In this document: one piece after another, positions 1-64,000 of the stretch
How the letters are laid out: the number at the start of each line of letters is the position of its first letter
Numbering within the stretch: the stretch's first letter is position 1
Origin: Branchiostoma floridae
Taxonomy: Eukaryota
Direction of reading: 5' to 3'
Assembly: GCF_015852565.1 (NCBI RefSeq)
Contig: NC_136205.1
Location: forward strand, 3,002,707 to 3,066,706
Length of the DNA: 64,000 bases
Notes under the pieces: generated by a model
Told to the model about the DNA's origin: nothing
The model's input: only the letters and a program-made list of their open reading frames with translations
Database searches by the model: none
Made by a program: the position numbers and the translations under genes

Positions 1-276
1 CAAGCTGTGGAAGACCAGATTGTCTTAGGTTTGATCCACTTTTGCCAGGATGGACACTTCTCTTTTTGATGCGTGCGGTGGGTTCTTTAACGTGCTTGAG
101 ATGTGGCTCTCCTCACACATTGGACTTCCAGAAGAATGTCTCTAACTGAAGCCAGATACATTTTTTTGGACCCCGTTTCACTTAAGTTGAGTGAGGAAAT
201 AGGTGTAAAGTGGCTTTCCCTGCAGCAAAACATTAGGGCCTGCTAGGGATTTGAACCTAGTCCCTTTGAATTTGGA

Positions 277-1604
277 TTCTTAGGCCCACTTTACATTACG
301 CTTTTCGCGTTAGCGGGACTGGCGTTAGCGGGACTGCGTTAGCGGGAGCCCCGTGTAAAGAGAGTTCCCGTTAACGTAGTCCCGCTATCGTCAAATTTTC
401 TCCCGTCCACTCCGAAGCGTACGGCCGTAGGCTCAGCGGGAGTCCCCATCAACGCCAAACTGCGTATAAAGCGAACACGTCGGGCTCGCGTTAGCGGGAG
501 TCAGGGTTTAGACGTTTAGCATAAAGCGCGCGCTTATTAGCATATGGCGCGAAAAAATGGTGGGTACAGAAACTCAGATTTGCAAAACATTGGAGGAAAA
601 TTGCCAGCAGCGATCATGTTCATAACGCTGGGTAAGAATACAGTGATAAGAAAACAGTCTCCCGATAGTTACTTTTTTATATACTAGTAGAATGAATGTC
701 AACCCAAAAATCAACCCGAACTACGCAGAAAAAATAGTTTTCACGGCCTGCCTTTTCCGTAATGGCCACCTACGCAGGCTCTTACGTCAATCGGGTCTGC
801 AGTCAACCTTCAAAGCAGGCGGGATGTCAGCGAAAAATAGTCTCATTCTCACATTTTTGGACGACCTACTTTTGCACAATTTTCGTGGAAGACCTGTAAA
901 AAAATATACAAGTTCGATTCCGAATATTTTCTCCTGCAATACATCGTTACGTTGTACCGAAACCAGAAGCCGCTATCTCTGCAAATTTTGTATGAAGTAA
1001 TCCCATTACGCGTCTCCGATTGGCCGTTGCTATGACAGTGGTGGCCGTTGCTATGACATTGGTGGGGAAATTCCCGCCACATGAACTGCTGGCAGCTTGA
1101 GTTTTTACGTACGAGGTAGTTATTATACCTGCAGGAATTGTGCGTATATTCACGGTTATTTCAGTACGTAGCCATAATTTAGCAGGTCATCACTGAAAGA
1201 AAGGGATCTTCTATCAAACAGTTCGCTTTGAAAGGGTTTTTAAGTGCTTTTTTATCGAAAATTTTGTGGTCGAAGTTACCGGAAGTGTCAGCGAAACAAC
1301 AACGTAGTCAGGGACTTGTATTTCTCATGCAAGTCACGTATTTGAATTTTCAATCACTTGGTAGCGGTATGCAAACAAAAAATTAACGTTTGTTCAATAT
1401 AACAACGTGCAGCTAAAAAAAACTGCTATCTTTACGGGTAGACTTTCACCAAGATTTTACATTCCACCGCGCGCCGCGGGTGTCCTGTCAGATTTCCGGG
1501 CGGTGTGTCTAAAGAGGTGCCGATAGCGGCGTCCCGATAACGGGAAATTTACCGCTAACGCGAAAAGCGTAATGTAAAGTGGGCCTTAGTCAACAACCCT
1601 AACC
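277..1604. mobile_element. Non-autonomous DNA transposon (MITE-like, ~1.3 kb). It has ~35 bp terminal inverted repeats GGCCCACTTTACATTACGCTTTTCGCGTTAGCGG at both ends.
   Basis: Left end 279-330 and right end 1545-1604 are reverse complements. The interior has subterminal GCGTTAGCGGGA repeats and no convincing ORF. Confidence 0.7.
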
Positions 1605-1939
1605 ACATTAGAGCACTTCACAGGATTCAACAAGTTATAGGGCAAGTACATAAAAAATTTACTTGCCCGAAGTAACATTTTGCTTGCCCAAAATTAAAAA
1701 AAAAATATTTTTCTTCAAGTTTGTATTTCCAATTCCAGTAATGAAATTCTTTTACTATTGGCACTTTTGTTCTGTGTTGAACAATACTTGTTGCCATGAC
1801 TGTAAAACGTAACACGTGTATATCAAAATCCCACTCATTGAAAAATCTTGCCCATAGGACATGCACTTGCCCGGTGGCAATAGTAACTTTTCTTGAATCA
1901 CTATCAGTTTGACCAATCATTGTCTATCTTCCTGTCCAG

Positions 1940-2115
1940 TGCTGTGATGAGCAAATGTGTCCAGGAGAAGAAAAGACGGGAGCAGGAGAAGATGTACATC
2001 GAGGAGCTGGCTGAACTCATTTCCTCCAACATGGAGAACCTGATGACCATCAAGGCAGACAAGTGTGCCATCTTACAGGAGGCTGTAAAACAGATCAAGG
2101 CTCTACGGCACCAAG
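1940..2115 (+). CDS. NCOA: NCOA/SRC p160 coactivator homolog, bHLH exon (SKCVQEKKRREQE...ELAELISSN...DKCAILQEAVKQIKALRHQ)
   Basis: Acceptor ctgtccAG at 1938-39, donor GTAGGA at 2116. Translation matches the SRC-family bHLH (EKRRREQE.KYIEELAEL). It enters with phase 2 from an upstream exon outside the window. Confidence 0.85.
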
Positions 2116-2385
2116 GTAGGACCGTTTCTCTGACCGTCTTAATCATGAAAGTACAGATGAATTAGGTACAGACCAAGTCTCCACGGCGCCAAGGTACATG
2201 TAGGACTGTTTCTCTGACCGTCTTAATCATGGGAGTACAGATAAATTAGGTACAGGTCAAACAGTTCAAGAGTCCACGGCACCAAGGTAGGACCGTATCT
2301 CTGACCGTCTTAATCATGAGAGTATAGATAAATTAGGTACAGGTCAAACAGACCAAAGCTCTACGGCTCCAAGGTAGGGAGACCG
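2090..2385 (+). repeat. Tandem array (~85 bp unit, 4 copies). It duplicates the last ~25 nt of the bHLH exon plus the 5' splice donor (CTACGGCACCAAG|GTAGGACCGTTTCTCTGACCGTCTTAATCATG...).
   Basis: GT donors recur at 2116, 2194, 2287 and 2374 with near-identical flanks. Confidence 0.8.
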
Positions 2386-3284
2386 GATACTGTAGACATA
2401 TTTCTTTCTCTGCTAAGAGGAAGAGTATGGAAGCTAAACACACTACATTACCAGTGGACTAGCCTCCTGCTGTAGTGCTTGCACCTATGTGTGGCCCTAG
2501 GGCTATGAAACTGAGATGGGCACCGGGCGAAACACATCTCACTGATGGGACTTTAGCTTTGGGATTGTTTCTCTTGAGTTTAATCATGGGAGCCTTCATT
2601 TCAGACCAGGGATGTGTACCCGTATAGAAAATTCAGGTATAGGACAGACGGTCACCAAAATGTCTGTGAAAATAAAGTTGTGGTTGTGTAAAAAAAGCTC
2701 CTTGGTCAAATAGAGTAAGGCTGTACGGCAATACCCACTTGCAAACGGAAAAACATTTTGCTTGGAGCAGTAATACAAGAATGTAATGACTTGGAAGTAG
2801 GGCAACCTGAAATGCAGCACCTGGCTTTTAACTCAGGTTGTCACCTTAGCAAGCAAAAAAGGATTTTGAGCACCGCCTTCATTTCAGGCAGCGTAATTTT
2901 CTGATCGCTAACGGTTTGTAATCGCTGTCCAGATGAGTTAACATGATAGCGATTAGAAAATGCAATTGAGAAGAATAAGATGCAAGGCGGGGTCTTCAAC
3001 AAAGGCTATAATAATTAGAAAGGGTGGAGGCTTTTGCATACAATGTCAAGGACTGAATGTCTGAATGTCTCAAACAAAAGATGAAAGGCATGGATGGTAC
3101 ACTAAAGTTTTTATGGCAAACTGACACGTATAATTTTGTATGAGATCGCGTGACAGGCTGAATAGAAGTTCAAAACTTAACTATGCTGCTCCAGATGTCT
3201 AACTGAGGGATGACAGTCACTGTAGTGTGCAAGATGTTGGTAGCTTGATTAATGAATCCACTCTACTATATATTACGTGGCGTA

Positions 3285-3495
3285 ATCAGCAGCACGTTGG
3301 ACTCAAGCCCATGAGGTCCCGAGTTCGAAACCTACCGTGTCACCGATCTTGTGTCCTTAGGGAAGGCTCTTTACATGACTTTCCTCACTTCACTCAGGTA
3401 TAAATGAGTATCTAGCTCTGGCAAGGTCCAACCCTCGGATTGGACGCTAAGGTCCCTTATTCGAGGAGAGCCACACCCTGAACACGTAAAAGAAC
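3285..3495. mobile_element. tRNA-derived SINE copy (box-B-like GGTCCCGAGTTCGAAACC, then ...GGCTCTTTACATGACTTTCCTCACTTCACTCAGGTATAAATGAG)
   Basis: Shares its body with the copies at 28290-28480, 35265-35345, 39300-39400, 42895-43110 and 53690-53835. Confidence 0.65.
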
Positions 3496-3761
3496 CCGCC
3501 ACACTTATCGAAAAGAGTAGGGGAACTTCCCGGTGTGAGTTGATCAAACTATTCCGGCTAAATTGGGTAGGCTGGTAGGGAGTTTTCCCGAGCAGCCTTC
3601 GTAATCCCAGCTTCGCCTATTGGGTCAGTAAGTCGAAGCTCGATGTTTCTGACTTAGGAAGAAAAGATGCAGTGCTACATTGAGCGTAGTTCAGTGCCTA
3701 GAAGTGGTCAATGGCCTTGCACTGAGCAAACTCCTTAAAAAAGAATTGCTGCTGCATACAG

Positions 3762-4512
3762 TGCAGCAGCGCCACCCAGAGGTGAAGATTCATACTGCAG
3801 GATACTTGTATGTTGGAAGGGCCTTCACAGCAGTGACATCTAGAGGTGTACATGTGTACTGCAGGTTCTTGCTGCAACAACAACAACAAGAAGTTTATTT
3901 AGCAAAGTTGCCATAGGTGCAATCATGTATCTTACAGAATTCAAGCATTTTGATAGTGCTGCAGAGGTTGAATCCTTCCAGATTCAGAGTACAAGCCAAC
4001 CTGATAGGAAAAAAAACAGAAATGATATATAAAAGACATCCAAACTTAGTTTGATACACCATAAGAAGTTGAAATGTAGAAGTCAAAATGTATGGTTTCG
4101 AGTATGTATGTCTTTGAAATTTGAAAAATGACTTAGCAAATTTCAAAAGTGTTTTGTCCTGTTTCTTGCAGAGGAATCAGCAGCAAGGGAAGCAGTGCAG
4201 CAGTCTGATGTGTCGTCGAGCGGCCAGTCTCTCCTGCCTAGTAATGTGCTGGGGAATTTACTCTTAGAGGTAGGACAGTGTTTCTGGGTACAGCAGAGCC
4301 ATCTAGAGGTGAAGCTTCATACTGCAGGATATAGGAGCATAACAAGATATAGCAGTATTTTGATGATAATAACAAATTAACATTGCAGGCCAAGAGTTAA
4401 CCAAAATTAGATGCTGTTACAGTAGTAATCAGGGTTTCAGGCAGTACAGCAGTGCCCCTAGAGGTGAAACTTCATACTGAAGGAAATAGGACCATCATAA
4501 TAGGATATAGCA
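3762..4512 (+). repeat. Dispersed/tandem ~65 nt intronic repeat flanking NCOA exon 2 (CAGCAG.GCC.CTAGAGGTGAAGCTTCATACTGCAGGATA...)
   Basis: Copies at 3762-3815, 4285-4350 (immediately after the exon 2 donor) and 4440-4512. Confidence 0.7.
4172..4269 (+). CDS. NCOA: NCOA homolog exon 2 (ESAAREAVQQSDVSSSGQSLLPSNVLGNLLLE)
   Basis: AG at 4170-71 and GTAGGA at 4270. Homologous to the vertebrate SRC segment QKSDVSSTGQGVIDK...LLLEALDG. Phase fits exons 1 and 3. Confidence 0.8.
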
Positions 4513-5031
4513 GTTTAGCAGAATATAAATGATATAATTGTAGGCAAGAGTTTACCGAGATGTTATACTAAGGCCACACTGATAAGATTCAGACATTTAC
4601 CAAGTGGACAGTTGTGGATCACAGTGAGCCATCTGGGATGTGTATTGTTGGATGTGTATTGTTGGACGTGTATTGTTGGATGTGCATTGTTGGATGTGTA
4701 TAATGTTGGATGTGTATTGCAATGATTGCTGGAATGGTTACTGTCATCCCCAAGCCACCCCTCACCCCCATGTCATGCTCAAAGGAGAAAACACATTTCA
4801 ATGCAAGGTGCACCAGATGTTGGCAAAATTATAACAACAGCAATTCCAAAGTCCGTATCCGGTATTCGAATTATCGACAACGGTACACTTGGTGCATTTG
4901 AAGTGCATTCAAATTATTCAATGGATGTGATAACGGTAGAACGCCAAGTGATAACCCAAGTTACCACTAGGTCTGGAACACCTGTATTGAACATTATCAG
5001 GACATAACAATTGATTTTTTCCTGTTCACAG

Positions 5032-5209
5032 GCACTGAATGGGTTCCTGTTCGTAGTGAACAGCCAGGGAAAGCTGGAGTTCATCTCCAACAATGTGCAG
5101 AACTACCTGAGCTACACACACGATGAGCTGATGGGATCCAGCGTCTACAACATCATCCATGTGGGCGACCACACTCAGTTTGTCAACTGCCTCCTCCCTA
5201 TGTCTCTTG
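5032..5209 (+). CDS. NCOA: NCOA homolog PAS-A exon (ALNGFLFVVNSQGKLEFISNNVQNYLSYTHDELMGSSVYNIIHVGDHTQFVNCLLPMSLG)
   Basis: Acceptor ttcacAG and donor GTAAGG. Near-collinear with human SRC PAS-A (LDGFFFVVN...VYSILHVGDH.EFVKNLLPKS). Confidence 0.9.
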
Positions 5210-5671
5210 GTAAGGCTCAGTCTTATTTTTCATTTATTTTGCTCATCCAAAGCTCAGTTCAATAGTCGAAGCACAGGGGAAATGCAGGAGAAAAAAACCT
5301 TTGTAAGGGCCTTGAAAAGGCTTTATTAACCAACTTAAAAGTTTTATGCAAAACTTGTCAGAGTAATGCAATAATTTTTTTCTCCATTTTTTTCTAGCAC
5401 TAACTGTCTTGAAGAATGTACTTTATGTCAAATGCATGAAATATATAAGTCTATGTCTATAAGTCAGAGTTGTTTTAAACTTCAAACTTCCTAAATAATA
5501 CAAGAAAGTTTTTTCTAACACTCAAAGGATCTATCTTATACACATGTATCAATGCACTATTGCCTTCATGTAAGTAGCCCAATGTTTGTAACACAAATAT
5601 ATTAATAGCTAAGCGCAAAAATAAGGTGCACAGCTCCAATTTCAGGTGCACAGAAATGTGTTCATGCACCC

Positions 5672-5810
5672 AGATATTTTGAGCCCTACATTGGCATAGC
5701 AACAAGTTCAAACTCAGTCTGGTAATATTGTGTGCACTAAGTATTTTGAGCCCTACAAGAGGCATAGCCACAAATTCAAACTGTAATAATATTGTGTCTT
5801 CCCTTTAAAG
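5672..5810 (+). repeat. Tandem duplication (~68 nt x2) of the intron 3' end/acceptor region of NCOA exon 4
   Basis: ATATTTTGAGCCCTACA..GGCATAGC.ACAA.TTCAAACT....TAATATTGTGT occurs twice. The second copy ends in the authentic acceptor ccctttaaAG. Confidence 0.7.
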
Positions 5811-6005
5811 GCAATGGAGTGGGCTGGGCACCGGATGCCGCGGGAAAGAAGTGTCGTTCGTTCCAGTGTCGCATGATGGTGAAACTGGAAGCAGAGGAAG
5901 ACATGGAGAAACATCGCACGCAGACGCCCCAATACAAGACCATGCAATGCTCCGCTGTCTACCACCCCCACCCCACCAAGGGAAAGACTGAAGACGGCAA
6001 TGATG
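5811..6005 (+). CDS. NCOA: NCOA homolog exon 4 (GNGVGWAPDAAGKKCRSFQCRMMVKLEAEEDMEKHRTQTPQYKTMQCSAVYHPHPTKGKTEDGNDG)
   Basis: Acceptor ctttaaAG at 5809-10 and donor GTGAGT at 6006. In-phase ORF segment. Confidence 0.75.
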
Positions 6006-6287
6006 GTGAGTCTGAGGTGTTCTCACCTTCTGTTGGTGTTTTTACTTACTTAAACGAAAGAATGGTAAGTCTACTGGACCAGGTGCTCAAGGGACCAAAA
6101 CAATTTGGAGGGCAAATTGGAAAATGAAAATTTGAAATATTAGACTGGAAGTTCTTTCACAGCTGAACCTTCAAGGGAAAATGATTATTACAGAATTAAG
6201 AATTTATACACAAACAAGAAGACCTAGTCACAAGAGACCCTGTCACTTTCCTTTTGTATTACTGTTGTAATGACAGCATTAAAGTAT

Positions 6288-6330
6288 ACCAAGGGAAAGA
6301 CTGAAGATGGTAATGATGGTGAGGCTAACA
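6288..6330 (+). repeat. Echo copy of the NCOA exon 4 3' end plus donor (ACCAAGGGAAAGACTGAAGATGGTAATGATG|GTGAGG)
   Basis: Matches 5978-6012 (authentic ...GACGGCAATGATG|GTGAGT) about 300 nt downstream in the intron. Confidence 0.75.
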
Positions 6331-7051
6331 GATGGTTGTCTAAAGAGGGTTACAGGGCATCATACCACTATGCCTTAACTACACCACCCCTTTTTTATCT
6401 TGGGGAGCAAATCCTCAAACAAGCGTGAAATTCTAATTGACCAGGGGTGTTACTAGGTCACATGTGGCCACAGTTATTAACTATGACATGTCTCATAGTA
6501 ATGTTACCCCTCAGAAAGTCTTGGAAAAAAGCAATGCCCCATTTTTACTTCAAATTCTCTGAAACTCAACACCATGTCCCTTCACGCACCATTCCCTCGC
6601 TTGGCCGCTCCACCCCTGGCTCATGCTTAATTCTCCTTCTAGTCTTTTCCTGGAAATAACCCTAAGTGGTGTACTCTCCTGTTAAGCCCTTCAGGTCATA
6701 CCAAGATTTTCATAGGGATATGAACCTTTGTTTGAAAGGATCATGTTGTTATGGTTTCTTTTTTACAGTGAAAGACAGCCAGGTATTTAAGAGCTAGCAT
6801 ACAACCCAGCCTTAATTATACTCACTGACAGGGCTCCATCTGTTAGTAATTGTACCTGGTACTTTGTATGATTTTAATTTGTAAATAGTTTGCTGCTATT
6901 AGTTTATTTGTCCTATTACTTGATTATATTTAGCAGATCAGTATTACCAGGGCTAGCCATTTGTAATAAACTCTAAAAGATATTTTTGCAGTTTTGTTTG
7001 TTATGCTTTGGCCAAACTACATTTGTTGAGTCTACAATAATTCCTTTTCAG

Positions 7052-7285
7052 TCCCAGAAGCATGTCTCGTCTGCATTGCCAGTAAAGTGGCAGAGGCAAC
7101 TGACGTGGAGACAGTCATGCCGCTGGAACAGTTCTCCACGCGGCAGGACATCAATGGGAAAATCCTTGCCGTGGACACCAGCGGACTCAGCACGTCGGTC
7201 CCCCACGGGGAAATCGTGCGGCGCTGCCTCACTGAGCTCTACAAGGACTGCGAAGCTTGGGTCATGTCCAAACACCATAGAGAAG
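7052..7285 (+). CDS. NCOA: NCOA homolog PAS-B exon (PEACLVCIASKVAEATDVETVMPLEQFSTRQDINGKILAVDTSGLS...CLTELYKDCEAWVMSKHHRE)
   Basis: Acceptor ttttcAG at 7050-51 and donor GTGGGG at 7286. Resembles vertebrate SCLICIARR...TKQDTTGKIISIDTS. Confidence 0.8.
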
Positions 7286-8505
7286 GTGGGGACTTCTTTA
7301 TTTTGCTCCCAAACAGTTACTCAAGCAACTGGATATGATTTTGGAAACAGCCAGACATTTCAGACAGCCATCCACCGTATCTTATTACCTGGATGTCTAA
7401 CCTTCATCGACGTGCTTTTTATTTCCTCAGCTCAATAGAAATGTGATATTAGAAACAGATTTAACTATATCTATAGATCTGAAAGCTCCCATAATACTTA
7501 ACTAAAGATATGTAAATAAAGAAGAGATTGTTTTGTTATTAGAAAAGATAATGATATGCTTAGCCCCACCTGATAGTAGGAAGATCATGCTTCATAGATT
7601 CAAGTTTGTTATCCCAATTGTTATGTCTGACTCAGTAAAACTCTTAAATTTATCTTAAAACTCTAATTTGTACATTATAGTTCTGACCATACGAAAGTGA
7701 AATTGAACTTGTTGTTGTGTCAATACAGCTATGCTATACCCAAATGTGCCATCAGGTAATTTTTCAACGGCAATGCAGTAATTTTATGTGTGTGTTGGCT
7801 TCACTGCATGGATGAAGGAATATGTATCAGAAATCAAAGAAGGTGCATTTTTGTTTTTGCCTGAAATATTAACTGACTAATGTAGGTTAGACATCCGCCA
7901 ACAAAACTTTTAGCTCCTGTAACTAAAACAACAGGAGCTAATTGACTCATTTGCATTAACTGTGTCTTAGCCTTGATATCCTTTGAAATCCAAATTGTCT
8001 TCAGCTTGACTTTGGCTTAGCTTTGTTTTCTTTGGAATCCAAATTGTCTTCAGTCTGAATTGTCTTACAACCTTTCCTATTGGACATCTGAAATTGTCTT
8101 CATTCATAGTTAGAGTATAAAAGACCTGTTTCTTCCAGATCTCTTCAGTGTCACTGACGAAGGATAGTGGATTCTATCCGAAACGTCTGACCGTTTCAAA
8201 ACCATATCCAGTTGCTTGAGTAACTATTTTTGGCGTATTAACTGACTGACATATTGGATATTATCGTTTGCCAGGTAGACAGGTGGTGGCTTGCATGAGA
8301 AAGAAGTTCTTGTTTAGGAAGTAAAATGTGATACTATTTTCAAAAATCTAGATTTCATTTTTTCTGCAAAGAAAAGTTGGAAGTTAAAGTTAAAATTCTT
8401 GTCACATCCTTTGGTGCCCATCTCTGTGTTTAAAGTCCTTGGGCCACAGTTTTTTTTTAGGCAATCACTGTCACCTGCTTAATGTGCCCTCCTCTGTCTT
8501 TACAG

Positions 8506-8653
8506 TAATGGCATGTGGAACGGCCACAAGTCAGATTTACAAGTTTCAACTGCCAGGAGGCAACTGGGTCCACGCCCAGACGAAGAGCAAGTTGTTCCGG
8601 AACCCAGAGACGAAGGAGCCTCAGTACATCATGTCTATGTACTCTCTCATCAG
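8506..8653 (+). CDS. NCOA: NCOA homolog PAS-B exon (MACGTATSQIYKFQLPGGNWVHAQTKSKLFRNPETKEPQYIMSMYSLIR)
   Basis: Acceptor tttacAG and donor GTGATT. Matches vertebrate AHTKCKL...PQ.IMGIH. Confidence 0.85.
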
Positions 8654-9036
8654 GTGATTTTATTTTTCATTACTCAGAGAAAGGATTAGAACACTGCACT
8701 GGGAATTTTCTATTTGGTCAGCTACAGACTGACTTAAAAACGTTGAAGTACAAGATACAATCGATTGTGTTAAACCTACTTTCCTCTCTGCTGCACTGTA
8801 CAAAACTGTCACAGCTTGCCAAGAAGGTGTTGCATAATGACATTAATGAAAACTTTTTAAAAAAAAGGAAGTAAAACCCAACAAAATTTGGAGTCAACAT
8901 TGGGACTAGACTAGCCACATTTTATATTGTTCTTCATTGACTTTGTTTTTCCACTTACTAAAGTTGCCATGAACATTCAGACAAGAATTTGCAATGACTT
9001 ATTCATTAAATGCAAGAAATTGATATTTGTGTACAG

Positions 9037-9212
9037 AGACAGCAATGTTCCCAACGTGCCTGTACAAGGGACCATGACTGACTGCATCCTCCAGTCCATC
9101 CTCGGATCCTCCAGCTACATCCCGGGCCTGTCCTCCACATCCCAACCATCTGTTACCGTGGCAACCAACACCAGCAGTCAAACCATCACTAACCTGCTCA
9201 GTGCTATGTCGG
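9037..9212 (+). CDS. NCOA: NCOA homolog exon 7 (RDSNVPNVPVQGTMTDCILQSILGSS...SQTITNLLSAMSG)
   Basis: Acceptor gtgtacAG and donor GTACGT. Phase 2-in, phase 1-out, consistent with neighbours. Confidence 0.75.
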
Positions 9213-9699
9213 GTACGTTACAGTCAAGCAGTGTTCTAGCCAGCCCCAATTTTTTTCCATCCCCTGGATTTTGAATGGAAATCCTGGCAAAGGAAACCCT
9301 GACAATCCTAGGGGGTCTGGGGGCATGCTTCATCGGGAAAAATTCTAAAATCTAAACCCTCTGAAATGCTATTTCCTTTATTTTGAGGGGCAAATTTTGC
9401 TAGTAGAGTCAGCTTGTTACAGTTAACATCTTTACATGCTGATTTTTGTCCATCATAGAGGACGGAATAGGCAAAATTATCGTCCGGCCCCAGCAGTAAA
9501 ATTCTGTCATAGGACGGAATGACGGATGCTGGATAGAACCCTGCAGTCATGAGTTATAATTCTGTATCTACCAGCTTTTGTTGGCTGATTTATTTTTTTA
9601 TGGTTAATATTATGAAAAAATAATGATCTTTTTTCATGTTGACTCTCTTAGCAGGGGCAAAATGAAGCACAAGGGTTGATAATAAAAGAGTTTTGAATA

Positions 9700-9800
9700 G
9701 ATCAAAAATTTGATTGATGACTAGCATTTTTTATCAGATTTTTCTCCCAGGTAAGGCTATGAGTGAGGTTGTTGAAGCCGACCCAATCCAAACTCATGCT
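9700..9800 (+). repeat. Echo copy of the NCOA exon 8 acceptor plus first ~40 nt of the exon (tttttctcccAG|GTAAGGCTATGAGTGAGGTTGTTGAAGCCGAC...)
   Basis: Near-identical to 9935-10000. The copy runs into a stop after 17 codons. Confidence 0.8.
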
Positions 9801-9959
9801 TGATTGACTTTATCCTTGACTCAGCAGCATGGTACATGCAAATGGCTTTCCGATCTGTATCTTTTCCAAAAAAATTCTGTTAATTTTTTTAGTACACATA
9901 GGTGTTTCAAATAGATTAGATATTTGACTAGCATTTTTCTTAAACATTTTTTCTTCCAG

Positions 9960-10327
9960 GTAAGGCTATGAGTGAAGTTGTTGAGAGCGACAAGCCACCC
10001 CAACCTAATAAACTAATGCTCGAGATGCTCATGAAGTCACCCAAGTCTTCAGAGCAGTCCAAACCAATCTTGTCCTGCGCAGATGACATCGTTGTTGCCA
10101 CGGAAACAGTTGAACGGCCCAAACCTACTTGTACAGCATCCGTCGCGCCCTCGTCCCCACCTGTGTTAGAAAAGGAACCAGAGGAAATAGAAGAGGAGAA
10201 AAAGAATGAGGATGAGGAAGAATTGCCAAGGAGCGTTGAAGTGCCTACGTCAGGTCCGGAAAAGACAACGACAACAATGACAGAGAGCAGCCCCCCGAAG
10301 TCCAGCCCGGCCGGGAGCTCTCTCACG
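9960..10327 (+). CDS. NCOA: NCOA homolog exon 8 (S/T/E-rich linker: GKAMSEVVESDKPPQPNKLMLEMLMKSPK...EEIEEEKKNEDEEEL...SSLT)
   Basis: Acceptor tcttccAG at 9958-59; the donor at 10328 (GTGATG) is weak but phase-consistent with exon 9. Confidence 0.65.
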
Positions 10328-10937
10328 GTGATGATTTGGTTTTTATTGGAACATTCAAAACAACAGTCTAGCAGTTAACTAGATGTACATGTAGTTAACT
10401 GAATTGCACTGTTCACCAACGTAATACAATTAGCACTAAGTGACTGACAAATGTTTAAGACAAATACAGCAGCTATGAAATATAACATACAATGTATCTA
10501 CAATTCCTTCACTACTGTCATTATGATAGTGCTAAGTTGTTATTGTTTAAAAATGGTGCTTGACTGCTACATTACCAATAAGAATATCAACTTGTTATAA
10601 CATTTATCACTTCTATCATTATATATCAAATTTTCTTTTCCTTTAAAATGTGAATGTCTAATGATGGAATAGAAAATTATTGCTTTTTAGGTGAGTTTCG
10701 TATGTGCTTCCTATGAAGTAATGTTATCATAAAGATAGTGACACGTTTAGCCCTACCTGATTGTATGGACTCCGAGGTTTTCTTATTATCCTATATTGTT
10801 TAATTAGTAAAATTTAAATATCTATTCTGTATTCTTTCATCTTTTTTTCTTGTAGTTTATAGTGGACCATACAAAGTCAGTGGACTTTTTGTCGTGTCAA
10901 TAAATCTCTAAAATAGACAATTTGGCTTTTTCTATAG

Positions 10938-12882
10938 GTGTGGAGTAACCTCTTCAAGGGTCACCTGCCCCTGTCCAGCCAGCAGGAGATGGTGGTGGGA
11001 GTTCTTCACCAGCTCCACTCCCGCATGCGGAACGTGGACAAACTGAAACAACATCAGCAGGAATCCCTCTCCAAGAAGTCACACGACATCTCGCGGCACC
11101 CCCGCCTGCACAGACTGCTCACGCAGGAGCTCAGTAGACCGGGTTCGTACGCGGACTTGTCGATGTTTGAGAGCGAGACGGTGTCCAGCTCCTGTGGAGA
11201 CATCCCGAATGAGGTCTTCACGAGGGAAGATAGCATGGAGTCAGAGTCGAGCGACAGCCGAAGCGGGGACGCAACTCTTCTTCACAAGCTGCTTGAAACC
11301 AGACCGTCGATGCAAAGCCAGGACACGGAGATCCCGATAACGTCTCTGGCCAGCGGCACAACTACAACCACCACGGTCACGACGCAGTCCGTGTCGAGTA
11401 TCGCCAGCCCTGCGGCCACCATGCCCACTTGGAGTACAGCTCGGTCGGGACAACAAGTTGCTGTCGTACTACCCGAGCAGCGGCATCCGCAAATGGAATG
11501 GCAGACGGACAAAGAACACGGAAAGCCTAGTGGGGAGAAGGCAGGCCCGCATAAGCCTATGCTCATGGGAAAGAACTTGGTTAGCTTATCCGAGGAGCAG
11601 AAAATTTCCGCAGACAGCACGAGCTGCGACAGCATGTCAAGAAATGTACCGAAAATGGGGAAGGCCGAACACGCAATGGGCAAAAGGCCAGGACTGCAAC
11701 CAACACCACTGAACAGACAGAACAGTGACATGTCTGTAGCTTTGAGGCAGCCCAGCTGCTCAAGTGTTAGCCCAACAGGTTCAGTTTCGTCCGCAAAGGG
11801 AATAGAGCCAACAGTTCAGGGCCTAAATCAAGGCGCTACGACGACTCCAGTTGGTGACGAGGAATTGACAGATGCTGCATTAGAGACCCCATTGCTTAGA
11901 CAGCTGCTAAGTACGGACAAACGTGGCGAGAACGACGCCGGGATGACCCCCGAAGAGAGGGAACGACAACGGAAGGAAGTGCTTCTTGAGAAGATGCTGC
12001 AAGACGATGACTCGCCAAAGACCGGTGGCACCCCCCACGTTACTGGTCAGCAGGCTACCGTCAGGATGGCGGACAGCACAAGCACAAACGGAGACCTAGA
12101 GAAGAAAGAGAAACAGGAGCAAGTCAATAAGATCTTGCAGAACCTCCTTGCTGCTACCGGCAGTGCCCCGCTAGACACCATGCCAAGCAATGTAGCCGAT
12201 TGGGACGACGAAGCTCTTCTGGATCTGATCAAGCAAGAGGGAGACAGCCTGCTGAGCAATATACAAGGCGTTGGGGTTGGTGGGAAAGGCATGACGGACG
12301 TGACGTCTAGTCAGGACACCATGCAGTTCCACACGGCAGGCGGAAACGTTGGACACGTGTCGATCATGCCTTCGTCCTTCCCTCCGGCAGCTTTACCGAT
12401 CACTGCCACCGCGGGGACGAACTTGAACATCGGCATACTCGGCTCCAACGCTTCCCAAAGACTCAATTCTGATCCGTCAAGCCAAGTTTCAAAAGGCCTT
12501 GACAACGTGGGAGTTCCGCCGAGTTTGAGCGCTGGAAGCCTACAGAACAGCGAGCAAGTCATCGCTGAGTTAGAAAACCTTCTTGGTCTCCAAGGAAACA
12601 ACAGTCTTCTCGGGACGCAGCAAGGTCCAGGAGTGAGCCGTTTTAACCAAATGGGCAGTTCTGTCATGGGTTGGTCCGACCCCCCACAGGGTGGTGATCT
12701 CGTCGCCCAGCTAGAAAGTGTTCTAAAGAGCGACAGTTCCATTCTATGTGAAATTGACCAGCTGCTCGGGATTGCGCCCTCCGCCGGCGGTGTTCCGATG
12801 ACCCCAGGGGCGGAGGGTGGGGATTTCTCCATGCTAGATGGGGGACTGGATGGTTCGCAGTCCTTTCCTCCAATGGGGCCAG
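10938..12882 (+). CDS. NCOA: NCOA homolog large exon 9 (nuclear-receptor interaction domain with three LXXLL boxes: LLHKLLE, LLRQLLS, ILQNLLA)
   Basis: The 1945 nt open frame starts right after acceptor tctatAG. The donor is GTAATA at 12883. It is S/T-rich with three NR boxes, as in SRC-1/2/3. Confidence 0.85.
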
Positions 12883-13249
12883 GTAATAATAATAGTGTTT
12901 TATTGCAAATTCATGCCTATGAGGCTAAATCAAATGCTAATGTACTAACTATGAAATTAAAAGTGATTGTACATGCATGTATGTGGGCTAATAACAAGTG
13001 AATAATCTAAATTGTAACATGGCAGTTGAAAATGAAACATCTTATATTTTCTATGATATAGGTTGATGTGATGATCTCCGTAAGAAGAGCATTTTAAAGT
13101 TTGTGTTTTTCTAGCAATGAAAAGCATGGTGTGATTTCGGATGCTTTTCAAATAGTCATTTTCCTTCAGCATGGAATCTGGGACATTCACAAATGAAATG
13201 TGTTTCCACTGCTTTCTTGTGCACTGCTTACCAATTCTCCCATGAACAG

Positions 13250-13377
13250 GTAATGACATGGGGGTCGGCCAGTCGGTCGTTAGTCCAGGAATGGTTGGGC
13301 CGGACCATGATCCCAGCCAGGTCCCCTTGTCTCCAGTGCGAGGCATGCCACCCAAGCAAATGCCAAACATGGGCATG
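13250..13377 (+). CDS. NCOA: NCOA homolog exon 10 (GNDMGVGQSVVSPGMVGPDHDPSQVPLSPVRGMPPKQMPNMGM)
   Basis: Acceptor tgaacAG and donor GTGAGT. Phase consistent. Confidence 0.7.
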
Positions 13378-13944
13378 GTGAGTACATATACTGTTTGTTT
13401 ACAACTCAGTTGTTCTGTTTGGTTACAATACTTCCCTTGGGAAAGAAATACATTTTGTGAAATTTTCTCTTAGTAAATAGGTGTGGGTCAGTCGACTGAA
13501 CACACGTATGTCACATCTTCAGAAGGACACTGGAGCTGCACAATTTCTTTGAACAGATTTTATTCAATCCCGCACTCAATGGGCTGTCCCTTGATTGGCT
13601 AAACCACCATCGGCACTATGGCACCTCATATATGAGGTGCCATAGTGCCTGAAAGCCTGAATGCCTTGATCAAAATTCACCTGTCTGAATATGCTAATTT
13701 CAGCCCAGCCACCAAAGAGGTCACATCAACAAAACATGTTTAGATTAGTCTATGGGAACAATGCATCATGCAGCTCCAATATATATATCCTTAAGTAGTA
13801 CCTGTTTTCTTTGCATGTATTTATTAACAGAACAGCTTAAGAAGGTTTGATGTTGCCTTGGTCAAGGTTTGTGCTCTCCAAGCAAGTTTACCCTTACTTG
13901 TGATGCAACTTGATTTATGTCAAATGCCTCCTTACTTTGAACAG

Positions 13945-14064
13945 CAGCCCAACAGAAGTCTGCCGCAGGGACAGCCCAAGGTGCCCAACACAACCTCATT
14001 CCCTGCTGGTGCCAATCGACCCAGCATGCCGCAGCAGCAGGCAATGGCGATTGCCAGGAGCCAG
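13945..14064 (+). CDS. NCOA: NCOA homolog exon 11 (QPNRSLPQGQPKVPNTTSFPAGANRPSMPQQQAMAIARSQ)
   Basis: Acceptor tttgaacAG (NAGNAG context) and donor GTAATG. Phase 0/0. Confidence 0.65.
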
Positions 14065-14359
14065 GTAATGGCAAGAGAAAAGACAGTCACAGTTTGCCAC
14101 TTTAACAAGAGTCTGCACATACTTTTAAAATGTCATAATATCACATATTGGATTCTGTTCTTCAAGAAATTCCTTAAGTAGTCTGCCAAATCTTAGGTCA
14201 CTCAGCAGTTGCAACTTCCAGTAGAAAGGTGGACCAGGTGTAAATGTCACAGATGGCCATTGTGAGTCTCTGCTAACTGCCTGGCCTGGATCTTTTTCGG
14301 CATATATCTTGGTCTTAAACTAATACTACTGGTTAAGTGTTAACATTCTCTTTTTGCAG

Positions 14360-14587
14360 AGCAACAGCCGTCCCATGATGCCGCACACGCAGCAGCAGCT
14401 GTACAACATGCTGCAGAGGCGGCAGTCCCAGCTGCTGCTGCAACAGAGGCAGCTGCAGGCCCGGCTGGCTGCAGCCGGCGGGAACTACCGCCTCTCCAAC
14501 CTTAGCAACGAACAGCGGCTGCAGCTACAGAGGATCCAACTACAGAGGAGACAGGCCCAGGCACTGGCAGCACAGGCTCAGGCACAG
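14360..14587 (+). CDS. NCOA: NCOA homolog exon 12, Q/L-rich (QQLYNMLQRRQSQLLLQQRQLQARLAAAG...QAQALAAQAQAQ), CBP/p300-interaction-like region
   Basis: Acceptor ttttgcAG and donor GTCTGT at 14588. Glutamine-rich like the vertebrate SRC AD1/Q-rich region. Confidence 0.75.
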
Positions 14588-14749
14588 GTCTGTAGATACA
14601 TGTACAATGTAGAAAGTGGAAGTGCAAATGAAAATGAAAATGGGATGCAACAAATTTGGACAGAAAATTACACTGTCAGATAAACAGAAGAAAAATAGAT
14701 TGGCAAAAGAGAAACAGTGCAACCATTTTATCAGAGGATCCTGCTACAT

Positions 14750-14930
14750 GTACAAATGAGACAGGCCCAGGCCCTAGCATTACAGGCACAGGTCTGTAGA
14801 AAGAAAACTATCCCTCACAAAGCTCTGTCTTACAGTAGACACATAATATAAATGGTTCAGACTGAGGATCCAGTTACAGAGGTGACAGGCCCAGGCCCTA
14901 GCAGTACAGGCTCAGGCACAGGTCTGTAGA
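14750..14930 (+). repeat. Two echo copies of the NCOA exon 12 3' end plus donor (GACAGGCCCAGGC.CTAGCA.TACAGGC(TCAGGC)ACAG|GTCTGTAGA)
   Basis: Copies at 14757-14800 and 14880-14930, versus the authentic 14540-14597. Confidence 0.8.
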
Positions 14931-15352
14931 ATTAAGAAAAAAAAAATTAAATTGGCACAGCTTTAATAAGGACTTCTGTTACTCATTCACTCACTATCCA
15001 TTGTTAAAGAGTCGATTTAGTTCAATTGAAAATGGAATTTAGCAAATTCAGACAGGTTTGACATCAGAAAAATACACCGTCAGGAGATAGATTGGCAAAT
15101 GATTCTGGCTAATATACACTTAGGATACTGGCATTTTCTTTTACATTTTGATGCCTATCAGACATCTCCCTAAGACATTCTGGCTAGAGTGCTGCTTCTT
15201 GCCACTATTCCATGGTAGTTAGCAGTTTCATCAAAGAGAGAGTGTGTTGCATATCTGTCAAGTAAATTTTCTGTTTTCATTTGCATCATATGTTTGACAG
15301 AGATTGGCTTTGCTAGTAGTCCTTTTCTGACGATTCTCTCTTGACTTTGCAG

Positions 15353-15773
15353 GGAATGGGGTCCAATCCGTCAGCAGCTCCACACATGGCTGGCCGTCCC
15401 AACAACCCTCTAAACTTCCCCAGCGGTGGTGGTGGGGTAAACTTTCCCCAGGGGGGTGGGGCTGGCATGAACATGGCCCAGCCTGGCAACACCATCGGTG
15501 TCCAACAGGGAGGTGTTAATCTTCCCCAGGGTGTTGGTATGACCCGCCCTCCAGGCGCAAATACTGGCATGAACTTTCCCCAGGGCGTAAATAGCAGCTT
15601 GAGCCATCCCCAGAGTGGTAATGGTGGTATGAACCACCCCCAGGGTGTAAACACAGGCATTCCCCACACCCAGGGAGTCAACAGTGGCATGAGCCGCCCC
15701 CAGAGTGGCCAGAGCAACATGAGCTCCCAAGGCTCGGTCTTCCCATCACAACAGGGTGGCAACATCAACCAAG
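15353..15773 (+). CDS. NCOA: NCOA homolog exon 13, G/N/P/Q low-complexity repeats (G(M/V)N(F/H)PQGVN x about 7)
   Basis: Acceptor ctttgcAG and donor GTGAGA. The long ORF 15341-15787 has imperfect 9-10 aa repeats. Confidence 0.7.
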
Positions 15774-16238
15774 GTGAGATCTTTTGATAGATGGAATTAA
15801 AGTTTTTATATAATGTAGTAATTGTGTCTAAGTTTTAGGAGCAATATGTTGGAAGCACTTACTATGTTGCTTTTTATTTTACAGAAAGCTTTTTGCTTCT
15901 TTCGACAATACACTACAAAGTGTTGTCTACTGAGATTTGAATGTGGTTTTAGAGAACTGATACTTATAACTTTTAAACTAATGGCAAAATTAAGGTCAAA
16001 ATTGAAAGGGCTTGGCAGATGTACACTGATTTGAGTAATGATGAAGAAGAAAAAGATGTCTATATCCATTATTGTCATGATAGATAAATAGTTTTGTTGC
16101 CTTTTTAATGTTACCTATAAGTCCGTAAAAATACTAAAACTCTAGAAAACTTTGATTAAAATCGCATAGTTTGAAAATGACATCTGATATTCTTGAATAT
16201 GACATAACTTAATGATTCTACGATTCTCTTCTCTACAG

Positions 16239-16714
16239 GTTTTCAAGCCAGACCAGGCATGTCGGGGCAGCCCCCCCAGCTGCGCGCCCGTATGGTACGG
16301 CCCGCCAACCTGTCCATCAACCAGCAGATGATGGGGTCCAACATCAGGGGTCAGAATGCAGGCATGATGTCACCCAGCGCCATGACCTCACTCGTCAGCA
16401 TGACCCCTGGCCCCATCGTTTCGCCCAATCAGGTGGCTCCGCCGAACCAGATCTCGCCGTCGGCTCAGTTGATGACGTCCAAGACGATGTCAATGCAGGC
16501 AACCAATCAAATGCCGGGAATGGGTCCACCGCTAATGTCGCCCAATCAGATGACAGCTCCAAGGTCAAGGACACCGTCCAGCCCAGGGATGACATCACCC
16601 ATCTTGATGACATCACCGAACCAGATGGTGCCGCCCAATCAGATGGCAGGAAATCCTGTGACATCACAGGGCGGAATGGTCTCTCCTTTGACACCTCGGA
16701 TGCCTTATGGACAG
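16239..16714 (+). CDS. NCOA: NCOA homolog exon 14, (M/V)(S/P)PNQ(M/I/V) repeat region
   Basis: Acceptor ctctacAG and donor GTGCTC. The ORF has six or more SPNQM-like repeats. Confidence 0.7.
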
Positions 16715-17107
16715 GTGCTCTTACTGGTTTTCATTTAGCAACTTTCAATTTAAATCATCTATGATTCAATGCAGAAAACAGCCTATGAAGGTTTTCTTCC
16801 AGAAATAACAAGGCATTAGAGGTGGTGAACAACCCCTAATCTGATTAAATTTGGCTTTATATGTTGGCCTACCCAACATTCTGATGCAGATCATTTAAAT
16901 TAGTGATGAAAATAAGATTTTCAGATATGACACCGTTGTTCCAATGAAACCAACATGCATGTACCCACGTATTTGATGCTTATTAAGACATCTTTCTATT
17001 GTAAACCTTAAATGTTATAGAACACCCTTAAGATGATGTAGAGGTTACACAAGATAAAACTCAGTTTACAGCAGAATGAAAAATGTATTTTCTTTCTCGT
17101 CAAACAG

Positions 17108-17171
17108 ATGGGCCCTACAGGAAGTTCCATGATGCCACAGCGTCCTTCCAACATGCACAGCATCCAGCAAG
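17108..17171 (+). CDS. NCOA: NCOA homolog exon 15 (MGPTGSSMMPQRPSNMHSIQQ)
   Basis: A 64 nt exon between acceptor caaacAG and donor GTGAGA. Phase 0-in and 1-out, which is required by its neighbours. Confidence 0.6.
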
Positions 17172-17573
17172 GTGAGACATTCCTAACAAGTTAGATTGAC
17201 AGCATTGAAATTACAGTAGCGGCATCTTAGTATATGCAAATAGCTTTATGGCAAGAATGTGCAATAATCTTATTGTTATTATGGCCAATTGAGCAAAACT
17301 ATGATGTATTTTGGTTAAACTGTTAATTTTGATTTCAATCCAAAATGATTTCAATTACAAAAATTATTTTGGTCAGGTCTAGGAGTCTTGCTAATTTATT
17401 GTTTAACCATTATTTTCCAATATGATGATTTGAAAGGATTCTTCACATTGAAGAACACACATTGTAAAAAAGAATATCCCTCATTCTTGCTAACTAGGCA
17501 TGTACAATGCATTAAGGTCTCTATGTAATTAAAAAAAGTTCACAATATGTTTTGTCTTTACCATGTTAAACAG

Positions 17574-17779
17574 GTGGGTTTTCAGGACCACATCAAGCCC
17601 AGATGGCTGTACCAGTGTCCCAGAACTCCTTACCGAGGATGCAGCAGCGTTCTCCTATGGGGCAGCCACGGCTGGGCCAGTCTGCAATACATGGTATGGC
17701 ACAACTGTCACCGAGACGGGCACAGGCACCGCAGGGGATGGGCCACTCTGTGCAAGACAGGAACCAGGACTTTTCAATG
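17574..17779 (+). CDS. NCOA: NCOA homolog exon 16 (GGFSGPHQAQMAVPVSQNSLPRMQQRSPMGQPRLGQSAIHGMAQLSPRRAQAPQGMGHSVQDRNQDFSM)
   Basis: Acceptor gttaaacAG and donor GTACGG. Phase consistent. Confidence 0.7.
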
Positions 17780-18357
17780 GTACGGACAGAGCAAGATAGA
17801 TTGACTGGATTTTGAGAATCTTAACACAACCATTTTAACACCCGTGACAGTTTTGTAGCAGTGTTTTGAAAGTAACTGTCCTTGTTTTTAGGTTAGATCC
17901 AGTAAGATTAGCTACTAAGAAATTCAATATTGAAATAGTATTTATTATATATGTTTGTTAGTGGACTGAATAAAGTATCAATTTTACATATAGACAATTG
18001 TCAAAGATAGGCTTTGATCAGTCACAAATTTATCATTGTTAATAATATTTACGATTATCATGACTGAGCCATTTTATTTTTACATGTCACTTTAAAAGTT
18101 TAGAATTGATTGTAACTTCAATAATCGTTAAGTTCAGCAAGTGAGTTAATCTCATTTCTTTTATTATATGATAATTCCAGAACATGCTTTTTCTTTGTTG
18201 TTTGGATTTTCTATTCCTATGAAATGTCTTGTGAAATGAAGATGTTTTAAGTCTGAAAATGGATTCCTCACATATACATGTATTCAACTTGCTTCTGTCA
18301 ACAGACAGGTTGTGCAATATTTCAGCAAATGACTTAATCTTGTCTCTTCTATTCCAG

Positions 18358-18571
18358 AACAACCAAATGAATCAGGGGAATGCAGGAGGAATGGCACAGT
18401 CGCCCTTCAACCAGCTCTTGTCCCCGACATCCTCCGGTCCTAATCAGCTCTTGTCCCCAGTGTCCTCTGGTCCAGGTCAGCTCTTGTCCCCAGTGTCCTC
18501 AGTAGCCCCCAGACCCAACTTCATGCCATCTGCTGCTACGTCGAGCAGCAGTCAGATGCAGTCATATGCTG
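18358..18571 (+). CDS. NCOA: NCOA homolog exon 17 (NNQMNQGNAGGMAQSPFNQLLSPTSSGPNQLLSPVSSGPGQLLSPVSS...SQMQSYAG), 3x QLLSP(V/T)SSGP repeat
   Basis: Acceptor ctattccAG and donor GTAAGT. Internal 30-nt tandem repeats. Confidence 0.7.
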
Positions 18572-18999
18572 GTAAGTCATGACTTGTATCTGAATTGTTG
18601 TCCGTTGTTATGACTTATAATGTAAAGACAACCTTAAGTTGGTGTGCTACCTTGATTATAACTTGAAACCTCACACCTTTTTGTGTATAGGACTGTGCCA
18701 ATCTTTGTTTCTATAGCTCACAGAGCCACAAGAAGGCTAGTGTTCTTGATAGAGTAACACAAATTAATACAGTCAAACCTGTCTATGGCAACCAATCATA
18801 GAACTTGAAAAGAAAATGGTCACTGCAGACAGGTGGCTGCTATATATAGGAATCTTAATTGTAGTAACTGTAGAAAAATTATCTGATTTAAAGGACCATC
18901 AAAAATAAGTCTCAAAGGCCAGGCAGTCCCTTTACAGACTCAAGACAGCCCCTAATGCAAGTTGTAGATGATGAACATTTTTTTTTCTCCACCATGCAG

Positions 19000-19178
19000 T
19001 TGCCAGAGCGGGAATGTCCCTTCCGACAAGCGCGGGAATGATCAGTCCCCACGGGGGCCCACCCAAGAGTCAGTTTGGGGCCGACGCCCTCATCAGGGAC
19101 TCGAGCGGCCCTCTCGGGCCAGCCTCTGATTCAGGTAGCTCTCTTGGTGAATCAGGATGCTCACAAAGTGACTTGAAG
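19000..19178 (+). CDS. NCOA: NCOA homolog exon 18 (VARAGMSLPTSAGMISPHGGPPKSQFGADALIRDSSGPLGPASDSGSSLGESGCSQSDLK)
   Basis: Acceptor ccatgcAG and donor GTATGC. Phase consistent. Confidence 0.65.
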
Positions 19179-19559
19179 GTATGCATGTGGTGATCTGGAC
19201 CATGATTCGCTAATCTCTCCCTCTCCGTATGCACCCTTTTGATGATGACACTGTCAGTTGATTTGATTCAAGTTTGGGTTGGGGACTTGATTTTGTGGTA
19301 GGAGGCACGCACTTGTGTTGTTTGAGTCCATTGAGCCCACTATTGAAGAAAAGGTGAACATAGGCCCACTTTACATGTTGAATTTTGCGATATTGGACTG
19401 TGTCAGGTTTTTCCTGTGATGGAAGTGAGTCAATAATGATGTTCCTATCATCAAAAGGGTGCATTCCAGCCAACAGTCAGTGGTAGCTGTGATCTGCATG
19501 CGCATTTTTGTCCCAGACATCCTACTGCTGCTATATGTCTACATGTATGAGGGACTTGT

Positions 19560-19665
19560 CGGCAGTAGTTGTGTCATTGGTGTAGCCTGAGTACCATCCT
19601 CCATAGTGACCGCTGGCTTTCGCTTGCTAACTCCGTGGTTAGCAAGCGAAAGTATTGAGCCAGCG
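19560..19665. repeat. Roughly 105 nt imperfect palindrome/hairpin in NCOA intron 18
   Basis: CCTGAGTACCAT...GCTTTCGCTTGCTAAC | GTTAGCAAGCGAAAG...ATGGTACTCAGG. Confidence 0.6.
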
Positions 19666-20280
19666 AAGCATGGTACTCAGGCTGTCATTGGTGTCCTGAT
19701 ACAGTTTCTGAATCATTTAACTTCTGTCTGCTTCATGTTCAATGTTGGGTTGTCGCCCCCCCCCCCTTTCCCTTGCATGATTTTCTGTGAATCAATCTCT
19801 AATGATGGTGTACTTGTGGATGTGAGTGAGGTATTTGCTTTTTTTGTTTGTATTACTTTAAGTTTCTGTTGTTTTGTGCCATGTTTCTTTGTGTCAAGTA
19901 AATGTAACAACAGAGAGAAAAAAGTTTATGAGGGATCATGGAATTACTATTTACTTGTCATAGCACAAGGGAGCTGTGAGTAAATAGAGTTGCATTGATC
20001 CCTATTCAAAATATATTTCTCTCTGATGTAATTACAACTTTGCAAAATGGTTGTTGTAACCGTACATATGTACATGTATCTTTTCACTATTTTTGATATA
20101 AACAATTGGAAAATATTTTGGACCTATTCGGTCATAAAGGGAACAAAAGATATAATTGTTCCTGCCAAATTGACAAGTTTTTCTACAAAACATCCCTTGT
20201 GTCTGGTGTGTTCCTGTCAGTGACATTATTATTGGTCTGTTAAGTGCTATAATGTCAATTCTGGACCCATGTGTGCGCAG

Positions 20281-20331
20281 GAGGTGATAAGAAGCAGTAG
20301 TAGTGGAAACGGAGGCAACGATGGGATGAAG
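20281..20331 (+). CDS. NCOA: NCOA homolog exon 19 (EVIRSSSSGNGGNDGMK), 51 nt
   Basis: Acceptor tgtgcgcAG and donor GTATGG. Phase 0/0 as required by its neighbours. Confidence 0.55.
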
Positions 20332-20829
20332 GTATGGACTTTTCATTGTTTCGCAGAGAAAATATTGTGCATATTATGTAGACAATATGATTGAGTTACA
20401 CATGGCATAATTAAATGAGGTGATATTGATGACTCTCACTCAGACTGTAAAAGTACACTGGGACACTATGAGTGAAATTCTAGTTGCTTTAACTAAGGAG
20501 TTAGCTGCATGATTGATCAAAAGATTTTTAGACAAAATGATCATATAACTATCATATTAAGAGAGTTGCATGCAGATCAAATGACTTTTTTATTGACACA
20601 ACAGAAGTGTTTCCACGAGGTTTTACTCTACAACTATAAATAAAATGTGTCCAGTATGCAACCATCACTGGATCTGTTCGGGTGTGACTGCTAGGCCTTT
20701 GTAATTTATGAAACGTTTAGGGGGTCTGGTCTATAAGTTTTATAAAATTTATCAGAAACACAGAGCCAAACCAATCCGATTACTATTTGTGAGCCGTGTG
20801 TATTCAACCTATTGCTATACTCTAGTATC

Positions 20830-21240
20830 AGATAAGGCCTAGGAAAAAAAATGTTGTGTTTCCTGTTTCCCTACCTACCCTAGAAAAACCTGCCGACCCT
20901 AGACTTTTTTTTGGGGTGGGCAGAGGAGTCACAGTTTCCAGTTAGAATTTTTATTCAGCCTGCTTCCTATTGAAGCAAAAACACTGCTTGTCCTATCTAA
21001 TGAAGGATAAATGTATCTATTGTGCACAAAATTTAAAGTTTGACATTAAAAGAGAAGTGTCCTCATGCACTTCAGTTTGTTCGACTGTATTGTAATATGT
21101 ATCACTAGAGTTTTGGCCAGCCTAAAAAAAAAATTACAAGAAAAAAAGAAGATAATCCCTACCTACCGACCCTAATTTTTTCAGGACTGAAACAGGAAAC
21201 ACAACATTTTTTTTCCTAGGCCTAATACATGGTACTTCTA
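20830..21240. mobile_element. MITE-like element with ~60 bp inverted termini (AGGCCTAGGAAAAAAAATGTTGTGTTTCCTGTTTC...) in NCOA intron 19
   Basis: 20835-20900 is the reverse complement of 21175-21235. Confidence 0.6.
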
Positions 21241-21334
21241 TGTCAGTTACAGTATCTTGTCATGTTCAAAATGAAAAATAAAGATTAAAGATGTGTGTTG
21301 AAGTACATAACAATCTTTGCTGTTTGTTTCACAG

Positions 21335-21400
21335 CAACAAACCAGCTCATCAGATAGTGAAAAAGAGAACAGCCTACTACTCAAGCTACTAATGGACTAG
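21335..21400 (+). CDS. NCOA: NCOA homolog terminal coding exon (QQTSSSDSEKENSLLLKLLMD*), C-terminal LLXXL like the SRC-1a extreme C-terminal NR box
   Basis: Acceptor tttcacAG and stop TAG at 21398-21400. Followed by a long AT-rich 3' UTR. Confidence 0.75.
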   Translation, partial: QQTSSSDSEKENSLLLKLLMD

Positions 21401-24400
21401 CTGTCTGATATAGGAAACAACAGCAGTCATTTTCATGTGCATTTTATCAACTCTATACCCTACGCAATGCAGAGAGTGCAAGTTAAGGCCAGTAGCGTTG
21501 ACTTAATTAGTTCAATAATGTTTACATTGTTCTAGAGTTGTAAAGGAATGAAGCTGTATGTTTAAAGTACATATTATGTTCTTTCAGTCTGTAATAATTA
21601 TAATTACAAATTTTACATCAAGTCTTTTTAATTTCTAATTGTTATATGAAACTTCAAAGATGCTGCATAAAGGGACAACAACTAACAACTCGGGCCCAAG
21701 CTACATGTATGTTATTATACAGCCTGAATGCTCATCACCTGGTCTCAGTACTGAACATGCATTGCAAACTTTAGCAGCACGCTCAAATGTACAGTTAAGA
21801 CTGACCTACAGGAAGTAATAGTTTGACCTACAGGAAGTGAAAAAAAGGTTGACCCCGGGAATGTGAACATGAAGTCAGGAAAGACCTGCTTAAACTGGTG
21901 TGAAATTATCAACTCTTATCAATAAGAAACTGATGGCAAGTGTTGGAATAAAATTTGATTATAATATTGGAAATGCCTTGTACAAGAACACTAACTTTCA
22001 CTATGTCATAACATACATTTTGTAATGATACAAATGTAGCAACGTCAACTTAACAATTTAAGAACATGTATAAGCACAATATACAAATATGATACAAGAG
22101 GCTTTTAAACATAAATGCTGTAACATCTTAAAAAGAACTTAGAGCTCCATTTCAAGAGGGGTCCCATGTTTTGTAAATTTCTTTGATAATGATAATGTTC
22201 AACATTTATACTTTGGTGTAATCACAATGGAAGTGAAATCAATTGTTCAACATAAACAATGATCTTTCCTTTGTTTTGTCATTGATAGTTTTCATCATTA
22301 CATTTCAACAAAACAGGCAAGCATAATAAGAATCAAAATCAGCTTCATTTGTGATAACATACTGAACTAAGAGAACTCTGTACTATTAGAGTTCAATAAC
22401 TTCAACCTTTAAGAAAACACAACTAGCCGTAACTAACTTCAAATGACTAACTCAAGGGGTCAACCGCATAGTTACACTATATAACTTCCTGATGGATGTA
22501 AAATGGTACCAGGTCTAGCCATGGTATCTCTATTTTCATGAAAAATTATAAAGATCTGTCTAATATGAAACTGAAGTCAAAACCGTAGAAGAAATCCCCT
22601 TGGGCTATTCCATATTGGAAAATCAGGCAGGGGGGCATGTTAAAAAAGTTGTCTTTAATGAGTTGATATTCAGTTCCTTGTACATCTGTATGACTTAAAT
22701 TTCCCTTGATTTATGATTCTTGTCCCCCTTGCACTGATTGAATGGAGTAGCCCACAGTGTATGTGCCTGTCACCGATAGTGATATTAATGTATGCTCGCC
22801 AAATGTGTATAGTATAAGACTTTATACATTGTGTGGGTTGTTGCTGACATAGATTTCTAATACCCAACACTACCAGGTGGTTTCAGTGATGTTGGTAATT
22901 ATTCAAGTACCTTCAAGTTCTTTTAAACTGGAGATAACCTGTTATTGATTTCATGCTGTCGTTTTGTGTAGCCTATAATTATCCAAGATTGACGTTAAAA
23001 GGATACATACAGCCCTCTCTCCTATGGAGTTGCCAAAAATAGAGATGATTATCATAAGAGGATCATCTCGGATATGTTAACAGAAAGTCCAACTTTTTAT
23101 TAAGAAAAAACTAGCACACAAGAAAACTACTACAATCTCCCTGAATACTGTCTTCAGGTTGGTAAGTCGGTAGACAACAAGTTCTCTGTACACAGTCATT
23201 GCTTTAATACAGTAACCAAAATCTTTTGTAGGTATAAATGCACTGGCTGTGTACAGATATTTTTGTTACCTACCACAATCGACCACAGAATGACAAATTT
23301 TCTACCTCTTCTTTCTACAAAGTAACGCACACTAAATGTAACCTTCTTGGTCTATGTGCTCAAAGCACCTTCAATTATTAGCAAATTTCGATCATGTTTT
23401 GACTATATGTCATACAACAATAGTTATATTATTGCAATTCTATCAGCACCACAGCTGTAGTGCTTTCTCACCACTTATTGTTTTCTTTTTCTAAAGCCAA
23501 ATAACACTTAGGAAGGCCTGTTTTGCAACTTAATGTCTTCTTTTAGGCTTTTTGTATAATTGTGACATACTGAAAAGAGTTTGTTAATGAATAACATTTT
23601 CTTGAAAGATATGAAAAACTGATTTGTTGCTTATGGGGAGATGTAATGTTTTTGTTCTGTCCAAATTGTACATAAATATACATTTTAGTCCAGAACATTT
23701 GAAAAAACAATGTAGTATCACTTACTCTAGTTATTTCTGTAATAGAAATTCAAGATGAATGTTGTATGGTGATGATTTGTATGATATGTAAAACGCTTTG
23801 TAAATTTTCTTGTTTCTTATTCATAATGACAAGTCCCTCTTTAATGTTTGTGTACGTAACTCCTTTTGCTTCTCGCAATTAAATGGCACAATTCCTTGTT
23901 TGTATATATCTGTATGTACATCTTAGTAACGATTTGGAAAGTGTGTTAAGTTGACGGTACAAGAAGGAAAAAAGGAAGGCGTTAAGCTCTTGTGAGTAGA
24001 AGTCGTGATTTTTCTTTGTTCAGTGGCCATTTACTGTTAGAATTGGTTTTACAATTCGAAATACCATTGTTTGCTGTTGGTACATGCTACTAGTATCTGT
24101 TTTAATGCCCTGGTAGAAAATAATACATATCATATTCATAAGATCAGAAACTTTCATTCATATACTATCAATACCCCCATACCTTTTAGGTCCTTAGCTG
24201 TGCAATGATACATGTCATTTTTAGACCTCTTTACAAAAATCGTGTTTGATAACTAAGTTGTTGTGAAGTCTGCGTTTTGTCTTGCATATCAAGCTTTTCA
24301 TATACAACAAATTGAAGACACTGCCAAGTCCTTTCGTAATGTTTGTAAAATCTGATAACATTTTACAAAATATTGTTTCAACATTTCATTCTCATATAAG

Positions 24401-26464
24401 TCACGGCTTATGCCAGTAGATGTTTGTTGAAAGAATATGTTGGTCTTGCTGATTTTGTATATGATTGTATAGGTGTTGAGGTGTAGGCTAACAGACATGT
24501 AAGACTGCTGTGCAAGGGCTATTCAGATGAAGGTGTGTGATACTGAAGAAAAACGTCTTAACCCACTCATCCATATATAATAGGGGGAAGACTACAATGT
24601 GTCAGAATTGGTGATCCAACTTGTAGGGGTTGTGATCTGAGTCCCTGTTGACAGAGGTTCGATAAGGTAATCTCCAAGCAGATCCTAAGCTAGCATAAGG
24701 TAGTAACAAAAGCTGGGAGAGGAGTCAAGCCGGCCTAGGGTGCCAGTCTGCACGACTCCCTTTGGCCAGCTATATATACTCCTTGGCAAGCTTGGATACT
24801 GTCTTATGACACCATAGGATCTGCCTGGAGATTAATTGCCAGTACAGTTGACAACTCTATCAGTATGATTGGCAATTGTACCAGCAGTTATCCCAATTGG
24901 AGTATCTGTCAACAGACTGTATCTGATCACCATCACTACCTGTAGACTTGCCAATTCTGCCCAATTGCAGTCTCCACCGTAACATATGCTTGTACCTAAC
25001 ATATACAATCATGCATAAATGCTTCTTACTTTCACTACAATGTTTTCTCAACTTGTATTCTGACAATGTAAGAAGAAGTTGACTTAACCTACCCAGTGGT
25101 GACACATCACACTATCTAGTGAATAACGAAAACCAGTACATGCATTGTTTTGGTGAAATACTCCGTTATGGATCCTTCTGATTGTATTGTACATGTACAT
25201 GTAATTACATAATGTGTATGATTTTTTTTTCTTTCTGAAACTGTAAAACAATTTTATCTACTTGTGTACAGACGTGGTTCAAATATGCTGCCTTGAGGGA
25301 CACAGTGCCAGCTGAAGTTTTCACTAAAAGAATTATCAATGGCAATTAATAATAGCATTGTATGATGTATAAGTTAAACTTTGACATTTGATATAATCTA
25401 CATTGTATGAAGTACAAAGTCATAATTCAATCTGCATATTTGAACCACTTGCGTCTAAGACAATTTGGTTTATGATTGTTTAATATTTTCGTTTTATGAT
25501 AACTGTGTACAGTGATATTCTTCTCAATGCTATTAAAAAAAACCTATGTTAAATATAAGCTTTGTATTATTCCTTTCTCCAAAATGTAAACCAATGTAGG
25601 TTGACTTGGATCATTTAAACGTGTATAAATTGTAAAAGATGGAAAATGAAATGACTCCAGAATGGATTGTAAACATGACTGTATTAAATGTTTGTGGGCA
25701 ACAACATGTGTTTTTTTGTTGGTCGCTTGCTTTTGTCGATAACATTGTTCCCGTATATACCGTTGGCAATGTCATTTTTATCTTGGAGGCTTCAATTCTT
25801 ATAGTGTACAAACAAATGTATCCATACTCCTAGTAGATTTGTTGTTTTTGTCAAGAATGAAATGTAGTAGTGACATTTCTATTTAGACAAGTATTTGGAA
25901 TTTTGTTCGTCGTCAATTGTACTCAAGAACAGTTGTTGCAAATTTGGCAAACAGCAGAAAATTGATGCGCGCTTGGAACCCATCCTTAAATCGATGTTGA
26001 TGACCGGACAGAGAGCAAACATAAGGGATGATACATATATTTTAACACATTTTCTTACATAAGAACATCGGCAAGCAAAAAGGTGAACGCCGAATTTCGC
26101 CATGGATAGTCGTGACTGGAAACACGTATTTTGCTTTTATCTGAGTGTGGATATAAGTGCAAGAGTTAACATAGCGCTGAACTCTGAACGTCCCACTCTA
26201 CTATTACACTTTGGGCACCAGGTCTCTGTCAAGACCACTTGGGGGATTAGCTAAAACTCGCAGTGTGTTGTCTGAAGTGGTCATTGATACAGTTCCTCAG
26301 AAAAACGGAAACGTCGCGTGTTCTTAAACCACCGGTGCCCCTTTCTTCTGGATTATCGAAATGCATCAGATAGGATTATGATTACTGTAACCATTGTGCA
26401 CTGTTTCTGTATCAGATAATTATCACAAAGCAGCGTGTGCATGTCCCTGTAGCTCATCTGGAAG

Positions 26465-26900
26465 TAGCCTCACTAGGGCTGGGTACTGGTACAGAAAATT
26501 CAGGTCCAGGTCCGGTTCAGGTCCAAAGGATCAGGTCCAGGTCCGGACCTGAACTTGGACCTGATGCAGTATGACTCATACCAATGGTCCATATCACTAC
26601 AAAGAAATCTGTTTGGTGGAGTATTAGACTTACACTGGCGTTTTAAAATCCTACAACGCTAACTGCACCTGTACAATTGGCTGTAAAACTTGGTAGAAAT
26701 TACTATAAACTCTACACTACTTCGCTCTTGTTATTTTCTTCCACCTGCAAGTGCCAAAACGTGTGAATGCCTGATAAAATAATCTGTTAATTTTCTAATC
26801 GGTCCAACATCCGGTCAACCTAATTTTTTCAGGTCCGGTTTTTCTGGACCGGTCCAATAAGAAAAACCGGTTTTGTACCGGTAAGCCCTAAGCCTCACCG
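26465..26900 (+). mobile_element. MITE (~435 bp) with TIR CTAGGGCTGGGTAC.GGTAC and an internal palindrome GGTCCAGGTCCGGTTCAGGTCC...GGACCTGAACTTGGACC. This is copy 1 of 3.
   Basis: Near-identical copies at 31067-31500 (inverted) and 33637-34075. Confidence 0.8.
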
Positions 26901-27117
26901 TTGAGCTTTTGGTTCCAATTAGTTGATAGGCCCCGGTTAAACCCTGGATAGGACATCTGGGTTGGGGCTGCACCCGGCCCGGGACGTAAAATGGGAGTCC
27001 CGTGCCATGTGAGGTGCATTCAGCACGCTAAACGGGAAGGGCTGTAAGGTCTAGGTCCCAATTCCCAACCCGGCGCCCGGCCGGATAGCTTTCGGAAACG
27101 AAAAATATGACGAGAAA

Positions 27118-27120
27118 GGC

Positions 27121-27160
<40 letters not shown>
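27118..27160. repeat. (CA)n microsatellite
   Basis: acacacac... run. Confidence 0.95.
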
Positions 27161-27161
<1 letters not shown>

Positions 27162-27619
27162 CTTTAAAACATAGTCATAGTATATTTTGTGTATATTCCT
27201 CAGTAAACACTTTTATTTTTTGTTTCCGCAAACATCCTGGCCGGGTCCCGTTTCAGAAATGGCACCCAAGCCTTAACTTACAGGAACAGTACTGAAACCT
27301 GCTCACCAATGTGCCACTACAAGGGGAAGTTTACTACAAATGTGTCAAGGGCAAGTCCATTCTCGCGCCTGGCGGTCAAAGTTGTCAACAAAGTAGTTGA
27401 CCTGTCAAAGATAATGATGACGAATTAGACACTTCAACCTGATGAGTCACGTAATATTTACTGATCCAAACGGCAACGTTTATTGCACTCCTCTGTTTTA
27501 AGTCTTTCATCTTAGCCGCTGATTGATAGGACCTGACGTTACAAACGTCAAGAGATAACGTCGTCTGACATTGGATAAAGGATTAAGGTTTTGAATGCTC
27601 AAAGATCAACAAGTTTTTT

Positions 27620-28075
27620 GTAGTTAAAGGGGAATTCCACCACAGAAGCGAGTGGTATTTTCTGATAGATTATATCTAATATGCAAATTCAACCGACTTT
27701 GGGCTAAATAACCTCACTGTCTTTTCGGCGAAAATAATTTTCTAGATCTAAGTACCCCCATACGGATCCGCTTCTAATGTACTGTGCCGAATATGATTTT
27801 GCCCACTTCCCTCGCACTTTCTTGCCAAGGGTAGTCGGGGTAAGCTTTACGAAGCAGTTTAGTGACTATCCCACATTCAAGCTAAGGAAATACAGAAAAG
27901 TTTTAACACTATCCCATCTTGGGATACAGAGATTTGGGCACTTAAGTATAAGACGTTGAAAGTACTAGTATAGGTCAACGCAAAATGGCTGCGCCAAAAC
28001 TCCTTGTCTGACTGTATGACCGACGTCGGGAACAATTTCCCGCTTCTGGGGTGGAATACCCCTTTAACAAGAAGT
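27620..28075. mobile_element. MITE with ~35 bp TIRs (TTGTAGTTAAAGGGGAATTCCACCACAGAAGCGAG / its reverse complement)
   Basis: 27622-27658 is the reverse complement of 28040-28075. Confidence 0.65.
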
Positions 28076-28559
28076 TGGTTTTCCTTGGAAAGCTAAGGGC
28101 GGATTTGCCAAACAAACAAAGTCATTATCTGGCTTATTTGGATAGGATAAAGATTACAGGATTTGCGGTTGTAAGCTTGGATTTCTGTTCTGTGGTAGGA
28201 TTAAGGGTTTAGGATTTATGTATTGATCTATTTGTCCCTGTGTGTGGCACAAGCGCTAGCGGTACCTCAACCTCGCCGTTTGGCCGTTTGGATCAAACTC
28301 CGTGGATTCGTAGGCCTGAGTTCGACCCCAGACTCGGACATGTTGTAAGGGATTGTATTCGTTATTTCCGATGGTGACGTAAAGCCAGAGGCCCGGTTAT
28401 TGAGGGACCGTACGCCCCAAGCGTTAAACATCTGTACGTAAAAGAACCCAACACACTTACCTCTCAAATGTAAGCCGATTAGCATTAAAAAATATAAATT
28501 TCTAGTTCTAAATCTTTAGTTCAGTTTCTAAAATAACTATCAGGAAGTGCAATTAATCT

Positions 28560-29029
28560 TAGTCTGAAAAAACAACGTGTACAACAACACGTCTGCTTGG
28601 TGATCATGCCCTACCCAGCACTGCAATAGTACTGGCGCCGTCATCCTCTCCTGTTGCCACGCTCCACCGCCTCGCGAAGAGGCCGCACGAGAGGCACCAA
28701 CCTTTTCACGGGCAGCCACGAGAGGTGGCGGCTTTTCACCCCAACACGGATCTTTGCTCTTCACTCAAGTGACGCTGCAATCAAGTAATATATGTTTTTT
28801 CCACCGTATCACCGTATCAGGCATTAGCAGAAACTACAAGACAACCAGACTCTTTTACCACAGCGAAAGAAGTCAAAACAACACCTCTGGTTAAAGAAGA
28901 CCAACATCTTGGACTGTTTGGAACGTCGTGCGAGTTTTCGAAAGATTTCTTGGCGAGGGAGCTGGTGAAAAACCTGGTTTACGATTGTTGGAATCTAACT
29001 CAATCTAATCTGGACTTCTGGCGTCCGCC
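28560..29029 (+). promoter_or_regulatory. CpG-rich putative promoter/5' UTR of the EGF-kringle membrane protein gene
   Basis: Locally GC/CpG-rich (CGCCTCGCGAAGAGGCCGCACGAGAGG...) immediately 5' of a Kozak ATG (gccATGg) at 29030. There is no transcript evidence. Confidence 0.35.
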
Positions 29030-29132
29030 ATGGATGGTAAAGAGAAATACAAGATGGTGCGGAGATGTTTCTCGGTTGGATCCATCACGAAGATCTTGCT
29101 CTGTTTTACTTTCTTGGTGATTTCAAGAAGAG
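29030..29132 (+). CDS. EGF-kringle membrane protein, exon 1 (MDGKEKYKMVRRCFSVGSITKILLCFTFLVISRR), candidate signal peptide
   Basis: ATG in Kozak context with a hydrophobic core, then donor G|GTGAGT at 29133. The exit phase (1) matches the entry phase of exon 2 at 34273. Confidence 0.5.
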
Positions 29133-31066
29133 GTGAGTAGATTTTATTTGTTATCGCTTTTAAGATTTGACCATGAGAATGCAGTAGACTACTTGCGTCA
29201 CGTTTAGCGCCTTGTTACGTACGTCGTACGATAGTCGCACGATCACAAATTGGTGACGTTCTTGGGATAAACGTGTACGTGCTGTGGGAAATTCAAATGC
29301 CTTGTTACGAGAAAGGTTGTCTTTAGTTAGATCATAGGACATAAAACCTGCTCTTCAAAAGATGTATTCAGTGCCACTGACGAAAGATAGTTGCTGCTAC
29401 CCTAAACGTCTGACCGCCTACAAAAACTATATACAGTTAAGTAATTGCTATTTGGCATATCTTATCACCTGTATGTCTTGCACCAACGTTGTCTTATATC
29501 CCTATATCCTTGTCTTCGGCTGGTTCTGTCACAGCCAGCTTGAAAAGTCTACGACATCAACATCATACGACATGCGAATATGGCAGCGCCGTTGATTTAA
29601 AGGCATACATGATAAGAGATATCACAGAAGCGGTGCAAAGTGTTGTATTTATCTATTATGTGGTGCTTGCATGTCCATGAAAAAGATTGTTAACGTCTTT
29701 GTGCTTCCTTGTAAAAATGTAACGGGAATGGTAGTGGCAAGCGTACACAAAATTGTTCCGAAGAATCAAAGCAATGACCGTACTGATAGTGGAATGTTTT
29801 AAGAATATGCTTATACTACTCCATTTGCTTGTTTTAGCCGACATAGAGTTGCGGGCCTAAAATCCTGACACATTCAGTTTACATTGACCTAAAAATTTGA
29901 CAACCATGGTATGTCAGTTAACATGAAGACGGATTACCCGTTGTTATTTGTCACAGTTTGACAGGCATGGCAGCCACGTATTCAATCAGACGTCACGAAG
30001 TCGACATCAAAAAGGCCAGCCATATAGAAAATATCCTTTTCATGATTTTAGACCTGATTGGGCGGATCTTTTTAAAGTTTTTTAAGGTTTGTATATCTTT
30101 AGTACGTCTGACTTGATTACATTGATTTTTTAAAAACCAATTGAAGTATCAATTTTGACTGTAGGTTTTGTTTTCCTAGGATTGTTCCTAAGAAAAAGAC
30201 AAATGTATAGAGTGAACATGATATGATATGATACACACAAACATACATTAAAAAACGAAGGTATCAAACGCTTGTACAAATTTCCTCCCAGATTCCATTG
30301 GACGTCGGTAAAGATGAAACGAATTCCTAGCGGTGCATCAGGGTCTCTGCACACAATGGTTAAGGCAATCTTGGTGGGGCGAATTTGTACAAAAAGGAAG
30401 TACAGTACATATACCATTACATTGAATACAGTATTCATGAGCTTTTTCCGGACTGTGAGACATGAACTTAAAACCAGACCATGAGAGGCGTTGTACATGC
30501 TAGCTGCCAAGATGTTACCGACCTTAAATACCCAAAATGTCCCGTTAACGTTTGACGCTTTTTTCAATGTTTTTGTTTTCATCTCAATGACTTGTATCCT
30601 CGAAGCATAATGACTATGCAACAATCTAGACTTAAAAGAAAGGTTCCATTTGACCTCCTGATATTTTTATTTATCAAGGGGATTGTGAACAAGAAAGATT
30701 TATTGCTTTCTTTTACGGCAAGATAAGAAGAGTATAATCCAAACGTAATCCTCTTCATCTACAGGAAAGTGTCCTCATGTGTTTACAAAACGCGCCATTT
30801 TGTTTACTGGAATGTGAGCATCAAAGTACATAAGTACTTCAATGATTCAGTCGTTACACGTTTTACCATTGGTTACTAGCAATGGCAAAGTCATCATTTG
30901 CAAAAAAAAATGATTGTGGCTGCCTTGACGTCTCAATACCAATAAGCGAATTACTTGCAAAGTGTATACATGTAATGTTGTGTACAAATGTGGTGGCATG
31001 CATATGCAGAACAAGGTGGCATATCTGAAAGTAATGTTGCAGCCCGTTCTGTGTCCTTAATGTGTG

Positions 31067-31500
31067 GCTATTAGGGCTGGGTATCGGTACAGCGTACCGG
31101 TACAAAACCGGTTTTTCTTATTGGACCGGTCCAGAAAAACCTTACCTGAAAAAATTAGGTGGACCGGATGTTGGACCGATTAGAAAATTAACAGATTATT
31201 TTATCAGGCATTCACACGTTTTGGCGCTTGCAGGTGGAAGAAAATAACAAGAGTGAAGTAGAATGGAGTTTATAGTAATTTCTACCAAGTTTTACAGTCA
31301 ATCGTACAGATGCAGTTAGCGTTGTAGGGTTTTAAAACGCCAGTGTAAGTCTAATACTCCACCAAACAGATGTCTTTGTAGTGAAATGGACCATTGGCAT
31401 GAGTCATACTGAATCAGGTCCGGGTTCAGGTCCGAACCTGGACCTGATCCTTTGGACCTGAACCGGACCTGGACCTGAATTTTCTGTACCGGTACCCACC
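31067..31500 (-). mobile_element. MITE copy 2 (inverted orientation), flanked by a (GTTT)n microsatellite at 31570-31600
   Basis: Reverse complement of 26465-26900 and 33637-34075. Confidence 0.8.
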
Positions 31501-32559
31501 CCTAGTGGCTATAGTCATTTTAAGAATGTAGATTCTGAAGTAATTTTTCACCTAGTTCAAGGCGTAGGTATTGTTTTCGTTCTTTTGTTTGTTTGTTTGT
31601 TTGTTTGAAGTGATATGTGTTGAACATTGTTTCTGCTGGCCCGGCTCCAAGTTTGTTCCCGGGATGAGTTGTAACCAGAGACTAACAGGATGCGAAGACT
31701 GATCTGGCCTACTTCAGAATGTCTTAAGAAGGCAGGAAGTGAACACATGGCCAAAAGTTGGGAACCCGAGGAGGGCATGTACCCGAGAGTGTAGAATGAA
31801 ATGTGTAAATTAAACGAGGTTGTGCAATATTTTTCAAGAAATTAACAAAATCTTTCTGCTATTCATTTGTGTGTGATGTGTACAAAAAAAGTGGAATAGA
31901 GGGTGATCACCCGAAAGTAAGTCGTTGTAATCAGATCTGTGTTCTTAACGTGTGGCTACTGTCATTTGAACACTTTAGGCATGATTTGTTGATTTGCGGA
32001 GTGGTGTACAGGGTCCTTCATTTTCTGGTACTCTCTTTACCTCAATGGCTTTCATGACTCATCGATGGACCCTCAGACGGGGTCTTGTTTATGTGTTGCC
32101 ATAGCAACGGCGCCATAAGGGAGCCAGGCATAAGAGTGCTTCCTGTCACCCTAAGAAATTATAATACTGATTAATGTATATATTTTCCTGCTTTTTTGGT
32201 ACTTCCTTATAATCATCGCTCTTTGCGGCAACATGAATGATTTCCAAAACCATATCCAGTTGCTTGTCAATGAGTAACTACTATTTGTCGTAAAAGCTAT
32301 AGATGCCCAACGTTCATCGACGTATGAAAAAATTCTCTTTTCTCCACTAGCTGGAAACAAGACTCATCTTTTGATAAGTCTAGAAGTATTTTTAAATGAA
32401 GACCTATGGTCAAGTATATATATGACTCCAGTTTATTGTATGTATTTTTTAATATGTGAATATTAGGGAAAGCTATATTTCTTGCCGGTTTACAAAAGAC
32501 TTATAATAGATTACGAAGATTTCCTCCTGACCCTTATAGAAAGTCTTTGGTCGTTGACA

Positions 32560-33050
32560 AATGTCCTAAAATATCTAAGTCTTCAAATCTATGTTCAGAA
32601 CTGTTACTAAAACTACCACAGCCCACTAACGAGGAAAGGATTATCTAGTATCGAAAAGAAGCATCGGACTTACAAATCCCCAGTCATGTTCAAAACAAAT
32701 CCTTTAGAAATATCATTACGAAACTAAGAATTAGTGCCCACTCCCTACAAATCGAAAAGGGTAGACATCACAACACACCAGCCAATGAGAGACTGTGTCC
32801 AACATGCCATGATAATATTGAAAATGAATCCCACTTTATAATGGATTGTCCAACTTATGACAGAGAGAGACAAAAAATGTTACAGTCTATTAAATGCAAA
32901 TCTGATACTATGTTACCACCTACCAAGACAGAAATGTTCAATATGTTACTATCATGTCCTGCTGATATATCTGCCTATGTCGGTCAATTTATATATAACT
33001 CATTTAAAAAACATGACAATATTATATACCAGCACATAATGATAGCCTGA
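32560..33050 (+). mobile_element. 3'-terminal fragment of a non-LTR retrotransposon ORF2 (C-terminal CCHC motif: ...IITKLRISAHSLQIEKGRHHNTPANERLCPTCHDNIENESHFIMDCPTYDRERQ...)
   Basis: The conceptual translation matches the conserved LINE ORF2 C-terminal Cys/His motif. It sits inside intron 1 of the EGF-kringle gene. Confidence 0.6.
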
Positions 33051-33636
33051 TTGTAAATATTATATACCATGTGTAAAATAGATTAGTCTCTTAGATTTTT
33101 AGATACTAGTAATTCATGTAGTGTTCTGTTCTGTATGTATTGTATGTACAAGTTGCCAAACACTGTATCCTCTACAGTTGTGCAATAAAGTTCTTCTTCT
33201 TCTTCTGTTCATTGTACGACCGTAGTACAATCACAATCTCGGGTCATTGTTATGATAGTCTTGCAGACATATGTCATATAGCAAACTTCAGCTGTCTTGT
33301 TAAGGACTCTGTCTTGTCTTCCTTGTCGGCGGTTGATTTTGTCACTGCTTGAAAAATTCCATTATAGCAAAATTGTAAAACGGCTATAGCTAATGACGAA
33401 TTTGACCGCGAATAGAGTCTTGACCCTTAGTTTTGATCTCTCCCTCCTCAGACCCTGCCCTGACCGTTGTGAACCAGAGCCCGCTGATGAAAATATTATA
33501 CGGCATAATTATGTACTATTGTGTGTAAGTAGCTTGATAAAAGGCTACGAGGAAAATATTTTGTATTTTTGTGAAAATATTGCCTTTCTAGTATTGGCTT
33601 TTTTTAGAAATAGATACCTGACCATTAGTCTTAACT

Positions 33637-34075
33637 AGGGGTGGGTACACCGGTACAGAAAATTCAGGTCCAGGTCCGGTTCAGGTCCAGATGATCAGGT
33701 CCAGGTCCGGACCTGAACCTGGACCTGATTCAGTATGACTCATACCAATGGTCCATTTCACTACAAAGAAATCTGTTTGGTGGAGTATTAGACTTACACT
33801 CAGCGTTTTCAAACCCTACAACGCTACCTGCACCTGTACGATTGGCTTTAAAACTTGGTAGAAATTACTATAAATTCTACTCTACTTCACCCTTGTTATT
33901 TTCTTCCACCTGCAAGCGCCAAAACGTGTGAATGCCTGTTAAAATAATCTGTTAATGTTCTAATCGGTCCAACATCCGGTCCACCTAATTTTTTCAGGTC
34001 CGGTTTTTCTGGACCGGTCCAATAAGAAAAATCGGTTTTGTACCGGTACGCTGTACCGATACCCAGCCCTAGTCT
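33637..34075 (+). mobile_element. MITE copy 3, followed by a (CAAA)n microsatellite at 34196-34250, immediately upstream of EGF-kringle gene exon 2
   Basis: Same family. The MITE plus spacer plus microsatellite unit is an inverted duplicate of 31067-31600. Confidence 0.8.
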
Positions 34076-34272
34076 TAACCATGCCCTCCCCAGACCCTGT
34101 CGTGGCGCGTTGTATTTCATCTGACCCTTAGCTTCCTCATGACCTCAATAAGAAAACGGTCTTCATGCCAATTAGAGATTCTCATGAATGAATAAAGGTT
34201 CAAACAAACAAACAAACAAACAAACAAACAAACAAACAAACAAACAAACAATCTTGACCTTGCCCTCCCCAG

Positions 34273-34399
34273 ACCCTGCCCTGGCGCTGACCGTGGTGAA
34301 CCAGAGCCCGCTGATGGACCCCATCAACACGTCATACATCAAGTGTGTCACGGATGAGCCGGGCGAGTTCGTCACCTTCTCGGCTGTGGACGAGTTCGC
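34273..34399 (+). CDS. EGF-kringle membrane protein, exon 2 (DPALALTVVNQSPLMDPINTSYIKCVTDEPGEFVTFSAVDEFA)
   Basis: Acceptor ctccccAG and donor GC|GTGAGT. Phase consistent on both sides. Confidence 0.65.
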
Positions 34400-34807
34400 G
34401 TGAGTTTTGTCTAATTTTCTTCAATGTTGTGGTACATCTCGTGATGGTTTCAAGCCACACACTGTTTGTTTTGCTATTACTATGATTGTTGCCAATGTGT
34501 GTCGGCGCTCTTTTGAATACGATAATCTCATTAAAACCGGTTTTTCAAGGTCTCAATGGCAACATTTACTACTTTGTAGTGTCATAGAGAAAATTAATTT
34601 TCGCGGTTTTCACGACGATTGGAATTGGCTGACGGAAAAAAAATTCGAGCTGGCTAAAGCCCTGGTTTCATATTTAGGTCATTAAAAACATAACAAGCCC
34701 CCTCTAGCACTGCATCTCGTGAAGAAATGATGGTTTTGAAATGTACTTCCATCCCGGAGGCGTCGCCAAAAATAATAGCCTCCTCGTTCTTTTCCCGCCT
34801 TCAACAG

Positions 34808-34968
34808 ACTTCCCCAGAACGCCAGCACAGACGACATCAGCCCTGAGGAGTGGCCCGGGAAGATGATGGTCCTGCCGCCCCACCCTGACGACGGGTACAA
34901 CCGACTGGGCACGTACAACTGCGCCTCCTTCACGGCAAGCATCAACACTGTCAAGATGCCGGCCGATG
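34808..34968 (+). CDS. EGF-kringle membrane protein, exon 3 (LPQNASTDDISPEEWPGKMMVLPPHPDDGYNRLGTYNCASFTASINTVKMPADG), start of the Ig-like domain
   Basis: Acceptor cttcaacAG and donor G|GTACGT. Phase 2-in and 1-out. Confidence 0.7.
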
Positions 34969-35054
34969 GTACGTTCAATCTTCAGCAGAAATTTGACAAT
35001 AACGTTTACTTGATTACTACGTGGGGTAACCGGAAACATCCACATAACGTCTGG

Positions 35055-35110
35055 TGTGTGTGTGTGTTTGTGTGTGTGAGTGTGAGTGTGTGTCTGTGTG
35101 AGTTTGTGTA
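35055..35110. repeat. (GT)n/(GTGTGA)n microsatellite
   Basis: gtgtgtgtgtgtttgtgtgtgtgagtgtgagtgtgtgtctgtgtgag. Confidence 0.9.
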
Positions 35111-35503
35111 AATTACGAAAACTGCAATTACCTTCATGCATTTTCTAAATTAACCTGACAACAACCAGGTTTAACCATCCAATATGGCGGACGACAATTA
35201 TGTCATAATGATGTGGGTGCAAACACGTGTAGGTCTATGTTATATTAGATTGTAGACCTTCTAGATGGTAGCGTGTGTAGCCAAGTTGTTTGCGGCCCTG
35301 CCTCTGGAACTGGATACCGTGAGTTCAATTCCGGTGGGTGTTGATATAAAAGCTGTGGTCCACTGTTCATTGTGCTTGTGGAAAAGAGACAGGCTGTTTC
35401 GCCAATACAATGAATCTGTACATATTGTACATAGCGTATCTGTCACAATTATTCATCTTTACAGAAAATTGAACATAACGTTACTCTGTGATTATTTCTA
35501 CAG

Positions 35504-35598
35504 CTTCAGTGAGACCGGAAGTGTACACCAAGACGTTTAACGCTGGAGAGGAGATCGAACTCAAGATGAACGAGTTTTCTACCCCGTCAGGAGCATCG
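35504..35598 (+). CDS. EGF-kringle membrane protein, exon 4 (SVRPEVYTKTFNAGEEIELKMNEFSTPSGAS), Ig-like domain
   Basis: Acceptor tttctacAG and donor GTGAGT. Confidence 0.7.
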
Positions 35599-35993
35599 GT
35601 GAGTTACAGGCCTACTATATAACATTCTCCTTCCTGCAAGATACCTTGGGAATGCTATTCTATTCCGGGCTGAGGTTTCCACTTCTGTGGGCGTTGTCTC
35701 TAACCAACTGTCATTCAGAACGACAGTCGTCTATATGTTTTCTTTGGGTTAAAGCAATTCTTTGATTGGTTGACAGCTGGCAACGCCCTAAAAAGTGGAA
35801 ATCTCAGCCCAGTTTAGCAGGTCCTCCCCAAGATATATTGTATAGTCCGAAGGCGAGATTCTGCATAGGATAATGATCCATAATGTCTTTTGTTGCCAAT
35901 ATAAACAAGTAAACAGCTACAATTAAATGATACAACAACGTTGGACTGTACACACTAAAGAAAACCTTTTCAACTTTAATCTTTCTCCTTCAG

Positions 35994-36147
35994 TTATCCT
36001 GGGACTTTAATGGAGAACCACTGGTGAACGGTTTCGCCAGCAGCGAAGTCAACCTGCGATCAGCCACTTCTGCCGAGTCTGGAACCTACCACTGCTACCA
36101 CGAGGGGTACAAGGAGAAGGGTGCGCTAACCAGGGTCATCGTCAGAG
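35994..36147 (+). CDS. EGF-kringle membrane protein, exon 5 (LSWDFNGEPLVNGFASSEVNLRSATSAESGTYHCYHEGYKEKGALTRVIVR), Ig-like domain C-terminal half with the GTYHC motif
   Basis: Acceptor ctccttcAG and donor G|GTAAAT. Confidence 0.75.
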
Positions 36148-36514
36148 GTAAATTATACATTTTAGTTAAGATAACAGCCAATCCAATCAGTAGATAGAAA
36201 AATGATAGCTTTTTGGCGACGCCTCTGCTGCGGTGGCATTATAAGATCAAAATGATAAAAATTACGTCATTACGCCTAATAGCAATTACGCCAAGTAGCA
36301 ATTACTCAAGCTATTTGGACACTTCAAAATTTTAAAGTCATATCCAGTTGCTTGAGTAACTGCTATCTGGTATCTTATTACCTAGATAACCCTCATCGAC
36401 GTATTTGCATTGTTTTGATTACCAGAAAAGTTATTTATATTTCTTTCATTATTTATTGAAATTCTATTATAATTTGTTGGTCAAAGATACTTATACTTGT
36501 TGCTATTTTATCAG

Positions 36515-36646
36515 ACTGTGCGGCTGGAAAGTGGGGTCCTGGGTGTTTCCTGGACTGTAGCGAGTGTTACAACGGCGGCTGGTGTGACGACAAGACTGGC
36601 CAGTGCGTGTGTCCGCCTGGGTTCTACGGAGAAACTTGTGACATCG
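36515..36646 (+). CDS. EGF-kringle membrane protein, exon 6: Tie/MEGF (laminin)-type EGF 1 (DCAAGKWGPGCFLDCSECYNGGWCDDKTGQCVCPPGFYGETCDI)
   Basis: 8-Cys EGF signature. Acceptor ttttatcAG and donor G|GTAAGC. Confidence 0.85.
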
Positions 36647-37380
36647 GTAAGCTTTGACATCACGTGCTCTCAAAATGTAGTGATAGACATTTTAGCTAAC
36701 CCACGTAGTAGTAGTAGGTTCTTTTTTTTCAAGTTAAGTGAATTTGACTTGTTAACTACATGCGCAGCATAAAAGCCGTTTGCCTTATTTCCAACGGTGT
36801 CATAAGGTAGTATCACACGCTGGGAAATAAGTGTAGCCGGCATAAAATTTTTCATTATTCTCGTGCATAATGGACACTCATTGGCCGGCTACACTTTTAC
36901 TATCTTATGCCACCGGTAAATCCGCCTGGAGTTTTCCGTTTGTCTAATTCAGTGTATCTATCCGAATCACCCTGCACAAGTGGCATTGCTAAAGGGTCAA
37001 TGGGTACTAGTATAACTTGTTTTGGCCAATAGCTTTGGTTTTGTTTTGGACAATAACTTTTCTAATGGTGTTGTTCTACCATAGTGTACTATGTAAACAT
37101 GATTTACATTTGAGTGTCATTTGTATACGATGCTTAGGAGTTATTGAATCGGCATGTATAGTTAAACCAGAATTTCTAGTATAGTTGTACTTGTATTGAA
37201 TTGTTCTACCAGTCCATTCTGGTGACGCTGAAGAAGAGTGATGGATGTCACTCGAAACGTCCGAAAGTAAATATTCGGTTTTTAATCCAGTTCTAGAGAT
37301 TGAACTGTATTTGAATGTTGTTTAGCTGGATGTCTAACCTTCATAAAAGTAACCTGAAATGTTGTGTGATTTCTCGACAG

Positions 37381-37533
37381 CTTGCGGACCGGGCAGGTTT
37401 GGTTACGAGTGCCGGAAGGCCTGTGATGACATCACGGAGGACGTGACAGCCTGCATGGGGAAACTGTTCTGTGTGCCTGATCCGTTCGGCTGTGCCTGTA
37501 TTCCTGGGTTCACTGGAATAGGCTGTAACGAAC
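37381..37533 (+). CDS. EGF-kringle membrane protein, exon 7: Tie-type EGF 2 (ACGPGRFGYECRKACDDITEDVTACMGKLFCVPDPFGCACIPGFTGIGCNE)
   Basis: Acceptor tcgacAG and donor C|GTAAGT. Confidence 0.85.
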
Positions 37534-37981
37534 GTAAGTCCTGGTCACAGACCAGTGCCAATAGTTTTACCAGCTGTTTTAATGGCTAAATGATTGGCAG
37601 CTTTTTGATACTTCATCAATGCAATTTGATGATTGGTTGAAGTAAAAGAAATAGCTTGTATCATTTTCACGTAGGACGTCAAAATTTGCCAACTTTTCTC
37701 CACGAAAATTCAAATTGCAAAGCTTTAAACACTGTACGGAACAACTTGGTTTTCATCAGTCTTAACCTAAAGAATGATTATGGTGGACATGGCTGCAGAT
37801 GATGCTTATCTGGATGAGTAATCTTCATGAACTAAAAGCTTGCCTTCAGAAAGATTGACATTTCTTTAATTTCTTTTGTACATGTCTTTACTAATGAAAT
37901 CTTTGTACTTTTAGTCAGTTATTAGCTATACTCTATCACATTTACCCTTTAGCTTTATAATTATTTGTTATCACACATTAG

Positions 37982-38116
37982 CATGCCCAAGAGGTACCTA
38001 CGGCGCCAGTTGTACCCAGACCTGCCGCTGTAGACTGAACCTGCCCTGTGACGCCATCACAGGGGAATGTCCCAGTGGGTGCGCGGATGGATACATGGGA
38101 CCCTCGTGCCAAAAAG
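37982..38116 (+). CDS. EGF-kringle membrane protein, exon 8: Tie-type EGF 3 (PCPRGTYGASCTQTCRCRLNLPCDAITGECPSGCADGYMGPSCQK)
   Basis: Acceptor cacattAG and donor G|GTGACA. Confidence 0.8.
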
Positions 38117-38606
38117 GTGACAAAAACTATGCCGCTTACAAAAAAAAACATGAGAAGAAAATCAAAATATGTACACAGTAAGGGTTATCTTCTAGATTTA
38201 TCTATAGGATGGAATGTATTGAATTGTTTTGAACAAGCAGCAAGCAAGCCGTCCACCTTTTGAACAGCTTTGTGCGTTTATCTCTAAGCAGATCTTGTGG
38301 CATAAGATAGTGTCATAAGCTTGGGAAGGAATTTAACCGGCAAAGTGAGTTAATTGGCCATTGCGAAGCAAATCTTACGGTGGTATAAGATGGTTAGTAT
38401 CATCAGCTGGGGATGGAGTTAAGCAGATCTTCGCGGTGGCCAATTAACTCCCCTTTGTCGGGTAAGCTTCTTCCCCAGATTATGATACTATCTTTAATAT
38501 GCCACCACAAAATCTGCTTGGAGATTACGTTTATCATCACTCAGTCACTTACGGCCCATAACCACATCATGTCGTGACGTTGAAAATAATACCCCCTCCC
38601 CCCCAG

Positions 38607-38740
38607 CTTGCATGGTGGACAATGGTGTGACGTACCAAGGCCCAGTCTCCACCACAGAGAGCGGCTACACCTGCCAGAGGTGGGACTCCCAGAACCCCTG
38701 GCAACATGGCTTCAATGTCGACCGGACTCCAATGCTTCAA
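38607..38740 (+). CDS. EGF-kringle membrane protein, exon 9: kringle N-terminal half (ACMVDNGVTYQGPVSTTESGYTCQRWDSQNPWQHGFNVDRTPMLQ)
   Basis: Kringle consensus C..NG..YRG..S.T.SG..CQ.W.S..PH. Acceptor cccccAG and donor GTAAGT. Confidence 0.85.
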
Positions 38741-39159
38741 GTAAGTTAAATTTTTTTTTGCAACGCCTCAGGGACGGAGTCATCCTATAGATCATTGAGT
38801 CTCTAGTTTTGATTTTCTTCCATTTGGTTGCGTACCGCTATGCATTATTTGTACACGGTGAAATCCATTATTGAAATTAAATCGAAAGTTTCTTGCAAAT
38901 TCTTGCCCGTTAGCTAATTGAACGTAGCACGAAAGGGTACAGACAAGACAGTGTATTACAACATAGCCTGTCAATACTCTTGTCTAAAAGCTGACCGTAG
39001 ATTCAATGAAAGGTTAAAAGAACCAAAATCTTAATTACCTACATGAAGAAAATAGAAATCAGCTTTTAAGCATTACTTTACATCTTGGTACAAATGAATA
39101 GATGTATGATAAATAGGTACTTTTTGTAATACGTTCTGGTGTGGTTTTACATTTCATAG

Positions 39160-39256
39160 GAAAACTACTGCCGTAACCCTGACAACGAGCCACGCCCATG
39201 GTGCTACACGACCAGTTTCGCCAAACGATGGGAGTACTGTAACATCGACCGATGTG
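39160..39256 (+). CDS. EGF-kringle membrane protein, exon 10: kringle C-terminal half ([32 protein letters not shown])
   Basis: Canonical NYCRNPD....PWCYT....W..C.I..C. Acceptor tttcatAG and donor G|GTAAGA. Confidence 0.9.
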
Positions 39257-39726
39257 GTAAGAACTCATTTTTCTGTAAACACACAGTATATCTTGACATA
39301 CTGTCTATTCGTTGCAATCGGTGCAATGGCCGGATGAGTAGAGTGTCGTGAGTTTGATCCCGACCGTGTCATACCAAAGACTATAAAGAATTGGTACATG
39401 TAGCTCTCTCTTCTTATCACTCAAGTTGAACATGATTAGACTCTGTCAACCTTACGTGCATACGAACAGCACTTATATATCGCACATGTAATATTGTTGT
39501 CAGCTTCTATATTGAAAGTTTTATTCCTTCAAATGTTCAACTGTTTTTGAAGCTATTCTTTATTCGCTCATGACGTCATCTAACTTCCGACTTCCGGAAC
39601 GTCAGTGAATCAACATCTGATGAAGGTCGGCGAGATCGACTGAAAATTCACTGTGAGTGTCCCCCTTTTGTTGAAAGAAAGCTATTAAACTTTGTAACTT
39701 GATGTGTTTTTCTTTCATTTTTTCAG

Positions 39727-39852
39727 AGGACGTTGACAACTGCAGCCCAGAAACCTGTCAAAATGGCGGCAGCTGTCGGAACGGCTTTCAAACCTTCCTG
39801 TGTGTCTGTCCCAGGGGATACATCGGGGTCAACTGTGAGACAGGTCAGTATG
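39727..39852 (+). CDS. EGF-kringle membrane protein, exon 11: EGF (EDVDNCSPETCQNGGSCRNGFQTFLCVCPRGYIGVNCET)
   Basis: Acceptor ttttttcAG and donor G|GTCAGT. Confidence 0.85.
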
Positions 39853-39892
39853 ACGTAACGGAAGTGACGTCACAGTCATGACATCTGTAACA

Positions 39893-40275
39893 GACCTTTT
39901 TCACACTTCCCATAATACATTGCGACAGGGTTCCGGATATGGATGTTGACTGGGATGTACCACCCTTGCCCAGGGTGCGAAACCAGGGTGAAAACAGCTA
40001 AAACCTTCAGTACGAGGGCGGCAAAGCATATAAACTAATGATTTGTCTTGCAAATATAGTTACAGTGCACGGGACATGGTAAAAATCACTTTCTGACAAC
40101 AAAGAACAAAGGCTGCAGACGAAACGCAAGTCGTGACCCATGCTTTGCCGCCCTCGTACTGAAGGTTTTAGCTGGTTTCACCCTGGTTTCGCACCCTGAG
40201 CAAGGGTGGTACATCCCAGTCAGCATGCATATCCGGAACCCTGTCGCAATGTATTATGGGAAGTGTGAAAACGGT
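39893..40275. mobile_element. MITE/long inverted repeat (~180 bp arms) in an EGF-kringle gene intron
   Basis: 39893-40070 is the reverse complement of 40100-40275 (TTTTCACACTTCCCATAATACATTGCGACAGGGTTCCGGATATGGATG...). Confidence 0.75.
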
Positions 40276-40489
40276 CTACAGCAAACTATTTTAGAGGAAA
40301 TTTTATCCGGTTTTGAATCTTTCGAAGCTGTTCTCTTTTAGCATATTAAAATAATTGTCTCAGTCTTTTCCAAGTGCAGTCCGTTAGTACTAATGTCACG
40401 TGACTAATATTGGCCAATTATATACTAGTAGCTCGTTTTAACCATGTCTTCCAATAATGTTTATTCGTTTGTTTTCTTGTTTTGTTCAG

Positions 40490-40603
40490 ATATTGATGAA
40501 TGCGATTCGGACCCGTGTCAAAATGGCGGAACTTGTGTTGACAATGTGGGCTTCTATGAATGCCAGTGCTTGGAGGGATTCTATGGACAGAACTGTGAAG
40601 AAG
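40490..40603 (+). CDS. EGF-kringle membrane protein, exon 12: cbEGF (DIDECDSDPCQNGGTCVDNVGFYECQCLEGFYGQNCEE)
   Basis: D-I-D-E-C calcium-binding EGF signature. Acceptor ttgttcAG and donor G|GTTTGT. Confidence 0.85.
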
Positions 40604-41114
40604 GTTTGTAAAAAAAGCAAACATCAAACCCTTTTATCGCATGTAATTGTCATCGGATTAGAGTAAGGCATGAGAAGAAAGTACCATTCTTAAAAATATC
40701 ACACAAGGAAGATCCAAACTGATCAGAGTGACCACTTTTCTACATCTTTATTGTAGTGAATATTGCACATATGAAGCACTGAGGGCACATGTATCTTGAA
40801 TACTAGTATGAGAGTTGGTACAAAGTAAATTGATATCTGAAAACATATGAAGACCAACACATGTATTGGGGCGGTCACAAATTCTTCATAGGTCGTCGTA
40901 CGATTTGGATTTCGTAAATAAAACTGTGACATGATAAACTACCGAAAAGGATGTAAGGAAGTTTTTTTTTTTCGTAAGAAGACTTTTACTGTACTTTTGT
41001 AAGACATATGAACGGCCATCAACAGAAGGTCCTCAGTTCGATATCATAAGACGATCGTGCGACGAATGACGTAAGTCGTTGACCTTTAACCTGTTCATGT
41101 CCCTGTCTCCATAG

Positions 41115-41228
41115 AAACGAACGAATGCCTGTCTGAGCCGTGCGAGAATGGAGGCACGTGTCTGAACACGGACGAAGGGCTCAAGTGCGCATGCGTGGAC
41201 GGCTTTACTGGAACCTTTTGTGAAACAG
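41115..41228 (+). CDS. EGF-kringle membrane protein, exon 13: EGF (ETNECLSEPCENGGTCLNTDEGLKCACVDGFTGTFCET)
   Basis: Acceptor tctccatAG and donor G|GTGAGC. Confidence 0.85.
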
Positions 41229-41678
41229 GTGAGCGTATTTAGAATTTTTTTCCATTCTTTTTCACCAGCTTCAATGCCCAAGCACATTTGTCACTAGCGG
41301 CTGGATGGCAAACCTTGACCTACCAAACGTGACCTGGAAATGCAAATATGGTCAAATGCATTCATAAATAACTTAACTTCACATGTTTGTAATGAAAATG
41401 CAATTTCTTTGCCCCCTATTTAGCTGGTAAAAGATCAATGACAATAATTATTTGCAAGTTGCCTTACTGTCCGTGAAGCTTTGAAGAAGCCTGCGAAACA
41501 TAGCAAGATATATTCTGACCCAGCACAGTAGAAGAAGAATACAAAAGAAACACTACTTTTAACTTTGTGATTAAATACAGCTTTGCAATCAACTGCCCAA
41601 CCTACAATCAACTACCAACAACATAATTTTTGCATCCCTAAAGATATGCTGATGCGTTCTTTCAATCTTCTTATCCAG

Positions 41679-41798
41679 AAATCGACGAGTGTTTGTCCGA
41701 CCCTTGCATGAACGGGGGCACGTGTTACGACTTCATGAACTACTACGTCTGTGACTGTAGGTTTGGATTCGCTGGGGACCATTGCGAGGACGAGCTCG
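41679..41798 (+). CDS. EGF-kringle membrane protein, exon 14: cbEGF (EIDECLSDPCMNGGTCYDFMNYYVCDCRFGFAGDHCEDEL)
   Basis: Acceptor ttatccAG and donor G|GTAAGA. Confidence 0.85.
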
Positions 41799-41949
41799 GT
41801 AAGATTTGCATATCGAATTTGCATAAATGGGAATCGTTTTGTTGCATACATGATAATTTGACATTCTTTCCGTCGAAGGGTGTTGTCCCGAAAAACATTC
41901 CTGTATTCATTTGTCAAAGAATCAAAAGCACCGCGAATATTTTTCCATA

Positions 41950-42060
41950 ACAGTAAGAGACTACAGTGCATCGTGCTACCACGAAATTAAAACCACCGCG
42001 AAAAGTCCATTTTCCCGTTACCGCGAAATTAAATCCCCGCGAACTTAAATGCATTTACAG
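41950..42060. repeat. Dispersed repeat (...CCACCGCGAAAAGTCCATTTTCCCGTTACCGCGAAATTAAATCCCCGCGAACTTAAATGCATTTAC)
   Basis: A reverse-complement copy lies at 63840-63965 at the window end. Confidence 0.7.
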
Positions 42061-42340
42061 TACTTTGTAGAATACCATTGCCAGAATGCTGCCCATGAAG
42101 AATTCAATATTCCTTTGTCAGCATTTTATTTAAAAAGCATCATAAGCCTACAATAAATCTCTACCCCTAAGACGTTGTCAGAATTTTTCGTCTATTGCAG
42201 AAATAGACTACTGGCTAGAATACCATTGCCAGAATGCTGCCCATAAAGAATTCAATATTCCATGTCAGCATTTCTTTTAAAAAGTGAACCCTTAAGGCGT
42301 CACCAGAATTATGTATCTAAAAAAATATTTCGTATTTTGC
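42040..42340 (+). repeat. Tandem ~150 bp duplication in the intron upstream of exon 15. It carries two decayed copies of the exon-15 acceptor plus exon start (GCAGAAATAGACTACTGGCTAGAATACCATTGCCAGAATGCTGCCC...).
   Basis: Copies at about 42048-42130 and 42195-42275 resemble the authentic 42335-42400 (gcAGAAATAGACTACTGTCTGCAAAACCAGTGCCAGAACTCTGCCCGC). Confidence 0.75.
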
Positions 42341-42342
42341 AG

Positions 42343-42456
42343 AAATAGACTACTGTCTGCAAAACCAGTGCCAGAACTCTGCCCGCTGTGTCAGTGGTAA
42401 CAGGAGCTACATGTGCCTGTGTTCCATTGAATACACCGGCGACTACTGCGAGCAAA
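42343..42456 (+). CDS. EGF-kringle membrane protein, exon 15: EGF (EIDYCLQNQCQNSARCVSGNRSYMCLCSIEYTGDYCEQ)
   Basis: Acceptor tattttgcAG and donor A|GTAAGT. Confidence 0.8.
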
Positions 42457-42894
42457 GTAAGTCTTAATAAATCTGTTTTATTATTTTTTTTGCAGAAAAA
42501 TGGCTATGACGTGTGGTTTCATGATTTTACATGCAATTACAGCTTTATGAGTGTACCCACATTAGTGCAAAAATGCAAAGTTATACGCCAAGATCCCCTT
42601 GTGATACGACTTTTTGATCTACTGTATGGGGACATTTTTCAGTTTTGAAGTTGCAGTATTCTCTCTATTGTGGCAGCTTTACAATACCTCAAACCAATTT
42701 TCAGATCGGAAAGGAAAAACATACGCCGCGAAATACACCTCGCTATTGTAAGCTTGGCTGTAGTTTTGATTCCGGATGTTTGGATTTAGTATCAGTGTGG
42801 ATGTTTTGTTGATAAATTCTTGAATAAGGTGCTTCATTAAGTTTCTAAAAGTAGGCTCAGGGTATGCTCTATGTTTCCTTTAACTGTACTGTAG

Positions 42895-43110
42895 TGGCGA
42901 TAGTGTGGAGTAATTGGTAGCGCATTCGAATCGGTGCAAAAGGTTCCGAGTTCGATACCCCCCATGCCCACACGTTGTGCTCTAGGGAAAGGCACTTTAC
43001 ACGACTTTCCCTGACGGTGGAGTGATGCCCACCGAGCCTCTACTCACTATGGATTTGGTGCGTCAAGGTGCCAACATCTGCTTGTTGGACTCCCTCCGAG
43101 AGCCGTTAAA
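42895..43110. mobile_element. tRNA-derived SINE copy (GGTTCCGAGTTCGATACCCC...GGCACTTTACACGACTTTCCCTGACGGTGGAGTGATG...)
   Basis: Same family as the copies at 3285 and 53690. Sits in an intron of the EGF-kringle gene. Confidence 0.65.
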
Positions 43111-43306
43111 TCTATTAATTTTTATTACTGTACTGTAGTATTTATCTCATCTCATGTTAAATTTAAGCTTATTATCGTGTATTGTTTTATCACATTTTGT
43201 TTCATATCGTTTACTTCCCTTTATTTCAAGATTTAGTTTAGTACAATTCTTCCGTTATTCTGTATTGTTTTATCACATTTTATTTTTTTTTCGTTTCATT
43301 TGAAGA

Positions 43307-43529
43307 TTTGGCGGACTTTGAAAAAATTCCAACCGCCAACATAATCGCAGCTGCCATCGCGTCCATAGTTGTGATCGCCGCGATCGCGCTGGGGGCGTAC
43401 CTGTACATCAAGTCGTACGAGGCACAGCGCGTCATCCCTCTAAAGAAGAAAGACACGCCGTTGGTTAACGCAGAGGAAGGGAAAGAGGCGAAAAAGAAGG
43501 GGTCACATCTTTCAGAAAGCACGGTGTGA
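43307..43529 (+). CDS. EGF-kringle membrane protein, terminal exon: juxtamembrane segment, TM helix (IIAAAIASIVVIAAIALGAYLYI) and a 45-aa basic cytoplasmic tail ending in a stop
   Basis: Acceptor tcatttgaAG. A 23-residue hydrophobic helix followed by KSYEAQR...KKKGSHLSESTV*. There is no kinase or other cytoplasmic domain. Confidence 0.8.
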
Positions 43530-45583
43530 GATGGATCATCGGGAGTGGAGATAGATAGATATAAATGTATTCAGGGCGGACATAAGTATAGTTTTTTTGG
43601 GGTGAAAACGAAAATGTACTATTAGGCTCGCCCCTGAGGCGTCGCCAAAAATACTCTGAAAAGAGTAGCGCAGAAAAAGTTACTTTAACTTTAAGGCAAA
43701 AGGGCAAACTAGAAATTAGCAACAACAGTTTGAAAATGTTGCACCTACAATATCACTGAACTAATACTGGTTATCACTCTTTGTTCTCTTTAATGTCTTA
43801 AGCTTTTTTTTCTTTTTTAAATCTACGTGTTTATATGTCATTAAGAGGGAGATGCCTAGTGCATACAAAGAAAACTCCACCCCAAAAAGAATAGTAAAAA
43901 AAGTATCAATTTCTAGACATTACAAAATCACGACGAAGGCATGCATTTTGTAAAACTTTGGCATCTGCCAGATCGTATATATAATCTAAGAAAACGAAGA
44001 AAAAAAGACGAAAAAAAAACAAAAGTATATACTATTAGATCCAGTAGACCTATTTCTTTATTTTTTTTCATCATTAGGCTCTTCCTGGACCATTGTGGTA
44101 AAACATATACGTAGCCAGTCTAAATTCCACAACATGTATTACAATTAGTAAAAATCACTAAGCCTGATTAAGTCAAGCTGACCACAATAGCTCTAGACAG
44201 GACAGATATTATTTGTCTTATTGACATGTCATCATGAATCTGACATTTGCTGGCAAGTGCTTTCAACACCCGGCGTTAGAAAAATACCTTCTTATTGTTA
44301 TTATTATTATAATTAGAATTTAAATTTAGATTTTATCCATAACATACTAGTGGTTATAACCATTATATGTTCTAGTGATGCATTGTGTTTCTGAAGTAGG
44401 AAAGAAAATTACTGAAGATAATTGATGTTGTCTCCTCAGCCAGTCCACATTTGAGATAAGATTATTTACTTGGTACGGAATATTCTAATATGGTGAAAAT
44501 GTAAGGAGCATGTATGTTTTCTTTGCAGTTATGCTGTTACTAATGAATACAAGTTACATAGACCTTTCTACCAGTATGCTAAATGTGTTTAAAAAGAGAA
44601 AAAGAAACGATGATAATAGCTTAATAAGGATGAACTATGTCGCAAAATACATTTGAATAGGTCTTAATATAGATGACATATTTAGTTAATTATATTTTCA
44701 TATATTTCTTTCTCATGATAGAGTAAGATGTCTTTCTATTAACTTTTCTCTAGGCAATAGAGACATACAAAATATTTAAAAAAAGTAACAGTTAGGAACG
44801 TCACTAGAAGTTAACATTTGAAATGCCTAATTTAAAGCTGAACAGCTGTAAATCTGTATCATGAATGTCCGTTTTTAAGCAATACTTGAACTTCTTGAAC
44901 TACATACGTGAAGTCTTAGAACAACACGTTTGATAACATCAATTAGCGTAATGACAAAGGATCTTCACTACTTTTATTACTCTAAATTTTGACCAATCAA
45001 GGACTACTCAAATCACACGTCATGTCTGCCTTTCTGTACTATTGGCTGTCGTGAAAATTACTTTATTTACTAATAGATAGAGCAACTTGCTTTCAGACTA
45101 TGATTTTCTCAATATTGAATATTTTTGAAAGATTTTTCCTTTCTTTCCTAAAGGTAATTCCAACTTACAGATATTTTTTGCACAAAGTTATGTTAGCAAC
45201 GATTTGCAAAAAACTAACACCGTTATTGTCTTTCAAAGTGCAATTCATAGAAAAAACAATAGCAACACCATATTGCATTTTGTCTTCTACAATCGCTATG
45301 ACACATTCATTCACTATACGCCTGGTATTTAGCCACGGTCATGTATCTTTCTTTACTGTAGTTTTTCTTGCTACGCTGTTGTAAGAGCAATTCTATGTTC
45401 ACATCTACAGCCTTCATTCTTGTATTCAAGTCTCGTTGATGAAATAAACATCTAACCTTTTTGATGCGTTGTCCTGACTGTTTGACTGAGCAGTTATGAA
45501 TATTAGTGAAGGATGTTCTGTTTCCGGAATTCCAGTGAAAATCAAGTATGTCCGAGAATAATGTTGTTCTCTCTTTAGTTGTC

Positions 45584-46422
45584 TCACATATATACCAGTT
45601 GGCGTGGAAAGATGGTCACAGTACGGAGCTGTACGTTCGCCACCACCAACTGTCCGTCCGGCCCCATGGCAACACCAGCTGGGTTGGTAATGTTCGCGAG
45701 GGTGCGGACAAAATCCCCACGGCTTGTATACATGTCAACCGCCTCTGGTTGCAATTTCGTCACAATGATGCGACCCAAAGTGTCCAAGCAAATACCTCGT
45801 GGAATACCCGACCGTCCTTCTAGTCCAAGTGTCCTGAATGTGACTAGCCTTGCCCCGTAGCGGTTGTAGACCTGGATTTTATTCGCGGTCGATACCAAGA
45901 TGTTTCCCTCGCTGTCTGTGGTTACATATGACACGGGGAACTTTCGTCTCTCCTCAAATTTCAGATGAAGCGAGCCGTTCGACTGGTAGATCAGAACTCC
46001 ACGCATGCTGGTCACGATGACTTTGTGGTCAGTCACGCCAACTGCAATGCCAGGATTCACGGACACGAAGTTGACGTCAAACGTGAACAGAGGCTGCCCA
46101 TTGCGTCTGTACTGCACCACATGTGCTTTAACATTAATATTCTTCCTCTTCCCCACTACCCACAAATGCCCCTCTCCGTCCACGGCGACATCGCTTGGTT
46201 GCATTTTCTTCACCGCGACCCCAGGGACGATTGTTCGGAAGAAGCGGCGATAGGCTCCGCTTATGTTGTAGACATGGACCCTTCTCTTCTGGAAATCAGT
46301 CACGAAGATCTCGTTGTCAGCAGAGACAGCCACTCCACGGTGACTTCGAATTTGGTTTAGTGAGCCTCCTCCCGTCCCAACCGGGACAACCATCAGTGTT
46401 CGGTCATTAATGTCATGGGAAC
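45584..46422 (-). CDS. NPxY/NHL gene copy A, NHL-repeat beta-propeller exon (six NHL repeats, ...FVTDFQKRRVHVYN...GHLWVVGKR...VIVTSM...GNILVST...RIIVT...GQLVVAN...). Terminal exon.
   Basis: Acceptor tttcactgcAG at 46424-23 (phase 1). 269+ aa are open to the stop. NHL signatures match the TRIM-NHL/teneurin-type propeller. Confidence 0.8.
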
Positions 46423-47995
46423 CTGCAGTGAAAGGAAGAGGATGCGATCAATGATAACCTGGCCCTGGTACGAACGTTCGAACAAAGCCTGTTACAGTTA
46501 GCAAAACTAAGAAAATTTTTTCATTCGGGCAACCAGCACGACCGGATGATGATGAAAGAAATCTTAGTAATTCCCAGGAAAGAAATAATGGCTTTTTTAT
46601 GTAAACTATGCAAGTTAGGTCCGCATTTGCATATCCTGTGTCTGTTTATGTTTATGTTTATCTGCCAGAACTTACACATGTTGCATGTATAAAAGTCCTT
46701 TAGTGGGGAAAATAATAGATGGGATAATTTCCTAAATGATTATCCAAATTTATTTTTGTGTACCTCTCCCTAAGCTACTTACGTGCCAAATATTATGGAA
46801 ATTTGTTCAATTATCTCTGCATTTGCATATACTGTGTTAAACCTGCCAGAAATTACACGTTACATGTATCTAAGTCCTTCACTATGGAAAATAATAGATG
46901 AGAGGATGTCCTGATTAATCATTCAAATTTATTTGTCAGCATCTCTTCATCAGCTACCTGGGTTCCTTTGTCACCTTTTGTTCAAGTATCTCCTTGGAAA
47001 GAATAAAAACGCCCCAGCGGTTCCAGAGCAAGCTCCAGAGGTGCCCGAACCTACACTTCTTATTATATATTGACAAAAACTATCTTCCACTAAAAATCAA
47101 GACCAAAGCATGTCCAAGACAAAAGATTACCATGTGACGTGCTTGAGATTGACGACAGCGTTGGCGTTGTTATCCCAAAGGGACCACTGGCAGTCGTGAC
47201 CTAGTAAGAGAATACGAATGGTCTAATAAACGTGTGATCTAGTCAGTGTGTTTGTTTGTTTGTTTGTCTTTCTGTGCGTTCGAAGTTTTGCCGATATTCT
47301 AGCAGCATGAAAGGGGGCATGGAAGAGTTGCAGCATGGAAGGGGGAAGTGGTGTAATAGGATACTTGCAGAATTGAAAATATGGATAGGCTGCAAAACCA
47401 TGTAGCACATTACATTGTTTTGTTTGTTAAGAGACCAGATTCTGGTCTTCAGTAGCTTCAGATAGATCGTTTCCGTTAAGGGTATGAAAAAGTGATCTGT
47501 AGAAATATGAAATACGTGATCTATAACCAATAGGAAGCGTGACAAGCATTCTCTCCCACCGTTAAGTCCTCAGGGGCCTCTGACGTCATTGTCGTCCTGC
47601 CAGAAGGACAACAGATGGGGCGATCCGGGGTATGGATCGGTCTTGATTTCTGCTGTCGATGGGAGACATTGTCATAAAGTCATTGAGTCACACACTAAAG
47701 TGGTCATCTCATGAGACTGCGCCAAATTGCGCGAGGAAATTACGTAAAATGTAAAAAAAAAATCCTTTGTGGTTATACGAACGTGCGACGCAATTTCGTA
47801 TGAAGCCCATATAAGAAGATTATTGAAAAGATATTATTAAATGTATAAACTGCCCTGTTTCACGCCGCTTGCGCCTATTTTGCGAACATTTAGCAAAGGA
47901 AACTATCAGATGAAAGAGTTGGAAGAATACCAGCTGCAGGCTAGAAGTAAGAAGAGAAAGCCAAAAACAGACGGTACACGAGATCGAGAGGGTAC

Positions 47996-48120
47996 CATTG
48001 GAGCATTCGGCGTGCTGTTGTTGATGAATGCAAACTTTAAACTTCCACCGATGACCAATGACAACAGGGTAACAGCTGTACATGCGAAGACAGCAACGTA
48101 CTCCCACCGCAATTTCAAAA
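47996..48120 (-). CDS. NPxY/NHL gene copy A, candidate TM exon (VLKLRWEYVAVFACTAVTLLSLVIGGSLKFAFINNSTPNAPM)
   Basis: Acceptor cctttacAG and donor ATG|GTACCC. Phase 1-in, but phase 0-out, which does not match the NHL exon (needs 1). Usage is uncertain and possibly isoform-specific. Confidence 0.45.
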
Positions 48121-48516
48121 CTGTAAAGGCATATTTTAGGACACCGTAATACCGTCCAAAGGAAAAAATCATGATAATAGAAGTAGCATTCTTAGTGTTA
48201 GTAAACACTAAGAAAAAGGCCGCATATATGAACATTTTCTGTAAAACAGATTACGTTCTAGCTTAATGAGCAGAAAACCAACCATTGAAACTTGAAAATG
48301 ATGTTTTGAAGTGATGTTTTACTTGTAGAATTCTGTCAGTTTGTTTGATCAAACCAAAGGCACCGTGCGAGAATAGGATAAGATATGTTACATGTTACAT
48401 AGGATGCTACATTTACGTCAGGTGGAAACAAAAGTGAGTCCATTCATTTGAAAAATAAGATCGCTACCCATTACTTGAAGCCTAAGCCATGACAAGGTCA
48501 CAAAAGACAATCTTAC

Positions 48517-49732
48517 CACCAACGTTCTGTTGGGGACCGTTTTTCACGTGCATTGGTGCCTGATTTGCCTGAACGGTGCCATGTGTGATGGAGCTGCATC
48601 TTTCTGACCTGGTGGAGGTATCGTCATCCCCACCTGTGTATGCGACTGCGTAAGGTTCAATGTGGACATCGTCAGGGCTGACATCTTGCGTTCGTTCGTT
48701 CTTGGTCACGTTTCTTCTAGCTTCCATGTCTTCATCGTTCTCATACCTAACCGCATATGGTTCGATGTCGGCATTGCCAGGGATACTGCTTTGTATTTGT
48801 CCTCTCCCTATCGCATTATTACGTCTGGTAACGATGCCATCATTGTCATCATCTGTCTGGTATCTAACAGCATACGGAATGATGTTAAAACTCTCACCAG
48901 TGTCTGTTTGCCAGGAGGCAGATTTACCCGCTTCGGTGTCCCGACTTGCTTGTGGCTCAATGTCTGTATCCGCTTTGGGGTTCAGATCTTCCGCCGTTGT
49001 TTCGACAGTTCCTGATGATGTTGCAGTTCCTGATGTTATGAGGGTTGTATCCGACTCTGATGCAGGTAATGAAGGGTCAGGGGCGTACATGGGATTATGG
49101 TCGCATGATTTTGGCTGGTACCCCGAGGTGCAGTTTAGTGCGTTTTGCCCGTACATCGGATTGGGGGTTTCAGTGTCTGCGACATTTTGCGCGTACATCT
49201 GATTCCGGGCTTGGTCATTCTGGACGCATGCCGTAAGTGGATAGAGTACATTAGAGCGATGTAGAGTATTAACCGTGTTTCCGTCATTTCTAACAAGATC
49301 GATCTTAGCATCATTCTTAGTTGCATCGCATCCTTCAATGTTTGTTAAGGTGTTATCGGTGTTGTTCTGTTCAACGTAAGATTCCGTTGTTTCACTCTCT
49401 TCTGAAACTGTCTTGAAACACACCATGTGATCCTGACAAATGTAAGTAACTTTATGTGGTACAATATGGGCATCACCATGGTTACAATCGACAGTCGGGG
49501 CGATTTCATCAATAGCATCACCCTCTGTGGGGCTGCTCTCACCATCAATGTAGTCGTCGTCGCCATCTTTTTTACATCTGAGATCATATGGCCTGGTGAA
49601 GAGATCGCCATCATTGTCAGCCTGGCTGTAAGCAAGGTCAGTAGTTGTAGAATTCAGACCTGCTGGAGTCGTCTCGTCTTGCTGTAAATCTCCCGTGTTG
49701 TCACCCACTGAGACGTTGTCATCCTGTTGCAT
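48517..49732 (-). CDS. NPxY/NHL gene copy A, exon 1: acidic S/T/D-rich N-terminal region. It has 3x N(P/Q)MY motifs and 3x (I/E)PYAV(R/A)Y repeats.
   Basis: ATG at 49732 (ttatgcaacagG context). The 416-aa ORF is open to the donor G|GTAAGA at 48516-15 (phase 1). No signal peptide. Confidence 0.7.
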
Positions 49733-50339
49733 AAAGTCAACGATGTTGTAAAAAATGCCTTAACGCGCTACTCCCTTACAGAAAGCAAGTCACAAGCGAT
49801 CACAAATGAACCTTTATATGGATTAACGAATTTCAATGCCTTCTTGGTAATAATGTTCTGATGGGTATAAAGAACATTACTATCTATTTCTGATTTCGAA
49901 ATTGTAGGGATTCTTTTGGTTAGATTCCTGCCATACATATTTGCGACAATAATGGTCATTCTAAAGTTTCACAAAACCCTTTAAAATTCCTTCAACAATA
50001 AATGCTATTATATTTTGAAATTCTAATTCGTTCTTACAGCTTTTCTATTCCGTAACATCGCCATAGCCTATAGAATGTGGCCTTTTTGCAAATTTGCGCT
50101 ATTCCTCTCAGACATATACAGTATACGCATATTACATTGTCTATGAAAAATGTTAACATTCTTTTCAGCCAAACATTACAAGATCTATCAGCATAAAACT
50201 TAGTCACAATGAAAACAGTCAGACAATTAGGATTCTCTTTAGATCTTTCATGCAACCAATTAAAGAAAAAAAAAATTAACTATTTTTTCTCTTCCAGTAC
50301 AATCATTCCTCGTCCAATTTTTTCACGAAAAAATCAATT

Positions 50340-50420
50340 CCCGAAAAGAAATTTTACATGAATATATATATATATATGGGTTTAAGCATTTCCACGGGCA
50401 GGATTTTGCCAAGCAAAATA

Positions 50421-50470
<50 letters not shown>
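50340..50470. repeat. (TA)n microsatellite (~100 bp) followed by (ATTT)n
   Basis: tatatatata... run. Confidence 0.95.
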
Positions 50471-50476
<6 letters not shown>

Positions 50477-50994
50477 TTATTTATGACTGAATTCTAGAAA
50501 CACACGGCGCATTGGTCAGTACAGACAATTTCAGTAATCACAGGCGTTTGGCCTACGTGTGGTCTTAGATTGCCTCCGTTTTAATTCGTTTCTTTTCTTT
50601 TATTTGTTATTCTTATATGAATAATTTAAAGAGAGACATATTAGTCTGACCATTCTAATTCTTAACAATCTGTATAATATCTGAAAAAAAAATAACCATA
50701 GACAATCTGATATAATGAAATTATACTGTAATATGTCTGTGCAGAATTGCGCACACTAACAACTAGGTCACACGTTGCCTGCTATGGTGATGCTTCTGAA
50801 TACAATAGGTGTTAGAACCTGGGATGAATGATTCTGCTTGCATATAATGTCATCCTGTATTATATGGACTCATAAAAGTCAAGGGTAACAGTGGTAGATA
50901 CATATAAGGGATTATAAAGCTATTGTACACGGCTAGACCTAACAAAGTTTCTCCAAACTAGTTTGAACAAGAGTTCGGAGACCTCACACCTCCA

Positions 50995-51335
50995 TGAAAT
51001 ATTCTGATTATGCAAATAACTTTCACATTTGCATAATTCATGCTTGCTTATGTACACCTTTCACTAATTTACACAGGTCACAGTGTTGACAGCCCAATCA
51101 TTTACTACACGTACTAAGAAGAATTAGGATACCTTCAGTTAGGATAATTAATTATGCAAATTAGTGACTTATTTGCATAATTAGTATCTGCTTAACTTCG
51201 GCCTGCCACGAACTACATATGTAACATGTATTTGAGTCCTATATTGGAAAACACTGTAAATATAGATTTTCCTCATTAAGTATGCAAATTAAGTTCAAAT
51301 TTGCATAATTGCACTTCATTATGTACATCTCTGCC
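50995..51335. repeat. Three tandem ~110-130 bp repeats. Each carries an inverted pair of octamer motifs (TATGCAAAT[T/A]A...ATTTGCATAATT).
   Basis: Units at about 51010-51060, 51148-51190 and 51272-51320. ATGCAAAT is the canonical POU/Oct-binding octamer. Located in the unique spacer between the divergent paralogs. Confidence 0.6.
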
Positions 51336-51689
51336 ACAGGTACCTGCATACCAAATAGCATGGAAATCCATTATTCCTATGTTCCATTATGCTCCTTGGA
51401 AGATTTCAACAAAAATGCTCCTGCAGTTCCAGAGCAAGCCGCTAGGGGGCTCAAACATACACCACTTCTTCCTTACATCAAAAGCTATCTGCCACCAAGA
51501 AATCAAGACCATAGCATGTCCGGTTAAAAAGATACAAAAAATGGAAGTTCTGCTGCAGTACCAAGGTCACACACCAGGAGGCCCAAAATTGACCTTGACC
51601 TTCGTCTTCCCCACCCCTACCCACATACAAAATATCATCGTAGTCCATCAAGAGGTTCTCAAGTTATGATGTCCACAAATATCTGGAAA

Positions 51690-51755
51690 CAAAAACACAC
51701 AGTGTCACACACAGACACACAGACAGGCACACAGACAGACACACTCAAAACTATA
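51690..51755. repeat. (CACAGA/CA)n microsatellite
   Basis: cacacagacacacagacaggcacacagacagacacac. Confidence 0.9.
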
Positions 51756-52889
51756 CCTCCATTTTTTCATGGAGGTAACTATTATGTACTGAATTGAAAA
51801 TTTTTATGTTGGTACTTTCTCAGCTAAAAGGCGTCACTTAAAACCATCTCTTTGCTTATTCACGCATGACTTCAGGTATTCTACCTGATATTTTTGATAT
51901 TAGTTATTACTTTGGCTGAATAAAAACACACAGCCGGGGTATCCTTCTAGCCGAATTCTACTAAGGACTAACTGAGCAGCATGTACAAATTGAAAATAGT
52001 ATTCATCATTTACACAACCTTCCTTTAAATGTTCAGTACACGTTTCGACGGCCATCTTTCGCCTTCATCAGTACAAGATTTGGTACTGAAAGAGCTATGT
52101 TTGGGGTACCCGAAACGAGGAACAACACGACGTGAAGTTCCTCAAAACACGTCATTCCACACGAAACGTGCCATTTCTCAAACGCCGCTATCTTTGCACG
52201 GGTGCGGAGTTACTGTCGCGTGACGGTAACTGCACGCGTGTAAAGATAGCGTCGCTTGAAGAATAGCACGTTTCGTGCCGATTGACGAGTTTTGAGCAAC
52301 TTCACGCAAACTCCGAACGCGTGCATTACCTCGCCCCGTGCTGACTTCGCACGCTTGCTATTCCTCATATCACGGTCCCCCTATATACCTGGAAAAAGGC
52401 GACAGATGGTCGTCGAAATGTTTACTGAAGATGTAAAGACAGGTTGTGTAAAGGAAGAGGACTTTGTTCAATTGATCTACCAACCTGATGAAACTAAATT
52501 TTTATTTACGGAAGCATATACAGATGGTTACAATGCACATGTAAAGGTGTACACACGTCACAATGCTTAGATTTTATAACCTAGTTGAAGGAACTAATGT
52601 AAGATGGTAGGAAATAGTGTTGGATTTAGCAAAGATGTCAGAATGAAAAGAGTAAAACAAATCAGACGTTTGTACTCACAGTGGACGAAATTGGTGCATG
52701 CTCAGGCTCCATGTTGAGTTTTGATCGGCTTCAGTTCCTCACATCATTGCTCAAGTAGTCATGTAAGATGAACAAAGAAAATGTTGGTAAAAATAAAACT
52801 AAGTAGAGCTGGACTAGCCGCACATGGCAATATCCATTGACGATGAATAGGTCATCCGACAGGATGAAAAGAATAGAGAAGAAGAATAG

Positions 52890-53130
52890 TACGCCAAAAA
52901 GCAGTTACTCAAGCAACTGGATTTGTTTGAAACAATATCCGTTGTTTTTCGCCAGTGACACTGGAGGAAAAACCCTCTTTAACAAGATTTCTCCAGTGTC
53001 GCTGAAGAAAAACAACGGATGTTGTTTAAAACGTCTGACCGTTTCGAAAATCATATCCAGTTGCCCGAGCAACTGCTTTTTGGCGTATCTTATTACCTGG
53101 ATGTCTAACCTTCATCGACATTAGAAGACT
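52890..53130. mobile_element. Complete MITE of a family with TIR AATGTCGATGAAGGTTAGACATCCAGGTAATAAGATACGCCAAAAAGCAGTTGCTCGGGCAACTGGATATG
   Basis: Terminal inverted repeats at 52895-52960 and 53045-53125. Partial copies of the family occur at ~7300-7400, 8150-8260, 29375-29470, 32200-32320, 36330-36410 and 37230-37350. Confidence 0.7.
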
Positions 53131-53689
53131 AGTCCTAAATAGAATGTGATGCCACAATGTCCATTCCTGCAAAAACATACTTAGCATCACTTGCACACGC
53201 ACCTACTTCCATGGCGCTCGACCAGGGTTGTAGCCAGCCTGAAATCATTTTCAGTCCCCTTGATTTTTAATGGGAATCCTATCGAGCACCGAAGGCATGG
53301 CGTGACGTTGCGCGTCATTTCTAGGGGGTCTGGGTCCCAGAAAATTTTTAAATCAAGACCCTCTGAAACACTATTTCCTGCATTTTGAGGTGCAAATTTT
53401 GCTTGTAGGCTAAGCTGTTCAATGTCATCTGTTTTGGTGAGGAAGAACACATGGGTTTCTTTTTTTTAATATCTTTACTTATCAATTTTTGTCTGTCCCT
53501 GGGGACTGAATGGGGAAATTTGTTTTCAGTCCCCAGCTGCAAAATTCCTTCAAAGGACTGAAGGACAGATGCTGGCTACAACCCTGCTCTCGACTAAGCG
53601 AACGATTAGACACCAGCCTTCCAATTCTTTCAGTATCCTTTACACCACTTACGACTTACTGAACACATTTTCGTTTTGCAACACACACA

Positions 53690-53835
53690 CAACGGTAGAG
53701 CGTTCGGCTCGGAACCTAGAGGTTCTGAGTTCGATTCCCGCCGTGCCACGCCCCGACGTTGTGCCCTTGGGAAAGGCACTTTACACGACATTCCTCACTT
53801 CACCCAGGTGTATAAATGGGTACTTTCTGTCTGTA
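53690..53835. mobile_element. tRNA-derived SINE copy (GGTTCTGAGTTCGATTCCCGCCGTGCC...GGCACTTTACACGACATTCCTCACTTCACCCAGGTGTATAAATGGGTAC)
   Basis: Same family. Located in the spacer of the palindromic duplication. Confidence 0.65.
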
Positions 53836-56631
53836 CCGTGTATGTGGCACTGTTAATATAAGTTACCAAAACTTGAATGCAGTGCCACATCGTCCCAGTC
53901 TGTACAAAAAGCAAAATACAAAAAAAAAAACAAAAAAAAACAAGACAAAGAGACAGACGTACCAACTGAGAATACATCCGATAACAACCGTAACCGTCGC
54001 TCCAGGAATGTGATGTAAGACCCAGACCCTTCTGAAACTGACGCAGACGTATTTTGTACTGATTCAAATCCTATCAAGGAGAATCCTATTAAAACAATGG
54101 GACGTACCATTTTTTCAAGGGGGTGTTGCACAGAACTTTTTACATTGCGTATTCATTAATGACATTTGCATAAGTAAACAATAACAATAAATGAGGGAAG
54201 ACGCCCACATGGATTATGCGAAGTTTTCCTCTTTTGAATCAGCTTACCAAAATACTGTATATATATGTGGTATAAAACAACCAATCAAGAAACAACACAG
54301 ATATATGGTCAGGTCTTACATAAGTCAGCCAGCAACACCCCCTTGAAAAAATGGTACATCTCATGTTTTCAATTGGACTCCCTCGATACGACTTTACCCA
54401 GAACAGAAATACGTCTGCGTCAGTTTCAGAAGGCGTCTCGGTCCAACATCACACCATCCCTGGAGCAACCGTTGATACCTCCGTGAATTTGGATGTATTT
54501 TAGTCAGTTGGTGTGTCTGTCTCTTTATATTTTGCATCCACAGTTGTGTGTATGTTGCAAAACGGAAGAAGTATAAGTCAGAAGTGGTGAAAAAGGATAC
54601 TTAGAGAATTGGATGTATTGCACGGCTGATTTACAATCGTCCTCTTAGTTGAAAGCCATGGAAGAGCGTGCGTAAAAGTGAAACATGTCTATGCTGGATC
54701 ATGGAATGGATATGGAAGCATCACAGTTTATTTGATATTCTTCTTCTTTCTTCCTTTTATCCTGTCGGATCTTATCCTCCATAGAAGGCTCCCTGTGGCC
54801 TTTTTTTTGTTGCTCATAATACACTTTTGCTGACCATTTCGTTTTGTACTGGGTCGCTGATTGCCGGTCGTAGCTGAAATCCGGCAATCAGCTTCCCAGT
54901 ACAAAAAGAAATGGCCAGCAAAATTGTATTATGAGCCAAAAAAGGCCCCAGAGAGCCTTCTATGGAGGCTAGTTGGATCTGTTCATCATCAATGGACATT
55001 GCCATGTGCGGCTAGTCTGGCTCTACTTATTTTCTATTATTTTACCAACATTTTCTTTGTTTGCCCTAAATGAATACTGGAGCAATATATAACATTGATG
55101 TAGTCAGTAAGGATGTGAGGGACCAAAATCAAGATGGATCCTAAGGATGCACCATTTCCGTCCACTGTGAGTACAAACCGTGTTTTGACTCTTTTCATTC
55201 TGACATCTTTGCTAGAGCCATCACTATTTCCTTATCATCTGATTATCAAGTATTCTGCCTTTACATGTGTCTTGTAATTATTTGAATATTGTATGCTATT
55301 CAGTCACTAGGGCTAGCTCTTTGTAGCATGATTCGCACGGAATAATCCTGACTGTATTGGCATTTTGTTTATTTAGCTAAACTAATAAATCAAATAACAA
55401 ATAGTTGAACGCATGAAGTCATATGCAAATTATGCAAATGCATTTTAAGTAACGCCCAGTGCTCTATACAATTTACCAAAGAAAAAGTTTGGATCATTTT
55501 TTTTTCAATCAGATGAGAAAGTACTAAGCTCATACAATTTCAATTTCAGTTCACGGCATACGGCATAATAGTTCAAACAAGTCTTGAGAAATTTTGTTCA
55601 GGACAGGATGGCCCGAATAATTGGTCAGGATGGCCCGAAATTAGGCCATTATTTTGTTGGGAAAAATCCTATCTGTGGAAATGCTTAAACGCACTAAAAT
55701 TCTAAAAAGAATCGAATTACGAGCGTATCATTTATACAGCGTTCTAACACCTATCGTATTTTGAAGCAACACCATAGCAGGCAACATGTGACCTAGTTGT
55801 AAGTGTGCGCAGTTCTGCACAGACATATTACATCATGTTAGATTGTCTATGAGTATTTTTTTAGAAAAAAAAACATATTAAAAGATCAATCGTTACATAG
55901 ATTGGTCAAAATTAGAATAGTCAGACTAATATGGCTGTCTTTGAATTATTCATACAAGAACAATAAATAAAAAAATAAATTAATAAGGAGGCAATCTAGG
56001 ACCATAAATAGGCCAAATGCCTTTGATTACGGAAATTGTCTGTACGGACCAATGCCCCATGTGTTTCTAGAATTCATTCATATATATTCTAAAATGTAAT
56101 TCCGTTTTGTGGAATTGTTTTTTCTTCTTCTGAAAATTGGAAAAGGAATTATTGTAATGGAAAAGAACTAAATAATCTAATCTGGGTTTCTTTTACTTTG
56201 TTGTATGAATAATTAAAAAAGAATCATTTTTGTCTGGCTGTTTTAATTTTGACTAATTTGTATACAGATTGACAATGTAATCTTTTTGTCTAAATATTCA
56301 TAGACAATGTAATATGATAATACTGTAATTTGTCTATCCAGAATTGCGTAAAGTTGAGAATATGCCACATTTCATCGGCTATGGTGATTTTATGGAATAG
56401 AATAGCTGTTAGAACGAATTAGAAAATATAAATATAGAATACAACACGGTGTATTCCGTATCACCCGAGGTACCAGCCAGACCGCGGGTCGGATCGCACG
56501 ACGGCCGAGAAAACCACTGTTTTGATGCGAAATGCGCCAGAAGTTGAACAAATTTGTTGCCCTCGAAAAAAAAGCGTTGCAAGAGTAATGTTCCAACGTC
56601 CGAATCAGGTATTCGAACTGTCGATGGTATG

Positions 56632-57642
56632 TCACTATGATTCGTCCATTACTTGAATATGCTGACATTGTTTGGTGTGGCCTTCTCGGCAAAGATTGTG
56701 ATCTTCTTGAGTCTGTCCAGATGGCCGCGGCACGAGTTTGTACCGGAGCCATGAGAGGCACTAAACATGAGAGCTTGTTAGCCGAGGTTGCATGGGACAC
56801 ACTAGCGGACAGAAGGAAAAAGCACCAGTTGATTCAGTTTTGGAAAATTATGAATGGTCTCGCACCACTGTACTTACATAATATTATCCCTCCACGTATC
56901 TGTGATACGGTCCCTTACAACCTTCGCGCAAACCAAAACCTTACTTCCATTGCCTGTAAAACTGAAAAGTATAAAAGATCCTTCCTACCTTCAACTGTTC
57001 ACTTGTGGAATGAACTGCCTACGAATGCTAAAGCCGTCCTTTCGATCAACACTTTCAAAAAAGAGCTGGACTCACTATTCAACAAGCCGACAAAATACTC
57101 CCATTTCTCTTATGGCCAAGGTCGTTCCGCAGTTCATCTTACAAGGCTCCGTCTAAACTTCAGTCAGTTAAACTACCATCTATTTCAACACCATTGTATT
57201 GATTATCCTACATGTAAATGCGGCTATCATTGTGAAACAACCGAACATTATCTACTACACTGCACACTCTATACTAGCCAAAGAAGTTCTTTGTTATCGG
57301 CTGTCTCAAATATTATAGTAGACCTAAAGCACCTCAACGACACTACTTTATGTACTTTACTGTTATCAGGATCAACATCTCTCTCACATCAACAGAACTG
57401 TAACATTTTTGATCTTGTCATTACCTATATCCATTGTACAGGCAGGTTCTCCTAATTGATTCAGCACCAACTTGTCTTGTTTAAATTTATTTTTCTGTTA
57501 TCCATTTTGTACTTATGTATGTAATGTCGTTTACTATTCTTGTTTTATGCGTATGTTTCTTGAGTAGAAGGCTTAATATAAGCAATTTGTGCTTTCCGCC
57601 TCATACTCGCAAAATATATGTGAATAAAATAAAATAAATAAA
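56632..57642 (+). mobile_element. 5'-truncated non-LTR retrotransposon (LINE). It keeps the ORF2 C-terminal tail with a CCHC motif and an (AAATAA)n 3' end, flanked by ~18 bp target-site duplications.
   Basis: ORF 56637-57455 translates to the conserved LINE ORF2 tail (LLEYADIVWCG...ESVQMAAARVCTGAMRGT...LADRRKKHQLIQFWKIMNG...CKCGYHCETTEHYLLHC). The TSDs are AACTGTCGATGGTATGTC at 56613-56630 and AACTGTCGATGGTACGTC at 57643-57660. Confidence 0.8.
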
Positions 57643-58313
57643 CTGTCGATGGTACGTCCACTCGAAACAGTTCGATTTATTCGAATGGAGCCCGTGTGAT
57701 AAGCCCGGGCCGTACGGAAAGTTATCACCCGGTCCGGAACACCCGTATCGAACGTTTTTGCGTCACAGGTATGACATAATAGTATTTATTGCTGAAAAAA
57801 GTCGAACAATATCTCCCACCCTATTTAGTTAATGGTTGTCTTAAGAACTATTGTTCTCGCAAACAGTTTGTTAGGCCTAAGCTTATAAGAAAAAAGGGTG
57901 ACATTACCGACCATGCCAGTAAAACCTGCCAACCCTAACCTTTTGGAGGGATAAAACACTGTAAAAGGACATAAAAAAACTTCCGTCACCTTATTTCTGC
58001 TGCAATAGACAAGTGTGTTTGAATTGATGTATGTCTAAAATGTGATGTTGATAATGGCAGTGCTCTCGTGCATTCCAGTTTTACATTATCAAAATTTCTC
58101 ATAGGATCACTTGGACAGAAATCTAAACAAAGCCCTACAATTTCAAAAACAGAAATACATAGTTATGCCCTTTATACCTGTCACAACATTTTCGCTAAGA
58201 AGGCATCAACATCTGTTGATTCATATAAAGGATGTTCATTTGTGACGATAATTGACATCGTAAGAGTTTTGCTTTCTGTAAGGAAGTAGCGTGTAAATTA
58301 TTTTACAACATCG

Positions 58314-59565
58314 TTGACGTTATACAACCAGGATGACCACATCTCACTAGAGGAAAACACAGGCGATCTACAGCAAGACGAGACGACTCCAGCAGGTCTG
58401 AATTCTGGAAATACTGAACCTGCTTCCAGCCAGGCTGACAATGATGGCGATCTCTTCACCAGGCCATATGATCTCAGATGTACCGAAGATGGCAAAGACG
58501 ACTACATTGATGATGAGAGCAGTCCCACAGAAGGTGATGCTGCGGATGAAATCGCACCGACTGTCGATTGTAACCATGGTGATGCCCATATTGTGCCATA
58601 CAAAGTTACTGACACGTGCCAGGATCACATGGTGTGCTTGAAGACAGTTTCAGAAGAGAGTGAAATAACGGAATCTTGCGTTGAACATAACAACACTGAT
58701 AACACCTTCACAAACATGGATGAATGTGACCCAACTAAGAGTGATGCTAAGATCGATACTGTCGTAAATAACGGAACCACGGTTAATACTCCACACTGCT
58801 CTAATGTACTCTATCCACTAACGACATGCGTCACGAATGTCCAAGCCCGGAATCAGATGTACACGCAAAATGCCGCAAACTCTGAAAACCCCAATCCGAT
58901 GTACGCGCAAAACGCCATAAACTGTGCCTCGGTGTACAAGCCAAAAGCCTGCGACCCTAATCCGATGTACGCCCCTGACCTTCCATTACATGCAACAGAG
59001 TCGGATACAACCCTCATAACATCAGGAACTGCAACATCATCAGGAACTGTCGAAACAACCGCGGAAGATCTTAACCCCAAAGCGGATACAGACATTGAGG
59101 CACAAGCAAGTCGGGATACCGAAGCTGGTAAATCTGCCTCCTGGCAAACAGACACTGGTGAGTGTTTCAACATCACGCCGTATGCTGTTAGATACCAGAC
59201 AGATGATGACAATGATGGCATCGTTACCAGAAGTAATAATGAGACAAGTAGAGGACAAACACAAAGCAGTATCCCTGGCAATGTCGACATCGAACCATAT
59301 GCGGTTAGGTATGAGAACGATGAAGACCTTGCAGCTAGAAGAAACGCAGCCAAGAACGAACGAACGCAAGATGTCAGCCCTGACGATGTCCACATTGAAC
59401 CGTACGCAGTCGCATACACGGGCGGGGATGACGATACCTCCACCAGGTCAGAAAGATGCAGCTCCACCACACATGGCACCGTTCTGGGGGGCAACAGTGA
59501 TGCGCGTGGCGTTAGAGATCAGGCACCGATGCATGTGCAAAACGGCCCCCAACAAAACTTTGGAG
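58314..59565 (+). CDS. NPxY/NHL gene copy B, exon 1 (acidic N-terminal region with NPMY x2, NQMY and PYAV(R/A)Y x3). The initiator ATG seen in copy A is mutated here (ATG to ATA plus a 1-nt indel).
   Basis: The ORF is open over 58314-59565 to donor G|GTAAGA, but it has no in-frame ATG until residue ~100. It is about 87% identical to copy A. Confidence 0.55.
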
Positions 59566-59812
59566 GTAAGATTGTCTATTGTGGCCATGTGCATATAACG
59601 GCTTAGACTTTGCGTAATGGACATCTATCTTACTTGCTCTAATGAAAGTGTCAACTTTTGTCAAAACCTGATGTGAATATAACAAAGCAAAAAATTTAAT
59701 ATCTGAGGCCTTTTGCTTTACTAGCACTGTAATCTTTAATACTACTTCTTTATCATTTTGATTTTTTTTTCCTTTGGATGTTATTATGGTGTCCTAAAAT
59801 ATGCTTTTACAG

Positions 59813-59937
59813 GGTTGCAAGTTCGATGGAAGTACGTCGCTGTCCTCATATGCACAGCTGCTGCCCTGTTGTCATTGGTCATTGGAGGAAGTTTAAGTTT
59901 CGCATTCATCAACAACAACACGCCGAATTCTCCTATG
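59813..59937 (+). CDS. NPxY/NHL gene copy B, candidate TM exon (LQVRWKYVAVLICTAAALLSLVIGGSLSFAFINNNTPNSPM)
   Basis: Acceptor gcttttacAG and donor ATG|GTACGC. Same phase problem as copy A. Confidence 0.45.
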
Positions 59938-61628
59938 GTACGCTTTCGTATACCGTTTTTTTTTTTGCTTTGTCTTCTTATCTTTAGCCTGGTATTCTTC
60001 CTCTTCTGGCGCACCTTCTTTCCGCTGATAGTTTCCTTTGTTAAATTTTCTTAAGAAGCGACGAGCGTTATCTCACTGGACTGCGCCAGATTGCACAAAG
60101 CTTTCACAAAAATTGTGCAAACCGACCCAAATTGGCACTGATCCGTGTAATGTGTAGTCTGAAATCGTGATTTTGTTAGACATTGCATTTACAAAATAGG
60201 CGCAAAGCAGCGCGAAACAGTGTAGTTTATACATTTAATGATATATAGATCTGCAAGTTCCAATAACCTGCTTATACGGGCTTCATATGCAATTGCGTCG
60301 CACATCAGCGAAACCACAAGAGAAAATTGGCATGTCGACCTCGCGCATGTTGGCATAGTCTTGTGAGATAACCACTTTAGTAATGACTTAAGTATGTGCC
60401 ATAGTCTTGTGAGATAACCACTTTAGTATGTGGCTCATCAAATTCATGACAATGTCTTCCATCGAGAGCAGAAATCAAGACCAATCCATACCTCGGATCG
60501 TCCCATCTGTTGTACTTCTGGCCATGGGTGGACGACAAAACCTGAGCTGACGTCAATAGCCCCTGAGGACTTTAAGGTAAGAAGAATGCTTAACAAGCTT
60601 CTTTACTTTTCAGCCATACTTCCAGTTTCCGATAGGTAGATGAAAGCACATATTTCATACTGTAAGCGTTTTGTCATGTGAAGTTAAGCAAACAAAATAA
60701 TGTAAGGTGCTACGCACTCATACAAAGATGTTGCAGCCATCAAGACATTGAATTGTCAGAAAGCTGTTTCAAATTCCTTGGAACTTCTGCATCACTTAAT
60801 CTTTTATTTGTTTTAGCAAACCGATAAGATGTCGAAGGATTATGACATTACCTTCTGATTTATCTATCTTATTTACTTATAATATTTGTTACATAAAAAA
60901 ACTTAACTCAAAGTGGTACCAAAGTCTACATACTGCAACATTGGACAAGAGTCTAACCATATTTTCAATTCTCTAAGTATCTGTTTACATCACTTCATGC
61001 TGTCACTTGGGAATATCAGCACGACTTCGAACGCACAGAAACTGATTAGAATATCATTGTTTTCACGCGTTAATGAGTTCATTCGTATTCTCTAACTAGA
61101 GCACGACTGCCAGTGATCCTTTTGGGGCAACAACGCCAACACTCTCGCCAATCTCAAGTACATCACACGGTAATAGTTTGTCTTGGACATGCTATGGTTT
61201 TGAATTTTGGTCAAGATAGCCTTTCATGGTTAGAAAAAGGAGAATAGACTTGTGCACCTTCTGAGTTTGCTCTGTAACCGAATATGATTCAAATTTAAAG
61301 GAGATGATATTCAGCATGCAGGCAGCTAATATAAGGAAAAGATGAACACAATAAAATACAAATCACGTAGATTAGGACTTAGTTGGATAATTGAATAGGA
61401 AATTAACTACCCCTCTTGTTTTTCCTAAAAAAAGACTTTAATATATTTAACGTATGTAATTTCTGAGAGGTTTAACAGTAGGCAGACACACGATATGCAA
61501 CTGCGGACTTAACTTGTATAATTCCTACAAAAATGACCTACTTTTAAAATTTTCTTTACGCAATTGTGACAGGCCTTTTTGTACCAGACCAAGTTATCAT
61601 TGATCGAATCCTCTTCCTTTTACTGTAG

Positions 61629-62479
61629 TTTCTCATGACAATAATGACAACTCAGAAAAGGTTGTCGTCGTCGGAAAGGAAGGAAGCACAATAATTGAAG
61701 GTCGAAGTCACCGTGGAGTGGCTGTCTCTGCTGACAACGAGATCTTCGTGACTGATTTCCAGAAGAGAAGGGTCCATGTCTACAACATAAGCGGAGCCTA
61801 TCGCCGCTTCTTCCGAACAGTCGTCCCTGGGGTCGCGGTGAGGAAAATGCAACCAAGCGATGTCGCCCTGGACGGAGAGGGGCATTTGTGGGTAGTGGGG
61901 AAGAGGAAGAATATTAATAAGAAAGCACATGTGGTGCAGTACAGACGCAATGGGCAGCCTCTGTTCACGTTTGACGTCAACTTCGTGTCCGTGAATCCTG
62001 GCATTGCATTTGACGCGACTGACCACAAAGTCATCGTGACCAGTATGAGTGGAGTTCTGATCTACCAGTCGAACGGCTCGCTGCATCTGAGATTTGAGGA
62101 GAGACGAAAGTTCCCAGTGTCATACGTAACCACAGACAGCGAGGGAAACATCTTTGTCTCGACCCCGGGTGAAATCCAGGTCTATAATCGCTATGGGGCA
62201 AGGCTATTCACATTCAGGGCACGTGGACTACAAAAAAGATGGTCGGGTGTTTCCCGGGGAATTTGCTTGGACACTTTGGGCCGCATCATTGTGACGAAAT
62301 TGCAACCAGAGGCGGTTGACATGTATACAAGCCGTGGGGGTTTTGTCCGCACCATCGCGAACATTACCAACCCAGCTGGTGTTGCCATGGGGCCGGACGG
62401 ACAGTTGGTGGTGGCGAACGTACAGCTCCGTACTGTGACCATCTTTCCACGCCAACTGGTATATCTGTCAGACAACTAA
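61629..62479 (+). CDS. NPxY/NHL gene copy B, NHL-repeat beta-propeller terminal exon
   Basis: Acceptor ttttactgtAG at 61627-28 (phase 1). Open to TAA at 62477-79. About 93% aa identity to copy A. Confidence 0.8.
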
Positions 62480-64000
62480 AGAGCAAAACGCCAAATGGTA
62501 CATTAATCAGACAATTAAAGAGCAAAAGAGTGAACAAACTCCTTCTCGGACATACGTGATCTTCACTAAAAACAGAACATTCTTCATTAATTTTCATAGC
62601 TACTCAGTCACACAGCCAGGACAGCGCATCAAAAATGTTTGATGTTCATTTGATTAAAGAGACTTAAATAAAAGAATGAAGGCTGTAGATGTGAACATAG
62701 AACTGTTCTTACAACAGCGTAGCAATAAAAGAATATACAAGAAAGAAAAAAATATCGGTAAAACGACAGATACATCACCTTGGCTCAAATACCATGATGC
62801 TTAGTGCAGTGAATGTATCTGAGTGATTGTAGAAAACAAAATGTAGTATGGTGTTGTTATTGGGGTTACAACAATTTTCTTCAATCAATGACTGTTTTGT
62901 TAAGGTACAGTACATACCTCCTAAATTTTCGATGTATAACAGCACATCTTCGTCACGGGGAATGACCTAGTCTCAATCTCGCGAGAAAACGAGACTAGGC
63001 CAGGCTTGCGTGGATCATCTCTCCCCGCCTCCTTGCGGAGAAGGGGTAGGTACGTAGGACTTGGGCAGCTCCCAACCCATTGGTTGAAGAAAATTGTTGT
63101 AACTGTATGCATACGTTACTGATGAACCTCTTCAAAGGTGTTGCTATTGTTTTTCTATGAATTATACTTTGAAAGTCGATAATGTTCGTAGCTTTAAGTA
63201 GATCTCTGCTGACATAACTTTGTGTAAAAAAATACAATGCGTAGTGCAATGAATGTATCCGAGTGATAGTAGGAAACAAAATGCAATATGGTGTTGTTAT
63301 TTTTCTATGAATTGCATTTTGAAAGAATGAAACAATGGTGTTAGCTTTAAGCAGTGTTTTTCTAACATAACTTTGTGCAAAAATATCAAGCTAGAGTTAT
63401 ATTCGGGAAAGAAAAGACACAGCTTTCCAAAATGTTTAATTTTGAGACAATCAGTATTCAATATTGAGAAAATATTATAGTTTCTGTATCTATTAGTAAA
63501 TAAACTCAAATTTCACGGCCGCCAATGTTAAAAAAAGGCAGACATGACGTGTGATTTGAGTAGTCTGTGATTGGTCGCACTTCAGTGTAAAACACTTTAT
63601 TGTGATAATATGTAATAGGTTCTGCTAATTGATGTTTTTAAACTGGTCAGTCTAAGGCTAAATTCAAAGATTGCTTAAAACTGACATTGACAGAAAATAG
63701 ATGTCAAGTGAAACTGTAAAATAATGTTATGAAATTAATCTAATAAAAAATCCAACAAAATCTTCCGCATATGTGTATCTGTATATCTGGTATAACCGCT
63801 CTTCGGCGCATCATCAACAGCAGCTTTGCAGCAGCTGGTTATACTGTAAATGCATTTAAGTTCGCGGGGATTTAATTTCGCGGTAGCTATAGCGGGAAAA
63901 GGGACTTTTCGCGGTGGTTTTAAGTTCGCGGTAGCACCATGCACTGTAGTCTCCTACTGCCATGGATAAATATTCGCGGTGGTATCAAATTAAAGTGGCC

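Follow-up and report, generated by a model that had tools for sequence, protein, structure and literature searches.

Inverted octamer pairs between two divergent NHL-repeat genes of the lancelet Branchiostoma floridae, a probable passenger of a HINE-like transposon

Three pairs of inverted octamers lie between two divergent NHL-repeat genes of the lancelet Branchiostoma floridae, in the 64-kb stretch of genomic DNA that we have analyzed here (the window). We consider it very likely that this array is part of a mobile element with dispersed copies and, with appreciably less confidence, we favor its assignment to the HINEs, i.e., DINE-1-like non-autonomous Helentrons. The array is thus probably a transposon passenger and not an enhancer purpose-built for the neighboring genes. 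The units that carry the octamer pairs would correspond to the central tandem repeats of a Helentron-type rolling-circle transposon, non-autonomous and 838 bp long, whose insertion (minus strand, 51778–50941) lies just within the left edge of the core of a large genomic palindrome. The six Oct-type sites found at the locus would then be a by-product of this insertion and not an evolved bidirectional enhancer.

By exact-match scan, ATGCAAAT was found on the plus strand at 51010, 51154, and 51282, and ATTTGCAT at 51027, 51171, and 51299, forming three perfect ATGCAAAT-N9-ATTTGCAT palindromes (51010–51034, 51154–51178, and 51282–51306). All six octamers match the ATGCAAAT consensus at 8/8 positions and the gap within each inverted pair is 9 nt, so the three units with six paired sites described in the initial annotation are confirmed; the distance of 20–25 nt given there has to be shortened to 18 nt from start to start for the motifs and 17 nt for the octamers. 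The excess over background is also real: there are three ATGCAAAT-N(0–30)-ATTTGCAT pairs in the 64-kb window and a mean of 0.00 in 100 shuffles. In all cases the palindrome extends beyond the octamers. The first (ATTATGCAAAT-aactttcac-ATTTGCATAAT, 51007–51037) has arms that match at 11/11 nt and a fold of -8.2 kcal/mol (z = -4.7), the second (TAATTATGCAAATTAGT-g-ACTTATTTGCATAATTA, 51149–51183) is a near-perfect palindrome of 35 nt with 17-nt arms at 94% (-10.1 kcal/mol, z = -7.1), and the third (AAGTATGCAAATT-aagttca-AATTTGCATAATT, 51278–51310) has 13-nt arms at 92% (-8.3 kcal/mol, z = -3.6). The arms common to the units are TATGCAAAT and ATTTGCATAATT, and the octamers are flanked by AATT/TAAT-like homeodomain half-sites.

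Each palindrome is contained in one of three degenerate units of ~130–144 nt (51000–51370, minus strand) whose starts are spaced by 144 and 128 nt. Identity between units is 75% and 66% over a 44-nt core and only 38–50% (pairwise) outside the palindrome. The contrast is sharper by column, with 21/21 invariant within the palindrome and 26/127 elsewhere in the unit (Fisher P = 8e-13). We read this invariance as constraint in the source copy of the transposon, which would have preserved the palindromes unchanged as the remainder of the units drifted. The word tandem, used for the array in the initial annotation, is generous for such spacing and identity, and Tandem Repeats Finder (TRF) did not call the array at 51000–51370. 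Perfect palindromes in diverged units could equally stem from host selection at the locus.

The divergent paralogs are part of an inverted duplication with arms of roughly 9 kb, the whole palindrome spanning 22 kb and the arms diverging from each other by roughly 10%. The left arm (41929–50832, minus strand) carries one NHL-repeat gene (exon 1 at 48482–49732, exon 2 at 45584–46393), and the right arm (55727–63981, plus strand) carries its paralog (exon 1 at 58314–59606, exon 2 at 61718–62479) plus a later non-LTR retrotransposon fragment. The closest protein to the right-arm gene is a B. floridae v1 model with 83–92% identity. The octamer array had been placed inside the unique core of this palindrome, and it is indeed within the 4.9-kb core (50833–55726), but at its left edge and not at its center.

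The proposed element (50941–51778, minus strand, about 838 bp) shows its modules in the order published for HINEs. Along the minus strand there are a subterminal inverted repeat (subTIR), a nested short inverted repeat, a microsatellite, a body, the central repeats, the inverted subTIR, a short palindrome and a terminus ending in T. The 5′ subTIR ACCTCCATGAAA (51765–51776) is located 1–2 nt inside a T-rich 5′ terminus and is conserved in eight aligned copies. It pairs with the short inverted repeat TGGAGGTA (51754–51762), conserved as well among the aligned left modules, in a 9-bp stem with a 6-nt loop (5–6 nt across copies; -7.4 kcal/mol, z = -4.3). HINEs have this same arrangement, with the 5′ subTIR 2–4 nt from the terminus and, 3–22 nt downstream, a short inverted repeat whose 5′ half is nested within that subTIR. 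The segment after the hairpin (51695–51744) is a (GTCT/GTGT)n microsatellite (element strand; TRF period 12, 4.2 copies), the type of repeat expected in the left module of a HINE. This GT/GTCT-rich run is of variable length, present in most of the eight aligned left modules and short in two of them. A left flank made of subTIR, hairpin and microsatellite is characteristic of HINE anatomy (PMC7492417, PMC4067079), and in the oyster Cg_HINE the microsatellite is of the GTCY/GTCK type (PMC7492417). Next are a conserved body of 320 nt (51371–51694), found by alignment and nhmmer to match sequences of Branchiostoma lanceolatum (locus L005) and B. floridae (L001), and the three degenerate octamer units, in the place of the satellite-like central tandem repeats that are optional in HINEs.

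On the other side of the array, the 3′ subTIR TTTCATGGAGGT (element strand, 50988–50999) is 47 nt from the 3′ terminus, and the palindrome CAAACTAGTTTG (50954–50965) is found 22 nt past this subTIR, at a distance of 13 nt from the terminus, in common with a probable second copy in the core. The pair ACCTCCATGAAA/TTTCATGGAGGT, within the 12–15 nt of HINE subTIRs, is complementary at 12/12 positions; its members bracket the array at a distance of 765 nt and are the only exact copies of the 12-mer in the 64 kb. The 5′ end was set by the alignment of eight copies, in which similarity starts 1–5 nt ahead of the subTIR in a T-rich context, and the 3′ end (50941) is the point at which the two window copies cease aligning, after ...GAGAAAYTTTGTT. 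The resulting ends are T(T)ACCTCCATG... (T(T)ACCTCC...) and ...TTTGTT, the element strand beginning with T or TT in 8/8 copies and ending in ...TTTGTT in two. HINEs insert within TT, with strings of T at the boundaries and without target-site duplication. If the terminus is 50941, as set by two copies only, the 3′ distances of 47 nt (subTIR) and 13 nt (palindrome) are within the published ranges of 38–60 nt for the subTIR and 8–35 nt from the end for a palindrome of 5–10 bp (PMC4067079). No Pfam domain was detected in the ORFs of the element and the core. Rfam gave nothing there at gathering thresholds and, at relaxed E-values, only chance matches to miRNA models (E about 4), leaving a hammerhead retrozyme, a miRNA or an snRNA or histone promoter context without support.

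Similar sequences are found at other places, as expected for dispersed, multi-copy elements like HINEs. The left (5′) module was found eight times in about 210 kb of DNA from at least two lancelet species (two copies in the window, three elsewhere in B. floridae and three in B. lanceolatum). The body aligns with B. lanceolatum L005 (1138–739) at 81.9% identity across 403 nt, and its half near the 5′ module (51547–51694) is part of a segment that matches B. floridae L001 at 79%. The full-body copy of L005 contains neither the central repeats nor the right flank. What the other copies have in common is the microsatellite end, whereas on the opposite side they stop at differing points; measured from the hairpin/microsatellite end, the lengths are ~840 nt (window), 465 nt (L005), 235 nt (L001), and 60–100 nt (L005 and L008). 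A shared end with variable truncation is also a classic signature of 5′-truncated retroposons.

Read on the plus strand, the same sequence would be a SINE-like retroposon dependent on a LINE, with the hairpin and microsatellite (51695–51778) as the 3′ end recognized by the reverse transcriptase and the octamer units as 5′ tandem monomers acting as an internal promoter, as in the mouse L1 5′ UTR. The variable cuts (~840, 465, 235, and 60–100 nt) opposite a constant hairpin/microsatellite end fit this, and so do the presence of octamer units in the longest copy only and the fact that octamers do occur as motifs of real promoters and enhancers. Nevertheless, we find this origin unlikely. The microsatellite does not occupy the extreme end but lies inward of the terminal hairpin, there is no A-tail, and neither the element nor the core has a tRNA, 5S or 7SL-like match that could be its head. 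By inspection there was no convincing target-site duplication around the copies of the window, L001 or L005. In addition, the 12-nt inverted match, the palindrome and the shared ...TTTGTT terminus would have no role in a retroposon, and an intron copy described below retains the units without the supposed 3′ end. Rolling-circle elements with variable 3′ ends explain the truncation equally well.

Copies of the octamer units outside the array are found in the first intron of both paralogs. In the left gene, an older partial copy (46566–47127, minus strand) contains two units and the adjoining part of the body, with octamers that have decayed to ATGCAAGT...ATTTGCAT; the segment 51151–51533 matches it at 46792–47127 with E = 5e-20. 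The right paralog has the mirror-image copy (61182–61561, plus strand), in this case with ATACAAGT...AGTTGCAT. Since the copy is present in both arms, its insertion predates the gene duplication. Of the 16 octamer positions, 1 and 3 are mismatched in the two intron copies, and the hairpin of the left copy folds no better than shuffles. The difference between the arms, 2/16, is close to the ~10% by which the arms diverge overall, indicating that there is no host-level constraint on the intron octamers. At an unrelated locus of B. floridae (L008) we found a related palindrome, AATTATGCAGAT-N9-ATTTGCATAATT, with a degenerate neighbor 224 nt away in which 7/9 loop bases are as in unit 2. This was the one occurrence of the octamer unit in some 145 kb of lancelet sequence from outside the window and it had no adjoining left module, so that the membership of the units in the element is deduced from two sites in the window, the array and the intron copy. 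The L008 palindromes form an island that adjoins a fragment of a pogo/Tc5-type HTH gene; with the island being only a 1.1-kb piece between assembly gaps, a link to pogo subterminal repeats would be no more than conjectural.

The initial annotation had offered a shared bidirectional POU/Oct enhancer and a satellite-like repeat as alternatives. The unit recurrence, the L008 palindrome and the eight copies of the 5′ module bring the second, in the form of a transposon-borne repeat, close to the truth. Recurrence at hundreds of unrelated sites had been named as the result that would speak for a repeat family; the unit does recur, in the first intron of each gene copy and as the related L008 palindrome, a dispersal that goes part of the way. 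A dedicated enhancer found no support. Judging from the sequence, a functional POU/Oct enhancer or bidirectional promoter of the NHL-repeat paralogs, whether evolved in place or co-opted from a transposon, looks improbable, although several features would suit it: six exact consensus octamers in 300 bp with a fixed inverted geometry, palindromes perfectly conserved amid diverged surroundings, a position 1.3–1.6 kb upstream of the start codon of the left gene, and two exact octamers that are kept at 55423–55439 in the degenerate mirror copy. However, the unit is not specific to the locus, and the octamers of the intron copies have decayed at about the neutral rate. The regions upstream of three related NHL-family genes (L001, L003, and L008) do not contain paired octamers, and neither do loci L001–L008 as a whole (ATGCAAAT-N(0–30)-ATTTGCAT). 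From the start codon of the right gene the array is separated by about 7 kb and one retrotransposon insertion, and the promoter-proximal 1.1 kb that was duplicated with the genes falls within the arms, outside the array. We know of no cooperative POU dimer site with inverted octamers spaced by 9 nt, PORE and MORE being different. Rfam detected no snRNA or histone gene near the array. Incidental binding of POU proteins may still take place at exact octamer sites.

A probable second, degenerate copy of the element was identified in the core in mirror orientation (54474–55598, plus strand). It has a 5′ subTIR, ACCTCCGTGAAT (54477–54488), a short GTCT run, the two direct octamers mentioned above and a palindrome-like patch. 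Its TTCACGG (55550–55556) complements its own variant subTIR (CCGTGAA), and the terminus is ...GAGAAATTTTGTT (55586–55598). The resemblance to the first element consists of short collinear patches found post hoc (pairwise E = 0.009, 0.18, and 5e-4), with a global alignment score of 420 compared to 381 ± 13 in shuffles, and both ends are intact in one copy only. The direct mirror relation between 50833–51060 and 55726–55380 gave no excess over shuffles except for the right-flank patch. Two mirror copies at the center of the palindrome may have seeded the inverted duplication of the NHL genes, via fold-back or template switching at hairpin-forming repeats. We give little credence to the combined scenario of a lancelet Helentron family that keeps palindromic double-octamer arrays in its active copies and also seeded this duplication; if true, such a family would spread ready-made paired Oct/POU-binding modules, or hairpins recognized by Rep, genome-wide.

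The array could also be an unclassified local minisatellite, or a segmental copy, next to which the transposon modules lie by chance; a small duplication within the locus would then account for the likeness of the core and intron arrays. Both sites at which units join the body are in the same window, 4.4 kb apart, the B. lanceolatum copy of the body has no units, and for a 12-nt inverted pair in 940 bp the chance expectation is a few percent. Against such a coincidence, one arm of the 12-mer pair falls exactly on the end that is conserved among the copies of a multi-copy element. Five separate modules also agree with the published HINE layout in both order and spacing, the second core copy repeats the module order, and an array of related palindromes is present at an unrelated locus of B. 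floridae. We regard a chance juxtaposition as rather implausible.

More distant sequences added little. The ENA contig L004, reached via a reverse-transcriptase homolog, is from another organism and has no repeats in common with the window, and the one palindrome match in a viral collection was unrelated. Twenty JGI metagenome contigs contained the exact palindrome, none of them homologous to the unit or the element; some were bacterial operator-like sites (L012) and 4–6 of the 20 resembled animal DNA with paired-octamer arrays. No HINE-like ends were found in the animal-like contigs. Such contigs give a slight indication that the design may also occur outside lancelets.

If the array is the passenger of a HINE-type transposon, mobilization in trans would be carried out by a Helentron Rep/helicase-endonuclease that recognizes the subTIR and hairpin ends. 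In the literature that we searched, neither Helentrons nor HINEs had been reported from lancelets, and no autonomous Helentron with these ends was identified, which counts against the assignment. As the ends and palindromes are intact, the insertion would be fairly recent. The most likely role of the palindromes would be that of a cis-module of the transposon, either binding a dimeric protein or forming hairpins, and their perfect conservation in otherwise decayed repeats is a handle on what, if anything, the central repeats of HINEs do. The significance is modest and for specialists, the feature itself being ordinary. Still, the case guards against over-reading, since a textbook motif cluster between divergent genes can be the cargo of a mobile element, and it is a possible example of a transposon that spreads Oct-type sites. 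If the classification holds, a DINE-1/HINE-like family is added to lancelet genomes, of which about 6.7% is annotated as MITEs (PMC10013865). [quoted passage not shown]

Among known systems the closest are the HINEs themselves, i.e., Drosophila DINE-1, the mite HINE-Mo, the oyster Cg_HINE and the bivalve pearl/CvA/DTC84 elements. Like the lancelet element they have subTIRs of 12–15 nt, the 5′ one with a nested short inverted repeat, as well as a microsatellite and optional central repeats. Their right flank, too, is ~60 nt long and includes a short palindrome besides the 3′ subTIR, and they share the T-rich ends, the lack of coding capacity and a high copy number. The lancelet element differs in that the microsatellite immediately adjoins the 5′ hairpin, ahead of the 320-nt body, and in that its repeats are strongly diverged save for the perfect 30–35-nt double-octamer palindrome, a feature that we have not found described for HINE repeats.

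Canonical Helitrons, defined by 5′-TC...CTRR-3′ ends, insertion between A and T and a hairpin of 16–20 nt that lies ~11 nt before the 3′ end, were discarded; the ends here are T(T)ACCTCC... and ...TTTGTT and there is no CTRR after the octamer hairpins. In CACTA (En/Spm) and hAT transposons, the subterminal repeats consist of many motifs of ~12 nt, often in inverted pairs within a few hundred bp, which active copies retain intact since they are binding sites for the transposase. These motifs adjoin true terminal inverted repeats, whereas the octamer motifs are central and the ends of the element Helentron-like; at the element we saw neither CACTA or hAT termini nor target-site duplications. The monomers of the mouse L1 5′ UTR are, as in the array, short tandem units in variable number at one end of an element, with transcription-factor sites. 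Mouse L1 is autonomous and poly(A)-tailed and has target-site duplications, none of which is seen in the lancelet element, and the inverted ends of the latter argue for a DNA element.

Finally, the octamer consensus and the inverted pairing are shared with the POU/Oct modules of immunoglobulin and H2B promoters, of the snRNA distal element and of PORE (ATTTGAAATGCAAAT) and MORE (ATGCATATGCAT). Compared to PORE and MORE, the inverted octamers are here 9 nt apart and, unlike the sites of POU/Oct modules, they are not conserved at the paralogous promoters and appear to ride on a dispersed transposon.

The array of paired octamers (POU/Oct-type motifs; three units at 51000-51370) located between the two divergent NHL-repeat genes is not a chance occurrence. 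Its region contains six exact octamers, ATGCAAAT starting at 51010, 51154 and 51282 and the complement ATTTGCAT starting at 51027, 51171 and 51299, arranged as three inverted pairs with a gap of exactly 9 nt in 3/3. The three inverted pairs claimed in the initial annotation are thus borne out, the pattern being found three times in the window against 0.00 in 100 shuffles and in none of the loci L001-L008 used for comparison; the distance of 20-25 nt claimed between motifs has to be corrected, as the motif starts are 17-18 nt apart. The motif scan with background comparison gave 21 octamers in the window for 5.3 ± 2.4 expected, while the density in other lancelet loci was as expected. The palindrome arms measure 11/11 nt in unit 1, 17 nt (94%; a near-perfect 35-nt palindrome) in unit 2 and 13 nt (92%) in unit 3, with single-strand folding energies of -8.2, -10.1 and -8.3 kcal/mol, respectively, that 0 shuffles equaled. 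As for the description as tandem repeats, the three units are spaced 144 and 128 nt from start to start and share a 44-nt core (75% and 66% identity), but as a repeat the array is weak: without the palindrome, pairwise identity between units drops to 38-50%, and the array was not reported by TRF. Invariant columns amount to 21/21 in the palindrome vs. 26/127 elsewhere in the units (P = 8e-13).

The sequence next to the array is found elsewhere in lancelets. The segment 51374-51772 matches an intron sequence of B. lanceolatum (L005, 1138-739) with 81.9% identity over 403 nt, 51547-51776 matches a B. floridae locus (L001, 17578-17372) with 79% identity, and profile searches gave more partial copies. 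All of them have one end in common (consensus T(T)ACCTCCATGAAAAATGGAGGTATAGTTTTTGG), behind which lies a GT/GTCT microsatellite; this end appears eight times (two in the window, three in B. floridae and three in B. lanceolatum), copy numbers being drawn from ~210 kb of lancelet DNA. On the minus strand, from 51778 downwards to 50941, the element proposed here begins with TT, the 12-mer ACCTCCATGAAA, six A residues and TGGAGGTA, which is complementary to the first part of the 12-mer and pairs with it as a 9-bp stem (z = -4.3). Then come a (GTCT/GTGT)n microsatellite (51744-51695), a conserved body of 320 nt, the three octamer units, TTTCATGGAGGT (the 12-mer's exact inverted complement), the palindrome CAAACTAGTTTG 22 nt beyond it, and finally GAGAAACTTTGTT. 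The 12-mer and this inverted complement are its only exact copies in the 64 kb, and the 3' subTIR and the palindrome are located 47 and 13 nt, respectively, from the 3' end. That five modules show both the expected order and the expected spacing makes it unlikely that a local minisatellite adjoins transposon modules by chance. The copies are cut at different points and all keep the microsatellite end, as would be expected of a retroposon on the opposite strand with the octamer units as 5' promoter monomers. However, we consider this unlikely, because it leaves unaccounted for the two inverted 12-mers, the palindrome and terminus of the right flank, and the internal position of the microsatellite, no clear target-site duplications were seen at the copies inspected, and the intron copy lacks the supposed 3' end.

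In this lancelet window, the paralogs encode a two-exon protein; its N-terminal half is of low complexity and contains IEPYAVRY repeats, and an NHL-repeat propeller forms the C-terminal part. The ORFs of the left gene span 45584-46393 and 48482-49732 on the minus strand; those of the right gene, in mirror image, span 61718-62479 and 58314-59606 on the plus strand. All the significant homologs belong to Branchiostoma, the closest being a 693-aa gene model from B. floridae v1 (83% and 92% identity to the two right-arm exons). In exon 1 (48482-49732, 58314-59606) ~30 acidic or polar residues separate the (D/N)IEPYAVRY motifs, which are kept in distant Branchiostoma paralogs (P0050-P0052) despite the divergence of the remaining N-terminal sequence. 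The arms of the inverted duplication (~41929-50832 and 55727-63981) consist mostly of aligned blocks 84-94% identical, and their homology ends sharply at 50832 and 55727, placing the array at the left edge of the 4.9-kb core, 1.3-1.6 kb from the start codon of the left gene and ~7 kb from that of the right one. No Rfam family or tRNA was found in the region around the array, and no protein domain in the core ORFs.

A relaxed search revealed a fourth octamer pair, ATGCAAGT-N9-ATTTGCAT, at 46608, mirrored at 61495 by a pair with three mismatches, the ~130 nt around both aligning as homologs of the array units; a profile search added a half-unit at 46809-46877. By BLAST the homology extends beyond the units, 51151-51533 matching 46792-47127 (E = 5e-20) and 61523-61185 (E = 1e-13). 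Intron 1 of both paralogs holds this composite of units and ~160 nt of adjoining element sequence, indicating that the intron insertion is older than the duplication. Here the octamers have decayed (1 and 3 mismatches per 16 positions) and differ between the two copies at 2/16, which comes close to the arm divergence of ~10%, and the hairpins fold no better than shuffles. A third independent site, B. floridae L008 (chromosome CM022901.1), reads AATTATGCAGAT-N9-ATTTGCATAATT and has a degenerate palindrome 224 nt from the pair, whose loop cagagactt matches that of unit 2 (tagtgactt) at 7/9 positions. This island (18238-19348) is a 1.1-kb piece flanked by assembly gaps, 450-650 nt upstream of a fragment of a gene with an HTH domain of the pogo/Tc5 type (HTH_Tnp_Tc5), and its palindromes may be part of a pogo-like transposon at that site. 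Dispersal elsewhere in the genome, which the initial annotation took as a sign of a transposon, is therefore found on a limited scale: the unit in two introns and at L008, the adjoining element end eight times. The shared bidirectional enhancer that it put forward is unsupported. A genuine POU-dependent enhancer keeps a small probability because the six sites are perfect consensus octamers, but it would be unlikely considering that the unit is dispersed and without constraint in the intron copies, that paired octamers are absent upstream of three related NHL-family genes (L001, L003, L008), and that the array lies outside the duplicated promoter-proximal sequence. The other alternative, a satellite-like repeat, comes close: the array is probably an ordinary transposon-borne repeat.

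The core appears to contain a second, degenerate copy of the element, more tentatively identified. On the plus strand from 54474 we found degenerate versions of the modules in unchanged order: the left module ACCTCCGTGAAT-ttggatgta-...-GTGTGTCTGTCTC, two exact octamers (55423-55439), TTCACGG (55550-55556; complement of CCGTGAA, the subTIR variant of this copy), then a palindrome-like patch, and GAGAAATTTTGTT, which ends at 55598. The collinear patches have pairwise E values of 0.009, 0.18 and 5e-4, and the global score was 420 vs. 381 ± 13 in shuffles. The alignment of the two copies stops exactly after ...TTTGTT, which provides an independent estimate of the 3' terminus. They are mirror images, each with its right flank ~110-130 bp from the inner arm end; symmetric about the duplication centre, they are far more diverged than the arms (~90% identity). 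In addition, GAGAAATCTTGTT (52981-52993, minus strand) differs at one position from the shared 3' terminus and is preceded on the element strand by a 7-bp-stem palindrome, AAACAAC-atcc-GTTGTTT; this may be a right flank belonging to a third, fragmentary copy.

The simplest explanation of the contrast in conservation would be a young insertion together with preservation of the palindromes at the level of the source. The insertion would be fairly young because its subTIRs, palindromes and nested hairpin have remained intact. The source element would maintain the palindromes, with free drift in the remainder of each monomer, and in a copy left to the host the octamers would decay at the background rate, as in the old intron copies. 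No compensatory changes were found in the imperfect copies (ATGCAAGT with ATTTGCAT; ATGCAGAT with ATTTGCAT), so that the preserved property looks like the sequence, a putative dimeric binding site, and not pairing alone. The candidate binder may be either a POU factor of the host or a protein of the transposon.

Other repeats were detected in the window. A perfect 26-nt inverted repeat, GTACCATTTTTTCAAGGGGGTGTTGC (54105-54130 and 54333-54358), encloses ~200 nt with an octamer at 54164 and ATTATGCGAAG; it is MITE-like, and its ends (ACCCCCTTGAAAAAATGGTAC) resemble the left-module design of subTIR, A-run and complement. The inverted repeat at 39892-40029 / 40140-40277 (138-nt arms, 96% identity, 110 nt apart) also has a MITE-like look, and the core contains a fold-back or inverted-repeat structure at 51988-52306 / 52131-52473 (72% identity, ~340 nt). 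A 39-nt core sequence, CTTTTTGGCGTATCTTATTACCTGGATGTCTAACCTTCA (53076-53114), matches three sites at 100% and a fourth at 97% identity in B. belcheri L006 (6901-6939, 8981-9019, 10974-11012, 13389-13427), each located downstream of a tandem NHL-only gene, at ~125-170 nt; identity between the coding exons is only ~73%. The sequence could represent either a short ultra-conserved element or one end of a different repeat family. The right arm carries an inserted, 5'-truncated non-LTR retrotransposon (56627-57642), which shares 99.7% identity across 1017 nt with a full-length copy in an ENA metagenome contig (ERZ27265261, L002 2690-3706). The family is young and probably active, and the match means that the metagenome assembly also contains DNA from this lancelet species. 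AT-rich, animal-like metagenome contigs contain inverted octamer-pair arrays with gaps of 8-16 nt and periods of ~100-190 nt (L015 429-628; L023 1078-1210, reverse complement L027 3945-4075; L024 468-686; L009 106-908), which lack homology to the lancelet unit; L027 codes for the C-terminal portion of a non-LTR reverse transcriptase. Other metagenome palindrome matches, e.g., L012, are bacterial operator-like sites.

Judging from its modules, the array is rather probably the block of central repeats in a non-autonomous rolling-circle transposon of HINE/DINE-1-like type, the octamer units being joined to the element at two sites, both within the window. The curious feature is that the paired octamer palindromes are still perfect within otherwise diverged central repeats. 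No autonomous Helentron of lancelets was reported in the literature searched. In published elements of this kind (PMC4067079, PMC7492417), subTIRs of 12-15 nt lie 2-4 nt away from the 5' end, and the 5' subTIR has a short inverted repeat nested within it. A microsatellite (of the GTCY/GTCK type in oysters) is present, satellite-like central repeats occur optionally, and T strings are seen at the boundaries. The right flank measures ~60 nt, its 3' subTIR and a 5-10-bp palindrome being located 38-60 and 8-35 nt, respectively, from the 3' end. The order and spacing of the modules in the window element agree with this layout.

Follow-up and report, generated by a model that had tools for sequence, protein, structure and literature searches.

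A duplicated NHL-repeat gene of Branchiostoma floridae lacks the start codon of its partner copy and keeps an intact reading frame

Introduction

The TRIM-NHL proteins (TRIM2, TRIM3, TRIM71, and Drosophila Wech) carry a C-terminal propeller of NHL repeats (PF01436), which they have in common with the two gene copies described here, and automatic annotation names relatives of these copies after them. Unlike TRIM-NHL proteins, however, both copies have a disordered acidic tail and a predicted transmembrane helix and are without the RING, B-box, and coiled coil. Since neither a RING nor a B-box is present, they are not TRIM proteins; true TRIM-NHL relatives (for example, P0046 and P0052) carry PF00097 and PF00643. 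Another system with a comparable layout is that of the teneurins, type II proteins of about 2500 to 2800 residues. Their N-terminal tail, which carries tyrosine and proline motifs, is cytoplasmic, and an NHL propeller is part of the extracellular region; EGF repeats, a YD shell, and a Tox-GHH domain are present as well. The resemblance of the two copies to teneurins is presumably one of layout only, as they have no EGF repeats, YD shell, or Tox-GHH domain.

With regard to the fate of the gene, the closest parallel is with duplicated (unprocessed) pseudogenes that were lost through mutation of the start codon. One of the two copies (copy B) likewise keeps its introns, adjoins the parent gene, and has a mutated initiator. 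Unlike such pseudogenes, it shows no frameshift, stop, or splice lesion in 2,280 nt of coding sequence (CDS), and its rate of amino acid change is not raised. Initiation of a main open reading frame (ORF) at a codon other than AUG is rare in animals. A sequence-only reading of this locus had considered decay soon after duplication, among other possibilities; here, we describe the structure, relatives, and divergence of the two copies and weigh the possible explanations for the missing start.

Results

The window analyzed is a stretch of 64,000 nt of a B. floridae contig (NC_136205.1). Copies A and B are the arms of a large inverted segmental duplication (about 42 to 50.8 kb versus 55.7 to 64 kb) and lie head to head. 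With 1,159 nt at 90% identity in exon 1 alone, the alignment of the two arms indicates that their resemblance is not due to chance. An origin by misassembly of two haplotypes was rejected, since noncoding divergence (about 0.3) greatly exceeds what alleles show and both A-type and B-type sequences are found in an independent gene set. The density of ORFs in the window is low, and all protein matches come from Branchiostoma. An ORF of 687 aa at 10938 to 13001 had no homologue in the protein search.

Each copy is a four-exon gene and not a single ORF. The ORF of about 420 codons that had been taken for the whole gene turned out to be only its first exon, and the last 14 "codons" are intron, read through past a G/GTAAGA donor in phase 1 (the slash marks the exon boundary). 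On the minus strand, the full model of copy A runs through 49732-48517, 48120-47996, 47200-47131, and 46422-45584 and encodes 749 aa. Copy B, on the plus strand, runs through 58332-59565, 59813-59937, 61100-61169, and 61629-62479, with 759 codons counted from GAT. In copy B, exon 1 codes for an acidic, probably cytoplasmic tail with NPxY and three PYAV(R/A)Y motifs and ends at the donor GAG/GTAAGA, in phase 1; its counterpart in copy A begins with the ATG at 49732-49730. Exon 2 holds the transmembrane segment (...YVAVLICTAAALLSLVIGGSLSFAFI... in copy B) and exon 3 a Ser/Thr-rich stalk. These two exons were found in both copies by tblastn with the paralogue P0012, and they have canonical splice sites and compatible phases; the 125-nt transmembrane exon is homologous in both to the P0012 segment ...AIALMALIIGGSLIWAFFI.... 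Exon 4 codes for the NHL-repeat beta-propeller and in copy B includes the stop codon, which in copy A comes 3 codons earlier, as it does in the A-type protein P0011. All three donors and all three acceptors of copy B are canonical and match those of copy A, and its 2,280-nt CDS has neither stop nor frameshift.

The NHL repeat was recognized by Pfam (PF01436) in exon 4 of both copies, with an E value of 1.1e-11 and 44.6 bits (cutoff, 20) in copy A and of 2.7e-10 and 40.2 bits in copy B. The products of exon 1 (416 and 430 aa) matched 0 Pfam families at an E value of ≤0.01, and no RING, B-box, or coiled coil was seen in them. The encoded protein would be a type II membrane protein, with a cytoplasmic tail bearing tyrosine motifs, one transmembrane helix (its hydrophobicity was judged by eye), a short stalk, and an extracellular C-terminal NHL propeller. 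We define the amphioxus acidic-tail/transmembrane/NHL family here from the search matches; literature searches found neither a published name for it nor literature on it, and it is apparently restricted to Branchiostoma. In an alignment of copies A and B with P0001, P0011, P0002, P0012, and P0013, the NPxY and the repeated PYAV(R/A)Y of the acidic N-terminal region were kept in all. The paralogues with a transmembrane segment are P0012 (B. floridae), P0003, P0006, and P0009 (RefSeq, hybrid assemblies), and P0013 (Branchiostoma lanceolatum, named "TRIM3"). They share the acidic tail with NPxY and repeated (I/V)EPYAVRY, the hydrophobic segment, and the NHL propeller, a common layout that supports the four-exon model for copies A and B, although they are only 25 to 44% identical and the position of the start varies from member to member.

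Direct reading and a MAFFT alignment of the two copies confirmed the two changes at the start of copy B that had been described before, an ATG turned into ATA and an extra C that leads the old frame into TGA. Copy A (minus strand) reads ...TTTTTTACAACATCGTTGACTTT ATG CAA CAG GAT GAC AAC GTC..., with the ATG at 49732-49730, and copy B (plus strand) reads ...ATTTTACAACATCGTTGACGTT ATA CAA CCA GGA TGA.... The flank 5' of the start triplet is GTTGACTTT before the ATG of copy A and GTTGACGTT before the ATA of copy B. The ATA occupies 58322-58324, and the 1-nt insertion gives CC at 58328-58329 versus a single C in copy A and in the B. lanceolatum relative; this extra C shifts the old ATG frame to the TGA stop at 58334-58336. 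In the frame of GAT, copy B reads ATA CAA CCAG GAT GAC CAC and copy A reads ATG CAA CAG GAT GAC AAC, and the conserved frame of copy B begins at this GAT (58332). Upstream, an in-frame TAG (58287-58289) closes the frame, and the 14 codons from this stop to GAT include no ATG. Downstream, the frame runs without ATG for about 100 codons, as had been noted: with GAT as codon 1, no in-frame ATG appears before codon 100 (58629-58631), and ahead of that ATG come 12 out-of-frame ones. The first AUG 3' of the lost start, which would also be the first on a proximal transcript, opens an out-of-frame upstream ORF (uORF) of 5 codons at 58333-58350 (ATG ACC ACA TCT CAC TAG, with A at -3). The ATG of copy A has itself a weak context (T at -3 and C at +4).

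Copy B is truly without the start codon that copy A uses. A sequencing error, which had been named as a possible refutation, is an unlikely source, since there are two independent lesions within 8 to 9 nt, the CC is not a long homopolymer, and the independent protein model P0001 is also without the MQQ start. The splice acceptor that had been proposed at CAG/GAT coincides with the point at which P0001 becomes collinear with copy B (from 58332), but its AG lies at 58330-58331 and not at 58329-58330. It has a branch-point-like TTGAC motif about 15 nt upstream, and its pyrimidine tract is weak compared with those of the three real acceptors of the gene, in both copies.

The nearest relative for which DNA is available is B. 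lanceolatum P0013 (locus L001), with the sequence ATG AAC CAA CAT TTA TTG ATG TTA CAA CAG GAT GAC; its N terminus (MNQHLLMLQQDDD) is contiguous with exon 1 in the genomic DNA. Copy A and the P0013 locus have an identical 12-mer, CAACAGGATGAC, which makes the extra C the derived state in copy B. The opposite polarity, with the frame of copy B ancestral and a deletion in copy A, was rejected on the same grounds. At the ATG triplet of copy A, this outgroup has a gap. The ATG is nevertheless the probable ancestral state and ATA the derived one, given that two A-type sequences (copy A and P0011) have it and that the ancestor needed a start codon.

The closest gene models are two from B. floridae, P0001 (B-type, 693 aa) and P0011 (A-type, 780 aa), known here as protein models alone and both named in UniRef as [quoted passage not shown] Copy A is 84.9% identical to P0011, and copy B is 88.5% identical to P0001. 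Like copy A, P0011 starts with MQQDDNVSV and ends in ...LVYM, although it has additional PYAVRY repeats; P0001 shares with copy B the DDHISLE... sequence, a 9-residue insert (LGGNSDARG), and the ...SDN end. Both models skip the transmembrane and stalk exons, which are present and intact in the window. A RefSeq-annotated protein of >50% identity was found for neither copy among the matches listed (one search missed P0011). The N termini of the family are variable: the start lies about 30 residues deeper in P0002 and P0012 and about 270 residues deeper in the RefSeq model P0004.

At its N terminus, P0001 has 13 unrelated residues (MDYQTGYTITSST) in place of the MQQ start, after which residues 14 to 411 map to 58332-59564, so that the switch to sequence collinear with copy B falls exactly at CAG/GAT. 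This peptide is encoded nowhere in the whole window on either strand, where nothing above chance was found, and the best upstream match to the 13 residues has no Met. Its derivation from the contiguous sequence (YTITSST against YFTTSLT of copy B) was discarded, the similarity being too weak and too low in complexity. The first exon of P0001, which is part of a computational model, may have been invented to supply an ATG.

In a comparison of the four sequences, 38 sites group copy A with P0011 and copy B with P0001, and the alternative groupings are backed by 7 and 5 sites, which indicates that the A/B split is older than the split between this genome and the genome behind P0001 and P0011. The two B-type sequences differ at 11.5% of residues, and both frames are open. 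B-type-specific residues are spread across the whole gene (7 + 14 + 17 sites); DDHISLEENTGDL and DDHISLEENTGDLQQDETTPAGLNSGNTEPASSQADNDGDLFTR are examples of peptide sequence specific to copy B.

Between copies A and B, the three introns have a K of 0.31 to 0.39 and 38 indels in 1,470 aligned nt (about 1 per 39 nt), and the 242 nt upstream of GAT have a K of 0.29 and 6 indels. In the two large exons, K is 0.08 to 0.11, and over the whole CDS, the only coding indels are of 27 nt and 3 nt. In the CDS of copy B, 3.5% of the possible substitutions create a stop. Arithmetic from these rates and this fraction gives roughly 9 to 18 frameshifts and 6 to 14 stops for a copy B that had been neutral since the duplication, and 0 were observed. 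The proposal of decay soon after duplication thus finds no echo in the data: noncoding K has reached 0.29 to 0.39, yet the 2,280-nt CDS and the splice sites are intact, with no excess of amino acid change.

The overall pairwise dN/dS between copies A and B is 0.60, with a lower value (0.44) for the first 104 codons and a higher one (0.68) for the NHL exon; the synonymous excess is significant (P = 0.0016). In the four-sequence comparison, amino acid singletons numbered 21 in copy B, 27 in copy A, 29 in P0001, and 45 in P0011. When changes were polarized with B. lanceolatum DNA, there were 32 nonsynonymous changes in each lineage and 24 (A) and 13 (B) synonymous changes, and stem changes were 12 versus 11. 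Evolution of copy B at twice the rate of copy A was rejected (P = 9e-4; P = 6e-9 for the pair totals). When considered by itself, the B lineage has an N:S of 32:13 (P = 0.21 against neutrality), a signal that may be obscured by gene conversion. In the large exons, dS (0.14) is less than half of the intron K, and with this difference, exon-biased gene conversion from copy A could help to keep the frame of copy B open. As a full explanation, conversion is disfavored by the persistence of B-type-specific residues across the whole gene.

Upstream of copy B, a break in A/B homology delimits a LINE-like insertion of about 1.7 kb that is found on this side only (56434 to 58105 on the plus strand, boundaries approximate) and stops some 220 nt short of the lost start. 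It holds a 272-aa ORF at 56637-57455 with no Pfam match, and its assignment as LINE was made by eye. No convincing ATG-bearing upstream exon for copy B was identified in the window. An enumeration of phase-0 exons of the ATG...GT type upstream of copy B gave 14 candidates, of which 0 were supported, and a search for ATG exons conserved upstream of both copies gave one weak candidate only (50064 in copy A and 56381 in copy B). This best conserved candidate, MVILWNRIA followed by GTTAGA at 56381, has a poor donor in copy B. A GTAAGA donor specific to copy B at 58260, which would leave a 72-nt intron to CAG/GAT, was also discarded, as the 79-codon frame open into it has no ATG. The in-frame near-cognate codons of copy B are TTG 58314, at which the listed ORF starts, and ACG 58317, both with T at -3.

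Discussion

The reading that we favor, and to which we would give about an even chance, is that copy B is a maintained paralogue with a remodeled 5' end, most likely still a working gene. In the B-type lineage, a G-to-A change and a 1-nt insertion would have destroyed the A-type initiator ATG, after which the old start stretch would have drifted like noncoding DNA, while from GAT 58332 on, selection would have kept the reading frame and all splice sites. Translation would then reach exon 1 at 58332 or before it; the most plausible start is in an upstream exon that carries an ATG and is joined to CAG/GAT by splicing, as in P0001. The concentration of two lesions in 9 nt versus none in 2,280 nt, together with the absence of MQQ from P0001, points to an old loss of the start and suggests that this region has long been drifting as noncoding DNA while the gene body was under selection. 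Selection on copy B after the start was lost, like its actual initiation site, is something that we infer from these patterns. A variant that we regard as improbable is that copy B is functional and has long been without a 5' AUG, using either a near-cognate start (ACG 58317 or UUG 58314) or an exon derived from the LINE-like element.

The main competitor, which we consider possible but clearly less probable than the reading above, is that copy B became a pseudogene only very recently, or is a null allele, and that the loss of the start came first and is so far the sole disabling lesion; the start lesions would then be very recent and belong to this haplotype. The open frame would then reflect either the short time since the loss or continued repair by gene conversion from copy A, and a dS of 0.14 in the large exons, less than half of the intron K, is compatible with exon-biased conversion. 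Several features of the locus fit such a history. The ancestral ATG is gone, with a TAG 15 codons before GAT and no in-frame ATG until codon 100. No compensating exon was found in the window, and a LINE-like insertion specific to copy B sits some 220 nt from the lost start, on its 5' side. Neither copy is among the RefSeq-derived proteins in the matches listed, and the N:S of the B lineage (32:13) is not different from neutral. However, a recent origin sits poorly with two lesions within 9 nt against none in the 2,280-nt CDS, with intact splice sites, and with the same lack of an MQQ start in P0001, which comes from an independent B. floridae assembly. The B-type sequence of the window and P0001 differ at 11.5% of residues, yet both are open; B-type-specific residues occur gene-wide, so conversion has not overwritten copy B; and amino acid change in copy B has not been faster than in copy A.

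The other explanations concern the place where translation begins, and to all of them we give a low probability. The downstream in-frame Met had been put forward as a possible start, and initiation at the AUG of codon 100 (58629), with the loss of the first 99 residues of the tail, could draw on the long ORF from that point, the G at +4, and the variation in family N termini (P0002, P0012, and P0004). It is unlikely, though, as 12 out-of-frame AUGs, several of them in good context, lie in 58333-58629 and a scanning ribosome would rarely arrive there. The first 99 codons are, moreover, open and conserved like the rest of exon 1 in both B-type sequences (copy B and P0001), with a dN/dS of 0.44, and an open, conserved frame is not what would be expected of a 5' untranslated region. 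Initiation of copy B without AUG at the in-frame UUG 58314 or ACG 58317 appears slightly more doubtful again. Both codons are in frame and 3' of the TAG at 58287, and in an alignment anchored on TTG, the B. lanceolatum relative has its second ATG where copy B has ACG 58317 (TTG ATG TTA versus TTG ACG TTA). Against this, both have a poor context with T at -3, the corresponding triplet of copy A is ACT, which makes drift the probable origin of the ACG, and the N terminus of P0001 offers no clear support. The explanation that we hold to be the least probable is that the ATG of copy A is not a real start either and that a coding exon further upstream, common to both copies, is spliced to CAG/GAT, which would make the ATG/ATA difference intronic and of no effect. 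The indel and the ATG-to-ATA change are indeed both upstream of the AG, with phase 0 at GAT in both copies, the ATG of copy A has a poor context, and one short ATG...GT ORF is conserved upstream (50064 in copy A and 56381 in copy B). On the other hand, the A-type protein P0011 starts at the ATG of copy A, in genomic DNA the N terminus of P0013 runs directly into the exon, QQDD is kept at the protein level in both B. lanceolatum and copy A, and the pyrimidine tract is weak in both copies.

The most immediate use of this locus lies in annotation: an annotator based on ORFs or homology would call copy B a pseudogene or invent an N terminus for it, as seems to have happened in P0001. The published models of both types also omit two real exons, and as a result a membrane protein is read as soluble. 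Whether copy B is maintained or has recently died, losing a start codon is nothing unusual for a fast-evolving gene family of a single lineage. It is a small but clear illustration of 5'-end turnover in young duplicates that evolve fast and whose gene body stays under selection. If copy B is expressed, start-codon loss alone would be a poor criterion for a pseudogene in highly polymorphic genomes such as that of amphioxus. If the AUG-less variant were true, this would be a case of natural start-codon turnover, by non-AUG initiation or by exonization of a transposon, in a receptor-like family of chordates. The gene family itself, with its tyrosine-motif tail, transmembrane helix, and NHL ectodomain, may be of more interest than the lesion at the start.

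Divergence and exon content of the two copies

The two arms of the inverted segmental duplication, copy A on the minus strand and copy B on the plus strand, have not diverged evenly along their lengths. Synonymous divergence (dS) in the two large exons is 0.14, under half of the divergence (K) of 0.31 to 0.39 found in the introns, and the two small exons fall between the large exons and the introns, with a K of about 0.20. With dS in the large exons below half of intron K, the comparison suggests either that gene conversion has been biased toward long exons or that the intron distances are inflated by poor alignment.

At their 3' ends, the stop of copy A comes three codons before that of copy B due to a TGA instead of a TCA (45584-45586 versus 62468-62479), and the predicted C-termini are ...LVYM* in copy A and ...LVYLSDN* in copy B. 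The early end is common to copy A and P0011, the A-type gene model of B. floridae, and is therefore a type-specific feature rather than damage. The closest gene models, P0011 and its B-type counterpart P0001, both omit the transmembrane and stalk exons, which are intact in copy A (48120-47996 and 47200-47131, respectively) as well as in copy B (59813-59937 and 61100-61169, respectively). Since the omission preserves the reading frame (phase 1 to phase 1), these models are either mis-annotated or correspond to a soluble isoform. The protein searches were word-seeded, and the query with exon 1 of copy A missed P0011, which is approximately 85% identical to copy A and was recovered only by a second search. 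A missing match in searches of this type is thus weak evidence for an unannotated gene.

Insertions, repeats and open reading frames

Copy B alone carries a retrotransposon-like insertion (56434-58105) containing a 272-aa ORF (56637-57455, plus strand) that resembles the C-terminal part of LINE ORF2; a Pfam search of this ORF gave no match. A 136-aa antisense ORF overlaps its 5' part. A palindromic hairpin at 54825-54923, in the spacer between copies A and B, resembles mir-2574 on each strand, but at 43.5 and 41.8 bits both matches fall below the gathering score of 90. The same spacer has a weaker match, of mir-1467 type, at 52935-53022 on the minus strand. The repeat at 51261-51778, presumably a transposable element, occurs once in the window, many times in a B. 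belcheri locus and once in a B. floridae locus (L004 and L002, respectively), with 71 to 79% identity, and overlaps a 122-aa ORF (51301-51669). The longest ORF of the window (687 aa, 10938-13001, plus strand) had no homologue at an E value of ≤0.001 in a search covering 8000 candidates, and its only Pfam match was a sub-threshold one to Nuc_rec_co-act.

Upstream element and apparently duplicated 5' end

Four members of the gene family, from two or more species, have an element of about 70 to 220 nt upstream in the same orientation; its core is ATTGGTC.AAAT...TAGTCAGACTAATATG. The element is found on the copy B side at 55740-55971 (plus a second, inverted copy, 56198-56416), on the copy A side at 50594-50818 and 50029-50279, in the B. 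lanceolatum locus L001 at 9469-9546, and in L002 as three tandem copies (9241-9697). Identity between the window and B. lanceolatum is 84%, which exceeds that of the coding exons (64 to 74%). The element may represent a regulatory module particular to this family, a MITE-like repeat or a 5' exon.

The 5' flank and start region of the B. lanceolatum gene (L001, 9940-10034) align collinearly with copy B at 58138-58234, with a score that none of 500 shuffles reached. This segment sits approximately 100 nt upstream of copy B's own start region (58296-58335), and there is also similarity between these two segments of copy B, at a score reached by 7 of 500 shuffles. From these alignments, about 100 nt of the 5' end seems to have been duplicated in the ancestor of copies A and B, a duplication that would be consistent with repeated start-site turnover in this gene family.

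Follow-up and report, generated by a model that had tools for sequence, protein, structure and literature searches.

How can one amphioxus gene join an acidic, tyrosine-motif-bearing first exon, a small exon for a transmembrane (TM) helix and a terminal NHL exon when their splice phases appear not to agree? An earlier note on the DNA analysed here, a 64,000-nucleotide stretch of the Branchiostoma floridae genome (the window), had pointed out that the TM exon exits in phase 0 while the NHL exon enters in phase 1. This conflict is real and is seen in both paralogous copies of the gene. Three ways out had been offered: that the TM exon is skipped, that it is followed by a micro-exon, or that it is an alternative terminal exon. 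The micro-exon is present at 61100-61169, and the conflict arose because this 70-nucleotide (nt) exon had gone unrecognised. The locus is, as predicted from sequence, a Branchiostoma gene with four coding exons, one of two inverted copies.

In the forward-strand copy (copy B), coding exon 1 was delimited from the list of open reading frames, the sequence and its composition at 58290-59565: following a TAG, the reading frame is open from 58290, and the exon exits in phase 1 at the donor GGAG/GTAAGA. The TM exon (59813-59937, 125 nt, phase 1 to 0) lies between the acceptor ttttacAG and the donor ATG/GTACGC. The third exon (61100-61169, 70 nt, phase 0 to 1; acceptor ctaactAG, donor GTAATA) encodes the Ser/Thr/Pro-rich stalk STTASDPFGATTPTLSPISSTSH; it is supported by tblastn with the other copy, and homologous stalks are found in P0003, P0006 and P0007. 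The terminal NHL exon (61629-62479) enters in phase 1 and ends with a stop codon at 62477-62479, and a pattern search found a candidate polyadenylation signal, AATAAA, about 190 nt past the stop codon at 62667-62672. Copy A, on the reverse strand (45584-49732), has the same structure. Its exon 1 (48517-49732) starts with an ATG at 49732-49730 (MQQDDNVSV...), carries the same motifs as copy B and exits in phase 1 at GGTG/GTAAGA; it is followed by the TM exon (47996-48120, 125 nt, phase 1 to 0), the stalk exon (47131-47200, 70 nt, phase 0 to 1), which encodes VTTASGPFGITTPTLSSISSTSH, and the NHL exon (45584-46422, stop codon included). The two copies lie 8.6 kb apart in inverted orientation with ~15% nucleotide divergence, and splicing with the stalk exon gives an intact coding sequence in both, of 773 codons in copy B and 749 in copy A.

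The same arrangement recurs elsewhere in the family. The evidence-based RefSeq model of a paralog, LOC118422986 (P0056), matches copies A and B in exon order and in the 1/0/1 phases, with exons of 1231 nt (phase 0 to 1), 114 nt (1 to 1), 137 nt (TM, 1 to 0), 145 nt (stalk, 0 to 1) and 878 nt (NHL), and in the homolog P0003 the TM segment and a homologous stalk sit between tail and NHL domain. Phase-1 donors within the TM exon were also considered; these are weak GT sites only and are needless once the 70-nt exon is in place. The idea that the TM exon is read through and serves as an alternative last exon did not hold up: the downstream hydrophobic stretch has 76% nucleotide identity between the copies, the peptides differ, and the region looks like intron.

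The TM and stalk exons add up to 195 nt and so form an in-frame cassette. The gene could then make only or mainly a soluble cytosolic product, with exon 1 spliced straight onto the NHL exon, a join that is in frame because the first exits and the second enters in phase 1, and with the sequences for helix and stalk being unused intron or a rare cassette. This direct join is made in the nearest models on record, P0001 and P0002; in P0006, the RefSeq model of a paralog, the TM exon is left out; and the nearest NHL relatives are cytosolic TRIM-NHL proteins. However, P0001 and P0002 are old automatic (JGI) models, the TM and stalk phases recur in the evidence-based RefSeq model, and the helix is included in most family models: it lies between the motifs and the NHL domain in 30 of 53 motif-bearing models from the first search and in 38 of 60 NHL-bearing representatives from the profile search. 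Copies A and B differ by 25-40% in the flanking introns, yet the two small exons are unchanged in length, in frame and in their AG/GT sites. Between the copies, dN/dS is 0.44 (dS 0.36) for the TM exon and 0.33 for the stalk exon, and since the dS of the two exons (0.36-0.40) resembles the intron divergence, these ratios indicate purifying selection. A conserved N-glycosylation sequon and a mucin-like stalk would, in addition, make no sense in the cytosol. We regard a wholly or mainly soluble product as improbable; a minor isoform that skips the TM exon may accompany the membrane protein.

Could the acidic reading frame and the NHL exon be two separate genes, neighbours by chance in both copies? 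Amphioxus models in this family are often fused or fragmented, and the structure given here is known from gene models and sequence. Against this stand the tail-NHL joins in dozens of independent models from three species, B. floridae, B. belcheri and B. lanceolatum, with RefSeq models among them. The splice phases fit as well, and the NHL exon begins in phase 1 and does not carry its own start codon or signal sequence at the 5′ end. Chance neighbourhood is very hard to credit, and the joined models bear out the earlier assignment of both parts to a single gene.

The 5′ end of copy B is less straightforward. A start at 58314 had been proposed, but the codon there is TTG, and the first in-frame ATG comes only at 58629, so that a frame open from 58290 runs for 113 codons without one. 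The codon corresponding to the ATG of copy A is ATA in copy B, with a 1-nt insertion adjoining it, and an out-of-frame ATG at 58333-58335 stops after five codons. An exact look-up of four conceptual products found none in the protein collection, a protein identical to that of copy B included, and over the whole coding sequence dN/dS between the copies is 0.58, which implies only moderate constraint. Copy B could accordingly be a recently disabled gene or a null allele, with copy A alone functional. This is a serious contender that we nevertheless consider unlikely: despite ~15% divergence from copy A, the four exons are open across all 773 codons with their splice sites intact, and a start at Met-114 would keep all motifs. 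Moreover, the B-like B. floridae model P0001 begins at an in-frame ATG further upstream (MDYQ...), so copy B, too, may start further upstream or have a 5′ exon there, or may show a simple polymorphism.

The exon 1 product of copy B agrees with its first description as an acidic, Ser/Thr-rich segment of some 415 residues without a signal peptide: it has about 417 residues (18% Asp + Glu, 6% Lys + Arg, 19% Ser + Thr), a net charge of -50 and no hydrophobic N-terminus. Neither copy's exon 1 has a Pfam match above threshold, and the C-x-I-C...C-x-H RING pattern, which the RING-bearing matches do have, is absent. AlphaFold2 modelling of the tail from a 41-sequence alignment gave a pLDDT of 49 and no secondary structure, and the tail is predicted to be intrinsically disordered. 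The short motifs reported earlier were all located. There are three N(P/Q)MY motifs of the NPxY type between 58851 and 58970 (NQMY at 58851-58862, NPMY at 58893-58904 and 58959-58970) and three PYAV(R/A)Y repeats between 59178 and 59417 (PYAVRY at 59178-59195 and 59295-59312, PYAVAY at 59400-59417), the latter spaced by 39 and 35 residues, with an acidic run after each. In 20,000 residue shuffles of the tail, neither PYAV nor N[PQ]MY ever occurred more than once. Across the family, the consensus is NAL(N/D)PNPMYx(Q/P)N for the NPxY motif (n=164 instances) and DDxxI(Q/E)PYAV(R/A)YQEDDD for the PYAV motif (n=156). In most members L-x-PNPMYVPN-x-Q precedes the helix; comparison of the tail and TM region with the alignment consensus indicates that this element is degenerate (APMH) in copies A and B, where APMHVQN (59523-59543 in copy B) is a juxtamembrane NPxY remnant with Tyr changed to His.

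The TM exon of copy B encodes YVAVLICTAAALLSLVIGGSLSFAFI, whose helix (59833-59910) reaches a Kyte-Doolittle hydropathy of 2.28 over 19 residues, as expected of the clean TM helix noted previously. It is directly preceded by R-W-K, and throughout the family Cys and Arg/Lys residues lie immediately N-terminal to the helix. This charge pattern favours a type II orientation, with the tail in the cytosol and the NHL domain outside. The reverse orientation would place the acidic N-terminus outside the cell and the propeller in the cytosol, where the NHL domains of the nearest relatives, the TRIM-NHL proteins, act; and without a signal peptide, the orientation of the protein itself hangs on the flanking charges alone. 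The architectures of paralogs argue otherwise. In the leucine-rich repeat (LRR) proteins P0140, P0163, P0173, P0174, P0186, P0189 and P0199, which have signal peptides, the PYAVxY tail is C-terminal to the helix and follows basic residues. Conversely, the tail is N-terminal to the helix in P0137 (Fibrinogen_C), P0152 and P0184 (F5/8C), and P0179, P0150, P0111 (Ldl_recept_b) and P0087 (Lectin_C), in which fibrinogen, discoidin, YWTD or C-type lectin domains take the place of NHL. Domains of these types are obligately extracellular, and NPxY-type motifs are known as cytoplasmic signals.

Glycosylation sequons point the same way. They are enriched in both the NHL domain and the stalk of the family: among sequences that are related and hence not independent, family NHL domains average 2.5 N-x-S/T sequons, versus 0.67 in RING-bearing TRIM-NHL relatives, and one sequon column is present in 33 of 40 family members and in 0 of 9 RING-bearing TRIM-NHL relatives. 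The NHL domain of copy B contains NIS, NGS and NIT. We give the reversed topology almost no weight; the type II topology, which the earlier note had also proposed, is strongly inferred from the charges, the sequons and both sets of paralog architectures.

The terminal exon likewise proved to encode the six-blade propeller that had been read from it. Copy B matches the Pfam NHL family PF01436 with E=2.7e-10, at 40.2 bits (copy A, 44.6 bits; cut-off 20), and AlphaFold2 predicts a six-blade propeller of 24 strands (pLDDT 88.7, pTM 0.88). The closest solved folds found with Foldseek are the NHL domains of TRIM2, TRIM3, Thin, TRIM71 and Brat (TM-scores 0.77-0.79, typically ~0.78), and TRIM-NHL domains are also nearest by sequence in a phmmer search of the PDB (E ~1e-12). 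The modelled domain is thus of the TRIM type, nearest to the NHL of TRIM2/3. Amphioxus RING-B-box-NHL proteins are 32-37% identical to it within the NHL domain. The TRIM-NHL gene P0053, taken for a comparison of intron phases, is intronless and so uninformative on exon shuffling from a TRIM-NHL gene.

An exhaustive HMMER search of 1.84 billion representatives with the tail profile (E<=1e-3; alignment A3, which includes copies A and B) allowed us to delimit the family. The tail+TM profile matches 187 protein clusters, counted as representatives, among which numerous database models are fused or fragmentary; a word-indexed profile search with the tail returned five matches, all from B. belcheri. 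Each of 20 sampled tail-profile matches came from Branchiostoma, as did every named match, leaving aside P0068 and P0069, weak NHL-only matches without a name. Copies A and B both match the tail+TM profile and have the I-x-PYAV(R/A)Y and PNPMY motifs near a single helix. P0075, considered as their RefSeq ortholog, is a different paralog, at 28% identity. Apparently, then, the family is large and restricted to amphioxus, and its members share one homologous tail(+TM) module while their recognition ectodomains are interchangeable: NHL, fibrinogen-related, F5/8C discoidin, C-type lectin and YWTD propeller in type II members and LRR in type I members. Literature searches found no published description of the tail family, returning only TRIM and teneurin papers, and zero matches to the PYAVxY/NPxY-tail motif strings; the family appears to be undescribed.

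Taken together, these observations make it probable that the locus encodes a type II single-pass receptor with a disordered tyrosine-motif tail, a helix, a stalk and an outside NHL domain, belonging to an amphioxus-only family that swaps ectodomains. The signal-anchor helix, with basic residues ahead of it, would hold the N-terminus in the cytosol, and a short, Ser/Thr/Pro-rich, mucin-like and probably glycosylated stalk would display the C-terminal propeller on the extracellular (or lumenal) side. There the propeller might bind an extracellular ligand, while the tyrosine motifs of the tail, after phosphorylation or directly, could recruit PTB/SH2-type or sorting adaptors and so drive endocytosis, phagocytosis or signalling. 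The tail motifs are proposed as adaptor-docking sites by analogy with what is generally known of NPxY/PTB and phosphotyrosine signalling; we know of no described reader of the PYAVxY motif. The receptor would belong to a lineage-specific, expanded repertoire, perhaps of immune type. Exon structure, domain folds, motif conservation and family distribution are what the analysis shows, while ligand, adaptors and role in the animal are inference.

For the way such a protein would work, the best parallel is offered by the type II C-type-lectin-like receptors (Dectin-1/CLEC7A, CLEC-2, DC-SIGN, ASGPR and the Ly49/NKG2 group), in which a tail with tyrosine motifs, a signal-anchor, a stalk and a C-terminal ligand-binding domain follow one another as in the amphioxus layout. 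Copies A and B possess each of the N-terminal elements (tyrosine motifs, helix and stalk exon), a likeness of layout and not of homology, and the paralog P0087 combines the same tail with a C-type lectin domain where copies A and B carry NHL. In contrast to these receptors, the amphioxus tail is ~400 residues long, acidic and disordered, and its NPxY/PYAVxY repeats are neither ITAM, hemITAM, ITIM nor YxxPhi; the proteins are unrelated in sequence.

The likeness to teneurins that had been suggested stands for the predicted topology only. Teneurins, the only type II NHL proteins that we found in the literature, are single-pass with an extracellular NHL propeller, as the amphioxus protein would be by its charges, sequons and paralog architectures. 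However, they exceed 2,500 residues and have EGF repeats, a YD-repeat shell and a toxin-like C-terminus. The amphioxus protein lacks the C-terminal parts because its coding sequence stops at 62477-62479, right after NHL, and no EGF, YD-shell or toxin-like Pfam domains were found in copies A and B. Teneurin is absent among the sequence and fold matches shown for the NHL domain, and the intracellular parts of the two proteins are not related. The TRIM-NHL proteins (TRIM2, TRIM3, TRIM71/LIN-41, Brat, Thin), which have the closest NHL in sequence and fold, possess a RING, B-box and coiled coil that the amphioxus protein lacks, whereas the amphioxus NHL is predicted to be membrane-anchored and probably extracellular, with a conserved sequon and fewer cysteines.

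The LDLR/LRP family and CED-1/Draper/MEGF10 are endocytic and engulfment receptors, single-pass proteins whose cytoplasmic NPxY recruits PTB adaptors; the amphioxus tail likewise has NPxY-type motifs (two NPMY, one NQMY), and tail paralogs with YWTD (LDLR class B) propellers recall LDLR/LRP. Those proteins are type I with one or two NPxY in short tails, while the amphioxus tail is N-terminal and combines multiple NPxY motifs with a second motif, PYAVxY, that is undescribed. In peptidylglycine alpha-amidating monooxygenase (PAM), a membrane protein, the PAL domain (3fvz) forms a six-blade NHL-like propeller in the lumen, a distant and weak fold match to the amphioxus NHL (rank 48, 12% identity). 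PAM differs in being an enzyme of type I topology that has catalytic metal sites, and its tail is unrelated.

Amphioxus is a reference invertebrate chordate for the origins of vertebrate immunity and signalling, and very large lineage-specific expansions of recognition genes are known in it. A bolder reading, which we put forward tentatively and at less than even chances, is that the family is a receptor superfamily of amphioxus' own, defined by its portable disordered docking tail and not by its ectodomain. Exon shuffling would have attached this tail, in either membrane orientation, to at least six types of recognition domain (NHL, LRR, fibrinogen-related, C-type lectin, discoidin and YWTD). 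Under this reading a TRIM-type NHL propeller would have moved from the cytosol to the cell surface, and the tail would be a lineage-specific counterpart of ITAM/ITIM-type modules, serving a diversified, probably innate-immune, recognition repertoire. If true, ~190 clusters with one tail and swappable ectodomains would offer a compact, testable case of receptor evolution by domain shuffling, and the NHL propeller, with its apparent origin in the cytosolic TRIM-NHL type, would be the first besides that of teneurins to be used as an ectodomain at the cell surface. Because the short TM and stalk exons are absent from many gene models, current annotation conceals the membrane nature of the family. 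Family members are labelled 'TRIM3', 'SMP-30/gluconolactonase-like' or 'uncharacterized' in public databases.

The forward-strand gene of an inverted pair (copy B) is predicted to have four exons, encoding a disordered tail, a transmembrane (TM) helix, a stalk and an NHL propeller. The NHL exon (61629-62479, + strand), entered in phase 1, gives an above-threshold Pfam NHL match, and structure prediction returns a confident six-blade propeller (pLDDT 88.7, pTM 0.88), as the earlier note had proposed. Among solved structures, the propeller is closest to the NHL domains of TRIM2, TRIM3, Thin, TRIM71 and Brat (Foldseek TM 0.77-0.79; phmmer E about 1e-12). The TM exon described in that note lies at 59813-59937 (+ strand, 125 nt, phase 1 to 0), where it encodes R-W-K and then YVAVLICTAAALLSLVIGGSLSFAFI, which is uncharged.

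The same note had pointed to a phase conflict: exon 1 exits in phase 1 and the TM exon in phase 0, while the NHL exon needs phase 1. This arithmetic is correct, and of the solutions offered, a micro-exon accounts for it. In the homolog P0003, the helix is followed by a short peptide, VTTANGSFGETAPTLSSSAGTSRA, placed between tail and NHL domain. The counterpart in the window, STTASDPFGATTPTLSPISSTSH, is encoded by a 70-nt stalk exon at 61100-61169 (+ strand, phase 0 to 1; acceptor ctctaactAG, donor CACACG/GTAATA), and copy A, the inverted paralog, has its counterpart at 47200-47131 (- strand), identical in length and splice sites. Joined in this way, the four exons give an uninterrupted coding sequence in each copy: 773 codons in copy B, counted from where the frame opens, and 749 in copy A, counted from the ATG. 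The predicted junctions are 59565^59813, 59937^61100 and 61169^61629 in copy B, and 48517^48120, 47996^47200 and 47131^46422 in copy A. The distant RefSeq paralog LOC118422986 (P0056), whose exons could be rebuilt exactly from the genome, serves as an independent check and has exons of 1231 nt (phase 0 to 1), 114 nt (1 to 1), 137 nt (TM, 1 to 0), 145 nt (stalk, 0 to 1) and 878 nt (NHL); its matching phases argue that the 1/0/1 pattern is a family trait. Comparison of copies A and B gives dN/dS values of 0.44 for the TM exon (dS 0.36) and 0.33 for the stalk exon (dS 0.40), with dS close to intron divergence (Jukes-Cantor 0.26-0.42), which argues that both exons evolve as coding sequence.

Exon 1 can also be spliced straight to the NHL exon, giving a product devoid of the helix. 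This join is in frame, and the old JGI models P0001 and P0002 use it. The RefSeq model of another paralog, LOC118407084, skips the TM exon, so TM-less isoforms may exist in the family. That gene (B. floridae CM022904.1) has a shortened TM exon of 114 nt (7424-7537, phase 1 to 1) and two stalk exons, of 70 nt (8427-8496) and 87 nt (9385-9471, phase 1 to 1), of which the RefSeq model uses only the longer. Joining the TM exon, the 87-nt stalk exon and the NHL exon is likewise in frame, so it is conceivable that this single gene yields both membrane-bound and soluble isoforms.

In the window, the four-exon gene lies in an inverted duplication with arms at 58116-62862 (copy B, + strand) and 49930-45257 (copy A, - strand), the starts being head to head and separated by 8.6 kb. 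Identity between the copies is uneven: large exons and non-coding flanks are 81-86% identical, compared with 68-78% for small exons and deep introns, and dS is only 0.11-0.17 in the large exons versus 0.36-0.40 in the small ones. This patchiness suggests that gene conversion has acted between the inverted copies around the large exons, rather than coding constraint alone. Overall dN/dS between the copies is 0.58. The window is animal DNA, and all named protein relatives found by homolog search are from Branchiostoma (B. floridae, B. belcheri, B. lanceolatum and hybrids), and the model nearest to the window gene is the B. floridae P0001, at 87% identity.

At the position of copy A's initiator, copy B has ATA for ATG at 58320-58322, plus a 1-nt insertion (CAA-CAG to CAACCAG; 58290-58340 versus 49700-49760). 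The copy B frame is open upstream to a TAG at 58287-58289 with no ATG within, and the first downstream in-frame ATG is at 58629. The B-like model P0001 has its start codon further upstream, at an ATG for which the window reads GTA. Possible explanations are that copy B is a null allele, that its start lies in an unseen 5' exon, or that translation begins at Met-114, which would leave all motifs in the protein. The sequence TTGCTTTCTGTAAGGAAGTAG is conserved just 5' of the start region in both copies and could be the 3' splice site of a 5'-UTR intron.

Exon 1 of copy B (58290/58314-59565, + strand; donor GGAG/GTAAGA, phase 1 out) encodes 417 aa with 18% D+E, 6% K+R, 19% S+T and a net charge of -50, and composition analysis finds no hydrophobic N-terminus, in keeping with the acidic, Ser/Thr-rich product without signal peptide first read there. 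The tyrosine motifs reported with it are all present on the + strand: NQMY, NPMY and NPMY at 58851-58970, and PYAVRY, PYAVRY and PYAVAY at 59178-59417, the latter spaced by 39 and 35 residues. Of 20,000 shuffles of the exon 1 residues, none contained two or more PYAV or two or more N(P/Q)MY. Since a Pfam search gave no family match and AlphaFold2, using a 41-sequence alignment, gave a pLDDT of 49 and no secondary structure, we read this product as a putative intrinsically disordered region bearing short linear motifs. The family consensus is DDxxI(Q/E)PYAV(R/A)YQEDDD for the PYAV motif (156 instances) and NAL(N/D)PNPMYx(Q/P)N for the NPMY motif (164 instances); the juxtamembrane NPMY has degenerated to APMH in copies A and B. 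Open reading frames of 213 and 180 aa run antisense to exon 1, at 58853-59494 (- strand) and 48660-49202 (+ strand), and most likely arise from the codon skew of the acidic sense frame and are not genes.

A tail-plus-helix profile (alignment A3), searched against 1.84 billion representatives, returned 187 proteins at E<=1e-3. Architecture was classified for 125 of the 150 listed matches, those new relative to earlier searches: in 38 the motifs are followed by a helix and NHL; 22 carry NHL, but their model lacks a helix; 39 carry a helix but no NHL; and 26 carry neither. Among the helix-only proteins, a type I subgroup (P0140, P0163, P0173, P0174, P0186, P0189 and P0199) has a signal peptide, an LRR ectodomain, the helix, basic residues and a C-terminal tail of DDTIQPYAV(T/A)Y repeats, which read DDTIQPYAV(T/S)YMDVSGKGKNGKLPPYATT. 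The VTYMDV in these tails fits the ITIM consensus (V-x-Y-x-x-V), which the window copies do not. In other helix-only members the tail precedes the helix, and they share a juxtamembrane L-x-PNPMYVPN-x-Q...C motif. Tail and helix are followed C-terminally by a fibrinogen C domain in P0137, F5/8C discoidin in P0152 and P0184, LDL-receptor class B repeats in P0179, P0150 and P0111, and a C-type lectin domain in P0087. The source was Branchiostoma for all 20 representatives looked up, the weakest listed included, as it was for every named match of the homolog search and of a separate word-indexed search with the tail profile. The only matches without a Branchiostoma name, P0068 and P0069 from the homolog search, are weak, unnamed and match through the NHL part alone. 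On this sequence evidence, the family is amphioxus-restricted and defined by its tail, to which swapped ectodomains are joined. The names that its members carry in databases ('TRIM3', 'SLITRK5', 'SMP-30/gluconolactonase/LRE-like', 'uncharacterized') are uninformative or misleading, and full-text literature searches, whose incomplete coverage makes this absence of evidence only, found no description of the family or its motifs.

Four agreeing lines suggest that the N-terminus is inside and the NHL domain outside. Throughout the family, Cys and an Arg/Lys cluster directly precede the helix (e.g. GCTRRR, CTYRR and CRW; RWK in the window gene), and a Ser/Thr/Pro-rich segment with sequons follows it (NNT in copy B). 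The NHL domains carry a mean of 2.5 N-x-S/T sequons, versus 0.67 in nine amphioxus TRIM-type NHL relatives (recognisable RING in eight), a difference whose p-value of 1e-4 is indicative only because the compared sequences are related. An NGS sequon at residue 148 of the NHL exon product is found in 33 of 40 family members and at that column in 0/9 TRIM-type relatives, and NHL-domain cysteines number 2.2 in the family versus 5.0 in those relatives. The candidate glycosylation sites of the NHL exon product in copy B are N52, N148 and N244. The strongest line is the architecture of the paralog ectodomains: given the type I LRR and the swapped-ectodomain type II members, the tail is predicted always to lie opposite naturally extracellular domains, an arrangement also seen in P0074.

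In such a topology, the helix would serve as a signal anchor and the propeller would be glycosylated and bind a ligand outside the cell. NPxY function is established in the LDLR/LRP, integrin and CED-1/Draper families, and for this reason we infer by analogy that the NPxY-type and PYAVxY motifs would be read by PTB/SH2-type or sorting adaptors, which would couple ligand binding to uptake or signalling. Both the set of partner ectodomains (LRR, fibrinogen-related, C-type lectin and discoidin) and the expansion within this lineage recall the pattern-recognition repertoires of invertebrates, and an immune role is plausible.

The closest layout is that of type II C-type-lectin-like receptors, with a cytoplasmic Tyr motif, signal anchor, stalk and C-terminal recognition domain, and the mode of action is probably closest to theirs, although the window protein has no CTLD and no ITAM/ITIM motifs. 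It shares its predicted type II topology and extracellular NHL with teneurins but has no other teneurin domain, and it carries a TRIM-type NHL domain without the RING, B-box and coiled coil of TRIM-NHL proteins. It belongs to none of these three families. We rate it as a single-pass receptor with a tyrosine-motif tail; on a more novel reading, the tail would define a signalling module specific to the lineage. A RING-B-box-NHL gene (P0053) at 1501-3360 of B. belcheri KV412267.1 is intronless and lies inside a TIMELESS gene, on the opposite strand.

Elsewhere in the window, a 272-aa ORF (56637-57455, in region 56390-57455, + strand) with a Cys/His-rich end (...CKCG...HYLLHC...) has no Pfam match and is reminiscent of ORF2 of non-LTR retrotransposons in its C-terminal part. 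Because the sequence bearing it is present upstream of copy B and missing from copy A, it is probably an insertion postdating the duplication. The translation HTHTHTHTHKHTHT of an ORF at about 34950-35050 reflects a (CA/TG)n-type microsatellite. A run of long Ser/Thr/Gln/Pro-rich ORFs extends over about 5800-16800 (+ strand). For one of them, of 687 aa (10938-13001, + strand), a word-indexed protein search gave no match. It contains three LxxLL boxes (LHRLL, LHKLL and LRQLL), the Pfam nuclear receptor coactivator domain PF08815 matches it weakly (E=0.005), and it probably represents one exon of a p160/NCOA-type coactivator gene.
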